From Raillietiella orientalis (taxonomy: Eukaryota): DNA of 64,000 nucleotides. The position numbers and the translations under genes were made by a program. The stretch covers positions 806,001 through 870,000 of the forward strand of contig JAYWIR010000052.1 of the NCBI GenBank assembly GCA_036172245.1, read 5' to 3'. Positions 1 through 64,000 of this stretch are shown piece after piece. The stretch's first letter is position 1; every line of letters begins with the position of its first letter. The notes beneath the pieces were generated by a model that was not told the origin of the DNA, ran no database searches, and saw only the letters and a program-made list of their open reading frames with translations.

Positions 1-2
1 CC

Positions 3-295
3 ACTCAACCCAACCCAACCCAACTCATCCAACGCAGCCTAACTTGACCTAATCTACCTAACCTTACTTAATTTACCCAATCTGAACTACTCAACCTAAC
101 CCGCCTGATGAGACCTCACCCACCCAACCTAACTCAACCAAACATACCTGACGTAACCTACCCTTAACTAAAAATTCTGCTTCCGAGTGACCCACATGTG
201 GAGTTATCGCAATCTTAGTGCAGTGACGGAGCCTCATTCTGGAGGGGGCACCTCGAAGCCAGCACCCCTAACTCACCTGACCCTACCTAACCTCA
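3..295. repeat. Degenerate AACCT/AACCC-type pentamer low-complexity tract
   Basis: Runs such as caacccaacccaact, cctaacttgacctaatctacctaacc and ctacctaacctcac at 3-170 and 265-295. Confidence 0.75.
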
Positions 296-1333
296 CATTC
301 GGCCTCTTCTGTAGAGTCGCATCATGGCACCGACCGCTCTCTGGGGAGCCCTTCCTTAGGAGAAAGCAGCATTTGGCACCACGGAGACGAAGTGGGAGCG
401 CTTCTTCTCCCCTCGCAGGTGGGACCTTTCAAGAGATCCTTCAGGAAATGGGGACTTGAGACCATCGCTAACCGAGATCCCAGATCCCAGCCTTGGCATG
501 CGCCCTCAGCCTGCCACCCTTCTTATGGACCACGCGTCCGCCACTCCGCTTTCCTCCCTCTCTGGACCGGGCAGATCCCCCGGCCAGCGGGAGCGGATAT
601 CCGGTCCTCGAAGCGAGGTTTCCGGAAGTGGGAGGTGGGGTGGAATTCTAGGATTTTTTGGATTGCTCTAGAGTTTTTCCACCACCTGCTCTTCCGGGCA
701 GTCCTGAAGGTGCTTCCGCGTTCGAATGCTCAGGTGTGTGGCCTTCGCCTGGAGGAAACGGGATCGGCGATCTCCCCGACTGGGATCAGCCACCCGTCAG
801 GTTTTGGTCGCTGCAGCGCTGAGGGAGTGGGGAGGTGGGTGGAAACCGACGAAGGGGAAGGGCAGCGGCGCGCCTCCTCCATCCCTGACGCCCGACTGCC
901 TCCTCTCGCTCCCCGCAACTTGCATCACGGGCGTCCCAGGAATGCTGGAAGATTCAGGGCGCCGCCCATCTTTCTGGGTCCTCTGTCTGCTTCTTGGGGG
1001 TTCCCTGGGAACCTCATCATCCGCCAGACCTCACTGGTCCTACTCATCTCGCCATTCTTTGAGCCACTGGCGACAGGCAGCCGACGCGCCCACCCCTTCT
1101 TCAGATCATCAGGAGCGGCTCCAGGTCTACGACTCTCTGCAGGGTGGGTAAGCGGCAGGGGCGGAGCGCGTGCCAGGGCGTTGCCGAGGCGATGGTTTCA
1201 AGTAGGACGCGGGGGGAAGAACGCCTCGGCGGTGATGGTGGCTCCTGACAGGGGTCCGCCCTTCCCCACCGTTTTCCCGGCAGCTTGAGAAACTCCGCCC
1301 CCCTTTCACCCATTCTGTTGCTGCAGGCTCGCC

Positions 1334-1900
1334 ATGTCTTCCAGCAGCCGTGGTCTACTCGCTAGTGGTGAGCCGATCAAGGACTCGTCCCTCAAGCGGT
1401 GCCGTCGCTGGCAGGAACCGAGCGCATGGACGGAAGGTGCTCCGGAGACCTTCCGTGTCGTTCCTCCGTGTTGGACCGCGCTGTTTCGACGGGCAATTCC
1501 GCGGTCTGTCGAGGTGAGCCCTGTGCGCGCATGCGCCGTCGCTGCAAGCGCTGAACCGTTTGGCCGAGCACAGTCCCCGCGAACCGTCGCTGGACAGAAA
1601 ACGCCCGGAAGCGCGATGCCGCCCTCTCGGCCCGTTTCGCCTGCTGCCTCGCATCGGATCGTCCCCTGATGACATCATCTTCCTCCCCTCGTGTGTACCA
1701 AACGTGTGGAGTCCTCCAAACTTGTATTCTGGCCCCTCGCACTGTTCTTTTGGGGTGAGGGTACGTCCAGCGTCACCTCCGTTGAGCCGGACTCTCGCCG
1801 TCCTCCACGGACAGTCCGAGGACGGTCCGGGGATTGCTTGCCACCAGGGATGCAGCGAACTTCCTGCGTCCGCTCACCCCACGCCACTTCCCTCTCGCGC
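1334..1900 (+). mobile_element. Possible degenerate L1/Tx1 ORF1 remnant
   Basis: Frameshifted peptides 'AASAEPFGRAQS' and 'LYSGPSHCSFGV' resemble the ORF1 'ALxPFGxV' and 'YxGQPxxCxxCG' motifs; weak. Confidence 0.25.
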
Positions 1901-2289
1901 GCGTACAGGGTGGAGCCTCTCTCTCTTTCGCCTTCAAGCCCCTCTCAAAGGGATGTCCACACCGGGTAGGATCGTGCGCAGGAGTGGAGTCCCCTTCCCC
2001 CCTCGTCTACGCGTCGGTCGCGGACTCGCCAAGTGCCATTTCTGTGGCACGGCAGTCTCTGGTGCCCCGATGGCGCCTCCTCGGTTTCTCGACTCTGCGG
2101 TGTGGGCTGTGACATAGGGTCATCTGTGTCTTCCTCACAAATGGCGATCTCCAATCCCTGGAGGGCGATGTTAGCCACTGTCCACGCCTTTCGAAGGCGC
2201 GTGCAAACTCTTCAATTTGAGGGGAGACCACCCTGTGGATCGGGAAGGCTCCGAAATAAAACGCGTCCGCTCTTCCTACGCTAGGGTGG

Positions 2290-2940
2290 GAATCTGGAAG
2301 GGAATCTTGTTTCTTATTCTCTCCGGAGGGGCCCCCTGGAGGGGGCTACTCCTCGTTTCTTCTCCAGAGGTAACACGGAAAGGATCACCGCCTTGTGTGA
2401 CCCTCTGAAGAGAATCCTGAAGGGATGCTCCCCGATTTCCCCGAAGGGCACTCTCCCTGAAAGGAGCTGCGCACTTCTAAGACACTGGAAAGGCGACCCC
2501 TCGAGGGAAGTGGTCAACCAGCTTCATGGTGCGGCTCCTTTTCCAAAACCGTAGAGGAACCGAAGAGCCTCCCTGATTCCTAGAAGGACTCCGGAAGGTA
2601 CCTCCAAAAATCAAGGACTGGTAGGAACTTCCAGGAGTCAGCACGGAAGGGGGCGCCCACCTCTTCCAGCTTGCCGCAGTTGCCTGCTGCCACGCACCAG
2701 CGATGGCGGTGTCCAAGGCATAGGAGGGGATGTGGCCGCTGCCGTTACCCTACCAAGAGGCACGATGTGGCACGATCTGAGTGGTGGATCCGGCTTCTAC
2801 CATTGCCGCATCCTGGACCAACCAGCACACGACGCACCCCGTTTCACGAGGCGTGAACCCTACCCCAGGCGGGATTCGAACCCGCGGCGCCTGGTGCCAC
2901 GCGCGCGGAGAGACTGCAGCCGCACGGGCGCCAGCGCGGG
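2290..2940 (-). mobile_element. tRNA-headed SINE-like element, copy 1 (interrupted at ~2670-2775)
   Basis: The minus-strand head at 2863-2940 has the B-box GGTTCGAATCCC. The body at 2290-2640 is homologous to 29170-29500, 43470-43690 and 59510-59830. Confidence 0.7.
2677..2772 (+). repeat. ~96-bp dispersed direct repeat, copy at 5444-5540
   Basis: gcagttgcctgc.gccacgcaccagcgatggcggtgtccaaggcatagga...gaggcacgatgtgg occurs at both sites. Confidence 0.9.
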
Positions 2941-3196
2941 TGTGGAAGGGGGGAGGAAGGGGAGGTCTGTACGGGCATCCAGTATTCCAGGGACCCGTAC
3001 TGGGAGAACGGAATGGGTCACGCAAGTCCACCCTTTCAGTGGCCTCGCTCGAGCATCTGGAAGTGGGTCTCTGGAGATCAGGAAAGAGGCACTTGATCAG
3101 GAAGAAGTCCTTTTTTTTTTCCCAGCCTGCACTTTTTCCAGAATCCTCTGGATCGGCCTTGCTATGGACGCCACCGATTTGCGATCGAGCGTGCGC

Positions 3197-3286
3197 ACGA
3201 GTTTTGAGCGCCGTTGTAAGACGAACGCGCGCGGGACCAAGCATCCGCACGCGCGCGTTCGTCTTACACGGGCGCCCAAAACTCGT
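3197..3286. repeat. 37-bp-stem hairpin with 16-nt loop (3 mismatches)
   Basis: 3197-3233 acgagttttgagcgccgttgtaagacgaacgcgcgcg pairs with 3250-3286. Confidence 0.95.
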
Positions 3287-3399
3287 CTTGCATTCATTCG
3301 GGATTGGACCGGTCCACCTTCCTCGCAACGACTGCGGTTGGCCCTTTCCACCAGGTGCACTCATTTCCCCCATCTTCCATGGAGGTACTGTCGAGGGAC

Positions 3400-4258
3400 G
3401 GGAACGGGGCGCGGAAGAATCGGGCACGCGGGAAGGTCGCACGCTCGCGGTCTGCCGGTGCTCCAGGGTCGGAAACGCAGACCAGCCGGAGGTGTTTCCG
3501 TCGCAACCAAGCAACCAAGCCGAAGCTTCGGAGACGATCCACACGCGTCGTCCCCACCGCACCTGCGATCGCAAAGTCGGTTGGTCAGTGGGCGCGCGCG
3601 AGAGCACCGCCTCCCGAGCGGGCGGTCACCGATGCACCGCGTGCTGGTCAGTTCGGATGCCACTGTGGGATCGAGAGAGTGAGGTCGCGGCAGCGACGAA
3701 GTGGCGCGTTGAGGACGAGCAGGAGCTGGCGCAAACGGCAGGCAGGTGGACCGGGGGGAGACGGGTGGCGGAGCCCGCTGCCTTCCTCGTGGACAACCGG
3801 TCGGCATGGACACGGTCGACCGCATCCCTCCTCCCCGTTTGGCGGCCGCCGTTCCGAGACCCTCCCCATCTCAGTGCTTTCGGCTGAGATTGAATACCGG
3901 TGCAGTGCCCTCCAGGCAAATTCCTCCCGTTTCAAGGATTCCTTCCTCCGGTGCACTTCCGAGGTTTCCTCGCCATCAGGGAGCGCTGGGATGCTCGGGC
4001 ATTACCGAGGGCACCTATTCTACGCGCGTGGGCGCGCGCCCGCTACTACCCTCCTTCCACCGGTGGTTGACCACGGAAGCGCTTCTTGACGAGCGGCGCA
4101 GCCGGATGGGCACCGAGGCGGCGGCTTCCCGCCCCCGCCATGACGACAAGATGTCTTCAGCCGGTGGGGTTGCACTCGGCAGTATCCCGCCCAGGAGACC
4201 GCATCCCGGAGATCACAGGGGGCTGCCGATGACCGCCCTTCCACGTCCCTGCACTTGA
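3400..4258 (-). mobile_element. Degenerate L1/Tx1-like reverse transcriptase remnant
   Basis: 'PACRLRQLLLVLNAPL' resembles QGCPLSPLLFxLxxEPL. DNA at 4060-4258 is homologous to 9760-9935, which encodes an SPGxDG-like segment. Confidence 0.5.
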
Positions 4259-7200
4259 AAGGTCCTTTCCTTCCTCCGTTTGGCACCCTTCCTCTCTCAT
4301 CCTCCGAGGAGAGCCTGCCGGCGCCCAGCCAGCTACCCAGAAGTCTCAAGGCCTTAGGAAGACCCGCGCCCAAGTCCAATCGCACTTTGTGTCTCCCGAA
4401 GGACCAGCTGCAAGAAGCGGTTGCAAAGGAACGTCGGAGCAGCGGCGGAGGGACTGCGCCCTTGCGTAGCCTACGTGGCTGCCCCGCGCAGTGATACGAA
4501 CGCGGGGGGCCGCGACCGCTGGTTCTCGGGGTTTCCTTCCCACCTCACCCACCCCACGCGTGTACGCAGCAGCACTCGGGATGCAGACCTCTGGAGTCCC
4601 AGGTCCAGAATCGGGGGGTGTGTCGAGCCGTGGCAACCAGACAGGGGAAGTTTCTTTGGAACGGCTTGCTCTTTATCTGGTCGTTTCGTAATGGCGCGGA
4701 GGGATCCGGCAGGGAAGCGGGAGATGTCCCGCGGAAGCTGTGCCGAAAAAGAGCTCCCTTCTTGCTCCTCTCCCTCTTTTGCTCTCCCTCCACCCTCCAT
4801 TCCTTCATCCCTTGCTTCCCAGGTCCTTCTGACCAGCAGAAAATAAAGGGAGAAGCAAAGAGGAAGGAAGCACGTGGATGCTGGGAAGGCATCTCTCTTC
4901 GTCCGCGACGAGAGGACCCTCGGTTTGTCGCGAGTTCCGGATGAGGAATCTCCAGAAGCTTCGGGTCTACTGCGAAAATTGAGGACGTTTCCTTCGTCCA
5001 GCCGCCTCCACCCTCTTCCCTCCCCCCGAGACTGCGGAGACTACCCGACCTTCACGCGACGCGCAGTCGGCATCCAGAAATCCCCTCTGAGTCTACCTGC
5101 CCTGAGCCCCTCCATGGGGAGAATAAAGGAGGCGACAGCGCCCAGAAGGCAGCGCTGCGGTCGTCTGAGTCAGCGCTCCCGCATCAGCTGCCAGAATCGG
5201 CTGAGGGTTTTTGCCCGGTGGAGCGACCTTTTCGTGGGGACTCCGCGACCCAGCGGATTGGATCGCACCCACGGAGCTCACCCATCCCAGAATGGGAACG
5301 CCACCATCTTCCTTCAACGAGCGCTCCAGGGGCGCTCGGAATTCACAGCAGGGATGGGCGCGTACTGGGGCGGAGCCTCACTCTCGCGACGCTGCCCTCG
5401 GGGCAGCCAGCACGGAAGGAGGCGACCACCTCCTCCGGCTAGCGGCAGTTGCCTGCCGCCACGCACCAGCGATGGCGGTGTCCAAGGCATAGGAAGGGAT
5501 GTGGCCTCTGCCATCACTCTACCGAGAGGCACGATGTGGTACTAGCTGAGCGGTAACAGGGCGACGAGGGGGCAGATGCCTTGCGTCATTCACGGGACGG
5601 ACGGTCGGACGAGGCCGAGATATCGGAGCTAGCGCCTTGGTTTTCTCCCCTTTCATCTCTCCCTCCTCCAGGCTGCAGGGTTCATCGGGAATGTGAGAGA
5701 CCACAACCACGAGGCCGGTCCCCGCGCCGAGCGCAACGATTGGTCCTCCTGCAGCTTCCTTCTTCCCTTGGCGCGCTTCCGTGACTGACCCTTGCTTCTT
5801 GCGCCTCCATCTAGCGACTTTGGATTCATGGCGCGGCATGTCAGGATTAGTTCGCGGCACGTCGAGAGCATGGCAGCAAGAAGCCGTGTCCACCAGCCGC
5901 AGCCGGCGTCTCGGGACCTTTTGCCCCTCCCACCTCCTCCCTGCCAGCCTAGAGTGGTGCGGGCTCCGGAAACTCCCGCTCTTCCCTCTGCGCCCCACCC
6001 GCGCACCTGCCGCTGTGTGAGTCGGCCGGCCGGGAAGCTCCGGAGCATCTCGCTGGCGCCACAACGGCTGCCACCTCCGGTCGGAGGGGCGCAAGCGCGC
6101 TACGGCACGTTGGGTGCTCTCGCACTGACCGGAGAAATGTCCTCGCGAAGTGACCGCGCGCACACTGACCAGGATGCCGGCTAACTCCCACGCGCAGGAT
6201 GGTCAACGGTGCTCCTGTGACCCCCCTGCAGGGCGACCCAGCAAGGTGCGCAGCGGAGTTGAGGTGGCAGCAAGGAATGGAAGGGCGCACCGACCGCGGA
6301 CGAGGGAAGGGGTCGCCAGTGATCTCATCTGCACCACGGGCTGAGCTCTCCGTGGGGCTTATCCCATCCTCGTAGGACCACTCGCCGTCGTACACAGCAT
6401 GGCAGTAATCAGGCTGTTGGTCTCCCTGCGTGACCACCGTCCCGTCAACTCTGCGCCTCCCTGTGGAAGCGGGTTCGCCAGGCGTCATGTGTCCTCCCAC
6501 AGCAGGGTCCCTGAGGCGCTCCTTGACCCACTGGCGTCGTAGGGAACCGCTTCAGCTCAGCTGCAGGTGCGCACCAAAGGTCACAGAGCGGCTGGGCGGT
6601 TGTAGTGTTGTGATGGATGGACCGCCTGGGTTACCTTAGCGCTGGATTAGTTCTTCCTTGCGATGGTAGGTGTTGAGGGGGGTACTCTTCCTCCTCACGA
6701 CACTGCGATGCTCTCGAGAGGTTTCCCTTGAGATGGAGGCTGCTGACCTGGAGCATCCGTCCGACGCCGAGCGCTCCCCTTACTCTTCCTGATGAAAAAC
6801 ACGCAAGAAACGAAAGGTTTGGTGGTCCCGGAGCTCTTTCTTGATTTTTTGCGCGAATATGGATGTAAAGCTCTCGTGAGAATCCAGGAAAACCTGCATC
6901 TTCTGGGTCCGGCACGCTTCGCGTGAGCATCGTAAGCTGGGAGCATGCAGCCTCTGCTTTCCCGGCATCCTCGCACGATGCTCGGAAACTCGGAGGAAAA
7001 ACCGGAGGAGCGGCGCTGGACTGCACCCCTCCACCGCTACTTCCGCTCGCCCGTTCCGAAAGACCGAACTCCCGACTGTTGCTCGGAGCAGGTGGGCGTT
7101 CCTCCGTGATTTCCCGACCTCCCTTGCTCCTGGAGGCGCTCCCTAGCAACGGAGGGCATCGAATCCATCCACATTCGCATTCTGGGTCTCCAGCGAACGA

Positions 7201-7599
7201 ACGGCTTGCCTCTGCCTGCTCAGGCTGGTCATCCAGAGGCCTTCTCGTTTCCCGAGTCAGGCGATGATGGCCTCAGGGTGGCCATCGCTCCTCTCCCTTA
7301 AAATTCCGATTCGCGTCAGGAGTCTGGACCACGCCTCTTCTGATCGAGGAGCTGCTGCCCCGAGGGCGCGCCTCAGACCGCAAGGTCTCAGGCTCCGAGC
7401 CCATTGACCGCGAAGGTGTTATCGATCTCAGGAACGGCGAGGACCTCTCTGGAGATCTGTGAGCCACACGTCCATTTTGTGTTTTTTTTTTCTTTCCTTT
7501 CCTTCTCTCGTATTCTTTTTGATCTCCTGCCAGATTCGATACGATCCAAGCATCCTTTTGAGATCAGCATAAACAAATGGTTATTCCCTTTGTCTTCTT

Positions 7600-7810
7600 T
7601 AATCATGCTGAGAATACGAGCCTGAGAGTTGACAACAGTTCACCAGTGAAGAATCCTCGCTCAACACGATCCGGTACGTTCAGATTACGGCATTTCCTAT
7701 ACGTCAACTTCCTCCGTTTCCCATCCGTCTTGCGCACGAACCAGAACGCGACCTTGGCGATGCCGAGCTGGCTGGAGGCTGTTCTATGAATATCCTGGAC
7801 CTTCCCGTTA
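7600..7810 (-). mobile_element. Possible Ty3/gypsy RT N-terminal remnant
   Basis: Minus frame 'VAFWFVRKTDGKRRKLTYRKCRNLN...ELLSTLRLVFS' resembles 'xxFVxKKDGxxRxCxDYRxLN...ELLxxL..VFS'. Confidence 0.3.
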
Positions 7811-8899
7811 ACCAGACTTCAAGCTACGGACAAATTGGAAGGCGAACCGAACCCAGGCCGACCGAGAGAAATCCCATCTGGCTGAAGCTAGAACCCCAGG
7901 CGGTTTGCCTTTGCGAGTTTGCGCTTCCGGGTTCTTCGGAAATTTTTTTTTCTTCATCTGCTACTTCATCATGAATGGAATAGCCTCCTGTGGAGATCCT
8001 ACGCTCCCGTCCCTGTGCTGCATCCGCAGCAACGGAGCAGCCAGACTGGCGATGGGAGAAGTCATCCTCCACCTCCTCCCTTCCTTCTCTTCCCTTCCTT
8101 CTCTTCTTTCTCTTCCTCCTGCTCCTCCTCGCAGGAAAAGAGGTGGGAAGGTAAATGCAGGGGCACAGGCAAGAAAGCGCCACGACCACCCGCACCGCGC
8201 TGTTCCTCCTCGGGAAGACGCCAACGCCGACTCACCGGAGGCTGGGCTCTGGAAGCCCTGTGCGTCCGGTGCTGCCACCACCCGACTAGGGAGACTTTAC
8301 CCCTGAGGTCGCACCGGGTGGCAGAATGGCTCCCCCTCAGTGCATCCGCTGCTGAGCGGAGGATTCACGCTGAGTACAGAGGGGTCAGTTTACTCCACTC
8401 CCCACTTGTTTCGTTCTTCATCTGTTATCCTCCCTTCCTCTTCCTCCATTCCACATCAGCTCCGTTCCCGGTGAGGGCGGTCCCTGCTGCAAAGAGAAGA
8501 CACATGTCGATGACCAACACTATTAACGAATGGTCCGGCAATCCGTGACGAAAAGCTCCTCTTACCGAAGTAGGATCTCATTTCTCCTCACTGGGGACGA
8601 CCAGCAGCATTTCTCTCCGTCCGCCGGAGGGTCTTTTCCTCCTTCCTTCACACAAGCGACCTGCGGGTCTTTAGCGAGACCCCACTGCTCTCGCGTTCGC
8701 GCTTCCTTTGGAGGAACGGGCACGAAGGGTTCTGGCCAGCGCCATTCCGTGACCTGGTGTCCTGAGGACAGAACGGGCGGACACGGCGCAGTCCCTCCGT
8801 GGATGCTTTTCCCAAAGGGCATGGAGAACCCCGGCATCTCCGTACTGCCGGTGCTGCCTCTCGCGGCGCTCCCGGGGTTCATCCACCGTTCTTCTCCGG

Positions 8900-11330
8900 G
8901 TGACGACACCCCCCCTTCCCCCTAGGGCAGGGGTGAGTCGACCAGGATGTCCCGTTCCGGCTGCCGCCGCATCGCGCCGGACGGGTCTCCTCCAGCAGAC
9001 ACCCGATGCCGCCTGGAAGGAGATCCCCTCCCTTTCGCTTTTTCCGTCCCTCGGCACCTGCGCGCGCGCTGGGCCGCTCCCCCACTCCAGGCAGGCAGAC
9101 CGCGAGGGCGTGAGACTCCTTCCCTTCCCCTTTTCCCTTGCCCCTGACGGCAGCGCGCCCCCTGCTTCCGGACTCGTCGACGCTCGTGCCTTACGGGTGC
9201 GCGCCGTTGTCTGGCAGCAGCTCTCCGTCGTCCAGGGCAGTAGCCGCTTCCGGTGCCCCTCGGAGACCCTCACGGCGCAGGGGCACCCCGGCCCAGCCCC
9301 CGAGTGAGTAGCTCCGCGCCCAGCAACGGGTGCTCTCGCTCCCAGCCGTTCCCGTCTTCTGTCTCCGGTTCGGAGGGCATCTCGCTGGAGAAGTGACCTC
9401 CACACGTCCGCCAAAATGAGGTTTGCGCATTTCCCCCGTCGCTCCCTCTGCCGAGGATCCATGCCACAGACTTGTTGGTTTGTAACCGTCGAGCGAAGGT
9501 GTGGCGGGACGGTTCGCTCCCGCCTCTCCCCCGCGGGAGAGCTCGCTTCGACCACGAGGCTGAAGCTCGCCGACTTCAGCACGGGTCGACGCATGGTGTT
9601 TCAGGCCGACAGCCTACAGAACGCTCTCGCAGCTCCGTTTTTCCTCCCGCATCCCACTCTTTGGATTGCGTACCCTATTATCACAAGGGTCTTCCAGGCC
9701 GAAATTCAAGCTCCGAAGGCACGACGTGCGACCGGCCGACCTTGCCACCCTCCTGTCTCCGGCAGTCGACCCCGGGAGCACCTCTTGAAGCGCGGGGCAG
9801 CCGGAAGGGCACCGAGGCGATAGCAGAGATGCCGCTGCCATGACGACGAAGGGCTGCACTCGGCAGCATCCCGCCCAGGAGACCGCAGGGGGCTGTTGAT
9901 GATCGTTCTTCCTTCCCACGCCCCTGCATTTGGAAAATTCTTTTCCTTCTCCTGTTTGACGGCACCCTCGGTCCTCCCCGGAGGACTCGGCATTCAACTC
10001 CAAGCGCGCTCCTGTCGCGTGGGCTTCTTGTTGGAGGTCACAAGGAATGCATCCGGGCTCCAAGAGGCTGTCGAGAGACGCTGTGCCTGCACTAGGATAA
10101 CTCCATCGGTTGATTCGGCGGGGAGGGGGAAGGCTTTCTCTCCGAGCTGGGTGGGGGGAGGGGTAAGAGCGAGTTGGCCGCCCATGTCTTGACTGAGTCT
10201 GACACCAGATGACTGTTGCTCTAGGAGGGGACGTGACCATGAAGAGGTGCGCGCCGCCACCCCCCTTTCCCCTCCCCCCAGGTGGCGACCAGAGTGTCTG
10301 CGTCCGTGAAGGTGCGGGCAGCCTTCAACCAATGGCGTCTGGTCTGACTGCAACCGCCCTGAAGTTCCCTCCTGTTGCTCCTTCGAGTCTCGGCCACGTC
10401 GGCGCGCGCGGGCGATGGCGAACAAGGCTGCTGCTGGTGCTCTGGGAAGGGGGCACGCTGTTGTTTTTGAAAGACGCCAGTCTTCTCACATCCTCACCCT
10501 CTCCCCATGGACGCTGCTGTTGCTGCTGATGATACGCTGAGCAGCAAGTCGGGACGGGATGCACGCCGCAAGTGGGGGTCAGCGCAAGCGCGTTCCGTCG
10601 AGTAGGAAACTACCCGGCTGGCTCACACGGGGAGAGGCTCCCTCCCCGATCGGGAGATGCCTTCCAGCAAGGGCGCGAGAGGCCGCAACGCTCCGGACGC
10701 TGGACGGATGCTGGAGGGGAGGTTCCTCGCGCAGAGGTGCATGATGGCGGGAGAAACAGCCGACCTACATTTGGCATCGCTCGAGCGCCCACGAACTTGG
10801 ACGCCAGGCCAGGAGCCGGCTCCATCCTGTAGGTTTTCCGAGGCTGCGGCATGCCTCAGAGGCGGTCACCATGGGGACCTCTTCCTGCCGCTCCACTTTC
10901 AGCGCGGAGGGGAGGGAGCGGCGCCGTTCAAGTGCTGCGGCCCCACCTGCTCAGCTCAGACCTGCTGCGTCGGATCGAGGACGAGGGAGCTGGGGAGGAG
11001 GCAAAAGGTTCCGTTGGTAGTGGTGCAGATGGCAGCACCATCCTCCTTTCCACTCACCCACCCACCGCCTCACCCATGGAAACCTGACGCAGCCCCTTTA
11101 CAGGGTGGGAAAGTGTGTCTTCTTCCGCGACCGAGTCCGGAGTCCAGGGAGGACCAGTTGCTCGGGTTCCCAGCCTTCCTTTCTCCCGATCTCTGGGATC
11201 TCTTGCAATGCGGCAGGAAGGAAAATGACCATCTCGGGGAGTTTATTTTCGGGAGCGTCTTCCGGCTCCCGACTGACAATGCAATGGCTCGTGGGAATGG
11301 CTGACGATCGATCTTCCTTTCAGAAAGTGA
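8900..11330 (-). mobile_element. Degenerate L1/Tx1-like ORF2 (APE endonuclease + RT)
   Basis: Motifs occur in the expected order across frames: 'ALQEI' (~11200), 'LNGAAP', 'HGDRL', 'RSPGRDAAE..W', 'GRPVA', 'FRPGRPL', 'VCGMDP'. Confidence 0.55.
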
Positions 11331-11777
11331 CGTTAATTATCCTGAAAGTCAGGATGTTTCCCCCTATTGTTGGAAGAAGGATGCTCCGGAGGAACAAAAT
11401 CGGACGGGGAGCTGTTGGGACGGTCGCGGTCTCCGCCTCGGGCGAATCGGGAGCGGATCCAGAAAAACGGGGCCAGAGAGACTCCGCGGATGATGAACCT
11501 CGGTGACGGGCGCACCGACACTCCAGAAGGCCTCCCTCGGCTTCCCATTTCACCTTCCTGATTTTCCTTTCTCTTTCTTTCTCCATGTTTTGCCTTTTCT
11601 AGAAGCAAGAACCAGGCGGACGCAAGATGGCGATGAACTGTTCAACCGGTGAACAAGGGGCGGCTATAGAGGGGCCTTCCGTCGGTCTAACGGATCGAAG
11701 AGCTCGTTGTCGATTTGGGGTTGCTTCCACCCAGTCCCTCCAAACGGCCATAATATCGTCTCAGTATCAGGTTACGA

Positions 11778-11882
11778 GAGGAGAGGAACTGAAGAGGAGG
11801 AGCAGGAGGAGGAAACAGAGGAAGAGAAGAAGAGGAATGGAGGAGGAGGAGGAAGAGAGGAAGGAAAGAAGAAAGGAGGGAA
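11778..11882. repeat. GA-rich (GAG/GAA) low-complexity tract
   Basis: gaggaggagcaggaggaggaaacagaggaagagaagaagagg... Confidence 0.85.
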
Positions 11883-13738
11883 GTCTTCACTGCCCTTTGG
11901 TTTCTGGAGAGAAAGGGGAGCTCATAGCAACGTGCAACTCCGTAAGAAGAGTCCTTGCATCTTCCTTAAGCGGGTTGCCTAGCGCCGGTTCTTCTTTATT
12001 AAGAGGCTAGGAAAAAGTTCGGCTTTTCCGAATTCCTTTCCTGTTTAGGGAAAAGGAGAAGAAGGGCAAGGAATCATCTGCTCCCTCCCCCGAAACCTCT
12101 GCCTCTCCAAGGTCGTCGCAGTTTTCGAGCATCTCCACAGCGCGTCGATCCCGGTTCCTCGGAAATTTATGCGTGGCAGATGGCTTCGGGGGAACGTCCC
12201 ATCGGCAGTGGCGCGGAAGGCTGCGGCGCACGCCGAGCGAGGGGGGATCTCTCCGGAAAGATGCAGGCATCGGGATGTGACGGATGCGGCGCTCCATCTC
12301 CTTGAAGGCAGAGATTTTCTCTGTCAGTGCTTCAAGCGAAGCTGCTCCTTTCATCTTTTCTCTTCCTTCTTCCTTCGTGCCTCCTCCTCTCCCGCGCCTC
12401 ATCCCTCCGCTTCCACCTTCGTCCCTTCCCATCCCGCCTGCTCCCAATCCGACTACAATCGGATCTTCGGAAATCTTCCCGGATCCCAAAATGTATATTT
12501 TAAAACCGTCCTGCTCCCGGAAGATCTCCTGCATCCGTCCTCCTCGCAGCCGGTTCGTCTCCGAGCGCATCTTCACGCATCGCTCATCACTTATTCATTT
12601 CGCCGCCGGCTCGCGCATCCATCACGGCTGCGAAAATTGCCCTCGGGGGATGCAAAAGGATGGAGTTTTTCTTCTCTGCAGACGAGGGAGACGACGCGCG
12701 GTTTTCCCGGTAACCCCATCGCGAGCGCGCCTCTGAGAAGCGCTGCACCCTCTCCCCCCATTACCAAGGGATGGCTATGGGGGGAAAGAGGCACGCTTGA
12801 GGAGCGCGCGGCTCCGGGAACTCCTCGGTGCCATATTTGGAGATCCACGGCGGGAACACCGGTGCAGGACTCCCTTCCAGAAATACCGGCGACGGGAATC
12901 GAAGTGACCCTTTCCCCCTTCCACTTGCTCGGGGGAGGGATCGCAGCCAGGAAGCGGAGACGAGGGGCAAGGGCGCACAACCGTCGGGGCTGCCGAGGAA
13001 AAATCCCGCGGTCGTCCCTCGCGCCTCGAGGACTCCCGGAATGGCCGGTGAAATGACTCGAAGGGGACGGGTCAGGTCGGCATTCTCCCAGAGGTCGAAG
13101 AGAAACGCTTCCAAGGTGTGCTGCAGGAGCCGAGAGCAGCCGGAGGCGCGGCGTCCATCTCTAGAGGTTATGGGAGGCGTGATCACCTTCCCTTGCTCCC
13201 CCTACTCCGTCGTCTTCTCCTCACGACGGCCATGGGAATGAGGGAAAATTGCCCTCGGGGAGGAGGGGGGGTTCCGAAGCTTTTACGTTACACTTCCAGA
13301 ATCTTCCGGCAAGATCTTGCATCCCCAGCTCCAAGAGCCGCCAAACAAATCCAGAAGGGACGGCAACCTTTCATTCCGGTCCGCCGCTTTTCCGGGACGG
13401 ACTCCGATCCCGGTGTAGAATTACGGGACGAGGAAATGCTTCAGTTTGCTGTGGCGTCTTTTGGTGAGGAAGGAAGGGAGAAACGGTCCACCGGCTCGCC
13501 TGTTCTCCATTAGATGCCATTGGAAACTTTGCCTCTGGGATCTCTGGACCTCTCGGCTCCTCCCACTCCATAGAGGTAAGTCTTTAATGGAGAACTTCTT
13601 GCATCTTTTACAAGATACGCCGGCAGCACTGCGATAAAAAAAAAAAGGAAAGAAAATGCGCATGTCCATGGGGACAGTCTCTTGGTCTGCAAGATACCTC
13701 TCTCCACGCTTGCACGCCTTTACCAGGCTCTTCATCAG

Positions 13739-14390
13739 CCCGCGCTGTAGGCCGGGCGGCTGCGGTCTCTCCGCACGCATGTGCCTCCAGGTGTCGCGGG
13801 TTCCAATCCCGCCGGGGAAACGACGGATCGACGCAAGAAATGAAGGGGTGCGCCATGGGTTTCGAGTGCCACCGCGGGATGGTGCTGATTCGACACTGAT
13901 GGAAGCCGGAAACCCCGGATGCACGCATCGCCTGGCCGGGAGTGAGAGTTGATCCTCCGGGTCATTCCAAGATATCGAGGGTTCCTCTGGGGTTCCTTCT
14001 CTGGTTTTTCAAAATGGCCGTGCCATGGAGCTCGTCGATGCTTCCCTCTTGGGTCGGCTCTCCAGAGTGCCAAGAAGCCCGCTGCTCCCTCCTCAGAAAA
14101 ACTGGGAAGCGTCCCTTTTGGGGTTCTTTTTTGGGGGAGGGGGGGGGGGACCGAGGAGCGGATCCTTGCCGGGTTCCCTCCCAAGCGTGAAAGGAAGGGA
14201 CTCATTCCTCCGGACACCTTCCTGGATTTATAGAGTGGTCCCCCATCACTTGAAGGGCTCGACACACATCCGGGAGGCGCGGACATCGTTGTAGAGCTTC
14301 GAGGGACTCCCGGAAGGAGGCGAGTGGTTCTTCAGCTCTCCCTGAGAACCAAAAAAGAAAAAAAAAAAACCAGGAGAACCCCAGAGGGAT
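13739..14390 (+). mobile_element. tRNA-headed SINE-like element, copy 2
   Basis: The head ccgcgctgtaggccgggcggctgcggtctctcc...gggttccaatcccgcc is followed by the shared core gggtttcgagtgc...tggccggga...gatcctccgggtc.ttcca.ga and an A-rich run at 14351-14369. Confidence 0.7.
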
Positions 14391-14399
14391 TTTCGTCAT

Positions 14400-14970
14400 C
14401 TCTTGGAGCATCCTCCTGAAGGATGCAGGGAACTGCGGAGGATTAACATCCGTCCTCCCACGCAACCGCAGAAGAGGAGACTCACGTCGCGCCCCGATCG
14501 CGCTGCTTGTGGAGGACCACGAGTACACGTCCACCGAAGAGTGGACGGCGTCGCGGAGGTGGAAATCGCGCCGAAAGCGCGGATGCAGGCGGAGGGTACG
14601 ACCCTCCTGAGCAACAGCAGCATCAGCAGCAGCGCCACCATTCGTCCGGGGGAATTGTTCCTCCCTCCTATGAGGGCACCGCACGATGTCGATCCCCTCC
14701 TTGGACCCCCAGCGTATGAACAGTGAGGACTTCCTGCGCCCGTCGCTCTCCACCGGTTCATCGAGAGGAAGAGGGAGCAACGAGGGAGGCTGACCTGTCC
14801 CTTCCCCCGAAGTCACCGAGTTCGTTGGCCAATGAGGAGCACCTTGACACCTCCAGAGTTCTAGCACAGGGAGCCCCCGAAGACGGGCGGAGTCCCCGGA
14901 GGGCAATTCGGGATCCTGTCCTTCCTTCCTCTCGGGCTCGACAGTCAAGGTGGCAATCTTGCCGGCGCAA
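14400..14970 (-). mobile_element. Degenerate LINE APE endonuclease remnant
   Basis: The minus ORF contains 'KIATLTV', 'IDIV', 'NGGAA...EGRTL', 'VDVYS' and 'GRTDVN' in APE motif order. Confidence 0.45.
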
Positions 14971-17804
14971 GTGGAGCCCGTCATGCCTCGGCAGGGAGAG
15001 CGCCCAAGAGATACCCCCCCTCCCCGCTGCGGGACTCCCGCTCGCACTGCTGGGATCCGAGAGGCGCTCTGGCACTTCGGCGCCGCCCCTTCCGAGGAGT
15101 CAACGCTCCCGACATCCACCCAAGGGCCACCCTCCTGAGACCTCCGTCGGGCCTCCTACGCGCGAGGGACCAACGGAACAGCCCAGTCCGAGAGCGGAGT
15201 CGCGAGGGGGGGGACCTTCGAACTGCTCTTGGGCAGATGGGCCGCCCCATTCCGTTCCCTGTTCCTGCGCGACGAGGGCCATCCCCTTCCCCATTTCTTT
15301 ATCCTCTCCCTCCTCCTCCTTGATCCCATCCCTTGCGCAGGCACTCCGGACTCGGCCTGAGACCGTGAAATTCGATTTCAAATGGACGGCCCGGCTATCC
15401 GCGATGGAGAGGTCACTCCAGGGAGTTTATTCCTTGAAAAAAAAAAATGAATACACGAAAAATAGGAAGCGAATTCCCAAGAAGGACGAGCTTGAGTCCG
15501 CAGGGAGCGGTCACCGACAAGCAGGTCGGACCAATGAGGAGTCAGAGCAGGAAAAATAGGGAGAGCGGAGAAATAATTGAAAACTTGGGGAGCGGGCCTG
15601 CTTCTTCCACTTCTTCTTTACGGCCTTGAGCAAGATGAAGGGGGGGGGGCCGTTGCGATCTTCGTGCAGAACGGGGTCACCTTGCTGAGTCTCTCAGGGA
15701 GTTGAGCGGCTCCCCGCCGCCACCGCGAGCAGTGGCTCCACAACCGCGCTGGGAGCTCACCCCGCAGCGTCGCAACCGCTGCTCCACACGCGGAGGCCCC
15801 CTTCCCCCCTTGCCCGAGGTCCAGCACCCGGCACCGACTGAAGAAGAGGCGCTGTCGGAACGCTCGCGACCTCGGTCCTGCAGTCCTTGCGGCTCCGCGG
15901 ACCGCGGTGGTCATCCCCCGTGCGGGAAGAACAGGAAGGGGGCCGACGGGCGGCGTTCGCAGCGCGTCGAACGCCCTCGCGTTTCCGCGGAAAGGAGGGA
16001 TCTCTCCGGCCTTTTTTCTCCCCCCCCCCCGCGTCTCGGGCGTTCTCCGAGTAACCTGCTTGCACGCAAAGCATCCATCGCGCCGCGCTCGTTCGTTCCT
16101 CTTAAGCGGGGCGACACGTACGTGCATTTATGGGCGTTTCGTTTCCTCGAGAGCAGACCCGCGTAATGTGCGAAGACGTTGCTCCGATGCAGCTGGCGTT
16201 CGTCTGGTTGTTTTTTTTTCTTTTCTTTCCTTCTTCTTCTTCTTCTTCTACTTCTTTCCCTTGCTAACGTGCGTGAGAGAAGTGAACGAATGGTGAAAAA
16301 TGAAATCCTGGAATTAAAGGAGAGCAAACAAACAAACCCCTCTTAAGAACGCGACTGCATTCCCTCCGCGCTTCCTCCTGGCAAGGCAAGTGAAATGTCT
16401 GTTGCGTTTTCCAAGCAGGGGGGATGATGATGCCGGAAGTTGCAAGACATCCGCTGGAGGAGTTGAAAGCTATCACGGAATTCATTACACCACGTCCAGA
16501 AATCATCCAGGCTTATGCAGGGAAGAGTAACAAGATTCTTCTCTTCTACTCGAAACGGGATAGACACAGACCTTTGGTGCCACAAGGGGCGTATTTTTTC
16601 CTTTTCCCTCTCTCTCTCCTCCTCCGAGGGGAAGGGAAATCGAATGAATGCGGTCGAAAGAAGGTGCGAAAGTGTAGAAGGATCGGTCGGGAAAAAGAAA
16701 GAAACGGACTCTACAGATAATTAGGATTTTCTGGGATCTTGGAAAGATGATGGAACCTGGAATCCCTCACGCCGGGATACGTGTTTCCTTTCTTGTTCGG
16801 GGGAAGAGGAGATGCTGCTCCGTACTAATCAGTCGCAAGATCCTTCCTGACAACAAAGCGAGATGCTGACCGAAAAGAAATGCTTCGTTTCGAAGTCGTT
16901 CTTGCGTCTTCTGCGTCGGACGCGAGGGACTCCAGCATCCGCGCTCTCGTCTGACGACCCGCGAGAGCGGAATGGCCATTCCGCCGAGTCTCACGAAGCC
17001 AGGAGAACTGGCGAAGAAATCATGCCATTCCAGAGGCACTCTCGTCGCTGGCTGCGAGAGTTTCGAAGAGGAGGAACAGCTGCTGGTATCCGACAGTTTC
17101 AAACGATGATGTTTCTCCTAATAAGAGTGCACAGAAGGAAATGGTGTTTTCTGACTCGGAGGAGCGTGCTCTTGCATTTGGGAGAGTTTGGAGGTTTTCT
17201 CATTGCCGCTTTGTGAGATAATTTGTGTTGAAGATGAAACGGTCGTTATGAGCCAGGCACAGGATGAGAACCTTCAGTTTGCAAAGCAGAGCTTCAAAGT
17301 CCTCAGAAATTCCTCGAGTTCACAGTCGAATTCGAAACTGTTATTAATGGATCGTTGGCTGCAGCTTTTCTTGTTTGCTTTACATTTTTGCTGCTTGCTC
17401 CACTGATGACTTTACCAGCTATTACCGTTTGCATGTATCGGGTTCTCTGAAGAAGGTCATCATAAATAGTTGTCGAAATCGCCGTGGTAGAATTGCATTT
17501 GCTCTTCGTTTGACCATGTTCGCAAATGTCGCTCCTCAGCTCTCGTCCTTCTTCCTACTGTCCAATTTTTCCAACTTCCCTCGAAATGGAAAAATCATCC
17601 ACCCTTGTTCAACTCGTTTCTTCAAAATCCTCAACGTCCCCCAAATTGCCGCAAACCCTCTTTCTCGCCTTACCCTCACTTATTGAGTTCCTAATTTCTC
17701 CTTTTAAGTCACTTCTGATGGTAACATTTCCCTACTCCTTATTCTATCCTTTAAATCACAGAATCATCCGTTATTACAAACGATCATTCCTAGTAATATT
17801 ATTG

Positions 17805-17944
17805 ATTGTTAGAAGCTACCAGATATTGTTAGAAACCACGACACATTGTTGGAAAATATCACACATTGTTAAAAACTGTCACTCATTGTTAGAACCTGTC
17901 ACTCATTGTTAGAAACTGTCATGCAGTGTCAGAAACTATTACAT
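17805..17944. repeat. 20-bp-period minisatellite, 7 units (ATTGTTAGAAACTGTCACTC-like)
   Basis: ATTGTT at 17805, 17825, 17845, 17865, 17885 and 17905, and AGTGTC at 17925. Confidence 0.95.
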
Positions 17945-18399
17945 TGGGGTACTTCTCGATTTCCTGAAGCAAATTAACAAGATGGACCGGTTTCACCTAC
18001 TGCTACTATCTTAGTCAGATGCCTCCTTTATCATACCATTCCCGTAGGGGTTGCCCTTCTATAAAGGGAAGCGGACGAAGGAGTGGATGAATTAATGTTT
18101 TTTCTTCTTCTCCTTTCCTTTGTATCTTTCTAGAGTTCAAAGTACTCCTGCAATAATCGCTCTTATCCCCTGAAAAAAATTCATGTCACATCTCATTTGA
18201 AAGCTTCTGTTTAGAATTAATTTTCAGGACTATTTTATGACAGCGGCAAGCGGACAGTGGTGTTGGTAGCATCTCAGTCGGGAACTTGCAGCCTCCCGTC
18301 TATAGCTTGGCGCCGATGAGTTTCGGGATTCCGAAGTCTCCGATGAAAGCAAGGGGCTACGAAGCACGATTTAAGACGCTGATTAGCTGAAACACGAAA

Positions 18400-21300
18400 A
18401 GGGTGACACGGGGGATGAGGTTGCTGCATTTCGAAATTTCAGTCGCCATCCCTGGAAGGAACCCATTCTTCTGCACGGCAGCCGCCCTTTGTTCGCGATC
18501 CAGCCCTCCACTAAATCACCTCTCCAGGTTGACGAATGTGGCCTCTTCCGCTCTGAAAAGTCCTGCTACGGTTTTCAGGCTCCCCTCCCCCCCGGTAGTG
18601 TCTTGCCTCTTCGTGTTCCGACCGTCCTTGCGTGTTCGGGAGCGGTGGCTGCACTTCGTTGTGCTGATGGGAGACCTTGGCTACCTGGAGATATTGACAC
18701 AGCAGAAGAGAGGCGGACGTCAAGGGAGAGTCGGCCCAGAGGTTGTTGAATCGACTACTAGCAGGACAGAGGATAGTTCGAGAGGGGGAGGGAAAGGAAG
18801 GGAGAAGGGGAAGGGGAAGCAGAGTTTTGGAGCACATAGGAGCCCCTTTCCGGGGTCGCAGGAGCTTGGAATTCTTTCTCCAGCAAGGGCCGCGCGCTTC
18901 CTCGAGTGCTTCCTCGAGCGCCTTCTGCCCTTCCGCTGAGCGCTACCCGCCCTCCCGTTCCCTTTCAAAACGCGTCCTGCGGCCCAAGTGAAGGACAGGC
19001 CCGTTCTGCGAGGACGATACCAGCTCCCAAAAAAGTCCAGATAGGTTGCGGACCAGGATGTTTGCAAAAGCTCCTTTTCCCTCATCTGCTTATTCTCTCC
19101 TACCGGAATTGCCGGGGGAAAATTCGATCACCGCGTGACCTGGAGCAGACGGGAGGGAACGAACCCGGGAGTGGTGCATTTCTAGCGGACCTCACTCGCT
19201 GGGAGAATCTGAGTATCCTCACGGCTCCGAGTCCCCTATTTCCAGATTTGAAACCTTGGTCTTGGAGACACGGAGCGGCGAGCTGGATCGAGAAGACATT
19301 CTGGAATGGTTTCTTCGGCGTCCCTTCGGCTCTGCCTCCTTTGCATCCCTCCAACTCTGTCTCTTCCGCATCACTGATGGATGCACGTCTGGAATTCGGC
19401 TCCCGGATGTGTGGATGCGAGCCACGACAACAGATCGCTTTGGCCAAGGATGGCGGGGGCGCTTTCCGTCTTTGGAGAGGAAGAACTGGATTTTTATTCT
19501 CAGTGAGAAGAATTGAGGTCTCCATTCTTCTGGAAGGGAACTGCTTCTCTCCCCCTTTCTCCCCTGTCTATCGTGTGTTGATCAGGGCACGAGAGGACAC
19601 CGCGAATAACCCAACAGGAATCTGCCGCCTCGTTGACCATTTGGAAGCATCCCAGCTCCTGATCTCGGACGAAAGTCCACGACTTGCACTGCCGGGACAG
19701 AAATTCAGGAAGCCTCCGTGTTGCTCGCCCGCACACGAAGGCCGCCACTTCTCGTCTCTTCGAGTGGGCGGCTGTGGGTGTCCCCACCCTTCACGGTTTC
19801 CTTTCGACCTCCCTGCTTCTTGAAGAGGAACGAACTCCTCCCTCAGTAGGTTTCCCGGATCTATAGGGGTAACTCCCTGTCCCTCCCCTAATCGGAAGAG
19901 TCACACACTCACCCTCGGGGGTGGAGTGGACGATGCTTAAAAAAGGAGTGGGGGCGAGCTTCTCCTGAGGTGAAGCCCTCGGTCTCCATTCCCATCCCGC
20001 GCTCCAGTTTGCTCTCCCGCCGCGAAATCCCCGTCCCACTGGCCTCTTACGGGCTTTCTCAGAGCGCAGCAGCTCCGGGTGCATTCTGCACATCTGCTTC
20101 TTCCTGGAAATGAAATTCCTCAGCCGCGCTCCCGCCAACTTCTGAATTCCATAAATGTTTTCGTCTCTAAGGCATCATAGAAATTAAAGTGGTGTGCGTT
20201 CGCTGTCCGTAGCGATGGTTTCCCGACGACTGCTGGCGGCAACGTCTTCCAGGTTGTCGTTGCTATTCTTTTTCTTCTTCCTTCTCGTTTCCCCCCCTCC
20301 CTTCTCCTCCCACTGGTTCGCCGGTCTCCCTACGCGAGAGTTCCGAAGGCTCACGCAATGGTCCTGTCAAGACCTTGCATCCTCTCCAGATGCGCGCAGG
20401 CCTTTGAACGCTCCCCGTGCCCTGCCCGCGCTACCGGATAACAAAACGCTCTCTTCTAGTTGGCCTTGATTCGCCGTTTTCGAGACTCCTCGTCCCTCAG
20501 GTTGGCATCGCAGTGTCCTTGTCGGCTGGCCCGTGGTTCGAGCAGTGAGCGTGTCCTGCACCTGGAGTTCTCATTCTTCTGGGATGCTCCCTCAAGGAAG
20601 GCTAAGGAAATTCCTCCCGTTTAAGAACACTTGACGGGATGCACGATGATCTCCTCGAGCGAGTGCGGCGGAGACGCTTGCTAGATCGCCTTCGTTTCCT
20701 CTGATGACCCTAGCAACGGCGTCGTCCCTCAGGAGCTGGAAAAATGCTTTGAGGGTCTGCGCGGACGGCCTCTGCTTGAGGATCTGAAGAAAGGGACCAC
20801 GTTCAACAAAAGGGACAGAGGGATTCCTCGTGTCTTGCTATCTTCGTAAACTCTCTATGTTCTTGTCCCGTTCTGAATGGAGCTATGGTACCCAACATCA
20901 TGGAGATGCTCCGTCGGTCCTCATACTTATCGGTTCCTGGACGCCGATGTCATGGGAAATCTCTCTTCATGGGGAGCACACTCCAGGCACTGCCAGGGGC
21001 AACCAGCAAAATTTTCCCCAGATCCGACAAGAGACGAAGAGATTCCGCTGTCCGCAATCTTCTAACAGCAAAAAAAAAAAAAAAAACTCAGCAAATGTTC
21101 GATCACACTTTTAAGTGTGTTTGAGCAACACTTGCGCAACACCGCACCTTACACGGAAGCTCACACTGGATGTCGCATCCTGGCGCTCCGTTCTGAAGGC
21201 TGTTCGCTCTGGATCGTCATTCCAGGAAGGGAGCGGAAGAGCGTTGGTCTGGCTTTGCACCCACTGGAACATGGGCATTTTAGGCTGGTTGTGCCCAGGT

Positions 21301-22270
21301 GTCCACCCAGGCATCTCCTTCCTACCACGAACGCTGGTGAGGAAGGAGGCTACGGTTGCCCTTACCAGGGGGCTGTACGCCGGGACCACTTTACTCCCCT
21401 GGAAGGACTCCACTTAAGGTTCCTGTTGGTCAGGTCTTGTGCAGGAGTCTTTTGTCTGACCAGCGTCTAGTTGGGAGTCAGCGTCCGCCACGCGAGCGTG
21501 GAGTGCTGGGTTTCACGTTCCCGAAGGTCTTTGTCCCATTCCATCCCTGTGAGGCGTCGGGTTCAAGCGCCGCACCAGGGACTTCCGTGGTAGGGAAGCA
21601 GGAGCTCGTCTAGAGCATCCGGTGGTGAGTCCGTCCTTCCAATCATCGGGTCGGTTGCTCCGAAGCCCACCAGCGTCGTCAGGAAACTGAGCCGCCTCCG
21701 CCGAGTTCCATCTTCAAATGCCATCTCTCCAGTTGGCTTCCAGGATCTTCTGCCAGCTGTCTCCTTTCCAGAGTTCACTACCTCTCCTGTTCGTCATGCA
21801 TGGGAACGCCAGCACCGTATTTCCACTCGTGGAGAACTCTTTTCACTGTACTATCTTCAGATGTGGTCTTCTGGATGGATCACCAGATCCTTCGTTCCGA
21901 ACCTCCTTGCCTCTGGGCGCAACTGTTTTCAGCCGTTGGATGCCTGCCAGCTGCCTCTTTCCCAGATCGACCGAACCCCACTTGTCCACGGCTTCCAGGG
22001 TAAGCATCATGCATCATGCATCACTTGTATGCATCTTAAGGTCACTCGTCCCATTTCTCCGTGGTTTCCAGGAGCTACCGAGCATCCGTGGCCTGATTGC
22101 CCGGTCAGTCAATTTCATTCTGGAACCACCTTCATCCCTCGGGCGGCACACACGAGTTTCAGTTTCACTCAAGGCCTGCAGTCGCTCCACAGCAATTTGC
22201 GTTGGACCCTCCTCATATCTTGTTTTTGTATCGGTTTTAGAGAATAGAAGGACACCCCGAGGAGATCCTG
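18400..22270 (+). mobile_element. Degenerate L1/Tx1-like ORF2 (APE-RT-zf-RVT)
   Basis: 'RLTNVASS', 'VVLMGDL', 'WSWRHGAASWIEKTF', 'GLPTREFRRLTQWSCQDLASSP', 'SDD' (~20700), 'LHPLEHGHFRL' and 'RIFCQLSPFQSSL...VENSFHC' appear in the expected order and spacing. Confidence 0.6.
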
Positions 22271-22499
22271 GGGAAGCAGCACGCTGTTCCATAATAGTTG
22301 GCCTTCTCGAGACCACCATAAGGCACTTTGGGAGACCCCAAGACCCTATCAGGACTCCCAAAATCACTTAGATACCCTTCGTTGATAGGGAGATAGTGAG
22401 TCTTTGCATTTTTCCTCGAACATTCCAGAACGCTTCAGAGAGGCTCTCGAAAAACTGTGATGGAGTCGTGCAACATCAAACACAACAGGGGCGGCATAT

Positions 22500-23920
22500 T
22501 CTGGATTCTCTGCTCCAAGCGAGGGTGAGCAAACACTACGCACTCGAGCCGCCTCCTGAGGACGGCAATGCTGTTTAAATACACAAATATCCGAATATAG
22601 GAACTGTTGAAGCGAACACGCTTGGCACGGTGGCGAAAACCGCAGCTCTTCGAAGGAAAGGCCATGGGTGCCACTCCCTCCGGTGCCAGAAGACCGACGA
22701 GTTCTCCCGCGAGGGAAAACGGCGCGCTCTCCTCTTTTGCACACTCCGTTGCCAGGCCAGGTCGAGGGCGCTGTGGGAAAGCACCGCCGCTCAAGAAAGC
22801 TCCCCGTCGCCAGCCAGAATCGCCACGGCGTGAGGGCGCCCGCAGCGACCTTGGACCAGCCCAGCAAGTCGATGGTGTGCCGTCCAACATCCTGCAAAAG
22901 CGGGATGCGGGATCCACCGGACCTGAGCAGCCGAGCCGCCAGAGGGTGGGGCAGCGCTGTTTTGTACCTGCTCCACCCGCACGCACACGCACTTCCGGGG
23001 ACGATGAACATTGGCTCCACGGCTCTCCATCACACCTATAAGCCTTGTTCACACATATGTGTGTGTGTGTGTGAATTCCTCCTCTACCGAGCGCGCGTTT
23101 TCCTCCTGGCCACCGAGCTGCGTGTCAGAACCCGCTCCCAAAGCACACGCATCTTCGAGAGAACTGCGGCGAGGTCACACTGTGCGCCTTCCCGCGTGTG
23201 GCCGCACGACCGGCCCGCCACGGCGTCGGACGAGCAGCTCTCTTGAGTTTCGAGGGAGCCGCCATGCCCCCCTTCCGATGCCGGATCCCAATTCCGTGAC
23301 AAGCCTTGCAAGCGTCCCCCGGCACGCGTCTTCTTCCACCCGGAGCCCCACAGCGAGCGGAGGCGACTGGCACGCCCAGGCCACCGGAGGTGATGGGCGC
23401 ACTGCTGTTGGTCTCTTCTCATTCCATGGGAAATGGGAAGCTGGAGGCCTCGAACCAACCAATTCCCAGAGGCGGCTTAGAAACTTCAATCCAAGAGAGA
23501 AGCCGAACCACTGTGGTCGATGTCGCCGGTCCACGTGAAAACGCAGCCACCGCGCTGGAGGGAGGGAGGCGGAGAAAAGAGACGAACCGGTTCTCCTGCT
23601 CGCTGTCAAGAAAGTGTCGGCTTTGGCAAGAGCACTAGTGGTGGCACGCCCGGAGACCCGGAACCCGAAGGAGGACGGAGGGCTCCCTAGGCAGCCTCGC
23701 ACACAGAGAGAGGTGCCGAAGAGGCTACAATGTCCAACATTAGACATTTACCAGGGACGCACGCCTTGGGCCAGCGGCCAAGATGAACAGCCTAACTTCC
23801 ACTGGGCAGTTGTATGAAGCATCTGGAAATGGAAACACCAAACGAGGCAAGCGGCCCTCTGACCTGCACAGCCCCGAACGTCACGCCAGCGGTCTTGGTC
23901 CAACGCAGAACGTAGCCACG
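22500..23920 (-). mobile_element. Degenerate L1/Tx1-like RT, 3' part (continues 24370-24695 across a SINE)
   Basis: 'SALDQDRWRDV' (~LDQEKAFDRV), 'LAQGVRP' (~RGVRQG), 'AKADTFL' (~YADD), 'KFLS' and 'LRSGGSRIP' (~GGLG). Confidence 0.65.
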
Positions 23921-23923
23921 CGG

Positions 23924-24370
23924 TCCGCGTGGAAGGCCGTGCAGCTGCGGTCTTCGCGCGTAGTGGCGCCAGGCGTCTCGTGTTCAGATCCCTCCCGAAG
24001 AAGGATCGACGCCGCAAACAGGGGAGGGGGGTGTAGTGGGTTTCGAGTGCCTTTCACCACGAAGGATGGCTCTGGTTGGCCAGCTCGGGTGTGGCACCAT
24101 GAGAAGGGGAATGCTCCCCTTGACTGACCGGGATCGGAAGTCGACCCTCCGGGTCCTTCCAGGACATTAAGGAGTCGTTCAGGGTGCCCCTCCGGATGGG
24201 AAAAAATGGACCTTCCATCGAGTGCCTTCGGGGTTCTCTTCAGAGGAGGAGGAGGAAGAGGAAAAAAGAGGCCCTTCCATTGCGGGTTCCCTCTGGAGAA
24301 GAAATTCCAGAACGGACCCTTTCCGGGGAGTCCTTCCGGAGAGAACGAGGAAGAGGTCTTCTTCGGGGTT
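23924..24370 (+). mobile_element. tRNA-headed SINE-like element, copy 3, inserted antisense in a LINE RT
   Basis: aggccgtgcagctgcggtct...ccaggcgtctcgtgttcagatccc aligns with the 13750-13812 head; the core and body are shared. Confidence 0.7.
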
Positions 24371-24695
24371 ACCCACCAAGCTCAAGAGGAGCACGGAATG
24401 CTTCCCCTGGAGCCTTCCTGGAGTGACAGGGCGGTATCCTTCTGAGGTTTCCCCCCTCCCTATAACTTGAAGAGTCACGCGCACGCACCACTGGGAGGTG
24501 TGGACAGCGTCGAAGAGCTTGGCGAGCTCTCGTGAGGTGGCGAACGAAAAAAGAAAAGCTGGGAGGAAAGCAGTGTTGGTCCAAGACTCCGTAGGCCGGA
24601 CGAAAGGGTGTGGGCTGGAACAGCGGTGGTCAACCTGAGGCAGCGCTTGTCCCATCGAGAATGTACTTTGGATGGTTGCATTCCCTATTCTTTGA
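24370..24695 (-). mobile_element. L1/Tx1-like RT N-terminal fragment (copies at 33665-33992 and 43129-43455)
   Basis: 'SSPHPFVRPTESW...LAKLFDAV...VTLQVIGRG...GYRPVT' resembles KSPGPDG..EF / L..LFN / ITLIxKxG / WRPIT. Confidence 0.65.
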
Positions 24696-24899
24696 ATCCC
24701 GGCCTCTCCAGGACGTTTTGTGAGCAATATGCGTGAAATTGGGGAGGAGAAGGACCTTTGAGGGATCCATGGACGGTCAGAAGCCGTTCTGATGCAGCGT
24801 CTCTCGGGATGCCCTCGATGCGCGGAAAAGAGGCAGTGAATAAATAGATGAAAGGTATGTACGTGTTACCTCACGGGGAGGGCAATGGTGAACCTCAGG

Positions 24900-27270
24900 A
24901 CGCGTGCAATCCCAGTTCTACCCTTTCTCAGCTCTTCATCTATGTGGGAGAGTCTCCTTCTTCTCCTCGGAACTTTCGGGCGGATCCGCTCTGTACCACG
25001 GTACTGTCCAAAAGAACGGCCGCTCTGCCATGTTCCACACTCCCGGTACTGCCGCCTCGATGCTGTCCCCCCCCCCATACTGCCGCATACAGTGGGATGT
25101 TCCCGTATCCTCATTCTGGATAGAATCCGTTGCAGGATCTGAGTCCAATTCTCCCGCTTGCCTTTCTTGGAGTCTCCGCTCCCACCTCTGGCAACGCAGC
25201 GCTCTGTCGGTCACCGCCCGCGTCCAGCTACCACGGAGTGAGGATTTCTTCACGCGTGTGCGTTCCGCGGTTCTGCGAGCAGCTTCCCATCCCGGAAGAA
25301 ACCCCGTCCGTCGCACGCTTCCGGGGATTCGCGACCACAAATGCCACGGCTCGCTCTCTTCAACTCGCGCTCTTCGACGGTCCCACAGGGGTTTCCACAC
25401 ATACAGGTGAGTTCCATTCCAGACGTCGTCCGCCGGTTTCTGGTATTGGACATCCAATGCTCAACAGAGAGGGGGAAAAAAACGCAAAGTGCGCTCGTAG
25501 AGCCTTTTCGAAGTCCCTGGTCCAACTCCATGGTTTTCCTGGAGCTGGATTCTGTGTCGCCTGAGGGAGTCTGCTCGCTCATTCCACATCCCTTCTCCTC
25601 TTCCGCCTCCAGTCAGCTTTCGAGAGTTGTTTTCAGGCTCACGTCTCAAGCACGCGGATGGCTCTGCTCCCTGCCCTCCAACACGTTCCCTCCAAACAAA
25701 GTGCCACCACGTCTCCAGAAAGCAGAGCAGGCGCTCGGCGAAAACCTGTTTCCAAGGAGACTGGTTTTACCCGCCGGAATGGGCCGCGGTGCGGAACACC
25801 TTCGTGGTCTCCCTCCTTTGCCCCCTGCAGGAACACATCAGAAAGCGGACGAAAGTCTTAGAATCGCCCTTTGGAGCATGAGGAGACACCGAGTCCGACT
25901 GAGGGAATTCTGTGCTCCGCGTCGGGACGGAGGACTCGGCATCCTGACTCTGGAGCGGATGAAGCTCCAGCTCCAGTTCCAAACGCTTGCCCTCGTGGCG
26001 AAGATGTGGAGCACCACTTGGTTAGCCTCTGCACGCCTCCTCGTCCAGCATGCCACAAGCAGCGTGGGACTCTTATCCTTCCTTGCATGCCGTCGCCTCA
26101 ACATCTCTCACTGCGACTGCAGCTTCGGAGGATGATAACAGGATGAATATCAGCTGGATCTCGTGCCGCCCCCCGAAGACTAGTGCTTGCTTACAGGAAA
26201 CCGTTTGCACGTGGGCGAAGCAAACGAGCGATGCGCGGGAACAAGCACAGCGTTTGCTGAGCTGTTCCCATAACAACTGCTCTCTCCGGGAGATCCTGGA
26301 ACAACCTATGAAGAGTGCGTGGGCAGAAAGAAGCTCCCTCACCGGCAGCGCCGCCCTCCCCGAGTGAACATATGGGCAGCAGCCTTCCGGCAAAGATGGG
26401 AGTTCAGTATGGAAATCTCTGGCAGGAGAAGAGGACCGGGTGATTGGACGACGGGCCTGCATACAGATGCTGCGGTCCCAAGTGCCCCACCTGGTGGACT
26501 TTTGCTCTGGGACGACCTGCTGTGGATGTTCCAGAGGATGACCTGCAGTGATCCCCAGTGCTTTTGGACAGACACGCTCTCCCCTTGAAGTGGAGGGATT
26601 TGACGCTGCTGCCGCTGCACTGGAGCCTCCCGTGCAACGCCCGCTGGCATCGTTGGACACGGGCGGTCGGGGTGAGCCCAAACTGCGCCGGGTGCGGGCA
26701 GCGCGAGTCCCTCCCGAACCTGCTCGTGGATCGTTACGCCCTCTGGCGCCTCCGGAAACGCTTCGCTGCGACCCAAGCAACCCCCGGTGGCGACTCCAGG
26801 CACGCTTTACGATCCCTCCTCCTACGCGACGTTCTCCGGCCAGCATCCTCGCTAGCAGCACCCTGCTGCCTACGCGGGATCGTCTCTGTCTGGAGCGACG
26901 CAAGAGGAGGACCGAGCGACAGGGGTGCCACATCCACGTTGCCATCCGCTTCGTGAGGATGGCAACGATATGGCCCCACCTGAAGGGATAGCATGCAGCA
27001 AGAGCTTGCCGGCATCCTCGAAAGGATGCAGAGGACCACCCTCAGCAGGACGTGACCCTTTCCTGCACCTCCCCATCCCAAATTTGTCTATTTATTCTTA
27101 TTCTTTTCCTTTTTATCTCCTCCCCCTTTTGTTGATGTGGCGGACTTCACCGGTCGGAGCACCGGTATCCTGGCAGGCTCCCGGTAAAACGGACGTGGTT
27201 GGACCACCGATCCAACCAACGCATTGTAAATGTTTATTTTATAAATACATTAAATAAACGCTCCGGCGCA
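24900..27270 (+). mobile_element. 5'-truncated L1/Tx1-like LINE (RT C-terminus, zf-RVT, 3' UTR)
   Basis: 'ALWSMRRHRVRLREFCAPRRDGGLGIL' and 'KWRDLTLLPLHWSLPCNARWHRW...SPNCAGCGQRESLPNLL', then a T-rich UTR and AATAAA at 27253. Confidence 0.85.
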
Positions 27271-27299
27271 CAAGGATGACAATCCAATGCATTCCCACC

Positions 27300-29150
27300 A
27301 GATGGATGGCAACACAGATCGGACCACTCGCAACTGAAATTCACTTGTGCTGTCTCGAAGTATCTCAGCCGAGAGGAGTCGTGCCACTCTCCCCCCCTCC
27401 CTTCTACCTGTCCGCGCCCACATAGACGCCATGAAAACGAGGGGTAGGGACTTCGTACGATAGGCCGCCTACAGCCCAGAAGATGCAACGGGAGGTGAGA
27501 AGGATGTCCGCCGACGGACGAAGGTCGTGCGGAGCTCGCGACCAAGGCACGTCTTGAAGGAGCCACCCGCTGATCCCAGGTTCTCTGAACCAGGAAGATG
27601 CTGCAGAGCCAACCTGACGCTTCCTGCAACGTGTCATTTCCTATTTACTAAAAGATCCGTTCAGCCGACTATCTGACACGCCACCTATCCGATGACTAGC
27701 ACATTAAATTAATCGCCATGAACTTTGAGAAGCACTTGCGCATCCCACCTGCTTACGAAATCACAACGATTAAGGTCGCCTCGTCACTTTCCACCTTGCC
27801 AACGAATCACATTCCTATTCTTCTTTCAAGGAAGACAAAGAAGAGTTACAGGGAGAAAAGAAGGCTCCTATTCTCCTTCAAGAGTATTGCCTACAGCATG
27901 TGGACATCATCTTCCAAAGCAACTAACAGAAGAGTTTGGTGACCTCTCTCAGCCAGGTGGAACCAAACTGAAGTATTTCCTTGAGGGGTCCATTTCCTTA
28001 CTTGCCCCCCTTCCGCCAAGTATTTTTTTTTTTTTTGCATAGGGACTTTTTCTTCGTCCAGCTCCCCAGGGCCACTTCATCCGTACTCCCCTCGTCTAGA
28101 AATCTCTTCACATGCCTTTCTCCTTCTCGGTCAGAATAACAAATGGGTCCATCATTCCTTGCTGGAAATTTTTTTTTTTACAGGTTTCAAGCCGCTTTTC
28201 GCCCGAGCTCTCATTCCCGCCGGAGGCGACCTTGTTTGCCTGATCCGCAGGTTTCCCTATACATTTTTGCATCGCCGCTAACCTTTGCAGGGTTTCATGG
28301 GGTGCATAGCCTCCGCTGCCGGATCTTTGATCTCGCTTTTCCTTGTGCGCCCTAGTTAGCAGCCACTCTCGAGTGCCGTCACTCACCCAGCGTCCGGGAA
28401 CCCTCACCACGGCATCTGGACCTCTCCTCGTACCATGCTCTCCCCCAATGCGATCTTTTCAGCCAATTTCCGGGTAATGAGGAGTGGGTGATATTTCACT
28501 TCCGTTGTCAGCTCAAGAAGCACCTAGAACGGATGAAACTGATGCACTCCCTGGACCACGTCGAGGTTCCAGGACCTGAGATTGGCACCTTCATCCTGCC
28601 TGGTCCTGGAGAGTGGGTTTGCAGCCTTGCATCTTCTGAGGTCACACCGCACTCCTCGTACTCGATGCCCGCAGTGTACGTTCGAGATGCCGTGCTCAGC
28701 AGCTTCCTGGCAGGACTCTGGAGCTCGCAGCTTCGGTTCCGCGTCTCCTTCCCTTGCACAAGCTGGTCCACACGCAGCCTCCGAATTTTCCGGATCTTCT
28801 TTCCTCCGGAGCACTCAAATGAATTCAGGTTTACCGCAGTTTCCAGGGAAACAGGATACAATGGTTCTCTTTTCCGGCTGAATTTATCCCCTGCCGAAGG
28901 CTCACGTCCTTCATTGGAACTGCCAGTCTTCTGCAATCTTCCCTTAATCAGAGAACAGTTCGCATGTCTCGAGGGGGGTGATGAGAGGACAAGACACTTG
29001 GCAAAGATCGCCTACTTTTGCTTCTTCCACCCACCGTTAGGAATTTCGCTGCCGCCTCTGGCTCTTCGATCCATCAGTTTCTTGCCAGATGCTTCTTTCA
29101 CAACTCCTCAGAGATTGCTGGCTCTGCGTAGAGCTCACACAAAGACCACC
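27300..29150 (-). mobile_element. Degenerate L1/Tx1-like ORF2 (APE + RT)
   Basis: 'WQETD', 'GTSTWSRECISFIRSRCFLS', 'TRCRKRQVGSAASSWFREP', 'SADILL' and 'LRYFE' in order. Confidence 0.55.
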
Positions 29151-29169
29151 TCAGGAGGAGCAGCGTCCC

Positions 29170-29742
29170 TTTTTCTCTTTTGGTTTTCTTCACCGAAGGG
29201 AACCCGGAAAGGAACCTCTCCTGGAATTTCCTCTCCGAAGGAATCGTCCCGAAAGAATGATTAGCTCCTTACTCCCTCCTCTGAAGAGAATCCCCAAAAA
29301 GACGCTTTCCAATTTCTCTGAAGGGCGCTCCCCGAAGAGAGCAGCGCGCTCCTTACACTCTGGAGAGGCGACCCCTAGAAAGGGGTATCAACCCAGTCCC
29401 ATAGAACACGATGGAGGGTTCCCCCCCCCTCTTGAGGAGGAGAACGACTCGAGGTTCACGATCGGAAGGGAACCCCGAAGGGCTCCTTGATTCCTGGAAC
29501 AGCCCCAGAGGATCATCAACTTACTATCCCGGCCAACTCAACGGTAGCATCTGGAGTTTTCGGGCTTTCACCAGTGCCGCACCCGGAGCCCATACGCCAA
29601 TCAGCTTCATCCTGCGGGGAAGAATTGAAACCCACAGCTCACTCCTGTTCTCGAGAGTTTGACCCTCCCTCCCAGGCGGGATTTGAACCCAGGACCTTGG
29701 CAGCAAGAGCAGAGAGCGCAGCCAGACGGCCGCCAACGCGGG
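29170..29742 (-). mobile_element. tRNA-headed SINE-like element, copy 4
   Basis: The minus-strand head cccgcgttggcggccgtctggctgcgctctct...gggttcaaatcccgcctggg is followed by the shared core and body. Confidence 0.75.
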
Positions 29743-30271
29743 TAGTGTCCTTGGGAGGCATCCGATGCAGGCAGGTCGCTGAAAACGCGTGACGTCATCA
29801 TGACTCTTGCAGACGCACCTCGTTCCTCCTGCACTCAAGGAGGAGGTCGGTTCTGAGCTCCGCGCCAGCTTCTGAGAACACTTCTTAAAATGCTCCCTAA
29901 CGCACCACAAGAACACGGACGTATCTGCAGGAACAACGGGAGGAAGCTCAGCATTCGCAACACCAATGCTGTTCGTCTGTGATGGAGATCCACTTCTGGA
30001 GTGAAAGGGTGGAGGCAGGAGCAGCAGCGCTTGTCCTTCTTTGATGACACATATCACCCGCCTTTTCCCTGGACACCAGAAAAAAGCTGAAAGTTGATCA
30101 ATAGTGACCTAAGACAGGGGGGGACGAAAACAGGGCGATTCCTTGGCAGGACCTTACGCCCCACCGCCCACGGGCTCGTGGTCCACATCGGAGAGGCGCC
30201 CCTACGTTCATTCGGCCACCGAAAAAGTCCAAGATTGACGCGCCGACCTCTTCTCGGCGTACAGTTGTCCA

Positions 30272-30450
30272 CCCGGGTCCTCCGGGGCATTTATTTAATG
30301 TAAAAATAAAATTTTACAGAGATTATGGTTGGATAAGTACTCCAACCACGTCCATTCCAACGGGAGCCAGCCTGGTTACTGAGGTAGCGAATGGGTGAGA
30401 CCGACACCAGTAACCTGTTCCACCCGATGTGACAGGGAAGGTAAAAAGGG
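30272..30450 (-). mobile_element. LINE 3' terminus related to 27170-27270
   Basis: Its reverse complement ggctcccgttggaatggacgtggttgga-N7-tccaacca...tacattaaataaa aligns with 27176-27258. Confidence 0.75.
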
Positions 30451-32934
30451 TCGCCCTCCCTGCAGCCGCGGGCTCTGAGCGCTCGCTGTCCGCTTGCGAC
30501 GGAAGCACCAGGAGGTGCTCCTCTTGCACAGGGTTTTGGATGCCGGCGCCGCCTCGTCTCCCGGGGGAGTCGCATCCTTCAAACTTGCCTGTGGCTGCTG
30601 AGCTGCCCTGGTCTCCCGGGAACTGCGACGGAGGCGTTCCCACACTGGAAGGACACCGCCCGCGACCTGCATCGACGACTCTTCTCTGGGCGCGGCGGAC
30701 TCGCGGATGGCACGGAGATGGCGACGAAGGGCGGCGGTTGCATTGTCTCCATCGTCGCAGTCCGCCATGCGCTGGATATGGTGGCGCTCAGGGAGATCGC
30801 TCCGTGATGGCTCAGCTGCTGCCATCATGAGGACGGCCAGAGCCAAAGACGCTTGTCCAGCCCCACACTTCAACCCTTTATTCATTTATTGCCTCCCCCC
30901 AGCCGTTTCGGACTTTCAGAGCGGCCAACCTACGCGGAGGCCCACTCTCCCTCCTTGGCCTTTCTTTCGTTTTCCCTAGGGAACCGCGTGCCCAACCCGT
31001 TCGTTATTCGGAGTCGACGTTCCTGAATGACCGGGTCATGAATTTCCACGAAGTTCGCGATCGCTCCTTCCTTTGGCGAGGAGAATGAGGGAGGGTCCCA
31101 TTGACCTTTGCCGAAGGACAAACCTATCTGATGCCGGAGGGAGGCAGCAGATTGTTCCCCGAACTTGGCTGTGGTCCCCCACCGCTCTTCATCCCGTGTT
31201 CCAAGCGGCAGATGTCGGCTACCGTTCGATGTTCCAAATGATGAACGCACGACTGACGGGACCTTTCCAACGGGAACTAGGGAGGGAAGGCTGGACCAAC
31301 GGCTCGCAGGTTGGTGCGTGAAAATTCGTGTTGATCGAGGAGAAGGGAAAACAAGTAAGGACCAGGGAAGGGAGGGACGGGATCGTCAGTCAATCTTGGA
31401 ACTTGTGTGGAGCGATGCAAGCGGCGTCCCTTTTCGTTCCATGTGGTTGAGGATGGGTTCACCTCGCCACCTAGCTCGGGATGAAGGGTGGCGAAGTGAC
31501 CCTATACCGTGGCTTTTCCACCTTTGCTGGTGAGCCTCCGACACGCGTGCCGGTGATCCACTCATGGTCCGGTTAGGCGGACGGGCAGGAAGGGGAGGAG
31601 GTCCCGCCCAGCGTGACGCGGCGGTGCAGCAGCTCCTTTCGGGTGACTGTGGGGTGAAGCGCGTCTGCCCGCGAAAGCATTCCCCAACCGCTCCGCAGGG
31701 CGCTACGGAGGACTCCGAAAGAGCAGAAAGAGGAGGAGTCACTCAAGAGGGGGGAGTAGGGGCCCGTAGGAAGCCATGCAGTGTAGGGCCATCGCTCCCG
31801 TCTTCGTAGGAAAGGATCCGGGAAGGCCATAACTTCTCCCGAACCTCCCTCCTGTCAGAAGGTCGCTTTCACGGTCTCGCAACGAGGTGGAGCAACTGGA
31901 TGGGATGCTGCATGGCTCTCTAGACGAATGAGCACATTCGCAGAGTGCCTACCACTGGCCAGCCGAGCGGCTTGCCTTCCGGAGCCCATCTCCGGCACCA
32001 GCGCTGGATGCACATCAGGAGACGTTGCTACTGGAAACGAGCAGCCGCCACGGCGAGCGCACTCAAGGGCGAAGGCCTGCGGGGTTTCGAGCCCGCCGGG
32101 TTCCGATGTCACGCACCCCAACGGCCGCACGAGTGAATTCTGATGAAGCGGGAGCTGGGGACCCCCAAGTCTACCTGAAAGAGGGAGGGAAGGAGGGAGG
32201 GAGAAGTGACGAGTCTGCGGAGATGGTGGGTGCACGAGCGACCTCTCCAGCGTCCAGGAAGTCCCAGTGGCGCTCCAGAACTCGGATTTTCCTCCATACG
32301 GTCTCCCCCCCCTCTTTTCCTTGTTGTTCACTGGTCGAAAGCCGATGCAGCAGCGAAGGCTAAGCAGAACCTTCTCCGAACAGAGGAAGATCCAGGAGCC
32401 AACTTCGCTTGGCACCAGCCACAGCACCCGCCGCACTTGCCAGTTGCGACCACCATTACCCGGAGTGCCTATGCCAATGGGTGGATGCAACTGATGGGGT
32501 GGGAGGGTAGAACAAGTGCACACCGCGCAGCCGCAAGGTCGAATCATTCTCTCGGACTGCGTGCGACCCAGTCCCAATCCAGACCGCCTTCCCTCTCGGT
32601 TCCGGGAGGCGGAGAAGAAAAAAGGGAGCCAGAGGAAGGGGGCAGGAGAATCGTCACATCTTAATCACGTGATGTGGCCTCACGCAGCGCCATCCATGCC
32701 CACAGCCCATGCTCTTCGACCTGCGAGACCTCCCGAGGTCGCACTGTCGCTTCGTTGGGGCCAGGCTGGTGTACTTCAAACCCACGTTCCCCCTCGCCTC
32801 CATGTTCCTCTGAATGCTCTCGGAGAATTTCAGGAACACACAGGACGTTTGCTGCGCTGGCGATCCCGGGATCCCAGCAAGCCAGTCATCGGTGTACGGG
32901 CCGGGGCAAAGACTCAGGGAAAAGGAAGCTTTCA

Positions 32935-33260
32935 CCCGGCCGCCCCGAAGCGTTTATTGTCAAAAAAAATATACCTACACTTACATAGTCAATACAAATA
33001 GAAGCCATTCCTCCGTAGCAGGATTTCAAACCCAATACGTCGGAGCAAGTCCGGGATGCATTCCGTTCGCGAGCAGCTCGCCCGGAGGGGTCCGCAGAGG
33101 GAAAACCAAGTGGGTGGCAGTAAACAAAAAAGAGAATAAAACACAAAAAGGTTGTTTTGGAGAAGATTGGGGAGGGATGATTCAGAGGAGGGGCAAGCGA
33201 ACGAATAACGGAAACTATCCTGGCACGTTCTCAGAGCCCTGTGGGGGATGCAGGCAAGTT
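32935..33260 (-). mobile_element. LINE-type 3' UTR/terminus (partial mirror at 43880-44117)
   Basis: A T-rich tract followed by AATAAA-cgcttcggggcggccggg. Confidence 0.55.
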
Positions 33261-33267
33261 CCTTCTA

Positions 33268-33665
33268 CCGCGCTGGAGGGCGTGGTGGCGCCAGGCGTCG
33301 CTGTTCAAATACCACCCGAAGAAGGATCGACGACGCAAACAGAGGTGTAGTGGGTTTCGAGTGTCTTTCACCGCGAAGGATGGCTCCGGTTGGCCAGCTC
33401 GGGTGTGGCACCATAATGGAATATCATCTGCGACGCCGGGATTGAGTCGACCCTCGGGTCCTTCCCAGGACGATGAGGAGTCGTTCCAGGGTGCCTCCGG
33501 ATGGGGAAAAATGGACAAAATGGGGTGGCTCGGGGGTTCTTCGGAGGGGAGGAGGAAGAAGGGAAAAAGAGGCCGGCTTCATTGCCAGGTTTCCTCTGGA
33601 GAAAATTCAGAACGGATACCTAAGTCCTTTCGGAGGGAAGAACAAGGAAGAGGTCTTCTTCGGGG
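33268..33665 (+). mobile_element. tRNA-headed SINE-like element, copy 5 (mirror copy 6 at 43458-43870, minus)
   Basis: Head with an internal deletion; the core is nearly identical to 24030-24100. Confidence 0.7.
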
Positions 33666-33994
33666 TTACCCACCAAGCTCAAGAGGAGCACGGAATGCTT
33701 CCCCTGGAGCCTTCCTGGAGTGACAGGGCGGTTCCCTTCTGAGGTTTCCCCCCTCCCTATAACTTGAAGAGTCACGCGCACGCACCACTGGGAGGTGTGG
33801 ACAGCGTCGAAGAGCTTGGCGAGCTCTCGTGAGGTGGCGAACGAAAAAAGAAAAGCTGGGAGGAAAGCAGTGTTGGTCCAAGACTCCGTAGGCCGGACGA
33901 AAGGGTGCGGGCTGGAACAGCGGTGGTCAACCCGAGGCAGCGCTTGTCCCATCGAGAATGTACTTTGGATGGTTGCATTCCCTATTCTTTGAAT

Positions 33995-34800
33995 CCCGGT
34001 CGCTCCAGAACGTTTATCAGCAACATAAATACAACTGGTAAGGGGTCAAACTTTCAAGGGAAGCACGACCCAGCGGCGTGGGCAGTATCAAAGAGCTTTA
34101 CGAGACCCCTTTCCCCTCCTAAGGTGGCGAACTGATTCTTCAGCAGTCCGTGTGACGTCTGTGAGGCATGGCCGTCTTTTCGCGATTCTCGCGAAGGAAA
34201 CAGCGTGCCTCCCTCGCTGCAGCTTCTCTCCGTCGCTGGCGACGTTGCGCCACTCGTAGAGAAGCGTCTCAGGACCTCCTTTCCAAGTCGTCCATTAGGA
34301 GGATTTCAGGACCGCGGCGAAACATTCCCACGCACCCCTGAAGGCAGCACGCTCGAGCTACAGGTGTGGCTTCTCGTTTGCCACACCGGGCACAGTCCGG
34401 ACCCCTGGTCCGGTGGTCTTGCGGCAGGATCCAATCGGCACCGAGAATAGAGGTAGACATGTCCCACCCACAACTCGGGAGCAGACACTTGAGGAAGCGA
34501 CAAGGAACCAGAAGGGAGACCGAGCGATGAGGTCACGGCCTCCCGAATTCACCAGACGCAGCTAGTGATTCTCCCGCAGGCAGGCGCTTTAGACGGCGCA
34601 ACCTGCCGGCTGTGGCAGCACGGAAGGTCTCTCGAACAGCAACGAGGGCGTTGGTAAAGAAGAAACCGCATGCACCAAGGACTAATGAGCATCCCCTTCA
34701 GGAATGCGTACACGAGAAATTCAACAGAACTGGCGCTGACCTCAGCGGCATTTGGACAGCGGGGAGACAGGAGTCTTCCAGGGTAAGCGAAGGATGTGCT
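33995..34800 (-). mobile_element. LINE ORF2 C-terminus (zf-RVT-like) and 3' end; mirror at 42320-43126 (+)
   Basis: 'WILPQDHRTRGPDCARCGKREA'; ends in gataaa-cgttctggagcgaccggg. Confidence 0.6.
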
Positions 34801-34887
34801 TTCGGGGAAGGCCGGACCAGGATCCCGATCGGGGGTCGAACTTCGGGCAGCCACACATGCGCCTCCAGTCCAGAGCGACATCGCTGC

Positions 34888-36407
34888 GCCTCCATCGAAC
34901 GGCACGCGGACCGGGCGGAGGCGCCGCCACGCGCAGGACCGCGTCGCGCGCGCATCTCCCGCTCGCCGGCCAAGACCCCGGGCTCCCCGCGTGCGGACTC
35001 TCGCGCGCCTCCCGCTTGGGCTCCCGGTGAGGCGAGCGGTGCCCCGCTGGGGAGGTACAGGGGGCGCGTGGAAGGGGTCCTCCAGCCACGCCCTCCCCCT
35101 CCGCATCCGGTGGTCAACGCGATTTGCCGCCTCCCACCGACCGACCCCTTCCCGGAGCTCCACCTTCACCCGCGGTGAAGGGGTTGCCGTGCCGTTGGAA
35201 GGGCGCGGGTGCGCATCCGGCGCTTCGCGTCGACGGGGAGGTCTCTCGCGGGGGCCGATGTCGCGCGCTTCCGCGAGCGGCATCGGGGCGGCGTCCTCCG
35301 CTGGTCGCCTCGGCCACGGGCGATGACCCCACTCAGCGCCAGCCATTGGGCCAGCATCGATTTTTGCGCGGTCGCCGAAGGCGCGGGCAGAAAGCGGCGC
35401 GCTCCGACGAACGCCACTGCAGAGTGCCTTCCTGGGGGGGCCGGACATCCTGGGACTCTCGGAAGGGGGGCGGAACGGGGAGAGGGAATCAAGCAGACGG
35501 CGAAGGTGGGCGGCTGACGGGTGAAGGTGGAGACGGAGAAGGTGGTGAACAAACGTGGCTGACGAATGGAGATGGATGCGGCGGAGAAAAGTGGCTGGTG
35601 GGTGGAGCTGGAGGCGGAAAAAGTGACTGAGAAACGTCCGTCACTTTTGGCTGGGAGGTGGAGGACAAACGTGACTGGGAGGTGAAGGTGGAGACGGGAG
35701 AGGTGATGGAGAAAGGTGGCTGGCGGGCGGAGGTGGAGTCTGCAAAGATCGCCGACGTACAAAATTGGTTGGAGGGTGGAGGTGGAGACGGAGAAGGTGG
35801 TGGGCAAACGTGGCTGACGAGTGGTGGTAGAGGCGGCAAAAGTATCGGAGAAAGGTGTTTGGCGGGTGGAGATGGAAGCGGCGAAGGTGAAGAAGGCTGG
35901 TCGTTGTTCGTTCCCTCTGGAACATCACTTGTAGAACACCAACGCTGGAAATCCGACTACCGTTGTAGTGTCCGGGCTTCGTACTGGAATCGCCTCTTCC
36001 TTCGAACGTCCCCTGACGCCTCTGGAAGGAGAAGCGAAACAAATAAAGTTAATGCCTGAGTCTTCGCTTCTCATTCAAAGGGGTCTCCGTCCCAATATGG
36101 CACTCCTGAGTTTTCGTCGAGTGCCGGCAAGTAGGGAGCGATGCTTGCTGGAAGAATCGAACCTTCCATGGCGGCAGGAGGGGTACATCAGGAAGATGTT
36201 GCAGCATCCAGCGCTCCCGTGGCATTCGTTTGAATGATGTGCTGGGCCATCTGTGGTGACGGGGCAGCCCCTTGTAGATCGCAGTCTTCTCCGAAGGAAG
36301 AGGAGATCTTGTGGATAACGCCTCACCGGCGAGGGGGAGATGTGAGCGCGACGCGGTCCTGCGCGTGGCGGCGCCTCCGCCCGGTCCGCGTGCCGTTCGA
36401 TGGAGGC
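34888..36407. repeat. 1.5-kb segment bounded by 82-bp inverted repeats (34888-34969 / 36326-36407); mirrored in the right arm
   Basis: gcctccatcgaacggcacgcggaccgggcggaggcgccgccacgcgcaggaccgcgtcgcgc and its exact reverse complement. Confidence 0.9.
35500..35900. repeat. Degenerate G-rich minisatellite (~42-bp unit); mirror at 41245-41645, diverged relative at 39930-40090
   Basis: ggctgacgggtgaaggtggagacggagaaggtgg-like units recur. Confidence 0.75.
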
Positions 36408-37617
36408 TCAGGGATGGTGCGCTCCGCTGCTCTGGATGGCTGCTCACCTCCACCCCAGCTGGGGTGGAGGTGCGCACGTGCTCGTGCATAACTGGAAACA
36501 CCCCTCGTCGTGTGACCTGTTTCACCCATCAGTCGGGTCGGTGGCTGTAGCAGTAAGATGTGGCACCCTTTGTTCTCTCCTCGAGATCCTTGGCTACGTT
36601 TTCGACTGACTGGAAATCCCATCTGGATTTCCTTCCTCCGCTGGGATACTGCTTCGACTCATGGCGGGGCAGTAACTCAGTCCTCGGCTGCAATCGCAAT
36701 TCCCTCAAGTCCCGATTTGTTCCTGGGGATTGCTCCTTGGCCGTAGCGCGCTTCCGGCTGGCTTCGGAGATGTGGGAGACGCGACGTGGACCCAGGTCCC
36801 TCGTGCTCCTCCCGCTCTTTTCCGACATCCAGCTCGGGTCGCCTTTCACTCTTCTGCTGGCGCGCGTTTTGTTCGTTTTCCTGGACGATACATCCTCGAG
36901 ACTGCAGTGCCGGAAGCTGCTGGAATCAGCGCTCCGGTCCACTGCAAATGAAGATGCACACTAGAGGTTCTCTGAGAGTTGGAAGGGCTCGCGAGATCAG
37001 GTGACCACCAACCGTGCAGTCACAGCGTTTCTTAGCCATCTGCTTCCTCGCTCTCGAAAACCCATCCTCCGCGGATGCAACTAACTAATGTGCGCGGTCA
37101 ACAGGTTTCCAGCGACCGCTGGTAGAAAAAGGTCCCTGACTGTAGAGAGAATGCTCCTCGAGGTCATGCTATGATTCTTTCGAATGGTTGAGGGAGTGGT
37201 AGAGGCTATCTTCGAGGGAGGATCCGAAGAGCAAAAGCAGAAATTTCAAAGACCGGGTGAGGAACAACAAGCAGCCACCTGGAAGCACAAGGCACGCCAA
37301 AAGGGCTCAACTGAAGACGTAGCGCTGGAGTCGGCAGTGAGCACCGGAAGAGAAACTTGCGGGAAGACGGAGGGGAACGTCGGTCTGGGCAGATGAACAC
37401 AGGACCAATTACAACGAAATGAGAAGCCAAAGAACTGAAACCAGAGAAGAAAGCTGGATAAGGGACTCGAACGACAAGAACGAGATCACCAGAAAAGCAA
37501 AAGCCGTCGCTGGAAGACCAAATTGAGGTGCGGCAATGATGGATGCAAGAAAAACCGGACCAACAACAACAACAAGCACCATAAGAGACGGAGAGTGTTT
37601 GAAGGGAAGCTGAGCAG

Positions 37618-38608
37618 CTCTCCTTCCGGCTGCGAAGGCACGGCAACCATCAGCAGTCATCGGGGGTGCCAAAGCGAGCCGTGGCGCATCTCGGGTTGTC
37701 GATTCCGCGTCCTCCTCTCCTTGCCGACGGCTGTCTTTGCGGAAGTGATGGATGATCGCAGCTTCCTCCACCTCATTAGCCGACATGGAAGCGCCGAAGC
37801 TTTATCCCCAGCTTGAAGGAATATATCAGGATGCGGGAGCTCAAGAACCAGAGCATGGAAGGATACTCCGAACGCACATTAAACTTCCGGTTGCCAAGGA
37901 GCAGTCCGGGAGGCATCAAGAAGTACAAGAAAGGGTCCCATCTGGAGAATTATTCCCAAAAGAGCGAAGTCATGCAAGGAGGGTTGAAGGACAACACTGG
38001 AAGCAAGGGTAGAAGGGGGAAGGAGGAGGGTAGAAGACCAACTGCAGCAACAGGTGCGCCGGGGAAACGGACCACGGAAGCGTCGTGGGGAACGGAAGGA
38101 ATATCAGCGTGGGAAGCAGCAGCAGCAGATTCTTCTTGAACAGCTGCAAGAACGCCTTGAGCGAAGAGAAAAAAGCGATGGAGATGCGGTTATCGAGAAG
38201 GGAAAATCCATCTGAAAGATCTAGAGCTGGAAAGAGGATAGAGGTTCGAGGAGATGACGCCTGCACCTAGTGGGCAACTCCAGGAGGTGGACAGGGAGTG
38301 GTGGGAGGAGACTGTCGAGGATCAGGCGGGTGAGCGTCTTTCCGTCTTTCTCTTCCGGGACGAGCGTCCCCCTCCTCAAGAACGGGAAGGCCTTCCTCCC
38401 GCAACACCACCAATTCATCAAGGAAAACGTCGGCGCTTCCACGTCGGCTAATGAGGTGGAGGAAGCTGCGATCATCCATCACTTCCGCAAAGACAGCCGT
38501 CGGCAAGGAGAGGAGGACGCGGAATCGACAACCCGAGATGCGCCACGGCTCGCTTTGGCACCCCCGATGACTGCTGATGGTTGCCGTGCCATTGTAGCCG
38601 GAGGGAGG
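37618..38608. repeat. Nested ~180-bp inverted repeat (37618-37798 / 38430-38608)
   Basis: The peptide SANEVEEAAIIHHFRKDSRRQGEEDAESTTRDAPRLALAPPMTADGCRA is encoded on both strands. Confidence 0.95.
37790..38000 (+). mobile_element. Possible Ty3/gypsy gag remnant
   Basis: 'KEYIRMRELKNQSMEGYSERTLNF' resembles the retrotransposon gag 'L.Q..SV.EY..RF' motif; weak. Confidence 0.3.
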
Positions 38609-39329
38609 GAGGACGGAGGGGAAGGGAGAGGAAGAGTGAGCAGCCATAACGATGCTTCTGGGAGCCTTCTGGAACACCGCGGCTCTGATGTCACGCATCT
38701 CGTGTCCCCGAATGACTCCCGCGCGTGCTACGCGCCCCCGCTGGATGGGCACTTTCACTGATTGGGACCGCACGCCTTCCGCCCTCGAGACACCCGGGGG
38801 ATCCCTGTCTCGCTCCGCGGGCGTGGTGTTATTTTCAGCACCATTAGCAACGGCCTCGTTCCCTCCTCTGTCCTCCTTCCATTGGATCCGGCGTCCTGGC
38901 CACAGAAGCGCCCTGTCGTCAAAAGAAAGAGTTTATTGTTCTTGGCTCGGGGCAGTCACTACATCTGGTTATCTGCACCAGAGGAGGCGCAGGAGTAAAC
39001 GGACTTCCCCCAGTCCTTGTGGGAACGCTCCCGACCCGCGGCATGCATCGTTCCGCCCGATCCGTCAGAACGAAGTGAAGAGAGAGACCCCAGTCTACCC
39101 TCCTGCGACTCCCTAGAGTCTCGGGGTATTTTCTGGGAAGAAGACGGAGCTCGACTCCATGGGAGAGGATGAGAGGGAGGGGACGCCGTCACCACCCGCC
39201 AACTGATCTGAAGGTGCGATCAGCTGGCAATAGAACAATAGGACTCTGTCCGGTCGACCACGGCGGCAGGACAGCGTTGGGAAGCGTACCGGGATTCGCC
39301 CCCTCCCTCCCCCCCCCCTCTCTTCCTTG

Positions 39330-39790
39330 TCGAACGCCTGCTTGCCGTTCAGAGAACAGGAGGAAAGCGTCACTCTTTTGCCGACCCGTTCCCTTCGAGC
39401 CAAGGGATTTGGCAGCCACTGGATGCAGCCAGCCATCTGCTATTCTTGGCATCCTCCACCCTTCCCTTCTGGGAGACGCGAAAGAGTCGCTTGGGAGATA
39501 ATCGACGGTCCTCCCGTTGCTTTCTAGCCCAACTGATCGGCTGCTGCGGAAAGAGCCGTCCACTCCTTGCAGGACGCCTCCTTCCGCATTTTCTGATGAA
39601 GATGCTCACGAAACCAAGCCCCACGATTTCCAGACAAGGTCTCGCCTCAGATTTCCGTCTCATACCGAGCTCATCTGGTCCCTACCTCTCCCACCCCATC
39701 CAACACAGTTCGCCCGTTCAAACCTCAGCCTGCTGCCGATGGCAAGACTGCGCACCACAGATCGTCTTGAAGATGCACCAAAGCATTCCC
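39330..39790 (+). mobile_element. Ty3/gypsy integrase core remnant
   Basis: 'GILHP', 'LPFWET', 'PTISRQG' and 'QPAADGKTAH' resemble GLLxPL / PWE / IVSDRG / HPQTDGQTER, in order. Confidence 0.5.
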
Positions 39791-40158
39791 TCACCATAGG
39801 TTAATAGACCACTATAGTGGTCTCTTCCTACCGTTCCTTATGCTATAGACTGTAGCTAAAATTTTCTATCCACCAGCATCCAACCATGCTTGTGATTTGC
39901 AAGTAAGCTCCAGAGAGAACAAACAACGACTCTTCGTGGCACTCTTCACCCGCCAGCCGCTCTTCACCTCCACCTTCACCATCCGACACCCTTCGCCGCC
40001 TTCGAATCCACTTATCAGCCACCACCACCCTCCAGCTACCTTGAACGCCCCACTTTCATCCGCCAGTCCTTTCGCTAACTCCGCAACCACCAGTCATCCA
40101 CTGCAGTCTGCGTCCAGTACGAAGGCGATGGTGACCGACGGGTGGCGAGAAGGCGATT

Positions 40159-43100
40159 GAGAACCCCTAGTGCACCCTCTAGTGTGCATCTTCATTTGCA
40201 GTGGACCGGAGCGCTGATTCCAGCAGCTTCCGGCACTGCAGTCTCGAGGATGTATCGTCCAGGAAAACGAACAAAACGCGCGCCAGCAGAAGAGTGAAAG
40301 GCGACCCGAGCTGGATGTCGGAAAAGAGCGGGAGGAGCACGAGGGACCTGGGTCCACGTCGCGTCTCCCACATCTCCGAAGCCAGCCGGAAGCGCGCTAC
40401 GGCCAAGGAGCAATCCCCAGGAACAAATCGGGACTTGAGGGAATTGCGATTGCAGCCGAGGACTGAGTTACTGCCCCGCCATGAGTCGAAGCAGTATCCC
40501 AGCGGAGGAAGGAAATCCAGATGGGATTTCCAGTCAGTCGAAAACGTAGCCAAGGATCTCGAGGAGAGAACAAAGGGTGCCACATCTTACCCTGCTACAG
40601 CCACCGACCCGGACTGATGGGTGAAACAGGTCACACGACGAGGGGTGTTTCCAGTTATGCACGAGCACTGTGCGCACTCCACCCCAGCTGGGGTGGAGGT
40701 GAGCAGCCATCCAGAGCAGCGGAGCGCACCATCCCTGAGCCTCCATCGAACGGCACGCGGACCGGGCGGAGGCGCCGCCACGCGCAGGACCGCGTCGCGC
40801 TCACATCTCCCCCTCGCCGGTGAGGCGTTATCCACAAGATCTCCTCTTCCTTCGGAGAAGACTGCGATCTACAAGGGGCTGCCCCGTCACCACAGATGGC
40901 CCAGCACATCATTCAAACGAATGCCACGGGAGCGCTGGATGCTGCAACATCTTCCTGATGTACCCCTCCTGCCGCCATGGAAGGTTCGATTCTTCCAGCA
41001 AGCATCGCTCCCTACTTGCCGGCACTCGACGAAAACTCAGGAGTGCCATATTGGGACGGAGACCCCTTTGAATGAGAAGCGAAGACTCAGGCATTAACTT
41101 TATTTGTTTCGCTTCTCCTTCCAGAGGCGTCAGGGGACGTTCGAAGGAAGAGGCGATTCCAGTACGAAGCCCGGACACTACAACGGTAGTCGGATTTCCA
41201 GCGTTGGTGTTCTACAAGTGATGTTCCAGAGGGAACGAACAACGACCAGCCTTCTTCACCTTCGCCGCTTCCATCTCCACCCGCCAAACACCTTTCTCCG
41301 ATACTTTTGCCGCCTCTACCACCACTCGTCAGCCACGTTTGCCCACCACCTTCTCCGTCTCCACCTCCACCCTCCAACCAAATTTGTACGTCGGCGATCT
41401 TTGAAGACTCCACCTCCGCCCGCCAGCCACCTTTCTCCATCACCTCTCCCGTCTCCACCTTCACCTCCCAGTCACGTTTGTCCTCCACCTCCCAGCCAAA
41501 AGTGACGGACGTTTCTCAGTCACTTTTTCCGCCTCCAGCTCCACCCACCAGCCACTTTTCTCCGCTGCATCCATCTCCATTCGTCAGCCACGTTTGTTCA
41601 CCACCTTCTCCGTCTCCACCTTCACCCGTCAGCCGCCCACCTTCGCCGTCTGCTTGATTCCCTCTCCCCGTTCCGCCCCCCTTCCGAGAGTCCCAGGATG
41701 TCCGGCCCCCCCAGGAAGGCACTCTGCAGTGGCGTTCGTCGGAGCGCGCCGCTCCCTGTCACGCGCCTCTTGGCGACGCGGTTCCTCCCTCCCCTGGGGC
41801 GGCGTCCTCCGCTGCTTCAGCGGAGGACGCCGCCCCGATGCCGCTCGCGGAAGCGCGCGACATCGGCCCCCGCGAGAGACCTCCCCGTCGACGCGAAGCG
41901 CCGGATGCGCACCCGCGCCCTTCCAACGGCACGGCAACCCCTTCACCGCGGGTGAAGGTGGAGCTCCGGGAAGGGGTCGGTCGGTGGGAGGCGGCAAATC
42001 GCGTTGACCACCGGATGCGGAGGGGGAGGGCGTGGCTGGAGGACCCCTTCCACGCGCCCCCTGTACCTCCCCAGCGGGGCACCGCTCGCCTCACCGGGAG
42101 CCCAAGCGGGAGGCGCGCGAGAGTCCGCACGCGGGGAGCCCGGGGTCTTGGCCGGCGAGCGGGAGATGCGCGCGCGACGCGGTCCTGCGCGTGGCGGCGC
42201 CTCCGCCCGGTCCGCGTGCCGTTCGATGGAGGCGCAGCGATGTCGCTCTGGACTGGAGGCGCATGTGTGGCTGCCCGAAGTTCGACCCCCGATCGGGATC
42301 CTGGTCCGGCCTTCCCCGAAAGCACATCCTTCGCTTACCCTGGAAGACTCCTGTCTCCCCGCTGTCCAAATGCCGCTGAGGTCAGCGCCAGTTCTGTTGA
42401 ATTTCTCGTGTACGCATTCCTGAAGGGGATGCTCATTAGTCCTTGGTGCATGCGGTTTCTTCTTTACCAACGCCCTCGTTGCTGTTCGAGAGACCTTCCG
42501 TGCTGCCACAGCCGGCAGGTTGCGCCGTCTAAAGCGCCTGCCTGCGGGAGAATCACTAGCTGCGTCTGGTGAATTCGGGAGGCCGTGACCTCATCGCTCG
42601 GTCTCCCTTCTGGTTCCTTGTCGCTTCCTCAAGTGTCTGCTCCCGAGTTGTGGGTGGGACATGTCTACCTCTATTCTCGGTGCCGATTGGATCCTGCCGC
42701 AAGACCACCGGACCAGGGGTCCGGACTGTGCCCGGTGTGGCAAACGAGAAGCCACACCTGTAGCTCGAGCGTGCTGCCTTCAGGGGTGCGTGGGAATGTT
42801 TCGCCGCGGTCCTGAAATCCTCCTAATGGACGACTTGGAAAGGAGGTCCTGAGACGCTTCTCTACGAGTGGCGCAACGTCGCCAGCGACGGAGAGAAGCT
42901 GCAGCGAGGGAGGCACGCTGTTTCCTTCGCGAGAATCGCGAAAAGACGGCCATGCCTCACAGACGTCACACGGACTGCTGAAGAATCAGTTCGCCACCTT
43001 AGGAGGGGAAAGGGGTCTCGTAAAGCTCTTTGATACTGCCCACGCCGCTGGGTCGTGCTTCCCTTGAAAGTTTGACCCCTTACCAGTTGTATTTATGTTG

Positions 43101-44117
43101 CTGATAAACGTTCTGGAGCGACCGGGATTCAAAGAATAGGGAATGCAACCATCCAAAGTACATTCTCGATGGGACAAGCGCTGCCTCGGGTTGACCACCG
43201 CTGTTCCAGCCCGCACCCTTTCGTCCGGCCTACGGAGTCTTGGACCAACACTGCTTTCCTCCCAGCTTTTCTTTTTTCGTTCGCCACCTCACGAGAGCTC
43301 GCCAAGCTCTTCGACGCTGTCCACACCTCCCAGTGGTGCGTGCGCGTGACTCTTCAAGTTATAGGGAGGGGGGAAACCTCAGAAGGGAACCGCCCTGTCA
43401 CTCCAGGAAGGCTCCAGGGGAAGCATTCCGTGCTCCTCTTGAGCTTGGTGGGTAACCCCGAAGAAGACCACTTCCTCGTTCTCTCCGAAAGGACTCCCCG
43501 GAAAGGGTCCGTTCTGGAATTTCTTCTCCAGAGGAAACCCGCAATGGAAGGGCCTCTTTTTTCCTCTTCCTCCTCCTCCTCTGAAGAGAACCCCGAAGGC
43601 ACTCGATGGAAGGTCCATTTTTTCCCATCCGGAGGGGCACCCTGAACGACTCCTTAATGTCCTGGAAGGACCCGGAGGGTCGACTTCCGATTCCGGTCAG
43701 TCAAGGGGAGCATTCCCCTTCTCATGGTGCCACACCCGAGCTGGCCAACCGGAGCCATCCTTCGCGGTGAAAGACACTCGAAACCCACTACACCTCTGTT
43801 TGCGTCGTCGATCCTTCTTCGGGTGGTATTTGAACAGCGACGCCTGGCGCCACCACGCCCTCCAGCGCGGTAGAAGGAACTTGCCTGCATCCCCCACAGG
43901 GCTCTGAGAACGTGCCAGGATAGTTTCCGTTATTCGTTCGCTTGCCCCTCCTCTGAATCATCCCTCCCCAATCTTCTCCAAAACAACCTTTTTGTGTTTT
44001 ATTCTCTTTTTTGTTTACTGCCACCCACTTGGTTTTCCCTCTGCGGACCCCTCCGGGCGAGCTGCTCGCGAACGGAATGCATCCCGGACTTGCTCCGACG
44101 TATCGGGTTTGAAATCC
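40159..44117. repeat. Right arm of ~3.95-kb inverted duplication
   Basis: Reverse complement of 33021-36972. Confidence 0.98.
40200..40580 (+). mobile_element. Possible gypsy integrase C-terminus/chromodomain-like remnant followed by a purine-rich tract
   Basis: 'RVSHISEASRK' (~VFHVSxLK) and 'KQYPSGGRKSRWDFQSVENV', then gaggagagaacaaaggg-tg; same strand as the integrase core and downstream of it. Confidence 0.3.
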
Positions 44118-44409
44118 AAGGCGCATGTGTGGCTGACCGAAGTTCGACCCCCGATCGGGATCCTGGTCCGGTCTTTCCGGAAGGTCCGCCGTCCTTTTTT
44201 GAATCCGGACCCCTCTGGAACCCGTCCAACGGCCGTGGTTATTGCTTTTGTTCCGCGTGGCTGCCACCTTGGGTTCCCTCTGAAGGTATTCTTTAATGGG
44301 GAGGTGCCTATTGGATGCGTAGGATCAGGGCACGAATTGCTACTTATGTAGCGCGCGCGGGATGAGCATAGGTGGAGGACAGTCGCCGTGGGAATGCAGC
44401 CCTGGTCGC

Positions 44410-44441
44410 CACTCAGTAACTGGTTTTCCAGTTACTGAGTG
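44410..44441. other. Perfect 14-bp stem, TTTT loop hairpin
   Basis: cactcagtaactgg-tttt-ccagttactgagtg. Confidence 0.95.
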
Positions 44442-47400
44442 TCCAATGGCGCCTCCGAGCGCCACGTCACTGGGCCGTGATCGCCCCTGTACGTGGGTTC
44501 GGGGAAAGCTTCCGTGAGCGTTTGAGGGAGGAATTCCCGGACGAGGGCGCTCCCGGGACAGCTAAGGAGAGCTCGCGTTTCTGTTGAGGCACTGCGCTGC
44601 GGACGAAGCGCCCTCTTCCTTAGAGATGGCGGCGATCCGTAGGGGCAGCCCTGAACGAGCCCCCTCCTCTTGTGAGGAAGCCCATCAAAAATTCATTCGA
44701 CTTTGATTCATTTTCCGGCGCGATCCTCTCCATGCGAACGGGCAGCTGCTTGCGGTACTTTTTTTTTTTTTCCTCCTTCTTGCCCTCCCCTTCTTCCCCT
44801 CGTGCTGAGGGAGCAGATGATTGATGGCTGCAGTCGTCTGATCGTGCCCTTCGCGACCGGAGACTCAGAGAACAGGCGGACTTCGGACTGGGAGAAGGAT
44901 CGGAAGGTGGCGGACTTCCCGGGCCGCGCGCGTCTTTGCTCTGGGGCCGGCCGCTTCCGCGGGGGCGCTGCCTGGGCGACTAGAAGCGACTCTGGGTTCG
45001 GTTACGCCTCGTGGAGGGCGTGCCTTCGCTGCGGCAGGCCGGCGGCTGTCTGGAGTATTCCTAGTAGGTTCGCCGAGGTCTTGTCTACCTCGAGAGATGC
45101 ACCCGGTGACCCCCGACGGGCAGGGCCTTGCCGATCTGGTCAGCGAGGGCACAGTGCAACGGTGGACTTCCCAGAGGCCTGAGATAATCGCGGGTCCAAA
45201 ACATATCAGAGGGGAGGAGGGCGGCGTCCTCCCTGCCGGACCCCGGGAGGGACCGGGAGTCTAGCCACGGATTACTTTTCCATGAAGGAAGCCCCCATTT
45301 AAAAGAAAAACGATGGCGCTGTTCCAAGGAGGGCCTTCGGTCGGTGCGGGGTGAGTGGATCAGAGATGAACCGGGGCTGACGCCCTCTCACCTCCATTCG
45401 GTCGGGAGACGGTGCTCAGGGCTCTCCCACACGTGGGCGGTTCGCGGGGTGCCCGCAGTCTACACCAGGAGGAGTGAAGGTGGCACCTCTCCTGCAGGAC
45501 CGGTGGGGAACACGCGGCGACGCTTGGCAGGCGTTTCTTGCAGTGCCCGGGAGGAAGGGAGGCGCCATTGGGTCACGCCGAGGTGCTTCTTGTGAAAGGG
45601 ACAGCAAACTTACAACCTACGAGTGCATGAGGCATGTAATCCTGCCATTCTCGAATCTACAAAAACCAGCCGGATCGCTGGTGGCGCACAGGTCGGCGAG
45701 GGTCATCTCGGCAGCAAAGGGGGGGGGGAGAACGAAAAGAAATAAATAAAAATAAATAAGAACAATCTGGAAGGCCAGGAAGGATCGCTGCCCACTGGAG
45801 GGAGTCCCCTGCATCTTGTCCAGAATGCCGGCCACGTCCGCCTGCACAGCACTCGGGTGGGGTCGTCTGGTCGCCATCCGCAGAAGCGGAAGTGCACACT
45901 TGATGCTGTCCCACTCGTTTCTTCCTCCTCCTTCTGCGTCGCTCAGGACGAACCCAGCGAAGGGCTGCAGGGGCTGCGGCTGGTTCTAGGGCCTCTCTCT
46001 CTCTCGCACGGAGAGGAGCCGTAAAACGTCCCTGGGGGTGCCAACAGGATCATCCCGGAACGCCTCCACAGGGTCTGGAGGACAACACGGTCCACTGATA
46101 GGCGCAGGAGGAATGATACCCGTTTCCCACACTTGCAATAGTCCGGACCTCTCCTCTCTCTCCCGGGTCCAGCGATGTCGGCCTGAACGTTGCAGAGAAG
46201 GCCTCGATTCAGGAACAGTGCCGAGTCCTGCCGCTTCAGGGTGAGGGTGCTGCAGTTCGCGAGCACCGGGGGCGGCTTCAGGTCTTTCCGAAGAATTCCC
46301 AGCAGCCCTTTCCAGGGCTGTAGCTCTCATAAAAGGGCACTTGGGATTGCAGCATCCCCCAGCTGCCCCGTGGACCATCCACTCATGATCTTCTTCATGC
46401 ATACGATCTCACAGAAGCCTAAACACCTTGTCGGATGGCTGCCGCGATTGCTTTCCTCAGGGGGACAGCACTGCGGCGAAGGGGGGTCTGCTCCGCTCGC
46501 GCTCTCACGCTAGGACTCTCCAGGATCTTCCGCAATGGGTGTAGACGCCGAGTCGCAGGCATCTCCATTCTTCGGAGCTCGGCTCAGTCCTATCCGCCTA
46601 CCTACCAACTGTTTCTTCTAGCCAGGCGCTCGTGGTGGCAAAGCGCGTCCGGCCATCCAGCCGCTCTTCTTCGTCAGAGTGGTCATCCGCCCGAGGAGGA
46701 GACCGCACCTTCTCATCTTTCGTCTGGAGCACAAAAAAATAATAATGCGAGAGTCCCTCAGTTCTGGGGGAGGTTCACGGGTTCGCCCGTGGAGAGAGGG
46801 AGGAGAAGACGTCACTCGTGTTGGTGCGACCGCCCAGCCGTAGGGTCATCCACGGCGACATATGGGACGGTCCAGATGATTAGGAGGAAGCCCTCATTTT
46901 TTTTCCATCAAGAGAGCGGTCCGCCCATGAGGGATCTTCGGCACCTCCGGAAACTTACCGTCTGCCATTGGGAGTAAACGCGCCCGAAGGCCTCGTCACA
47001 AGGATACGCCCTGAGGAGGACCTAGGTGGACGCCGCGCAGGAGTTGAGGATAGAAAATGCCTGCGAGGGGCCGTCACTCGCCCTCCTCCTTCCTCCCGAA
47101 ATCTTCCGGGCGCTTTCGGCGGTTCAAGGAAAGGAGCGATTACCTGGCCTTTGCATTGGAGAGCCATGGGAGACCGGCAACCTGCTTCGGGGGCGGGTAT
47201 AGACATCCCCTGGACAGGTAGGTGCTTGGAGACACCGCTCCTTTCCTGGAGCGCTGCGTCTGCCACGTCTGCCTTGAGAGCTTTCGATTCCTCCATCATG
47301 CCGGCATCCTGGTGAAGTCGCTCCTCTCCAGGAGAGCAGAACGGACAGCCCTCAAAGTTTCCTCTAGCTCCAGACAACGAGTGCTCGCAGGGACAGGAGA

Positions 47401-49489
47401 CGTCCGGGAGGTGGTCTTCCCGGACGCCCTATTGAGCATTCGAGGGGGCGGCGGCCGTCGATCGGTCGCGTCGTTGCGGGAGCGCATCCCGCACCGAAGA
47501 CGCGACCAGTGTCCTGAGACGGAAGAGACTCGGGGTGGCCCTCCCTATCCAAGTCGCCACGCCCTCCGCCTGATCGTAGTCCGACGGTGGCCGACGCACC
47601 TGTCTTGGATGCGGCGCTCTTCCGCGCGGTCACGAGCCGCTGGCAGTTGCTACGGCAACGAGGGTGCCCTCCGATACGTGGCACTTCTCCAGCCTCCCAG
47701 GTGGGGGCTGCCGTTTCGCAGCAAGGGACGCACACGCTGCAACCGGCGTCCAGCGGTGGCTCCGGATGCGTCTTCCCTCGACTGCTCGGCCGCCGTCCGG
47801 ACGTTTGTGGCTCCGCTGCCGGGTCCCGGTGCCTTGTGGCCTCTTCCTTCCCCCCGCCGCCGGACACCAAGGTCGTCGACAGGGGGGAGAGGAGGAAGGG
47901 AATGCGTCGTGCGTGGAAAGGTCAGCGCCCCAGAGCCGCCGTCAGCAGCTTGAGCCTCGTCAGCGGCGCATGTTCGGCGCCCCTGAGTCTGGTCATTGCC
48001 ATGGGGAATGGCCGGTCCGGAGGAGGCAGGCCTTCGGTGCTCCTGCGCCTGGACCGGGTGCAGCGTCGGGAGTTCGCCTTCGCTCCGCCGCGAGGGCGGT
48101 CTCCGTCCCCGCCCGCCTCCTCGTCGCCGAAGTGCAGCTGAGAGCGTTCGCCCGGAGGCGGAGGTTTGGGCCGGCTGCGAACCGCGGAGCTGGTCGCCAT
48201 GCGAACAGGCGCCCAGTTCTCTCGAGTGAGTCGCCCTCCCGTGAGCGTCACCAGGCTATCCCCCACCCCCTTCCCCCCACTTGCCTTCTTATGACGAATG
48301 ACGGGAACTGGAGGAGGGGGGGAATCCGGATCGAACGCGTCGGGCCGAGCCAGGCGGTTGGCCCTGCGTGTCTCTCCATGCTCTGCTCCCTTGACGACGC
48401 ATCCGAAGAGCTCTTCTGTATCTTAGTTGGCTGTTCGCCCTGTCCCACAGACGCAGCACGCTAGGGTCGCGCCAGGACCCCCGGCGCGCCGTCCGCCTCG
48501 ATGCTGCCGGAAGTCATGGCGACGGGCGACTTCGAAGGCTCCTCGTAGATACGTGGCGACTTCTTAATCGTTTCCTGGGGTACCCTACCCCCACCTCCAC
48601 CCGAGGATGCTGGGTTCATTGGGCCGCCCTGCCTCCTCCCTCTCTCCGGGGCGAGCCGGCCTGCCCTCGAAACCAGGACGGATGTCTCTCCCAATCCTTT
48701 TTCCGCCCTGGCCACCCTCCTGCGCACTCGAGAGAGAACCAGCCCGAGAACTGGCCACGGGATTTCCGGCTCCTCGTGACTCAGGAAACAGACGGCGTCG
48801 CCTCCTCCCCTGCAGGGCGGCGCGCGCGCGCGCTGGAGAGGCGCCTCCCCCGCTCCCCCGGCAACCTGTTTGGAGACGCCTCCGAAATAGCATCCGGGAG
48901 TCTGTTTGGGCTCCTGCGCGTCCCGTGGGCGGTCGAGCGAAGCAAGGAGGAAAGGGGGGCGCAGATGGGATGCTCGGGGAGTGGACGTCCTTCCTCCCTG
49001 CTCTACTGTTGATTCCATCAGGGATGGCCCCGATTCTTTTTTCCCCCAGAGAGCTGGAAGGAAGGGACGGAGTTCTCGCGGGTCGCCTCGGGCGCGGGGT
49101 GGTTTTTTTTTCGGGGAAAGTAAGAGCAAGGAGGCGCCGCCACTGCCTCCTCTGTACCGTGATTCCCTCCTCCCACGGCCTGCACAGGCCGGGAACTTCT
49201 CGGGAAGCCGCACTGACCTTGGTCGTGTGGGCAAATTCCTTACTGGAGAAGGGGCGAGGGCGAAAAGAGAGGACTGCTGCTCTTGCCCTGGCGCGGATCG
49301 CGGTAGAGAGGAACCCCGGTTGCTCCCCCTCTTGGATGGGGGTTTTGGGCTTGCTTGTCTCTGGGAAACGACTGATGTCCTCCCAGCTATGGGGAGGGCT
49401 GCCAGGAGGGATGGATTCGGCAGCTTTTCCGTGGAAAAAGGAAAATTGGTGGTCAGAGCAGTGCATGTGCCTCTCCTCGTTCTCCCGCC

Positions 49490-49590
49490 CAGTCTCCTGC
49501 TCCGTGGGGCGGCTGCGATGCCCGTGGCACGGGGTCTCCTCGGGTCACGGGTCGAAGGGGCAGAGGGAGGACGAAGGGGAAAACGGAGGG
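49490..49590 (+). repeat. ~100-bp direct repeat, copy at 50690-50790
   Basis: cgtggcacggggtctcctcgggtc.cgggtcgaaggg.caga.ggaggacgaa occurs at both sites. Confidence 0.9.
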
Positions 49591-51964
49591 AATGCAGGGG
49601 AAGAAGGAGTCTCTAGGAGTCCCGTTTCCGCGTTTCCATCCCATCCTCGAATCCCTTCTGCAATTTGGTCCCAGGAACGCCGCTCCCCAAACAGCCTACA
49701 AGAGCGGGGGAGGCCGATCCCCCTTCATCTCTCCCCTTCTCCCACCGCTCCGGAAGGGCCCTTCTGGGACTTCTCGCCCGTTCCCTTCGACAGCCTCATC
49801 CCTCGTGCGCACCCTCTCCTCCTCCGCATCCTCGTTCGCTCTCCTTTCTTCCTCCCGACTTGCGGCCGCCTGGACCTTCGGGAAAACGAAAGGCGCAGGA
49901 GCGAGATGCGACGTCCGGCTGTGAGACGTAGCCCCTCTCCCCTTCCTCTCCCCTGAGAAGGGAGGGGACGAGTCGATCTACCGAAAGGGGGCGAGGTGAG
50001 GGGGAGATCCCCCTCCTCCGCGACGAGTGCCCGCAGCTGCCAGGATCTCCCGCCTTTCCGCCCCTCCTTCCCGTTTCGTCCTTCCTCCCCCTCTCTCGTC
50101 CTTCCCGCGACCCCCGCGTGGGCGCCACAGCCTACGCCCCTTCGTGACCCTCCTCCTCGCTGGGGAAGCAGGCGGTTCGGCGGTCCCTCAGGGATCGCCG
50201 CAAACGGCAGGGGCAGCGGCCTTGCCTCCTCCTTCCGGGAAAGGCTGGACGAGGCCTTCCTCCAAAGGGGAAAGGGCGGCGGGAAGGAGGGGGCGGAGCG
50301 GGGCGTGGAAAATGAGGGTGGCCGAGAGTATCGGGGCGCGGGAGGGGGAGATACCTATTTTTGCCTTCCCCCTCCCCCTTTCCACCGTCGCGCCTGCCTG
50401 CAAGCGGGACGGCAGCCTGGCGCGGGCCTCCCTGGCGCCGCGCCATCCGGGGCGGGCCCAAAATAGACCCGGAGGATTGCCGCCTCAGTCCCCCCTTCCC
50501 TCTCTGCCTCCCTCTCTCTCCCGAGGGTCGAGGCGGGCGGTCCCTCTGGAGCGCATCGGAGGTGGAGCTTCTTCCCCCTGGAGAGAGGAGGGCAGGAGAC
50601 GGGAAGGTCCAGAGGCTGGCAAGAATCGTGGTGGCACAGCGCAACCCCGGAAGCTCCCTGGTGTCGCAGTAGATAGGGACTCCCCGCCCCGTCCTCCCGC
50701 TCCGTGAGGTGGCTGCGAGCTTCGTGGCACGGGGTCTCCTCGGGTCGCGGGTCGAAGGGACAGAAGGAGGACGAATTGGAAAACGGTGGAGAAGCGGGGA
50801 GCGGGACAGCGGGGTTGGAATGGACGTGTAGAGCCTTGCCTTGGCTACGAGGTGCCAGTTTAGATGCCCTCTGAACAACCTTTTGCCCGGAGAGGGAAGC
50901 AGAGAGGGGTCGGCAAGCCCTTCTTTTCTTCCCGTAGGCTGGAACGCCGTCCGATCCTCTCATTCCTTTCCTGGACCATGTGGATAGGAGGACAGTTCGT
51001 GCTTCCCCCAGTCCCTGCAGAGTGCCTTTTGAGGAGGTGCTTGGAGGCCCTTTTTCTCCCGTTGCAGGCTCGGAATGGAAGGCGGCGTTCCCTGGAGGCG
51101 GCGGGCAAATCGAACCATGACCCTCTGAGCAGGATAACCAGGAAGCCAGCCACCTTCCTCGGAGCGGGGAGCAACCTATCGGGAGATCTCGGAAGCGCCA
51201 GAGGTCACCGCTCCCCAGAGGGCAACCCGAGGCCAAGGGAGCGGCAAAAGGACTCTCCCGCTTCTGGAGTTCCCGGAGCCAAGGGGGAGACGTGGTCGTT
51301 CGCAGTCTCCTGAGGCACGGGGTGCGCGAGTGGCGCAGCACGGTCAGCCGTTGAAGGCTACTAAGAACTCAATGGGAAAGGAGGAGCGTCTCGCATCGTC
51401 CTGGAAAGGGCGGCGTAAGTGACCGCAAGGGTTGTCCACCCAGGTCCGCCAGCCAGAGACTCCCGGCCGTGGCCACCATCGAACTCCGCGCATCCGCGGT
51501 GAGCAACGTGGACCACGAGGATGCCAAGGGGTGGGAGTGGGGGGTAGGGGAGAGCTGACCTCCTCAATGACACCCTCGTGGTGCCGGCGAGGCACGCGCC
51601 TCGAGTATGAGGTGGCCCTGGCTACGAGCCGTCGCCGCAGAGGCGTGGAGTGGTGAGGCCGCTGGTGGCCGCGTCGCTCGTCAGCGCTGAGGGGGAGCCC
51701 CCGATGCTGCTGTTAAACTCGGAGGGCCAATACCCGCCTGCCCTGCAGGCGCACTTCCGCAGTGCAGATGGTGGCGGCGCAGCTGGGCGGCGGGCCGGCT
51801 GGACACAGTCTCCTTCGCAGCCATCGAACGGGGCCTCGGTCAGTGATGACCCGAACTCAGGAAGTCACACACAAACGTCCCATCCGGAGGCACCCGTTTT
51901 GCACTGCACGCGAAGGACTTTTACTCGGGGAATAGCTTCACGTCCCACTTCCACCTGGATATAG

Positions 51965-52105
51965 GTGGCAACTTCACAAGACACGCCACCAGCGACTCCA
52001 CAAGACACGTTACCAGAGACTTTGGAAGGAACAACTCCAGACACGCCACCAGGGACTTTGCAAGTCGTCTTACAAGTCACGTCTGAAGCCACACCACAAG
52101 CCATT
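51965..52105. repeat. Degenerate 12-bp-period tandem repeat
   Basis: acttcacaagac acgccaccagcg actccacaagac acgttaccagag...; + frame TSQD TPPA TPQD TLPE. Confidence 0.7.
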
Positions 52106-52864
52106 TCTCCTCGGGCGAGGCGATCGCCGTGAAATGTCCCTTGCCTTTCCATATCGGACGGGCACAGCGGTTTGGGTCGCACGCTGTGCCCGCCCGACAT
52201 GGAAGCTGCTTGTCCACGATGGTACGGCAGCTTAAGCTGCATCTCTAGACCGCTCATGCCGCTACCTCCGCTTCGCAGATGCTGCTGGGCTAGAGATCTG
52301 ATCCGCCGCCTTCCAGCCATCCGGAAACTGCCGCTGCTGCAGCGCTGTGCAGGAAGAGCAGAGCCCAGAGCTACGAGAAGAGCGTCGCTGGAGCTCTCCA
52401 AAGTCATCAGCGACCACTTTCGGGGAAGATCGAGCCCTGGCGGCCGCCGGCTCTGAGTATTAGGTAGCCCGGAGAATAGGGCGAGGGAGGAGAGAGTTGG
52501 CAGGCGAAGGAATGCCGGAGGTGCCCTTGACGCTGCAGTTTCATGGCGAGGTCCCGTACGGAGGTTGCAGCCACTGGCAGGACCACACTCTTTGGCAGAG
52601 CGCAATACACGGAAGCGCCTGCAGGATTGCTGCCGAGCCACTGAGAACACCTGGGAGTGGTGCCGTGAGTCTTCCCATCCTGCCCCTTCTCTGTTCCTGT
52701 CTCCATGCGGTGTGAACGGCTGCCCTCTGCAGTCGCTGCACTTCAATCTCGGATGCTGCGCGATACCCCACCCGGGCGACGCCCCATCGAAAATCGGCAG
52801 CTCGGAATGCAGAGACGATGAAGGGGGGAGGGGGAGAAGTCACGGAGGCGAACAGGGGTTCATC

Positions 52865-52893
52865 TGATCTTAGCCAAAAGATCGAGAAGCGAT
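52865..52893 (-). pseudogene. U2: 5' fragment of U2 snRNA
   Basis: Minus strand ATCGCTTCTCGATCTTTTGGCTAAGATCA matches metazoan U2 nt 1-29 (ATCGCTTCTCGGCCTTTTGGCTAAGATCA, recalled) at 27/29; no GTAGTA follows. Confidence 0.85.
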
Positions 52894-55739
52894 AAATCAA
52901 CTCAACACTGGCCTGACGGAGCCCTCGAGGGCATGGCGCAGGCTTCTGGAGGATCCCTCCTGCCGATCCCGTTGCCTCGTCTGAAGACGCAAGGGCCTCC
53001 CGCAAGCCGCGTTCGAGGTGGGCGTGATGACAAGGAGTGGCTGATGAAGGCCTCCGGCGCAGCCCGAGGCGACAGGCCAGCAAAAGTCACTCTGCTCTTC
53101 AGGGTAGCCGAGTCTCCGAAAAGGAGGGAACGATCATCGTGACCAACCTTCGGCATCTGTAGACTGAAACGAGTGATCGCGGCGGACGGTCTGACCCACC
53201 ATATCCACCTCAACGACGCCTCAGCCCCGGCGTCCGCGAAGAGGGGAAGGCGAGAGGACTCCCTCGAGACCGATCGAGGACCTCTCCTCCAGTTTGCATT
53301 GGGGCCACCTCCACGGGGGAGTCGGCTCGACTGGAGGAGGAGAACACCCATCCACGCAAAGACCAGGACCGCCATATGAAGCCCTCAGGGGAGAGGGAGC
53401 GACGAGGGAAGGAGAAACCGGGAAACTTCCCGCAGCCCCCTGGGAGGAGGGGGGAGGTCTCATGGCGACCGGCAGCTGACGCGCGCGACAGCTAAGGAAG
53501 AGCCACAAATCCTCCCGGCTCCCCTCTCCGCCGCCTTCTTTCCCCTGGATCTCCACGAGGAAGCTCCGGGATGAATCCCTCAGGAATTCCAGAACACAAA
53601 CAGGCCAAAAAAAGGAGGGGAGCCCTTTGGAAGTTGGCGCCTGCCATGGACGCTGACTCCGCACATCCGCGCCGATGGGGGATGCTCGTCCTTGAAATAG
53701 GCGTAGAAGGGAAGAGGACCAACAGAGGCGTTCCCAGGTCTCTTGGGAAGAGGAACGCTCCAGCGAAAAGTGGCATGAGGTCTTTCTTCTCCTCCTCCTC
53801 TTCCTGCTACCCTGGAGAAGGCCTGGGGGATCGGAAATGCCCATCCGCTCCCACCGGAGAGAAGTAGGCAGGTAGCTTGGCAACGTCTTGTTTGCTGGAG
53901 GATGGGAGACTCGACAGACGACCTGGCCCTAGGTTGGGTAGCGCGCTCGCCAAGAGACCGCCCCCCCTTTGTGGTGGAAAGGGTGCCTCTCTCAAGACGC
54001 TCTTCCCCGACACCTTGAGGTGGCCCGCAGAAGCATCGCCCACTTCGCGCGCGTCATCCGCCGAAGCCGGGAATCCTGGAGGTGCGCGGGAAAGAGGCAA
54101 CAAAATGGGAGGTCTTGACTCTGTACCGCCCATTCATCCCAGGTCAAAGGAGCTTCCTATTCCAGAAGCGCAGGGGAAGGATCACTTCCACCTCATGACT
54201 ACTGCGATCCCGAAATGCCCTCGGGAAATTCGCGTCTTCTCGGGCGTCTTCCAGGCGTGACTTCGTGCTCCATCCGCCGGCCAGTCGCCGAGCGCGCGCT
54301 GGCCTCGGCAAACCCGGGGCTACGCGGCAGGAGACTCCTCCATCCTCTCCTCTTTCCACGGAGAAGTAGAGGGGGAGGGGTGAAGCAGCTGAACCTCCCC
54401 TCTCCCCAGTGCAGGGAGAAGGCGGAAGTGGCGAATGGGGGCGCCTGCCTGAGCAGGAGAGGAGGTTTCCTAGGCAGCTTGGCTCACTTCTCCAGGCACG
54501 GAGTGAGGTTGTGGACCCCTAACAGATAGGAAGGGGGAAGAGGAGGAGGTGGAGGAGGAAGAAGGGAAGAGGAGAAGAAAGGGGGAGAGGATGAGGAGGT
54601 GGAGGGGGGACGGAAGGAGATTGCGTGGTATCCTGAGATTCCTGACCGTAATTCGATTACTCCAGGAATCCCCCAGAACCTCTTTTGCTCTCCGTAGTCC
54701 TCACTTATCCCGAAGCCGCGTTGGCATGTGATCAGAAATGCAGGAGGGAATCTTCCGCGGTGGTGAATTATTGATGGTGACTGACGACGGCTTCCTCCCG
54801 CTTTATTCTCGCTGTTCATCCGCCGATGGACTCGCAGCGGCTCGCCTGCCCTCTCCCCCGTCCTCGCACTCCCCCGCACCTTCCGGAACGGCAAAAGAAG
54901 AGCGGCCTCCGGCCCGACTGACCACTTTCGGCCAGCTGCGTGCCGGTTCCTCGTCGCGAGTGACCTCTCGCCGACGTGCCCCACCCGGGAACCGTGCGTT
55001 GCCGGGACGAGATGGCATGAGCTGAGAGGCGGCGGAATGTTAAGAGGCGTCTCGGGGCATAGTGCGGACGGACCAGTCAATTCCTCCCCTCCCACCCCTT
55101 TCTGCCCAATGCACGCGCCTCCAGGATGGAAGTTTACCCACCAACCTCCACCTCGTTGGGTGGGGGGCAGCAGCATCCCGGGCGCAGCGATGCCCCGAGA
55201 GAGCGAACGCAGGGAGGCTGCCGCACCGGGACCTAAACTTCCCTGACTGACTGCGTCCGTTGGGAACGGGTCCGCGAGAGACGTCGGGGCGGCACGGGAG
55301 GACTCCGCAGCCGAACTCTCACCTCGCGGAGGTGAGCTCAGAGGATGTCACGCGGCCAGCAAGCTGTTCGGAAGAACCGGGCGGAGCCGGAGGCGCGCAC
55401 TCGCCTCGTAGCGCCGGCGCCCATTCCCAGACCTCAGGCCCCACTCGGATGCTGCAAGGAGAGGAGGGTGTGGTCACCCTGAATGCCTCCTCCCACGCCC
55501 ATCCCCCTCGGAAGCTCCCCGGAGGCGTCAAAGGGGTCGGAAAGAGGGGGTGAGAGCCGGTGCAGTCCAAGGGAAGCCCAGCATGGGTGAGGGGGCGCAA
55601 ACGCGGGGTCCCTGGAGACGCGGTGCTGAGAGAGCCCCAACTCCCGCGGCACCTGGAGGAACGCACTAGCGGAGACGATGGAGAGATGCTGCAGCATCCA
55701 TTTCTCCCACGACATCCTTAATATTCACCCCGGGACGTC

Positions 55740-55992
55740 GGCTGCAGAGCTGCAACCTCGCAGGGAGGTGACCTCGTCTGCGGAGCTGCGGACCTCTTTA
55801 GGCGGTGACCTCGGCTATGGAGCTTCGATCTCGCTGGGAGGCGACCTTAACTGCGGATCTGCAACCTCTCCTGGCAGCGACCTCTTGTGAAGGGCTGCAG
55901 CCCTCTCCGGCAGGTGACCTTTCCTGAGGAGCTGAGACCTCGTCTAGAAGTGACCTGATCCACGGGGCTGCGAATTCGCCGAGAGGCGACTT
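55740..55992. repeat. ~36-bp-period tandem repeat, ~7 units
   Basis: (g/a)g(t/c)gacct recurs at ~55768, 55804, 55840, 55877, 55913, 55949 and 55985; minus-frame consensus RSPPxEVAAPQx. Confidence 0.85.
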
Positions 55993-56299
55993 TGGTCATT
56001 CGTGGGAATGGACATGAAGAGTGATGGAAGAGGATTTGTATTCCTCTCGCCGGTCAGTCGATGAACTCTCCACCCCTCATATAACGTAGAGGATTGAAAA
56101 GTAACCGGAAGGCAGGTGTGTCTCGTTGGGCTTTGAAAAGACAGCGCCTTAACCGATTCCTTCTGATTGGTCCGTCAATGAGGCCTCTGAGAATCACACC
56201 AATGGGTGCAGGTGATGCGAAAATAAATCGGGGTACGGTCGACAATGAGGGAGTCTGTCGATTGACCTGTCGATGGACGAAGGTCGCGGTAAGGAGGGG

Positions 56300-57560
56300 A
56301 GGAAATCGCCCGAAATGACCTCTCCCTTTTTTTTGGACCTGCGCAGAGCGTCAGGAGGTTTTCGAAACGCGAAAATCATGGTCAAGGAAGAGAAATGCGC
56401 AGGATTTGACCTAAAGTTGAGCATCCTGTTTACCAACGCGGTGAGGGACTCCCGCAAAATCCAGGATCCTTCCCTGTCGGTGTGAGAGTGTCGAGGAACT
56501 CTCCATCAATGGAAGAAAGGTGCCACGAAGATCGCCGTGGGCCCAGACCCTGCAGTGCCGAACCCGTGTGAGTGGAACGTGAGAACTCATACGAAAAGAC
56601 CCTCAGGATCTGACCACCGGCTTCACGTCACGGGAACTGGATGCTGCTTTTTCACGGTCCCCTGATCATCTTGCTCTTAGACGGGTGCGTAGGGAAGCGG
56701 GAACGGGATCCATCCCGACTGACGAACCGTCCTTGACCGTTGAGTGGTCCTCACGGCATGCATCCTTGAGTCCTAGAAACGGCAACGAACGCTCATCACG
56801 GGATCCCCTGCGGATCCTCCTACTCATCCATCGCAACGAGCTTCCAGCATTCGTAGCAACCAACCAGCTGACAGCAACTGGCGGCGGAGAAAGCGAATCT
56901 TCGAGCATGCGGAGGACGGGTTCGAGCTCTCCCGTTCGCCACTTCTACGCGGAGAGCCTCAGGGCTCAGCCGCTGCCGAATGGGATAGCGAGGAGGCGGC
57001 GAATGAAGACAGGGGAATCTCGAAAGGATGCCGCCTCCAAAAGGCGGTGAAGGAGGAGGAGGGACAAGGAGTGTGGAGAACCTGGGCGATCCGCTGCAGC
57101 GGGCCAACAGTGCGTTACGAGCAAGGAGACCACGTGGGTCGCGGGCAGCTCGCTGAACGAGTCCGCCGCCTCACCGAAGCCCCCAGTTCCTGTCGCATCC
57201 GGGCAACAGGAACTGCTCACATCCGGGCAGGGAGGACAGGGGATGAGCGCCCCAACAAACCACTCGATCTCGTGCGGCACTCCCCGCAACCAAACAGGCG
57301 ATCTTTGATCGGGCGGCGCGTTCAGACGGGGAAAAAAAAAAAAAAACAGGAAAGGGGTGGGAAGTCGGCCGGGAACGTCGGGAACGCGCCGCGCGCACGA
57401 TACCGCAGCCAGGACCCGTTCCGCTTCCCCTGCCGACTGGATCGCCTCGACCTCTCTACCGAGGAATGCGGGGTGCGACCGTCGCGCTGCTTGGAGACCC
57501 CAGGTCAACCGCTCCGGGGTCGTCAGGGCTCCCGGATGAAACTGGATGATGGCGATGATC
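56300..57560 (+). mobile_element. Degenerate L1/Tx1-like APE end + RT remnant
   Basis: 'SPDHLAL', 'HFYAE', 'HSPQPNRRSLIGRRVQT' and 'LRGRQGS' in order. Confidence 0.5.
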
Positions 57561-59399
57561 CACTGAACTGTCTATGTCTCCATGTACTGTCTATGCGAGG
57601 TAGCTGGCTGGCTGCTGCTTTCCGGGATCGAAGGAACGGGACTGCCCACCACTTCTTCCTCGCGTTCCCACCCAACGCCCTTCGGCGCGCGGTGTTCGCC
57701 TTGGGCGACCTTTGAGAGGAGGAGAAAGAAGCCAGTGACGCAGGAGGCTACGTGAGCACTCCGCCTAGGCAGCTGGAGGCTGCTCCCGCGGCGTGGGAAG
57801 CGCGCCCGCGCGCTGCTTGGAATCCCGGCAAGTGGATTTCAGGGAGGCGGGCGGGAAACGGACGAGCCACTCCGGGAATGGAAGGGTAGGATCGAATGGA
57901 ACCCCTCACCGGAAACCGACATTCGCGGATGCCGACAGTCAGTCCTTTCGTCAGGAAGACGGAAGGGAACACTCCCCGTGTGGGCGACGGGAGGAGGAAT
58001 CCCAGAGGCTCAACCGCATGCATCCGACAGGAACACAAAGGGAGAGTCTCCCGGCTCACAGACCGTAAAGGAGCGTTCCCTAATTTCGCGAGCGATCCCG
58101 GCCCGCCCCATGACAACGGGGATTGTGGAGGAGCACATCCTTGGGTTGAGCATCTTCCGGGTGCGGGGCTGCTTTTTATGGAACCCGCGCGCGTCGGCCG
58201 CGCACACGTGGAAGTCCCGCGCTCGCGGCGGAGACGAAGGAAGCGCCAAGGCAGGTCCGCGGTGAGGGACGGAAGGAATCCCAAGCAGGTCGACCCCAGC
58301 GCGTACCCGCGAGAGGCAGAAAAAAGAGGAAAGTAGAAGGAGAGTGCGAAAGCCTCCCACCCTTAGTCGACCGGCCGACTGACCCACAGCTACTACAGCC
58401 AGGCGCACCCAGAAATGGCCGCCCTACCGTGAAACGGTTTGGAATCCCCTCAACGGTGCAGCGCTTTGAGGACTGCTCACCCGAAGCAGCGAGCATGAAG
58501 CTCATGCGTGCACGCCCGACGTCCTCCGCTCTCTCTCTCCCCCCCTCTCTGCAGCCGCGGGACTGGTGGCCCTCGTGAGCATTCCAGAGACTGCTGTCCA
58601 CAGCTGACCCTCACCCTCACCCTGAGACCGCGGCCAGCGCGAGCCGATCCCTCGGTCCCGTCGCACTCCCCATCCTCTCTGCAGCCAGCCCCCATCGACC
58701 CTTAGGCGAATCAGCCCACACGTGGGATGCACCACGCAGCCTGCCGAGACAAACTCTCCCGCGCGGCGGTACGTTCCCTCCCCCCTTCCCCCCCCGGGCG
58801 TCGAATTGCGCGAAGCGCCGTCGAGCTTTCGACCGTTCTGGACCTCGGCCACTCTTTTCCTGCGTCGGGAGAGGGAGAGACGAGCTCCTTGCTCCGCCGA
58901 TTCGGACGGGAGTCCCGAGTCTCTTGACCACCATTTCGGAGTCCCCGGTCACGACCCCGTGCCCTCGCGAAATGGAGAGCTCCGTCGCTGCGGCGGCACG
59001 GCGGCCCCACTGGGGCCAGGGAAGCGGGCGTGGGAGGCGCAGCTCGCCGAGTTTCTTGCTCCCGACGTTTTGCGAACGCGTCGCCACTGGTCTTTTTCAA
59101 GAAGGCTCGGAGCGACCTCACGGGGACATCCGGACAGAGCAGACGGGAGATCGCATTGGTAACTAGGATGCGCTTACGGGAAGATCGCCCTTATTACTGG
59201 CCTGGAGCGAAGGCAACCCCTTTGGCTTCTTCCGTTCTCCCTGCTTTCCTTCCAGTTTTTCCCTTTTTTCTTTTGCTTGGTTTGCCAAGTGCTGAGAAAC
59301 CGCTCTCCTCCCTAGGAAGAGGCCACGAGGCTCTTCTTCCACGCTGTCCGCACCACCCGAGGGGACATGTTGTCCCTTGAAGTAAAAGGGAACAACCCC

Positions 59400-59830
59400 G
59401 GGAGGGGACTACCCTATGGATCCGGGAAGGGCTGTGGAGGAAGGAGTCCGTTCCTTCTTTACTCTTCGGAGGGAACCTCGAAGGGAACGCTCACCCTGAT
59501 TATCCCCGAAGGGGGAACCACCTCTTCCTGATTCTCTCCAGAGCGACTCCCAGGAGGGGAGCTATCCTCAAGTCTTCTCCGGAGGGATCCTCCGGAAAGG
59601 ATCGACTCCCTGTTTCCTCCTCTGAAGGGAACCCAGAAGGGACGCTTCCCAATCTCCCTGAACACCGCTCCCCGAAGGGAGCAGCGCGTTTCTTGCACTC
59701 CGCAGAGACAGTCCCATCCGTCCTGGAAATCCATGGTGAGAGTGAAGGGTAAGGAGAAAAGCGGGAGGGAAGTGAACGGATCCGTTTTCGCAACCGGAGG
59801 GTAACGGCTCCTTGATGTCCTGGAAGGATC
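59400..59830 (-). mobile_element. SINE-like element body, copy 7 (headless)
   Basis: cctctgaagggaacccagaagggacgcttcccaatctccctgaacaccgctccccgaagggagcagcgcg aligns with 29277-29350 and 2402-2472. Confidence 0.7.
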
Positions 59831-60053
59831 TTGAAAGGTGGCCTCCCCATCCTCCTTTGGCCTTGGGCACTTCTCTGTGGCAAAGTCGCCATCCCTTGGT
59901 TCCGGTCTTGTCGCTCTTTCCTGGCGGGAGAGGCCTCCTCCGATGTCGACACCGGAAGCAGAGAGCGATGTCGGGACAAGCGCATGCGCGCACTCCCGAC
60001 ATCCTCCACCGTGGAGATTTTCCCGCGTCAGTGCCGCTGCCGAGGCAACGCAG

Positions 60054-61397
60054 CATCCTGGAAGGGGTGCACACCCGCCGGTCGGACCGCTGCCTTCGCG
60101 GTTTCCTGCGCTTCCTGCTTGCCCGCGTCCTTGGTCTTATGGAGACGCGGGCACACACGGTGCTTCCTGCCTGCCTGCTCGCATCCGGAGGTCACCGATG
60201 ACGTCTGCCGGGCGCAGTGATTAGCCGCTCGGCTCCCCGGTGTGTATGGCCATCCCTTTGAGGGATGGAGGGGAAGGGGCAGTCGGCTTCGCTCCGCTCG
60301 CGGTCGGACGTAGCTGCGGGAGCGGCGAAATTCCGTATATCGCAGGCCCGCTGAATCGCCAGGTGGGCGGGGACGCTGCGACCATGTCCCATGTAGTAAT
60401 CTTTGCAAGCGAGAGCTGGATGCGGAGGGTGTCAAGGGGTGAGGTCACACATGGCCACCACTGTGTGGAGAGAGGACCCAAGGGCACGCATCCAAGGGCG
60501 GCAGAGCATCAGCAGGGACTTGCCTAACGGGCAAACCGGTCGGAGGATGAAGGGCTCCCTCGGCCGCCGCCCGACTCGACCAATCGAACGTCGTGTGCCG
60601 CGGCGATCGACGTCGAGCCCCTTGCAGCCACTCTTGTTTCCCTTGGTTTCCAAATCTCACAGATGACTCAGACATGTTTTACGTGATTAAAGACCTGTAG
60701 AGCCGAGTTTGTCTATCGCTGCCGCTCACCCTCCGGGTTTCACTAAGGATTGCCGTCAGGCACGAGATCTCTTAGCATTCCCAAATGGAAGCATGGCGTG
60801 ACGCGCGCCCGAACGGCGGCGTCGAGCTGGCAGTCGATTTCTCATCTCCCGGTCGTGACAGCTCAAATGCGGGCACGAACGGATTCGACAACGAAACGCC
60901 ACGAGTCTCTTCGTGCAGGAGGGTAGCGTTACGCAGCGGTCGCGCAAGCGCCCGCCTCCTGAGGCGAAAAGACCATCTCAGATCACCCGAGGTCGATCAC
61001 CTTCCTCGGAGACGATCCGGGGAGAGCGGACTTCCCGCCTGAAAGCGGGCCTCTGCACCGGGATGCATAGGTCGCGGCGTGTTGGTGCTGAAGCCAGGCT
61101 GGAGCTTCGACCTCGCCTGGTGCAAGCAGAAGAGGAGCCGCAGTCTTCGCTGAGTTGTCACATTCACCGCTTTTTGACGCCCATCTCTCCGAACGACAGC
61201 CGAACACGCCGGGGAACCGAGCGGCTAATCACCGCTCCTGGTAGACGTCATCGGTGACCTCCGGATACGAGCAGGCAGGCAGGAAGCACCGTGTGCGCCT
61301 CCGTCTCCGGAAGACCAAGGGCGCGAGAATGAAAGAAGTGGAGGAAACCGCGAAGGCAGCGGTCCGTCCGGCAGGTGTGCACCCCTTCCAGGATGGC
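60054..61397. repeat. ~190-bp diverged inverted repeat (60054-60245 / 61204-61397)
   Basis: The peptide TSGxEQAGRKHRV...ETAKAAVRPAGVHPFQD is encoded on opposite strands. Confidence 0.9.
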
Positions 61398-63018
61398 ATC
61401 TGCGACGAGAGGAACAGTCTGCAGCTGCTTCTGTAGCCCTGAAGATTTTTCCCCTCCTCCCTCCTTCTTCGCTTGCCTACCGCGGAAGACCGGGGCAGAG
61501 AATCCTCGCTCCCTAGGGGACGCGTCCGTGCAAGGAGGTCGGGGTGCTTCGACGCCTCGAGACACGGACGGGACGTGAGCGCGGGAGCCACTGCTGCACT
61601 GGTGCCGTCCCCTCGAGTGAGCGAAGACGTTCATTGCCTTCTCTCACTCGAGTTGGCAGCTCCACAGACGAGCTCACCTCCCTGCGAAGTTGCAGCTCTG
61701 CAGCCGATGTCCCGGAGTGACTTTAAAGGATGTCGTAAGAGAAGTGGATGCTGCAGCATCTCTCCATCGCCTCCGCTGGCGCGTTCCTCTAGGTACCGCG
61801 AGACTTGGGGCTCTCTCAGCACTGAGTCGCAGTCCCTCGTCCCCAGGGACTCTATGTCTGCGTCCATCCCCTTCCTCCATCTTGGAGACCACCGCTGCGT
61901 GACCTATGGGGTGCAGGGGATCTCTGCCACTCAGGGCATCCCTAGAGGCGACCGGTGAGCCTGCAGAAATGGCAACGTCGCGGAGTTGCGGTGTCCCTGC
62001 GAAGAGCTTCCATCCCTTTCGAAGCTGAGCATCTCCCGGGAAGGATCACGGACAAGCGAGGAGGCGCGCAGCAGAGGACAGCCCTCTGACCTCACCGCCT
62101 GCCGCTTTCGTCCCATCTTCCTCAGTGGGATGTCAGGAAGGTCGCTTCGACCGGATTCGATCACGTGGACACTCGCGCCCTCGCCGCTTGACGGTGCCCC
62201 CTCGGACAGCAGCAACCTCCGCACCTGCGAACGCCTGGATGAGGCGAGGAAGACGACGGAAGTGGCGCAGGGAATGCGAACTCGGGAGCTGCTGCTGCTC
62301 CGGCGCCTCCCTCTGCCATCCCCTCGAGTGAGAGGAAGACGTTCCTCACCAGCGGACGCCAACGCCTCCGCCTGCAGACACCTCGGGGGGCTGGGGAGAT
62401 TCTCTGGATTGCGCCAGCAGGTCTCCGTCTGGTCTGTTCAATCCTCTGGCGAGTAAAGTCGGGAGGAAAAACGGGAGCGTTTCTGGCGAGACCGCCTGAG
62501 ACGTGCAGCGCCTATTCCGCACCATTTCGCGAGGATCCGTCCCAGGGACTCCTAAGACCGTCCCCCACGAAAGGGCAGCCGCACTATATGAAGCACTTTC
62601 TGCATAAGGACACAGCAGGCGGGTTTCGAGGCAGGGGCTCTTCCCGGAATCCGCTAGAGGCTTCTTCCCGATCCCTCTCCTGGATAACTGGGATCTGGTC
62701 CCCCCTTCGCCCTCACTCCGAGACCGAGATCGCCGCGCGCGGTCAGTTGCCACCAAAGTTCGCGTCATGAGTGGACCCGGGGCGGGGGAAGGTAGTGGAC
62801 TCGACCTCGCAATGCTTTTTCGTGTATATTTTTTTGGTTTTATTCTTATTTTCGTTTGTCCCTGTCCCTCCCCTGCTGCCAAGGTAAACCTCGCCGGCCT
62901 GCGTGCCGGTCCTCAGCAGGTTCCTATGGTTAAATCTGTAACCTGGCAGGGCCAAACGTCCTGCCACCAGCTTGTATATTTATTTTTTTATATAAAGAAA
63001 CGCTCTGGAGCAACCGGG
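61200..63018 (+). mobile_element. Short LINE-derived element: ORF1-like remnant plus LINE-type 3' end
   Basis: 'EETAKAAVRPAGVHPFQ' and knuckle-like 'RCVTYGVQG', then a T-rich UTR, a hairpin at 62944-62966 and the terminal motif at 63001-63018. Confidence 0.4.
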
Positions 63019-63052
63019 TGTCAAGCCATATCGCTTTCTCCGTATCACTGGT

Positions 63053-63900
63053 AGCAGCCTTCCGGCTCGATGGGAGTTCAGTATGGAAATCTCTGGCAGG
63101 AGAAGAGGACCGGGTGATTGGACGACGGGCCTGCATACAGATGCTGCGGTCCCGAGTGCCCCACCTGGTGGACTTTTGCTCTGGGACGACCTGCTGTGGA
63201 TGTTCCAGAGGATGACCTGCAGTGATCCCCAGTGCTTTTGGACAGACACGCTCTCCCCTTGAAGTGGAGGGATTTGACGCTGCTGCCGCTGCACTGGAGC
63301 CTCCCGTGCAACGCCCGCTGGCATCGTTGGACACGGGCGGTCGGGGTGAGCCCAAACTGCGCCGGGTGCGGGCAGCGCGAGTCCCTCCTGAACCTGCTCG
63401 TGGATCGTTACGCCCTCTGGCGCCTCCGGAAACGCTTCGCTGCGACCCAAGCAACCCCCGGTGGTGACTCCAGGCACGCTTTACGATCCCTCCTCCTACG
63501 CGACGTTCTCCGGCCAGCATCCTCGCTAGCAGCACCCTGCTGCCTACGCGGGATCCTCTCTGTCTGGAGCGACGCAAGAGGAGGACCGAGCGACAGGGGT
63601 GCCACATCCACGTTGCCATCCGCTTCGTGAGGATGGCAACGATATGGCCCCACCTGAAGGGATAGCATGCAGCAAGAGCTTGCCGGCATCCTCGAAAGGA
63701 TGCAGAGGATCACCCTCAGCAGGACGTGACCCTTTCCTGCACCTCCCCATCCCAAATTTGTCTATTTATTCTTATTCTTTTCCTTTTTATCTCCTCCCCC
63801 TTTTGTTGATGTGGCGGACTTCACCGGTCGGAGCACCGGTAACGCGGCCGGTTTGATATGAGAAGGATGTGGTTGGAGCGGTGGTCCAACCACATTTATT
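63053..63900 (+). mobile_element. 5'-truncated copy of the LINE 3' part at 26378-27167
   Basis: ~790 bp of near-identical direct repeat, including SPNCAGCGQRES. Confidence 0.92.
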
Positions 63901-64000
63901 TTTCTTTGGAATGGACACTCCGGAGTACACGGGTGGTCATCAAAGTTCGCGTCGTCTCGTCATTCCCTCGACCGGCTTTCGGCTTTCTCATTTGGGCCTT

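Follow-up and report, generated by a model that had tools for sequence, protein, structure and literature searches.

A large group of L1-like LINEs in this genome ends in a conserved module, AATAAA-YGY-CCCGG-N5/6-CCGGG-T-NNN-A(1-4), in which a 5-bp inverted repeat encloses a variable loop, and this module is the element's own 3' terminus and not its landing site, because it follows the ends of ORF2, lies inside the target-site duplications (TSDs) and because none of 50 sampled sites was convincingly empty. The motif was noticed in a stretch of 64,000 nt of Raillietiella orientalis DNA (the window), for which the initial annotation had left two alternatives standing, a conserved structured 3' terminus and a conserved insertion target; the former is borne out, with a structure other than the one it proposed, and the latter is not. 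Across the 210-Mb genome the motif was strongly enriched over controls and found at LINE 3' ends. A pattern near the earlier consensus had 34 matches (control 0), and a loose pattern with the middle freed, AATAAAYGNNNNGGNNNNNCC, had 3,689 exact matches, against 25 when the pattern was reversed. For the intact core YGYCCCGG-N5-CCGGGT the count is 2,261 (control 1), and an exact AATAAA precedes it in 1,683 cases. A metagenome scan for the exact motif returned 11 matches, none with LINE homology by tblastn, and these were treated as unrelated.

The architecture was read from 134 distinct instances in fetched loci, anchored on the hexamer and the 5' arm only, a sample that is enriched for motif-selected loci and for one family, with 35 copies of one loop type. 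Four to five base pairs are formed in 126 of the 134, around loops of 5 nt (99), 6 nt (23), 4 nt (3) or 7 nt (1) that show 39 different sequences, and an A stands at position 29 in 93% and at position 30 in 89% of the instances. That all loops are GNRA-like was rejected, since many of these 39 sequences are not. The self-complementarity ascribed earlier to the first 12 nt is true for the annotation's consensus only, and we rejected this 12-mer palindrome because the bases that it needs are the variable loop and the seven real copies form 2-4 of its 6 pairs. The stem is invariant in the main lineage and shows no covariation there. Preservation of G-U pairs in the window copies was at one point taken as evidence of RNA structure, and this was rejected because the larger sample shows no such bias (CA 6 and TG 4 at pair 10-24; CA 5 and TG 3 at pair 11-23); substitutions in the stem are as expected of neutral decay.

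The association with LINE ends holds from both directions. We took 40 ORF2 C-termini on protein homology alone, at 53-97% identity to two queries and distributed over two lists of 150 matches; 38 have the motif 183-303 nt past the stop, none of them on the wrong strand only, and the other two run into other sequence. Starting from the motif, we took the first 30 loose matches on contig C1: 24 lie after an ORF2 C-terminus and six show UTR similarity only (3 strong, 3 short). Cores without an exact AATAAA numbered 29 among the first 100 listed; of 20 that were fetched, 16 have a hexamer with one mismatch and 18 have ORF2 or UTR homology upstream, and the remaining two have neither homology but keep the T-rich run and a hexamer variant. 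Exact repeats of at least 12 nt between the downstream flank and the upstream region were present at 10 of 114 ends vs 0.23 in shuffles, three of the ten being long matches from tandem insertion or a related target. Clean TSDs flank two full-length copies of 5.9 kb (12 bp), a truncated copy of 2.2 kb (15 bp) and an insertion of 65 nt (13 bp). Since the TSDs begin 5-8 nt past the hairpin, the hairpin, the T-NNN and 1-3 A's are inside the element. The 65-nt insertion (locus L171, ~1453-1543) is a case of extreme 5' truncation, composed of 35 nt of UTR and the terminal motif.

In the window itself, all seven motif strings listed by the initial annotation are found at the coordinates and on the strands that it gave, and none has poly(A) after it, as it had observed (Table 1). 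The strings are real, but they amount to only five independent ends, as three come from one duplicated segment: a single event underlies 33995-34018 (-) and 43103-43126 (+), which lie in opposite arms of a 4-kb inverted duplication, and a third copy of this segment (96% over 761 nt) begins with 24698-24720 (-); the duplication accounts for the downstream flank common to the three sites. The description of all seven as LINE copies is likewise right in part. The copy at 27253, hereafter the anchor copy, is the only one of the seven with a recognisable ORF2 upstream within the window (tblastn), and those at 30295 and 62995 have 3' UTR similarity to LINE families, but no LINE body was found upstream of 32958, 34018/43103 and 24721, where the label rests on the motif and its genome-wide association; upstream of 34018 and 32958 there were only the window's own copies and 1 and 3 weak matches, respectively. 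The anchor copy is the least intact, with its terminus still in register; its ORF2 remnant has 44-57% identity to locus L146 (tblastx), and its 3' UTR is 76% like that of the 30295 copy over 103 nt. The UTR of the 62995 copy matches that of locus L006 (77% over 192 nt, E 2e-30), and the candidate TSD brackets both this end and the one at 63910. An approximate TSD search at the seven listed sites gave none that was convincing, and no LINE homology was found upstream of the candidate motif at 15402..15431. The window copies are decayed, since none of 138 window ORFs of at least 150 aa has a Pfam match; a six-frame regex for RT/EN signatures across the window also gave nothing convincing.

Table 1. 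Features of the window bearing on the terminal motif (strand as given; a point marks no strand)
Position	Strand	Feature	Basis
15402..15431	-	Possible additional motif, decayed: AATAAA and 5' arm, with 2 of 5 pairs formed	
24692..24721	-	Third, diverged motif copy, at the edge of a 761-nt segment common with 43106-43858; not independent	
25710..27034	+	Decayed, frameshifted 3' half of LINE ORF2, anchor copy (RT thumb to C-terminal Cys/His domain)	tblastn with this genome's ORF2s, best E 2e-49
27035..27252	+	3' UTR of anchor copy, T-rich ahead of hexamer	Between last ORF2 match and AATAAA
27253..27282	+	Terminal motif of anchor copy: AATAAA, 5' arm, loop CGCAC, decayed 3' arm AAGGA (3 of 5 pairs), terminus TGACAA	
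30266..30379	-	Remnant of 3' UTR with intact terminal motif (5 of 5 pairs), copy related to anchor	
32929..32958	-	Terminal motif, 5 of 5 pairs (two G-U); LINE body upstream not found	
33021..44117	.	4-kb inverted duplication doubling one motif (arms 33021-36967, 40176-44117)	97%
33989..34018	-	GATAAA variant of the terminal motif; one event with 43103	
43103..43132	+	The 34018 motif as duplicated in the second 4-kb arm	
62754..62766	+	Candidate 13-bp target-site duplication, left copy (right copy 63941-63953)	One match; no separate control
62805..63024	+	5'-truncated copy: 3' UTR and terminal motif (62995-63024, terminus TGTCAA)	
63053..63940	+	Further LINE 3' end, absent from the initial annotation: ORF2 C-terminus 63053-63708, decayed motif 63910-63940	tblastn

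Several other repeats were seen in the window. The arms of the inverted duplication contain long ungapped stretches that are 100% identical and surround a 3.2-kb spacer, which holds a further inverted pair (37620-37803 / 38424-38607, 96%). The LINE 3' regions at 26375-27218 and 63050-63892 are 97% identical over ~790 nt but lose this similarity abruptly in the final 100 nt ahead of their motifs, which suggests recombination or conversion. Nested inverted repeats at 55617-55789 / 61656-61828 (173 nt, 88%) and 60054-60268 / 61181-61395 (215 nt, 86%) are possibly the ends of DNA transposons, and a 20-nt unit forms a tandem array in an AT-rich stretch at 17805-17943. A link of the motif to tRNA, snRNA or rRNA loci, which had also been raised, found no backing in the window: no Rfam family was matched, and the single ARAGORN call, a tRNA-Arg(GCG) at 13728-13821, overlaps no motif, lacks Rfam support and is probably spurious.

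L1-clade LINEs are the textbook example of poly(A) dependence. Here, at least 8 A's follow the hairpin in only 3 places genome-wide (vs 2,261 intact cores), and the A-run is 2-4 long in 109 of 121 sampled ends, with a maximum of 7 and with part of the run belonging to the target, so that the long 3' poly(A) tail of the relaxed (poly(A)-recognising) L1s is missing. The elements nevertheless are APE and RT-bearing members of the broad L1 clade (including Tx1) with no close relative, as shown by their ORF2 domains, an RT that groups with L1, a CCHC ORF1, 5' truncation and TSDs. An intact ORF2 of 1201 aa, which ends 330 nt before the motif, matches Exo_endo_phos (E 3e-11) and RVT_1 (E 1e-19), and its best match among solved structures is human L1 ORF2p (E 7e-45 vs 2e-13 for R2). 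Full-length copies measure 5.9 kb, with the CCHC ORF1 ahead of ORF2, and TSDs of 11-15 bp. A search for relatives of ORF2 gave 198 homologues; of the 120 that were listed, none exceeds 32% identity. In a quick maximum-likelihood tree computed from 113 RT regions, rooted at its midpoint and free of curated Repbase labels and curated Tx1 sequences, the six rows from this genome form one branch (SH-aLRT 97) inside an 81-row group with vertebrate, plant and fungal L1-like proteins; the branch stands apart, at a fork that this quick tree did not separate from the vertebrate, plant, fungal and Tx1-like clusters. The genome's RTs did not group with the cluster that holds a fish protein bearing ZCCHC3-type domains, and ORF1 had no ZCCHC3-type Pfam match. 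There are many young, intact families, with copies 96-98% identical and open ORF2s of 1,200 aa. A divergent orientation of ORF1 and ORF2 was considered and rejected, since antisense nested insertions explain the layout.

One arm of the genome's RT branch is a sister lineage, with ~28% ORF2 identity, from which the motif is absent. Its copies end in AATAAA, 4 nt, a bulged CCCCA..TGGGG hairpin and AAA, which is the same design in another sequence, and the inner helix of this hairpin shows a C-G/G-C swap between two of its families. The sister-lineage hairpin would be the best evidence that the fold matters over the sequence. The same lineage (L062-L081; G000 C71, C53, C150, C26, C139, C114, C76, C33) also forms head-to-tail tandem arrays with a spacing of ~5.6 kb, often on short contigs, an arrangement that may resemble Zepp-like clusters.

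The targets of several families are also fixed; they lie just past the motif, within coding regions of other LINEs. The earlier suspicion of a Tx1-like target specificity is thus correct for individual families, which insert at fixed targets 5-8 nt past the hairpin, but the motif itself is not the target. In the young family of L082:2300-5902 (L102-L131, L132-L151), the junction reads GAAATCTC in 30/30 copies, and 24/30 are antisense in the codons of the APE LLQEIH region of sister LINEs, with 4 before an earlier copy of the family itself and 2 elsewhere; such a target-sequence preference is known from many Tx1-clade elements. These insertions carry 12-15 bp TSDs, and some are stacked in tandem at one site. 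Some of the LLQEIH sites may be segmental duplicates, but two or more host families are represented, as is a truncated copy flanked by a TSD of its own. The family of L083:2843-4711 (L193-L212), to which the closest intact relative of the anchor copy belongs, ends in TGAAAATCG, and about half of the 18 ends shown lie antisense at sister-LINE codons for RT AVDLHKAFD. Insertions of the sister lineage are found antisense in ORF1 of the L082 family and also next to one another in tandem.

As to what the module does, we think it fairly probable that it acts as a stem-loop of the stringent type in the RNA, fixing where reverse transcription starts after the transcript has been cleaved ~22 nt past AAUAAA. 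It would then probably be a new form of the tag with which other LINEs mark the end of their RNA for their own copying enzyme. Judging by the spacing, the Pol II transcript would be cleaved and polyadenylated ~22 nt past AAUAAA. ORF2p would bind the 5-bp stem-loop of the RNA, and target-primed reverse transcription would begin a fixed few bases downstream of it, in the first A's of the tail, so that almost no poly(A) would be copied into DNA. The invariance of the stem in the main lineage, with neither covariation nor G-U bias, speaks against this stem-loop reading, and a partner SINE that shares the tail only was not seen among the 50 sampled sites. A much broader reading, which seems to us doubtful, is that a whole deep radiation of the L1 clade has given up poly(A) copying, with a minimal hairpin as a ruler that sets the first base to be reverse-transcribed, the loop (5-6 nt) and the next 4 nt as address codes by which ORF2p would tell families apart, and a network of LINE-against-LINE targeting that exploits this precision for antisense insertion into the conserved catalytic-domain codons of one another (APE LLQEIH, RT KAFD, ORF1).

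The same module could potentially serve the formation of the RNA 3' end, as a mark for cleavage or termination that leaves an RNA ending in T-NNN-A with little or no poly(A), copied from its very end, and with the AAUAAA possibly hidden in a second helix. This would explain the missing tails without any special property of the RT, and it agrees with the fixed spacing to AATAAA and with a predicted pairing of AATAAA with the upstream T-rich stretch (mean 0.53 vs 0.29 shuffled; higher in 53/83 clusters). However, most intact cores have the exact AATAAA at the distance normal for a poly(A) signal, such signals commonly have U-rich elements upstream, and about half of the clusters, which are related and not independent, lack the upstream helix, so that we consider this explanation unlikely. 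If instead the inverted repeat acted as DNA, as a palindromic site for a dimeric protein of the host or the element (a termination, silencing or integration factor), the invariant arms and the nearly fixed spacing of 5-6 nt would be as at dimer-binding sites; yet the sister lineage has a different, bulged hairpin at the same place, and the motif is strand-polarised to the element end, with nearly all sampled copies being LINE ends and not host sites, which makes a role as DNA quite improbable.

Plain inheritance would ask less of the sequence, as the last 30 nt are kept by every 5'-truncated copy and could be alike by descent only, and 3' ends are indeed over-represented among truncated LINEs. 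We find it very improbable all the same, given that identical arms and a varying loop recur in families whose UTRs are unalignable and whose ORF2 C-termini are 37-53% identical. The notion of a conserved genomic insertion target drew on the downstream flank shared by three window sites and on a motif that stays constant where the UTRs vary. Those three sites are, however, one duplicated segment; the position of the motif inside the TSDs, downstream flanks that show no in-register alignment between different families, ORF2 or UTR homology upstream of most sampled cores and the absence of any Rfam family from the window leave this reading with hardly any probability.

These elements offer a whole lineage, in thousands of copies, that ends in a 30-nt module with a precisely defined junction, and with it a compact, testable system for how an L1-type ORF2p picks its RNA and its start point; site-specific, tail-free insertion is also of interest for retrotransposon-based gene insertion. 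The hairpin terminus overturns nothing previously held. A literature search, with subscription papers mostly outside its scope and Repbase/Dfam entries not covered, gave no description of this terminus; that scope does not establish the novelty of the exact motif, and hairpin tails and tailless L1 families are both already on record. Table 1 of Ohshima (2012, PMC3472496) gives L1 families without a 3' repeat in flowering plants (9/233) and green algae (5/15), so that taillessness alone is not new. A stringent way of reading the 3' end is known (PMC3472496, PMC1636434) in L2-clade and in some plant and algal L1-clade LINEs, and further stringent LINEs were compiled by Grechishnikova and Poptsova (2016, PMC5135761). 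That ancestral L1s recognised a particular structure at the 3' end (Ohshima 2012, PMC3472496) is a claim with few examples behind it.

The closest parallels described by Ohshima (PMC3472496) are the monocot 1a lineage (LINE1-1_ZM), an L1 with a conserved 3' hairpin, and the Chlamydomonas L1-1_CR, which has a SINE partner. As in the elements described here, these belong to the L1 clade and have a 3' terminus far better conserved than the body, with a predicted hairpin at the end. In LINE1-1_ZM and L1-1_CR, however, the stem varies with compensation while the loop UCU and the 3' flank CGAG are conserved, whereas here the stem is invariant and the loop varies; L1-1_CR ends in poly(A), whereas here there are 1-4 terminal A's and a hairpin fused to AATAAA; and partner SINEs exist there, whereas our 50 sampled sites revealed none. 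According to Nomura (2006, PMC1636434) and PMC5135761, the eel UnaL2, whose stem-loop with a GGAUA loop is required for retrotransposition, and the zebrafish ZfL2 share with our elements a 3' stem-loop that adjoins the terminus and has a loop of five bases; these L2-clade LINEs have a longer, bulged stem, a fixed GGAUA loop and a terminal (UGUAA)n at which reverse transcription starts, in contrast to the 5-bp stem, the variable loop, the lack of a terminal repeat and the different clade seen here.

The fixed targets recall the Tx1 clade, which, according to Kojima (2015, PMC4494074), likewise comprises APE-type families with a CCHC ORF1 that insert at fixed sites within other transposons, in some cases in the opposite orientation: Tx1 in Tx1D, Tx1-Mar in Mariner-N4_AMi, and Tx1-8_Crp and Tx1-4_AMi in LTR elements. 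The Tx1 targets given there, in animals, are DNA transposons, LTR elements, U2 genes and microsatellites, whereas the families described here insert into coding motifs of sister LINEs. With human LINE-1 they share the APE and RT layout, the length of the TSDs and the best structural match of ORF2p. Given a conserved 3'-terminal sequence able to form a stem-loop, the elements would appear, as far as sequence can show, to work like the stringent LINEs and not like the relaxed, poly(A)-type L1s.
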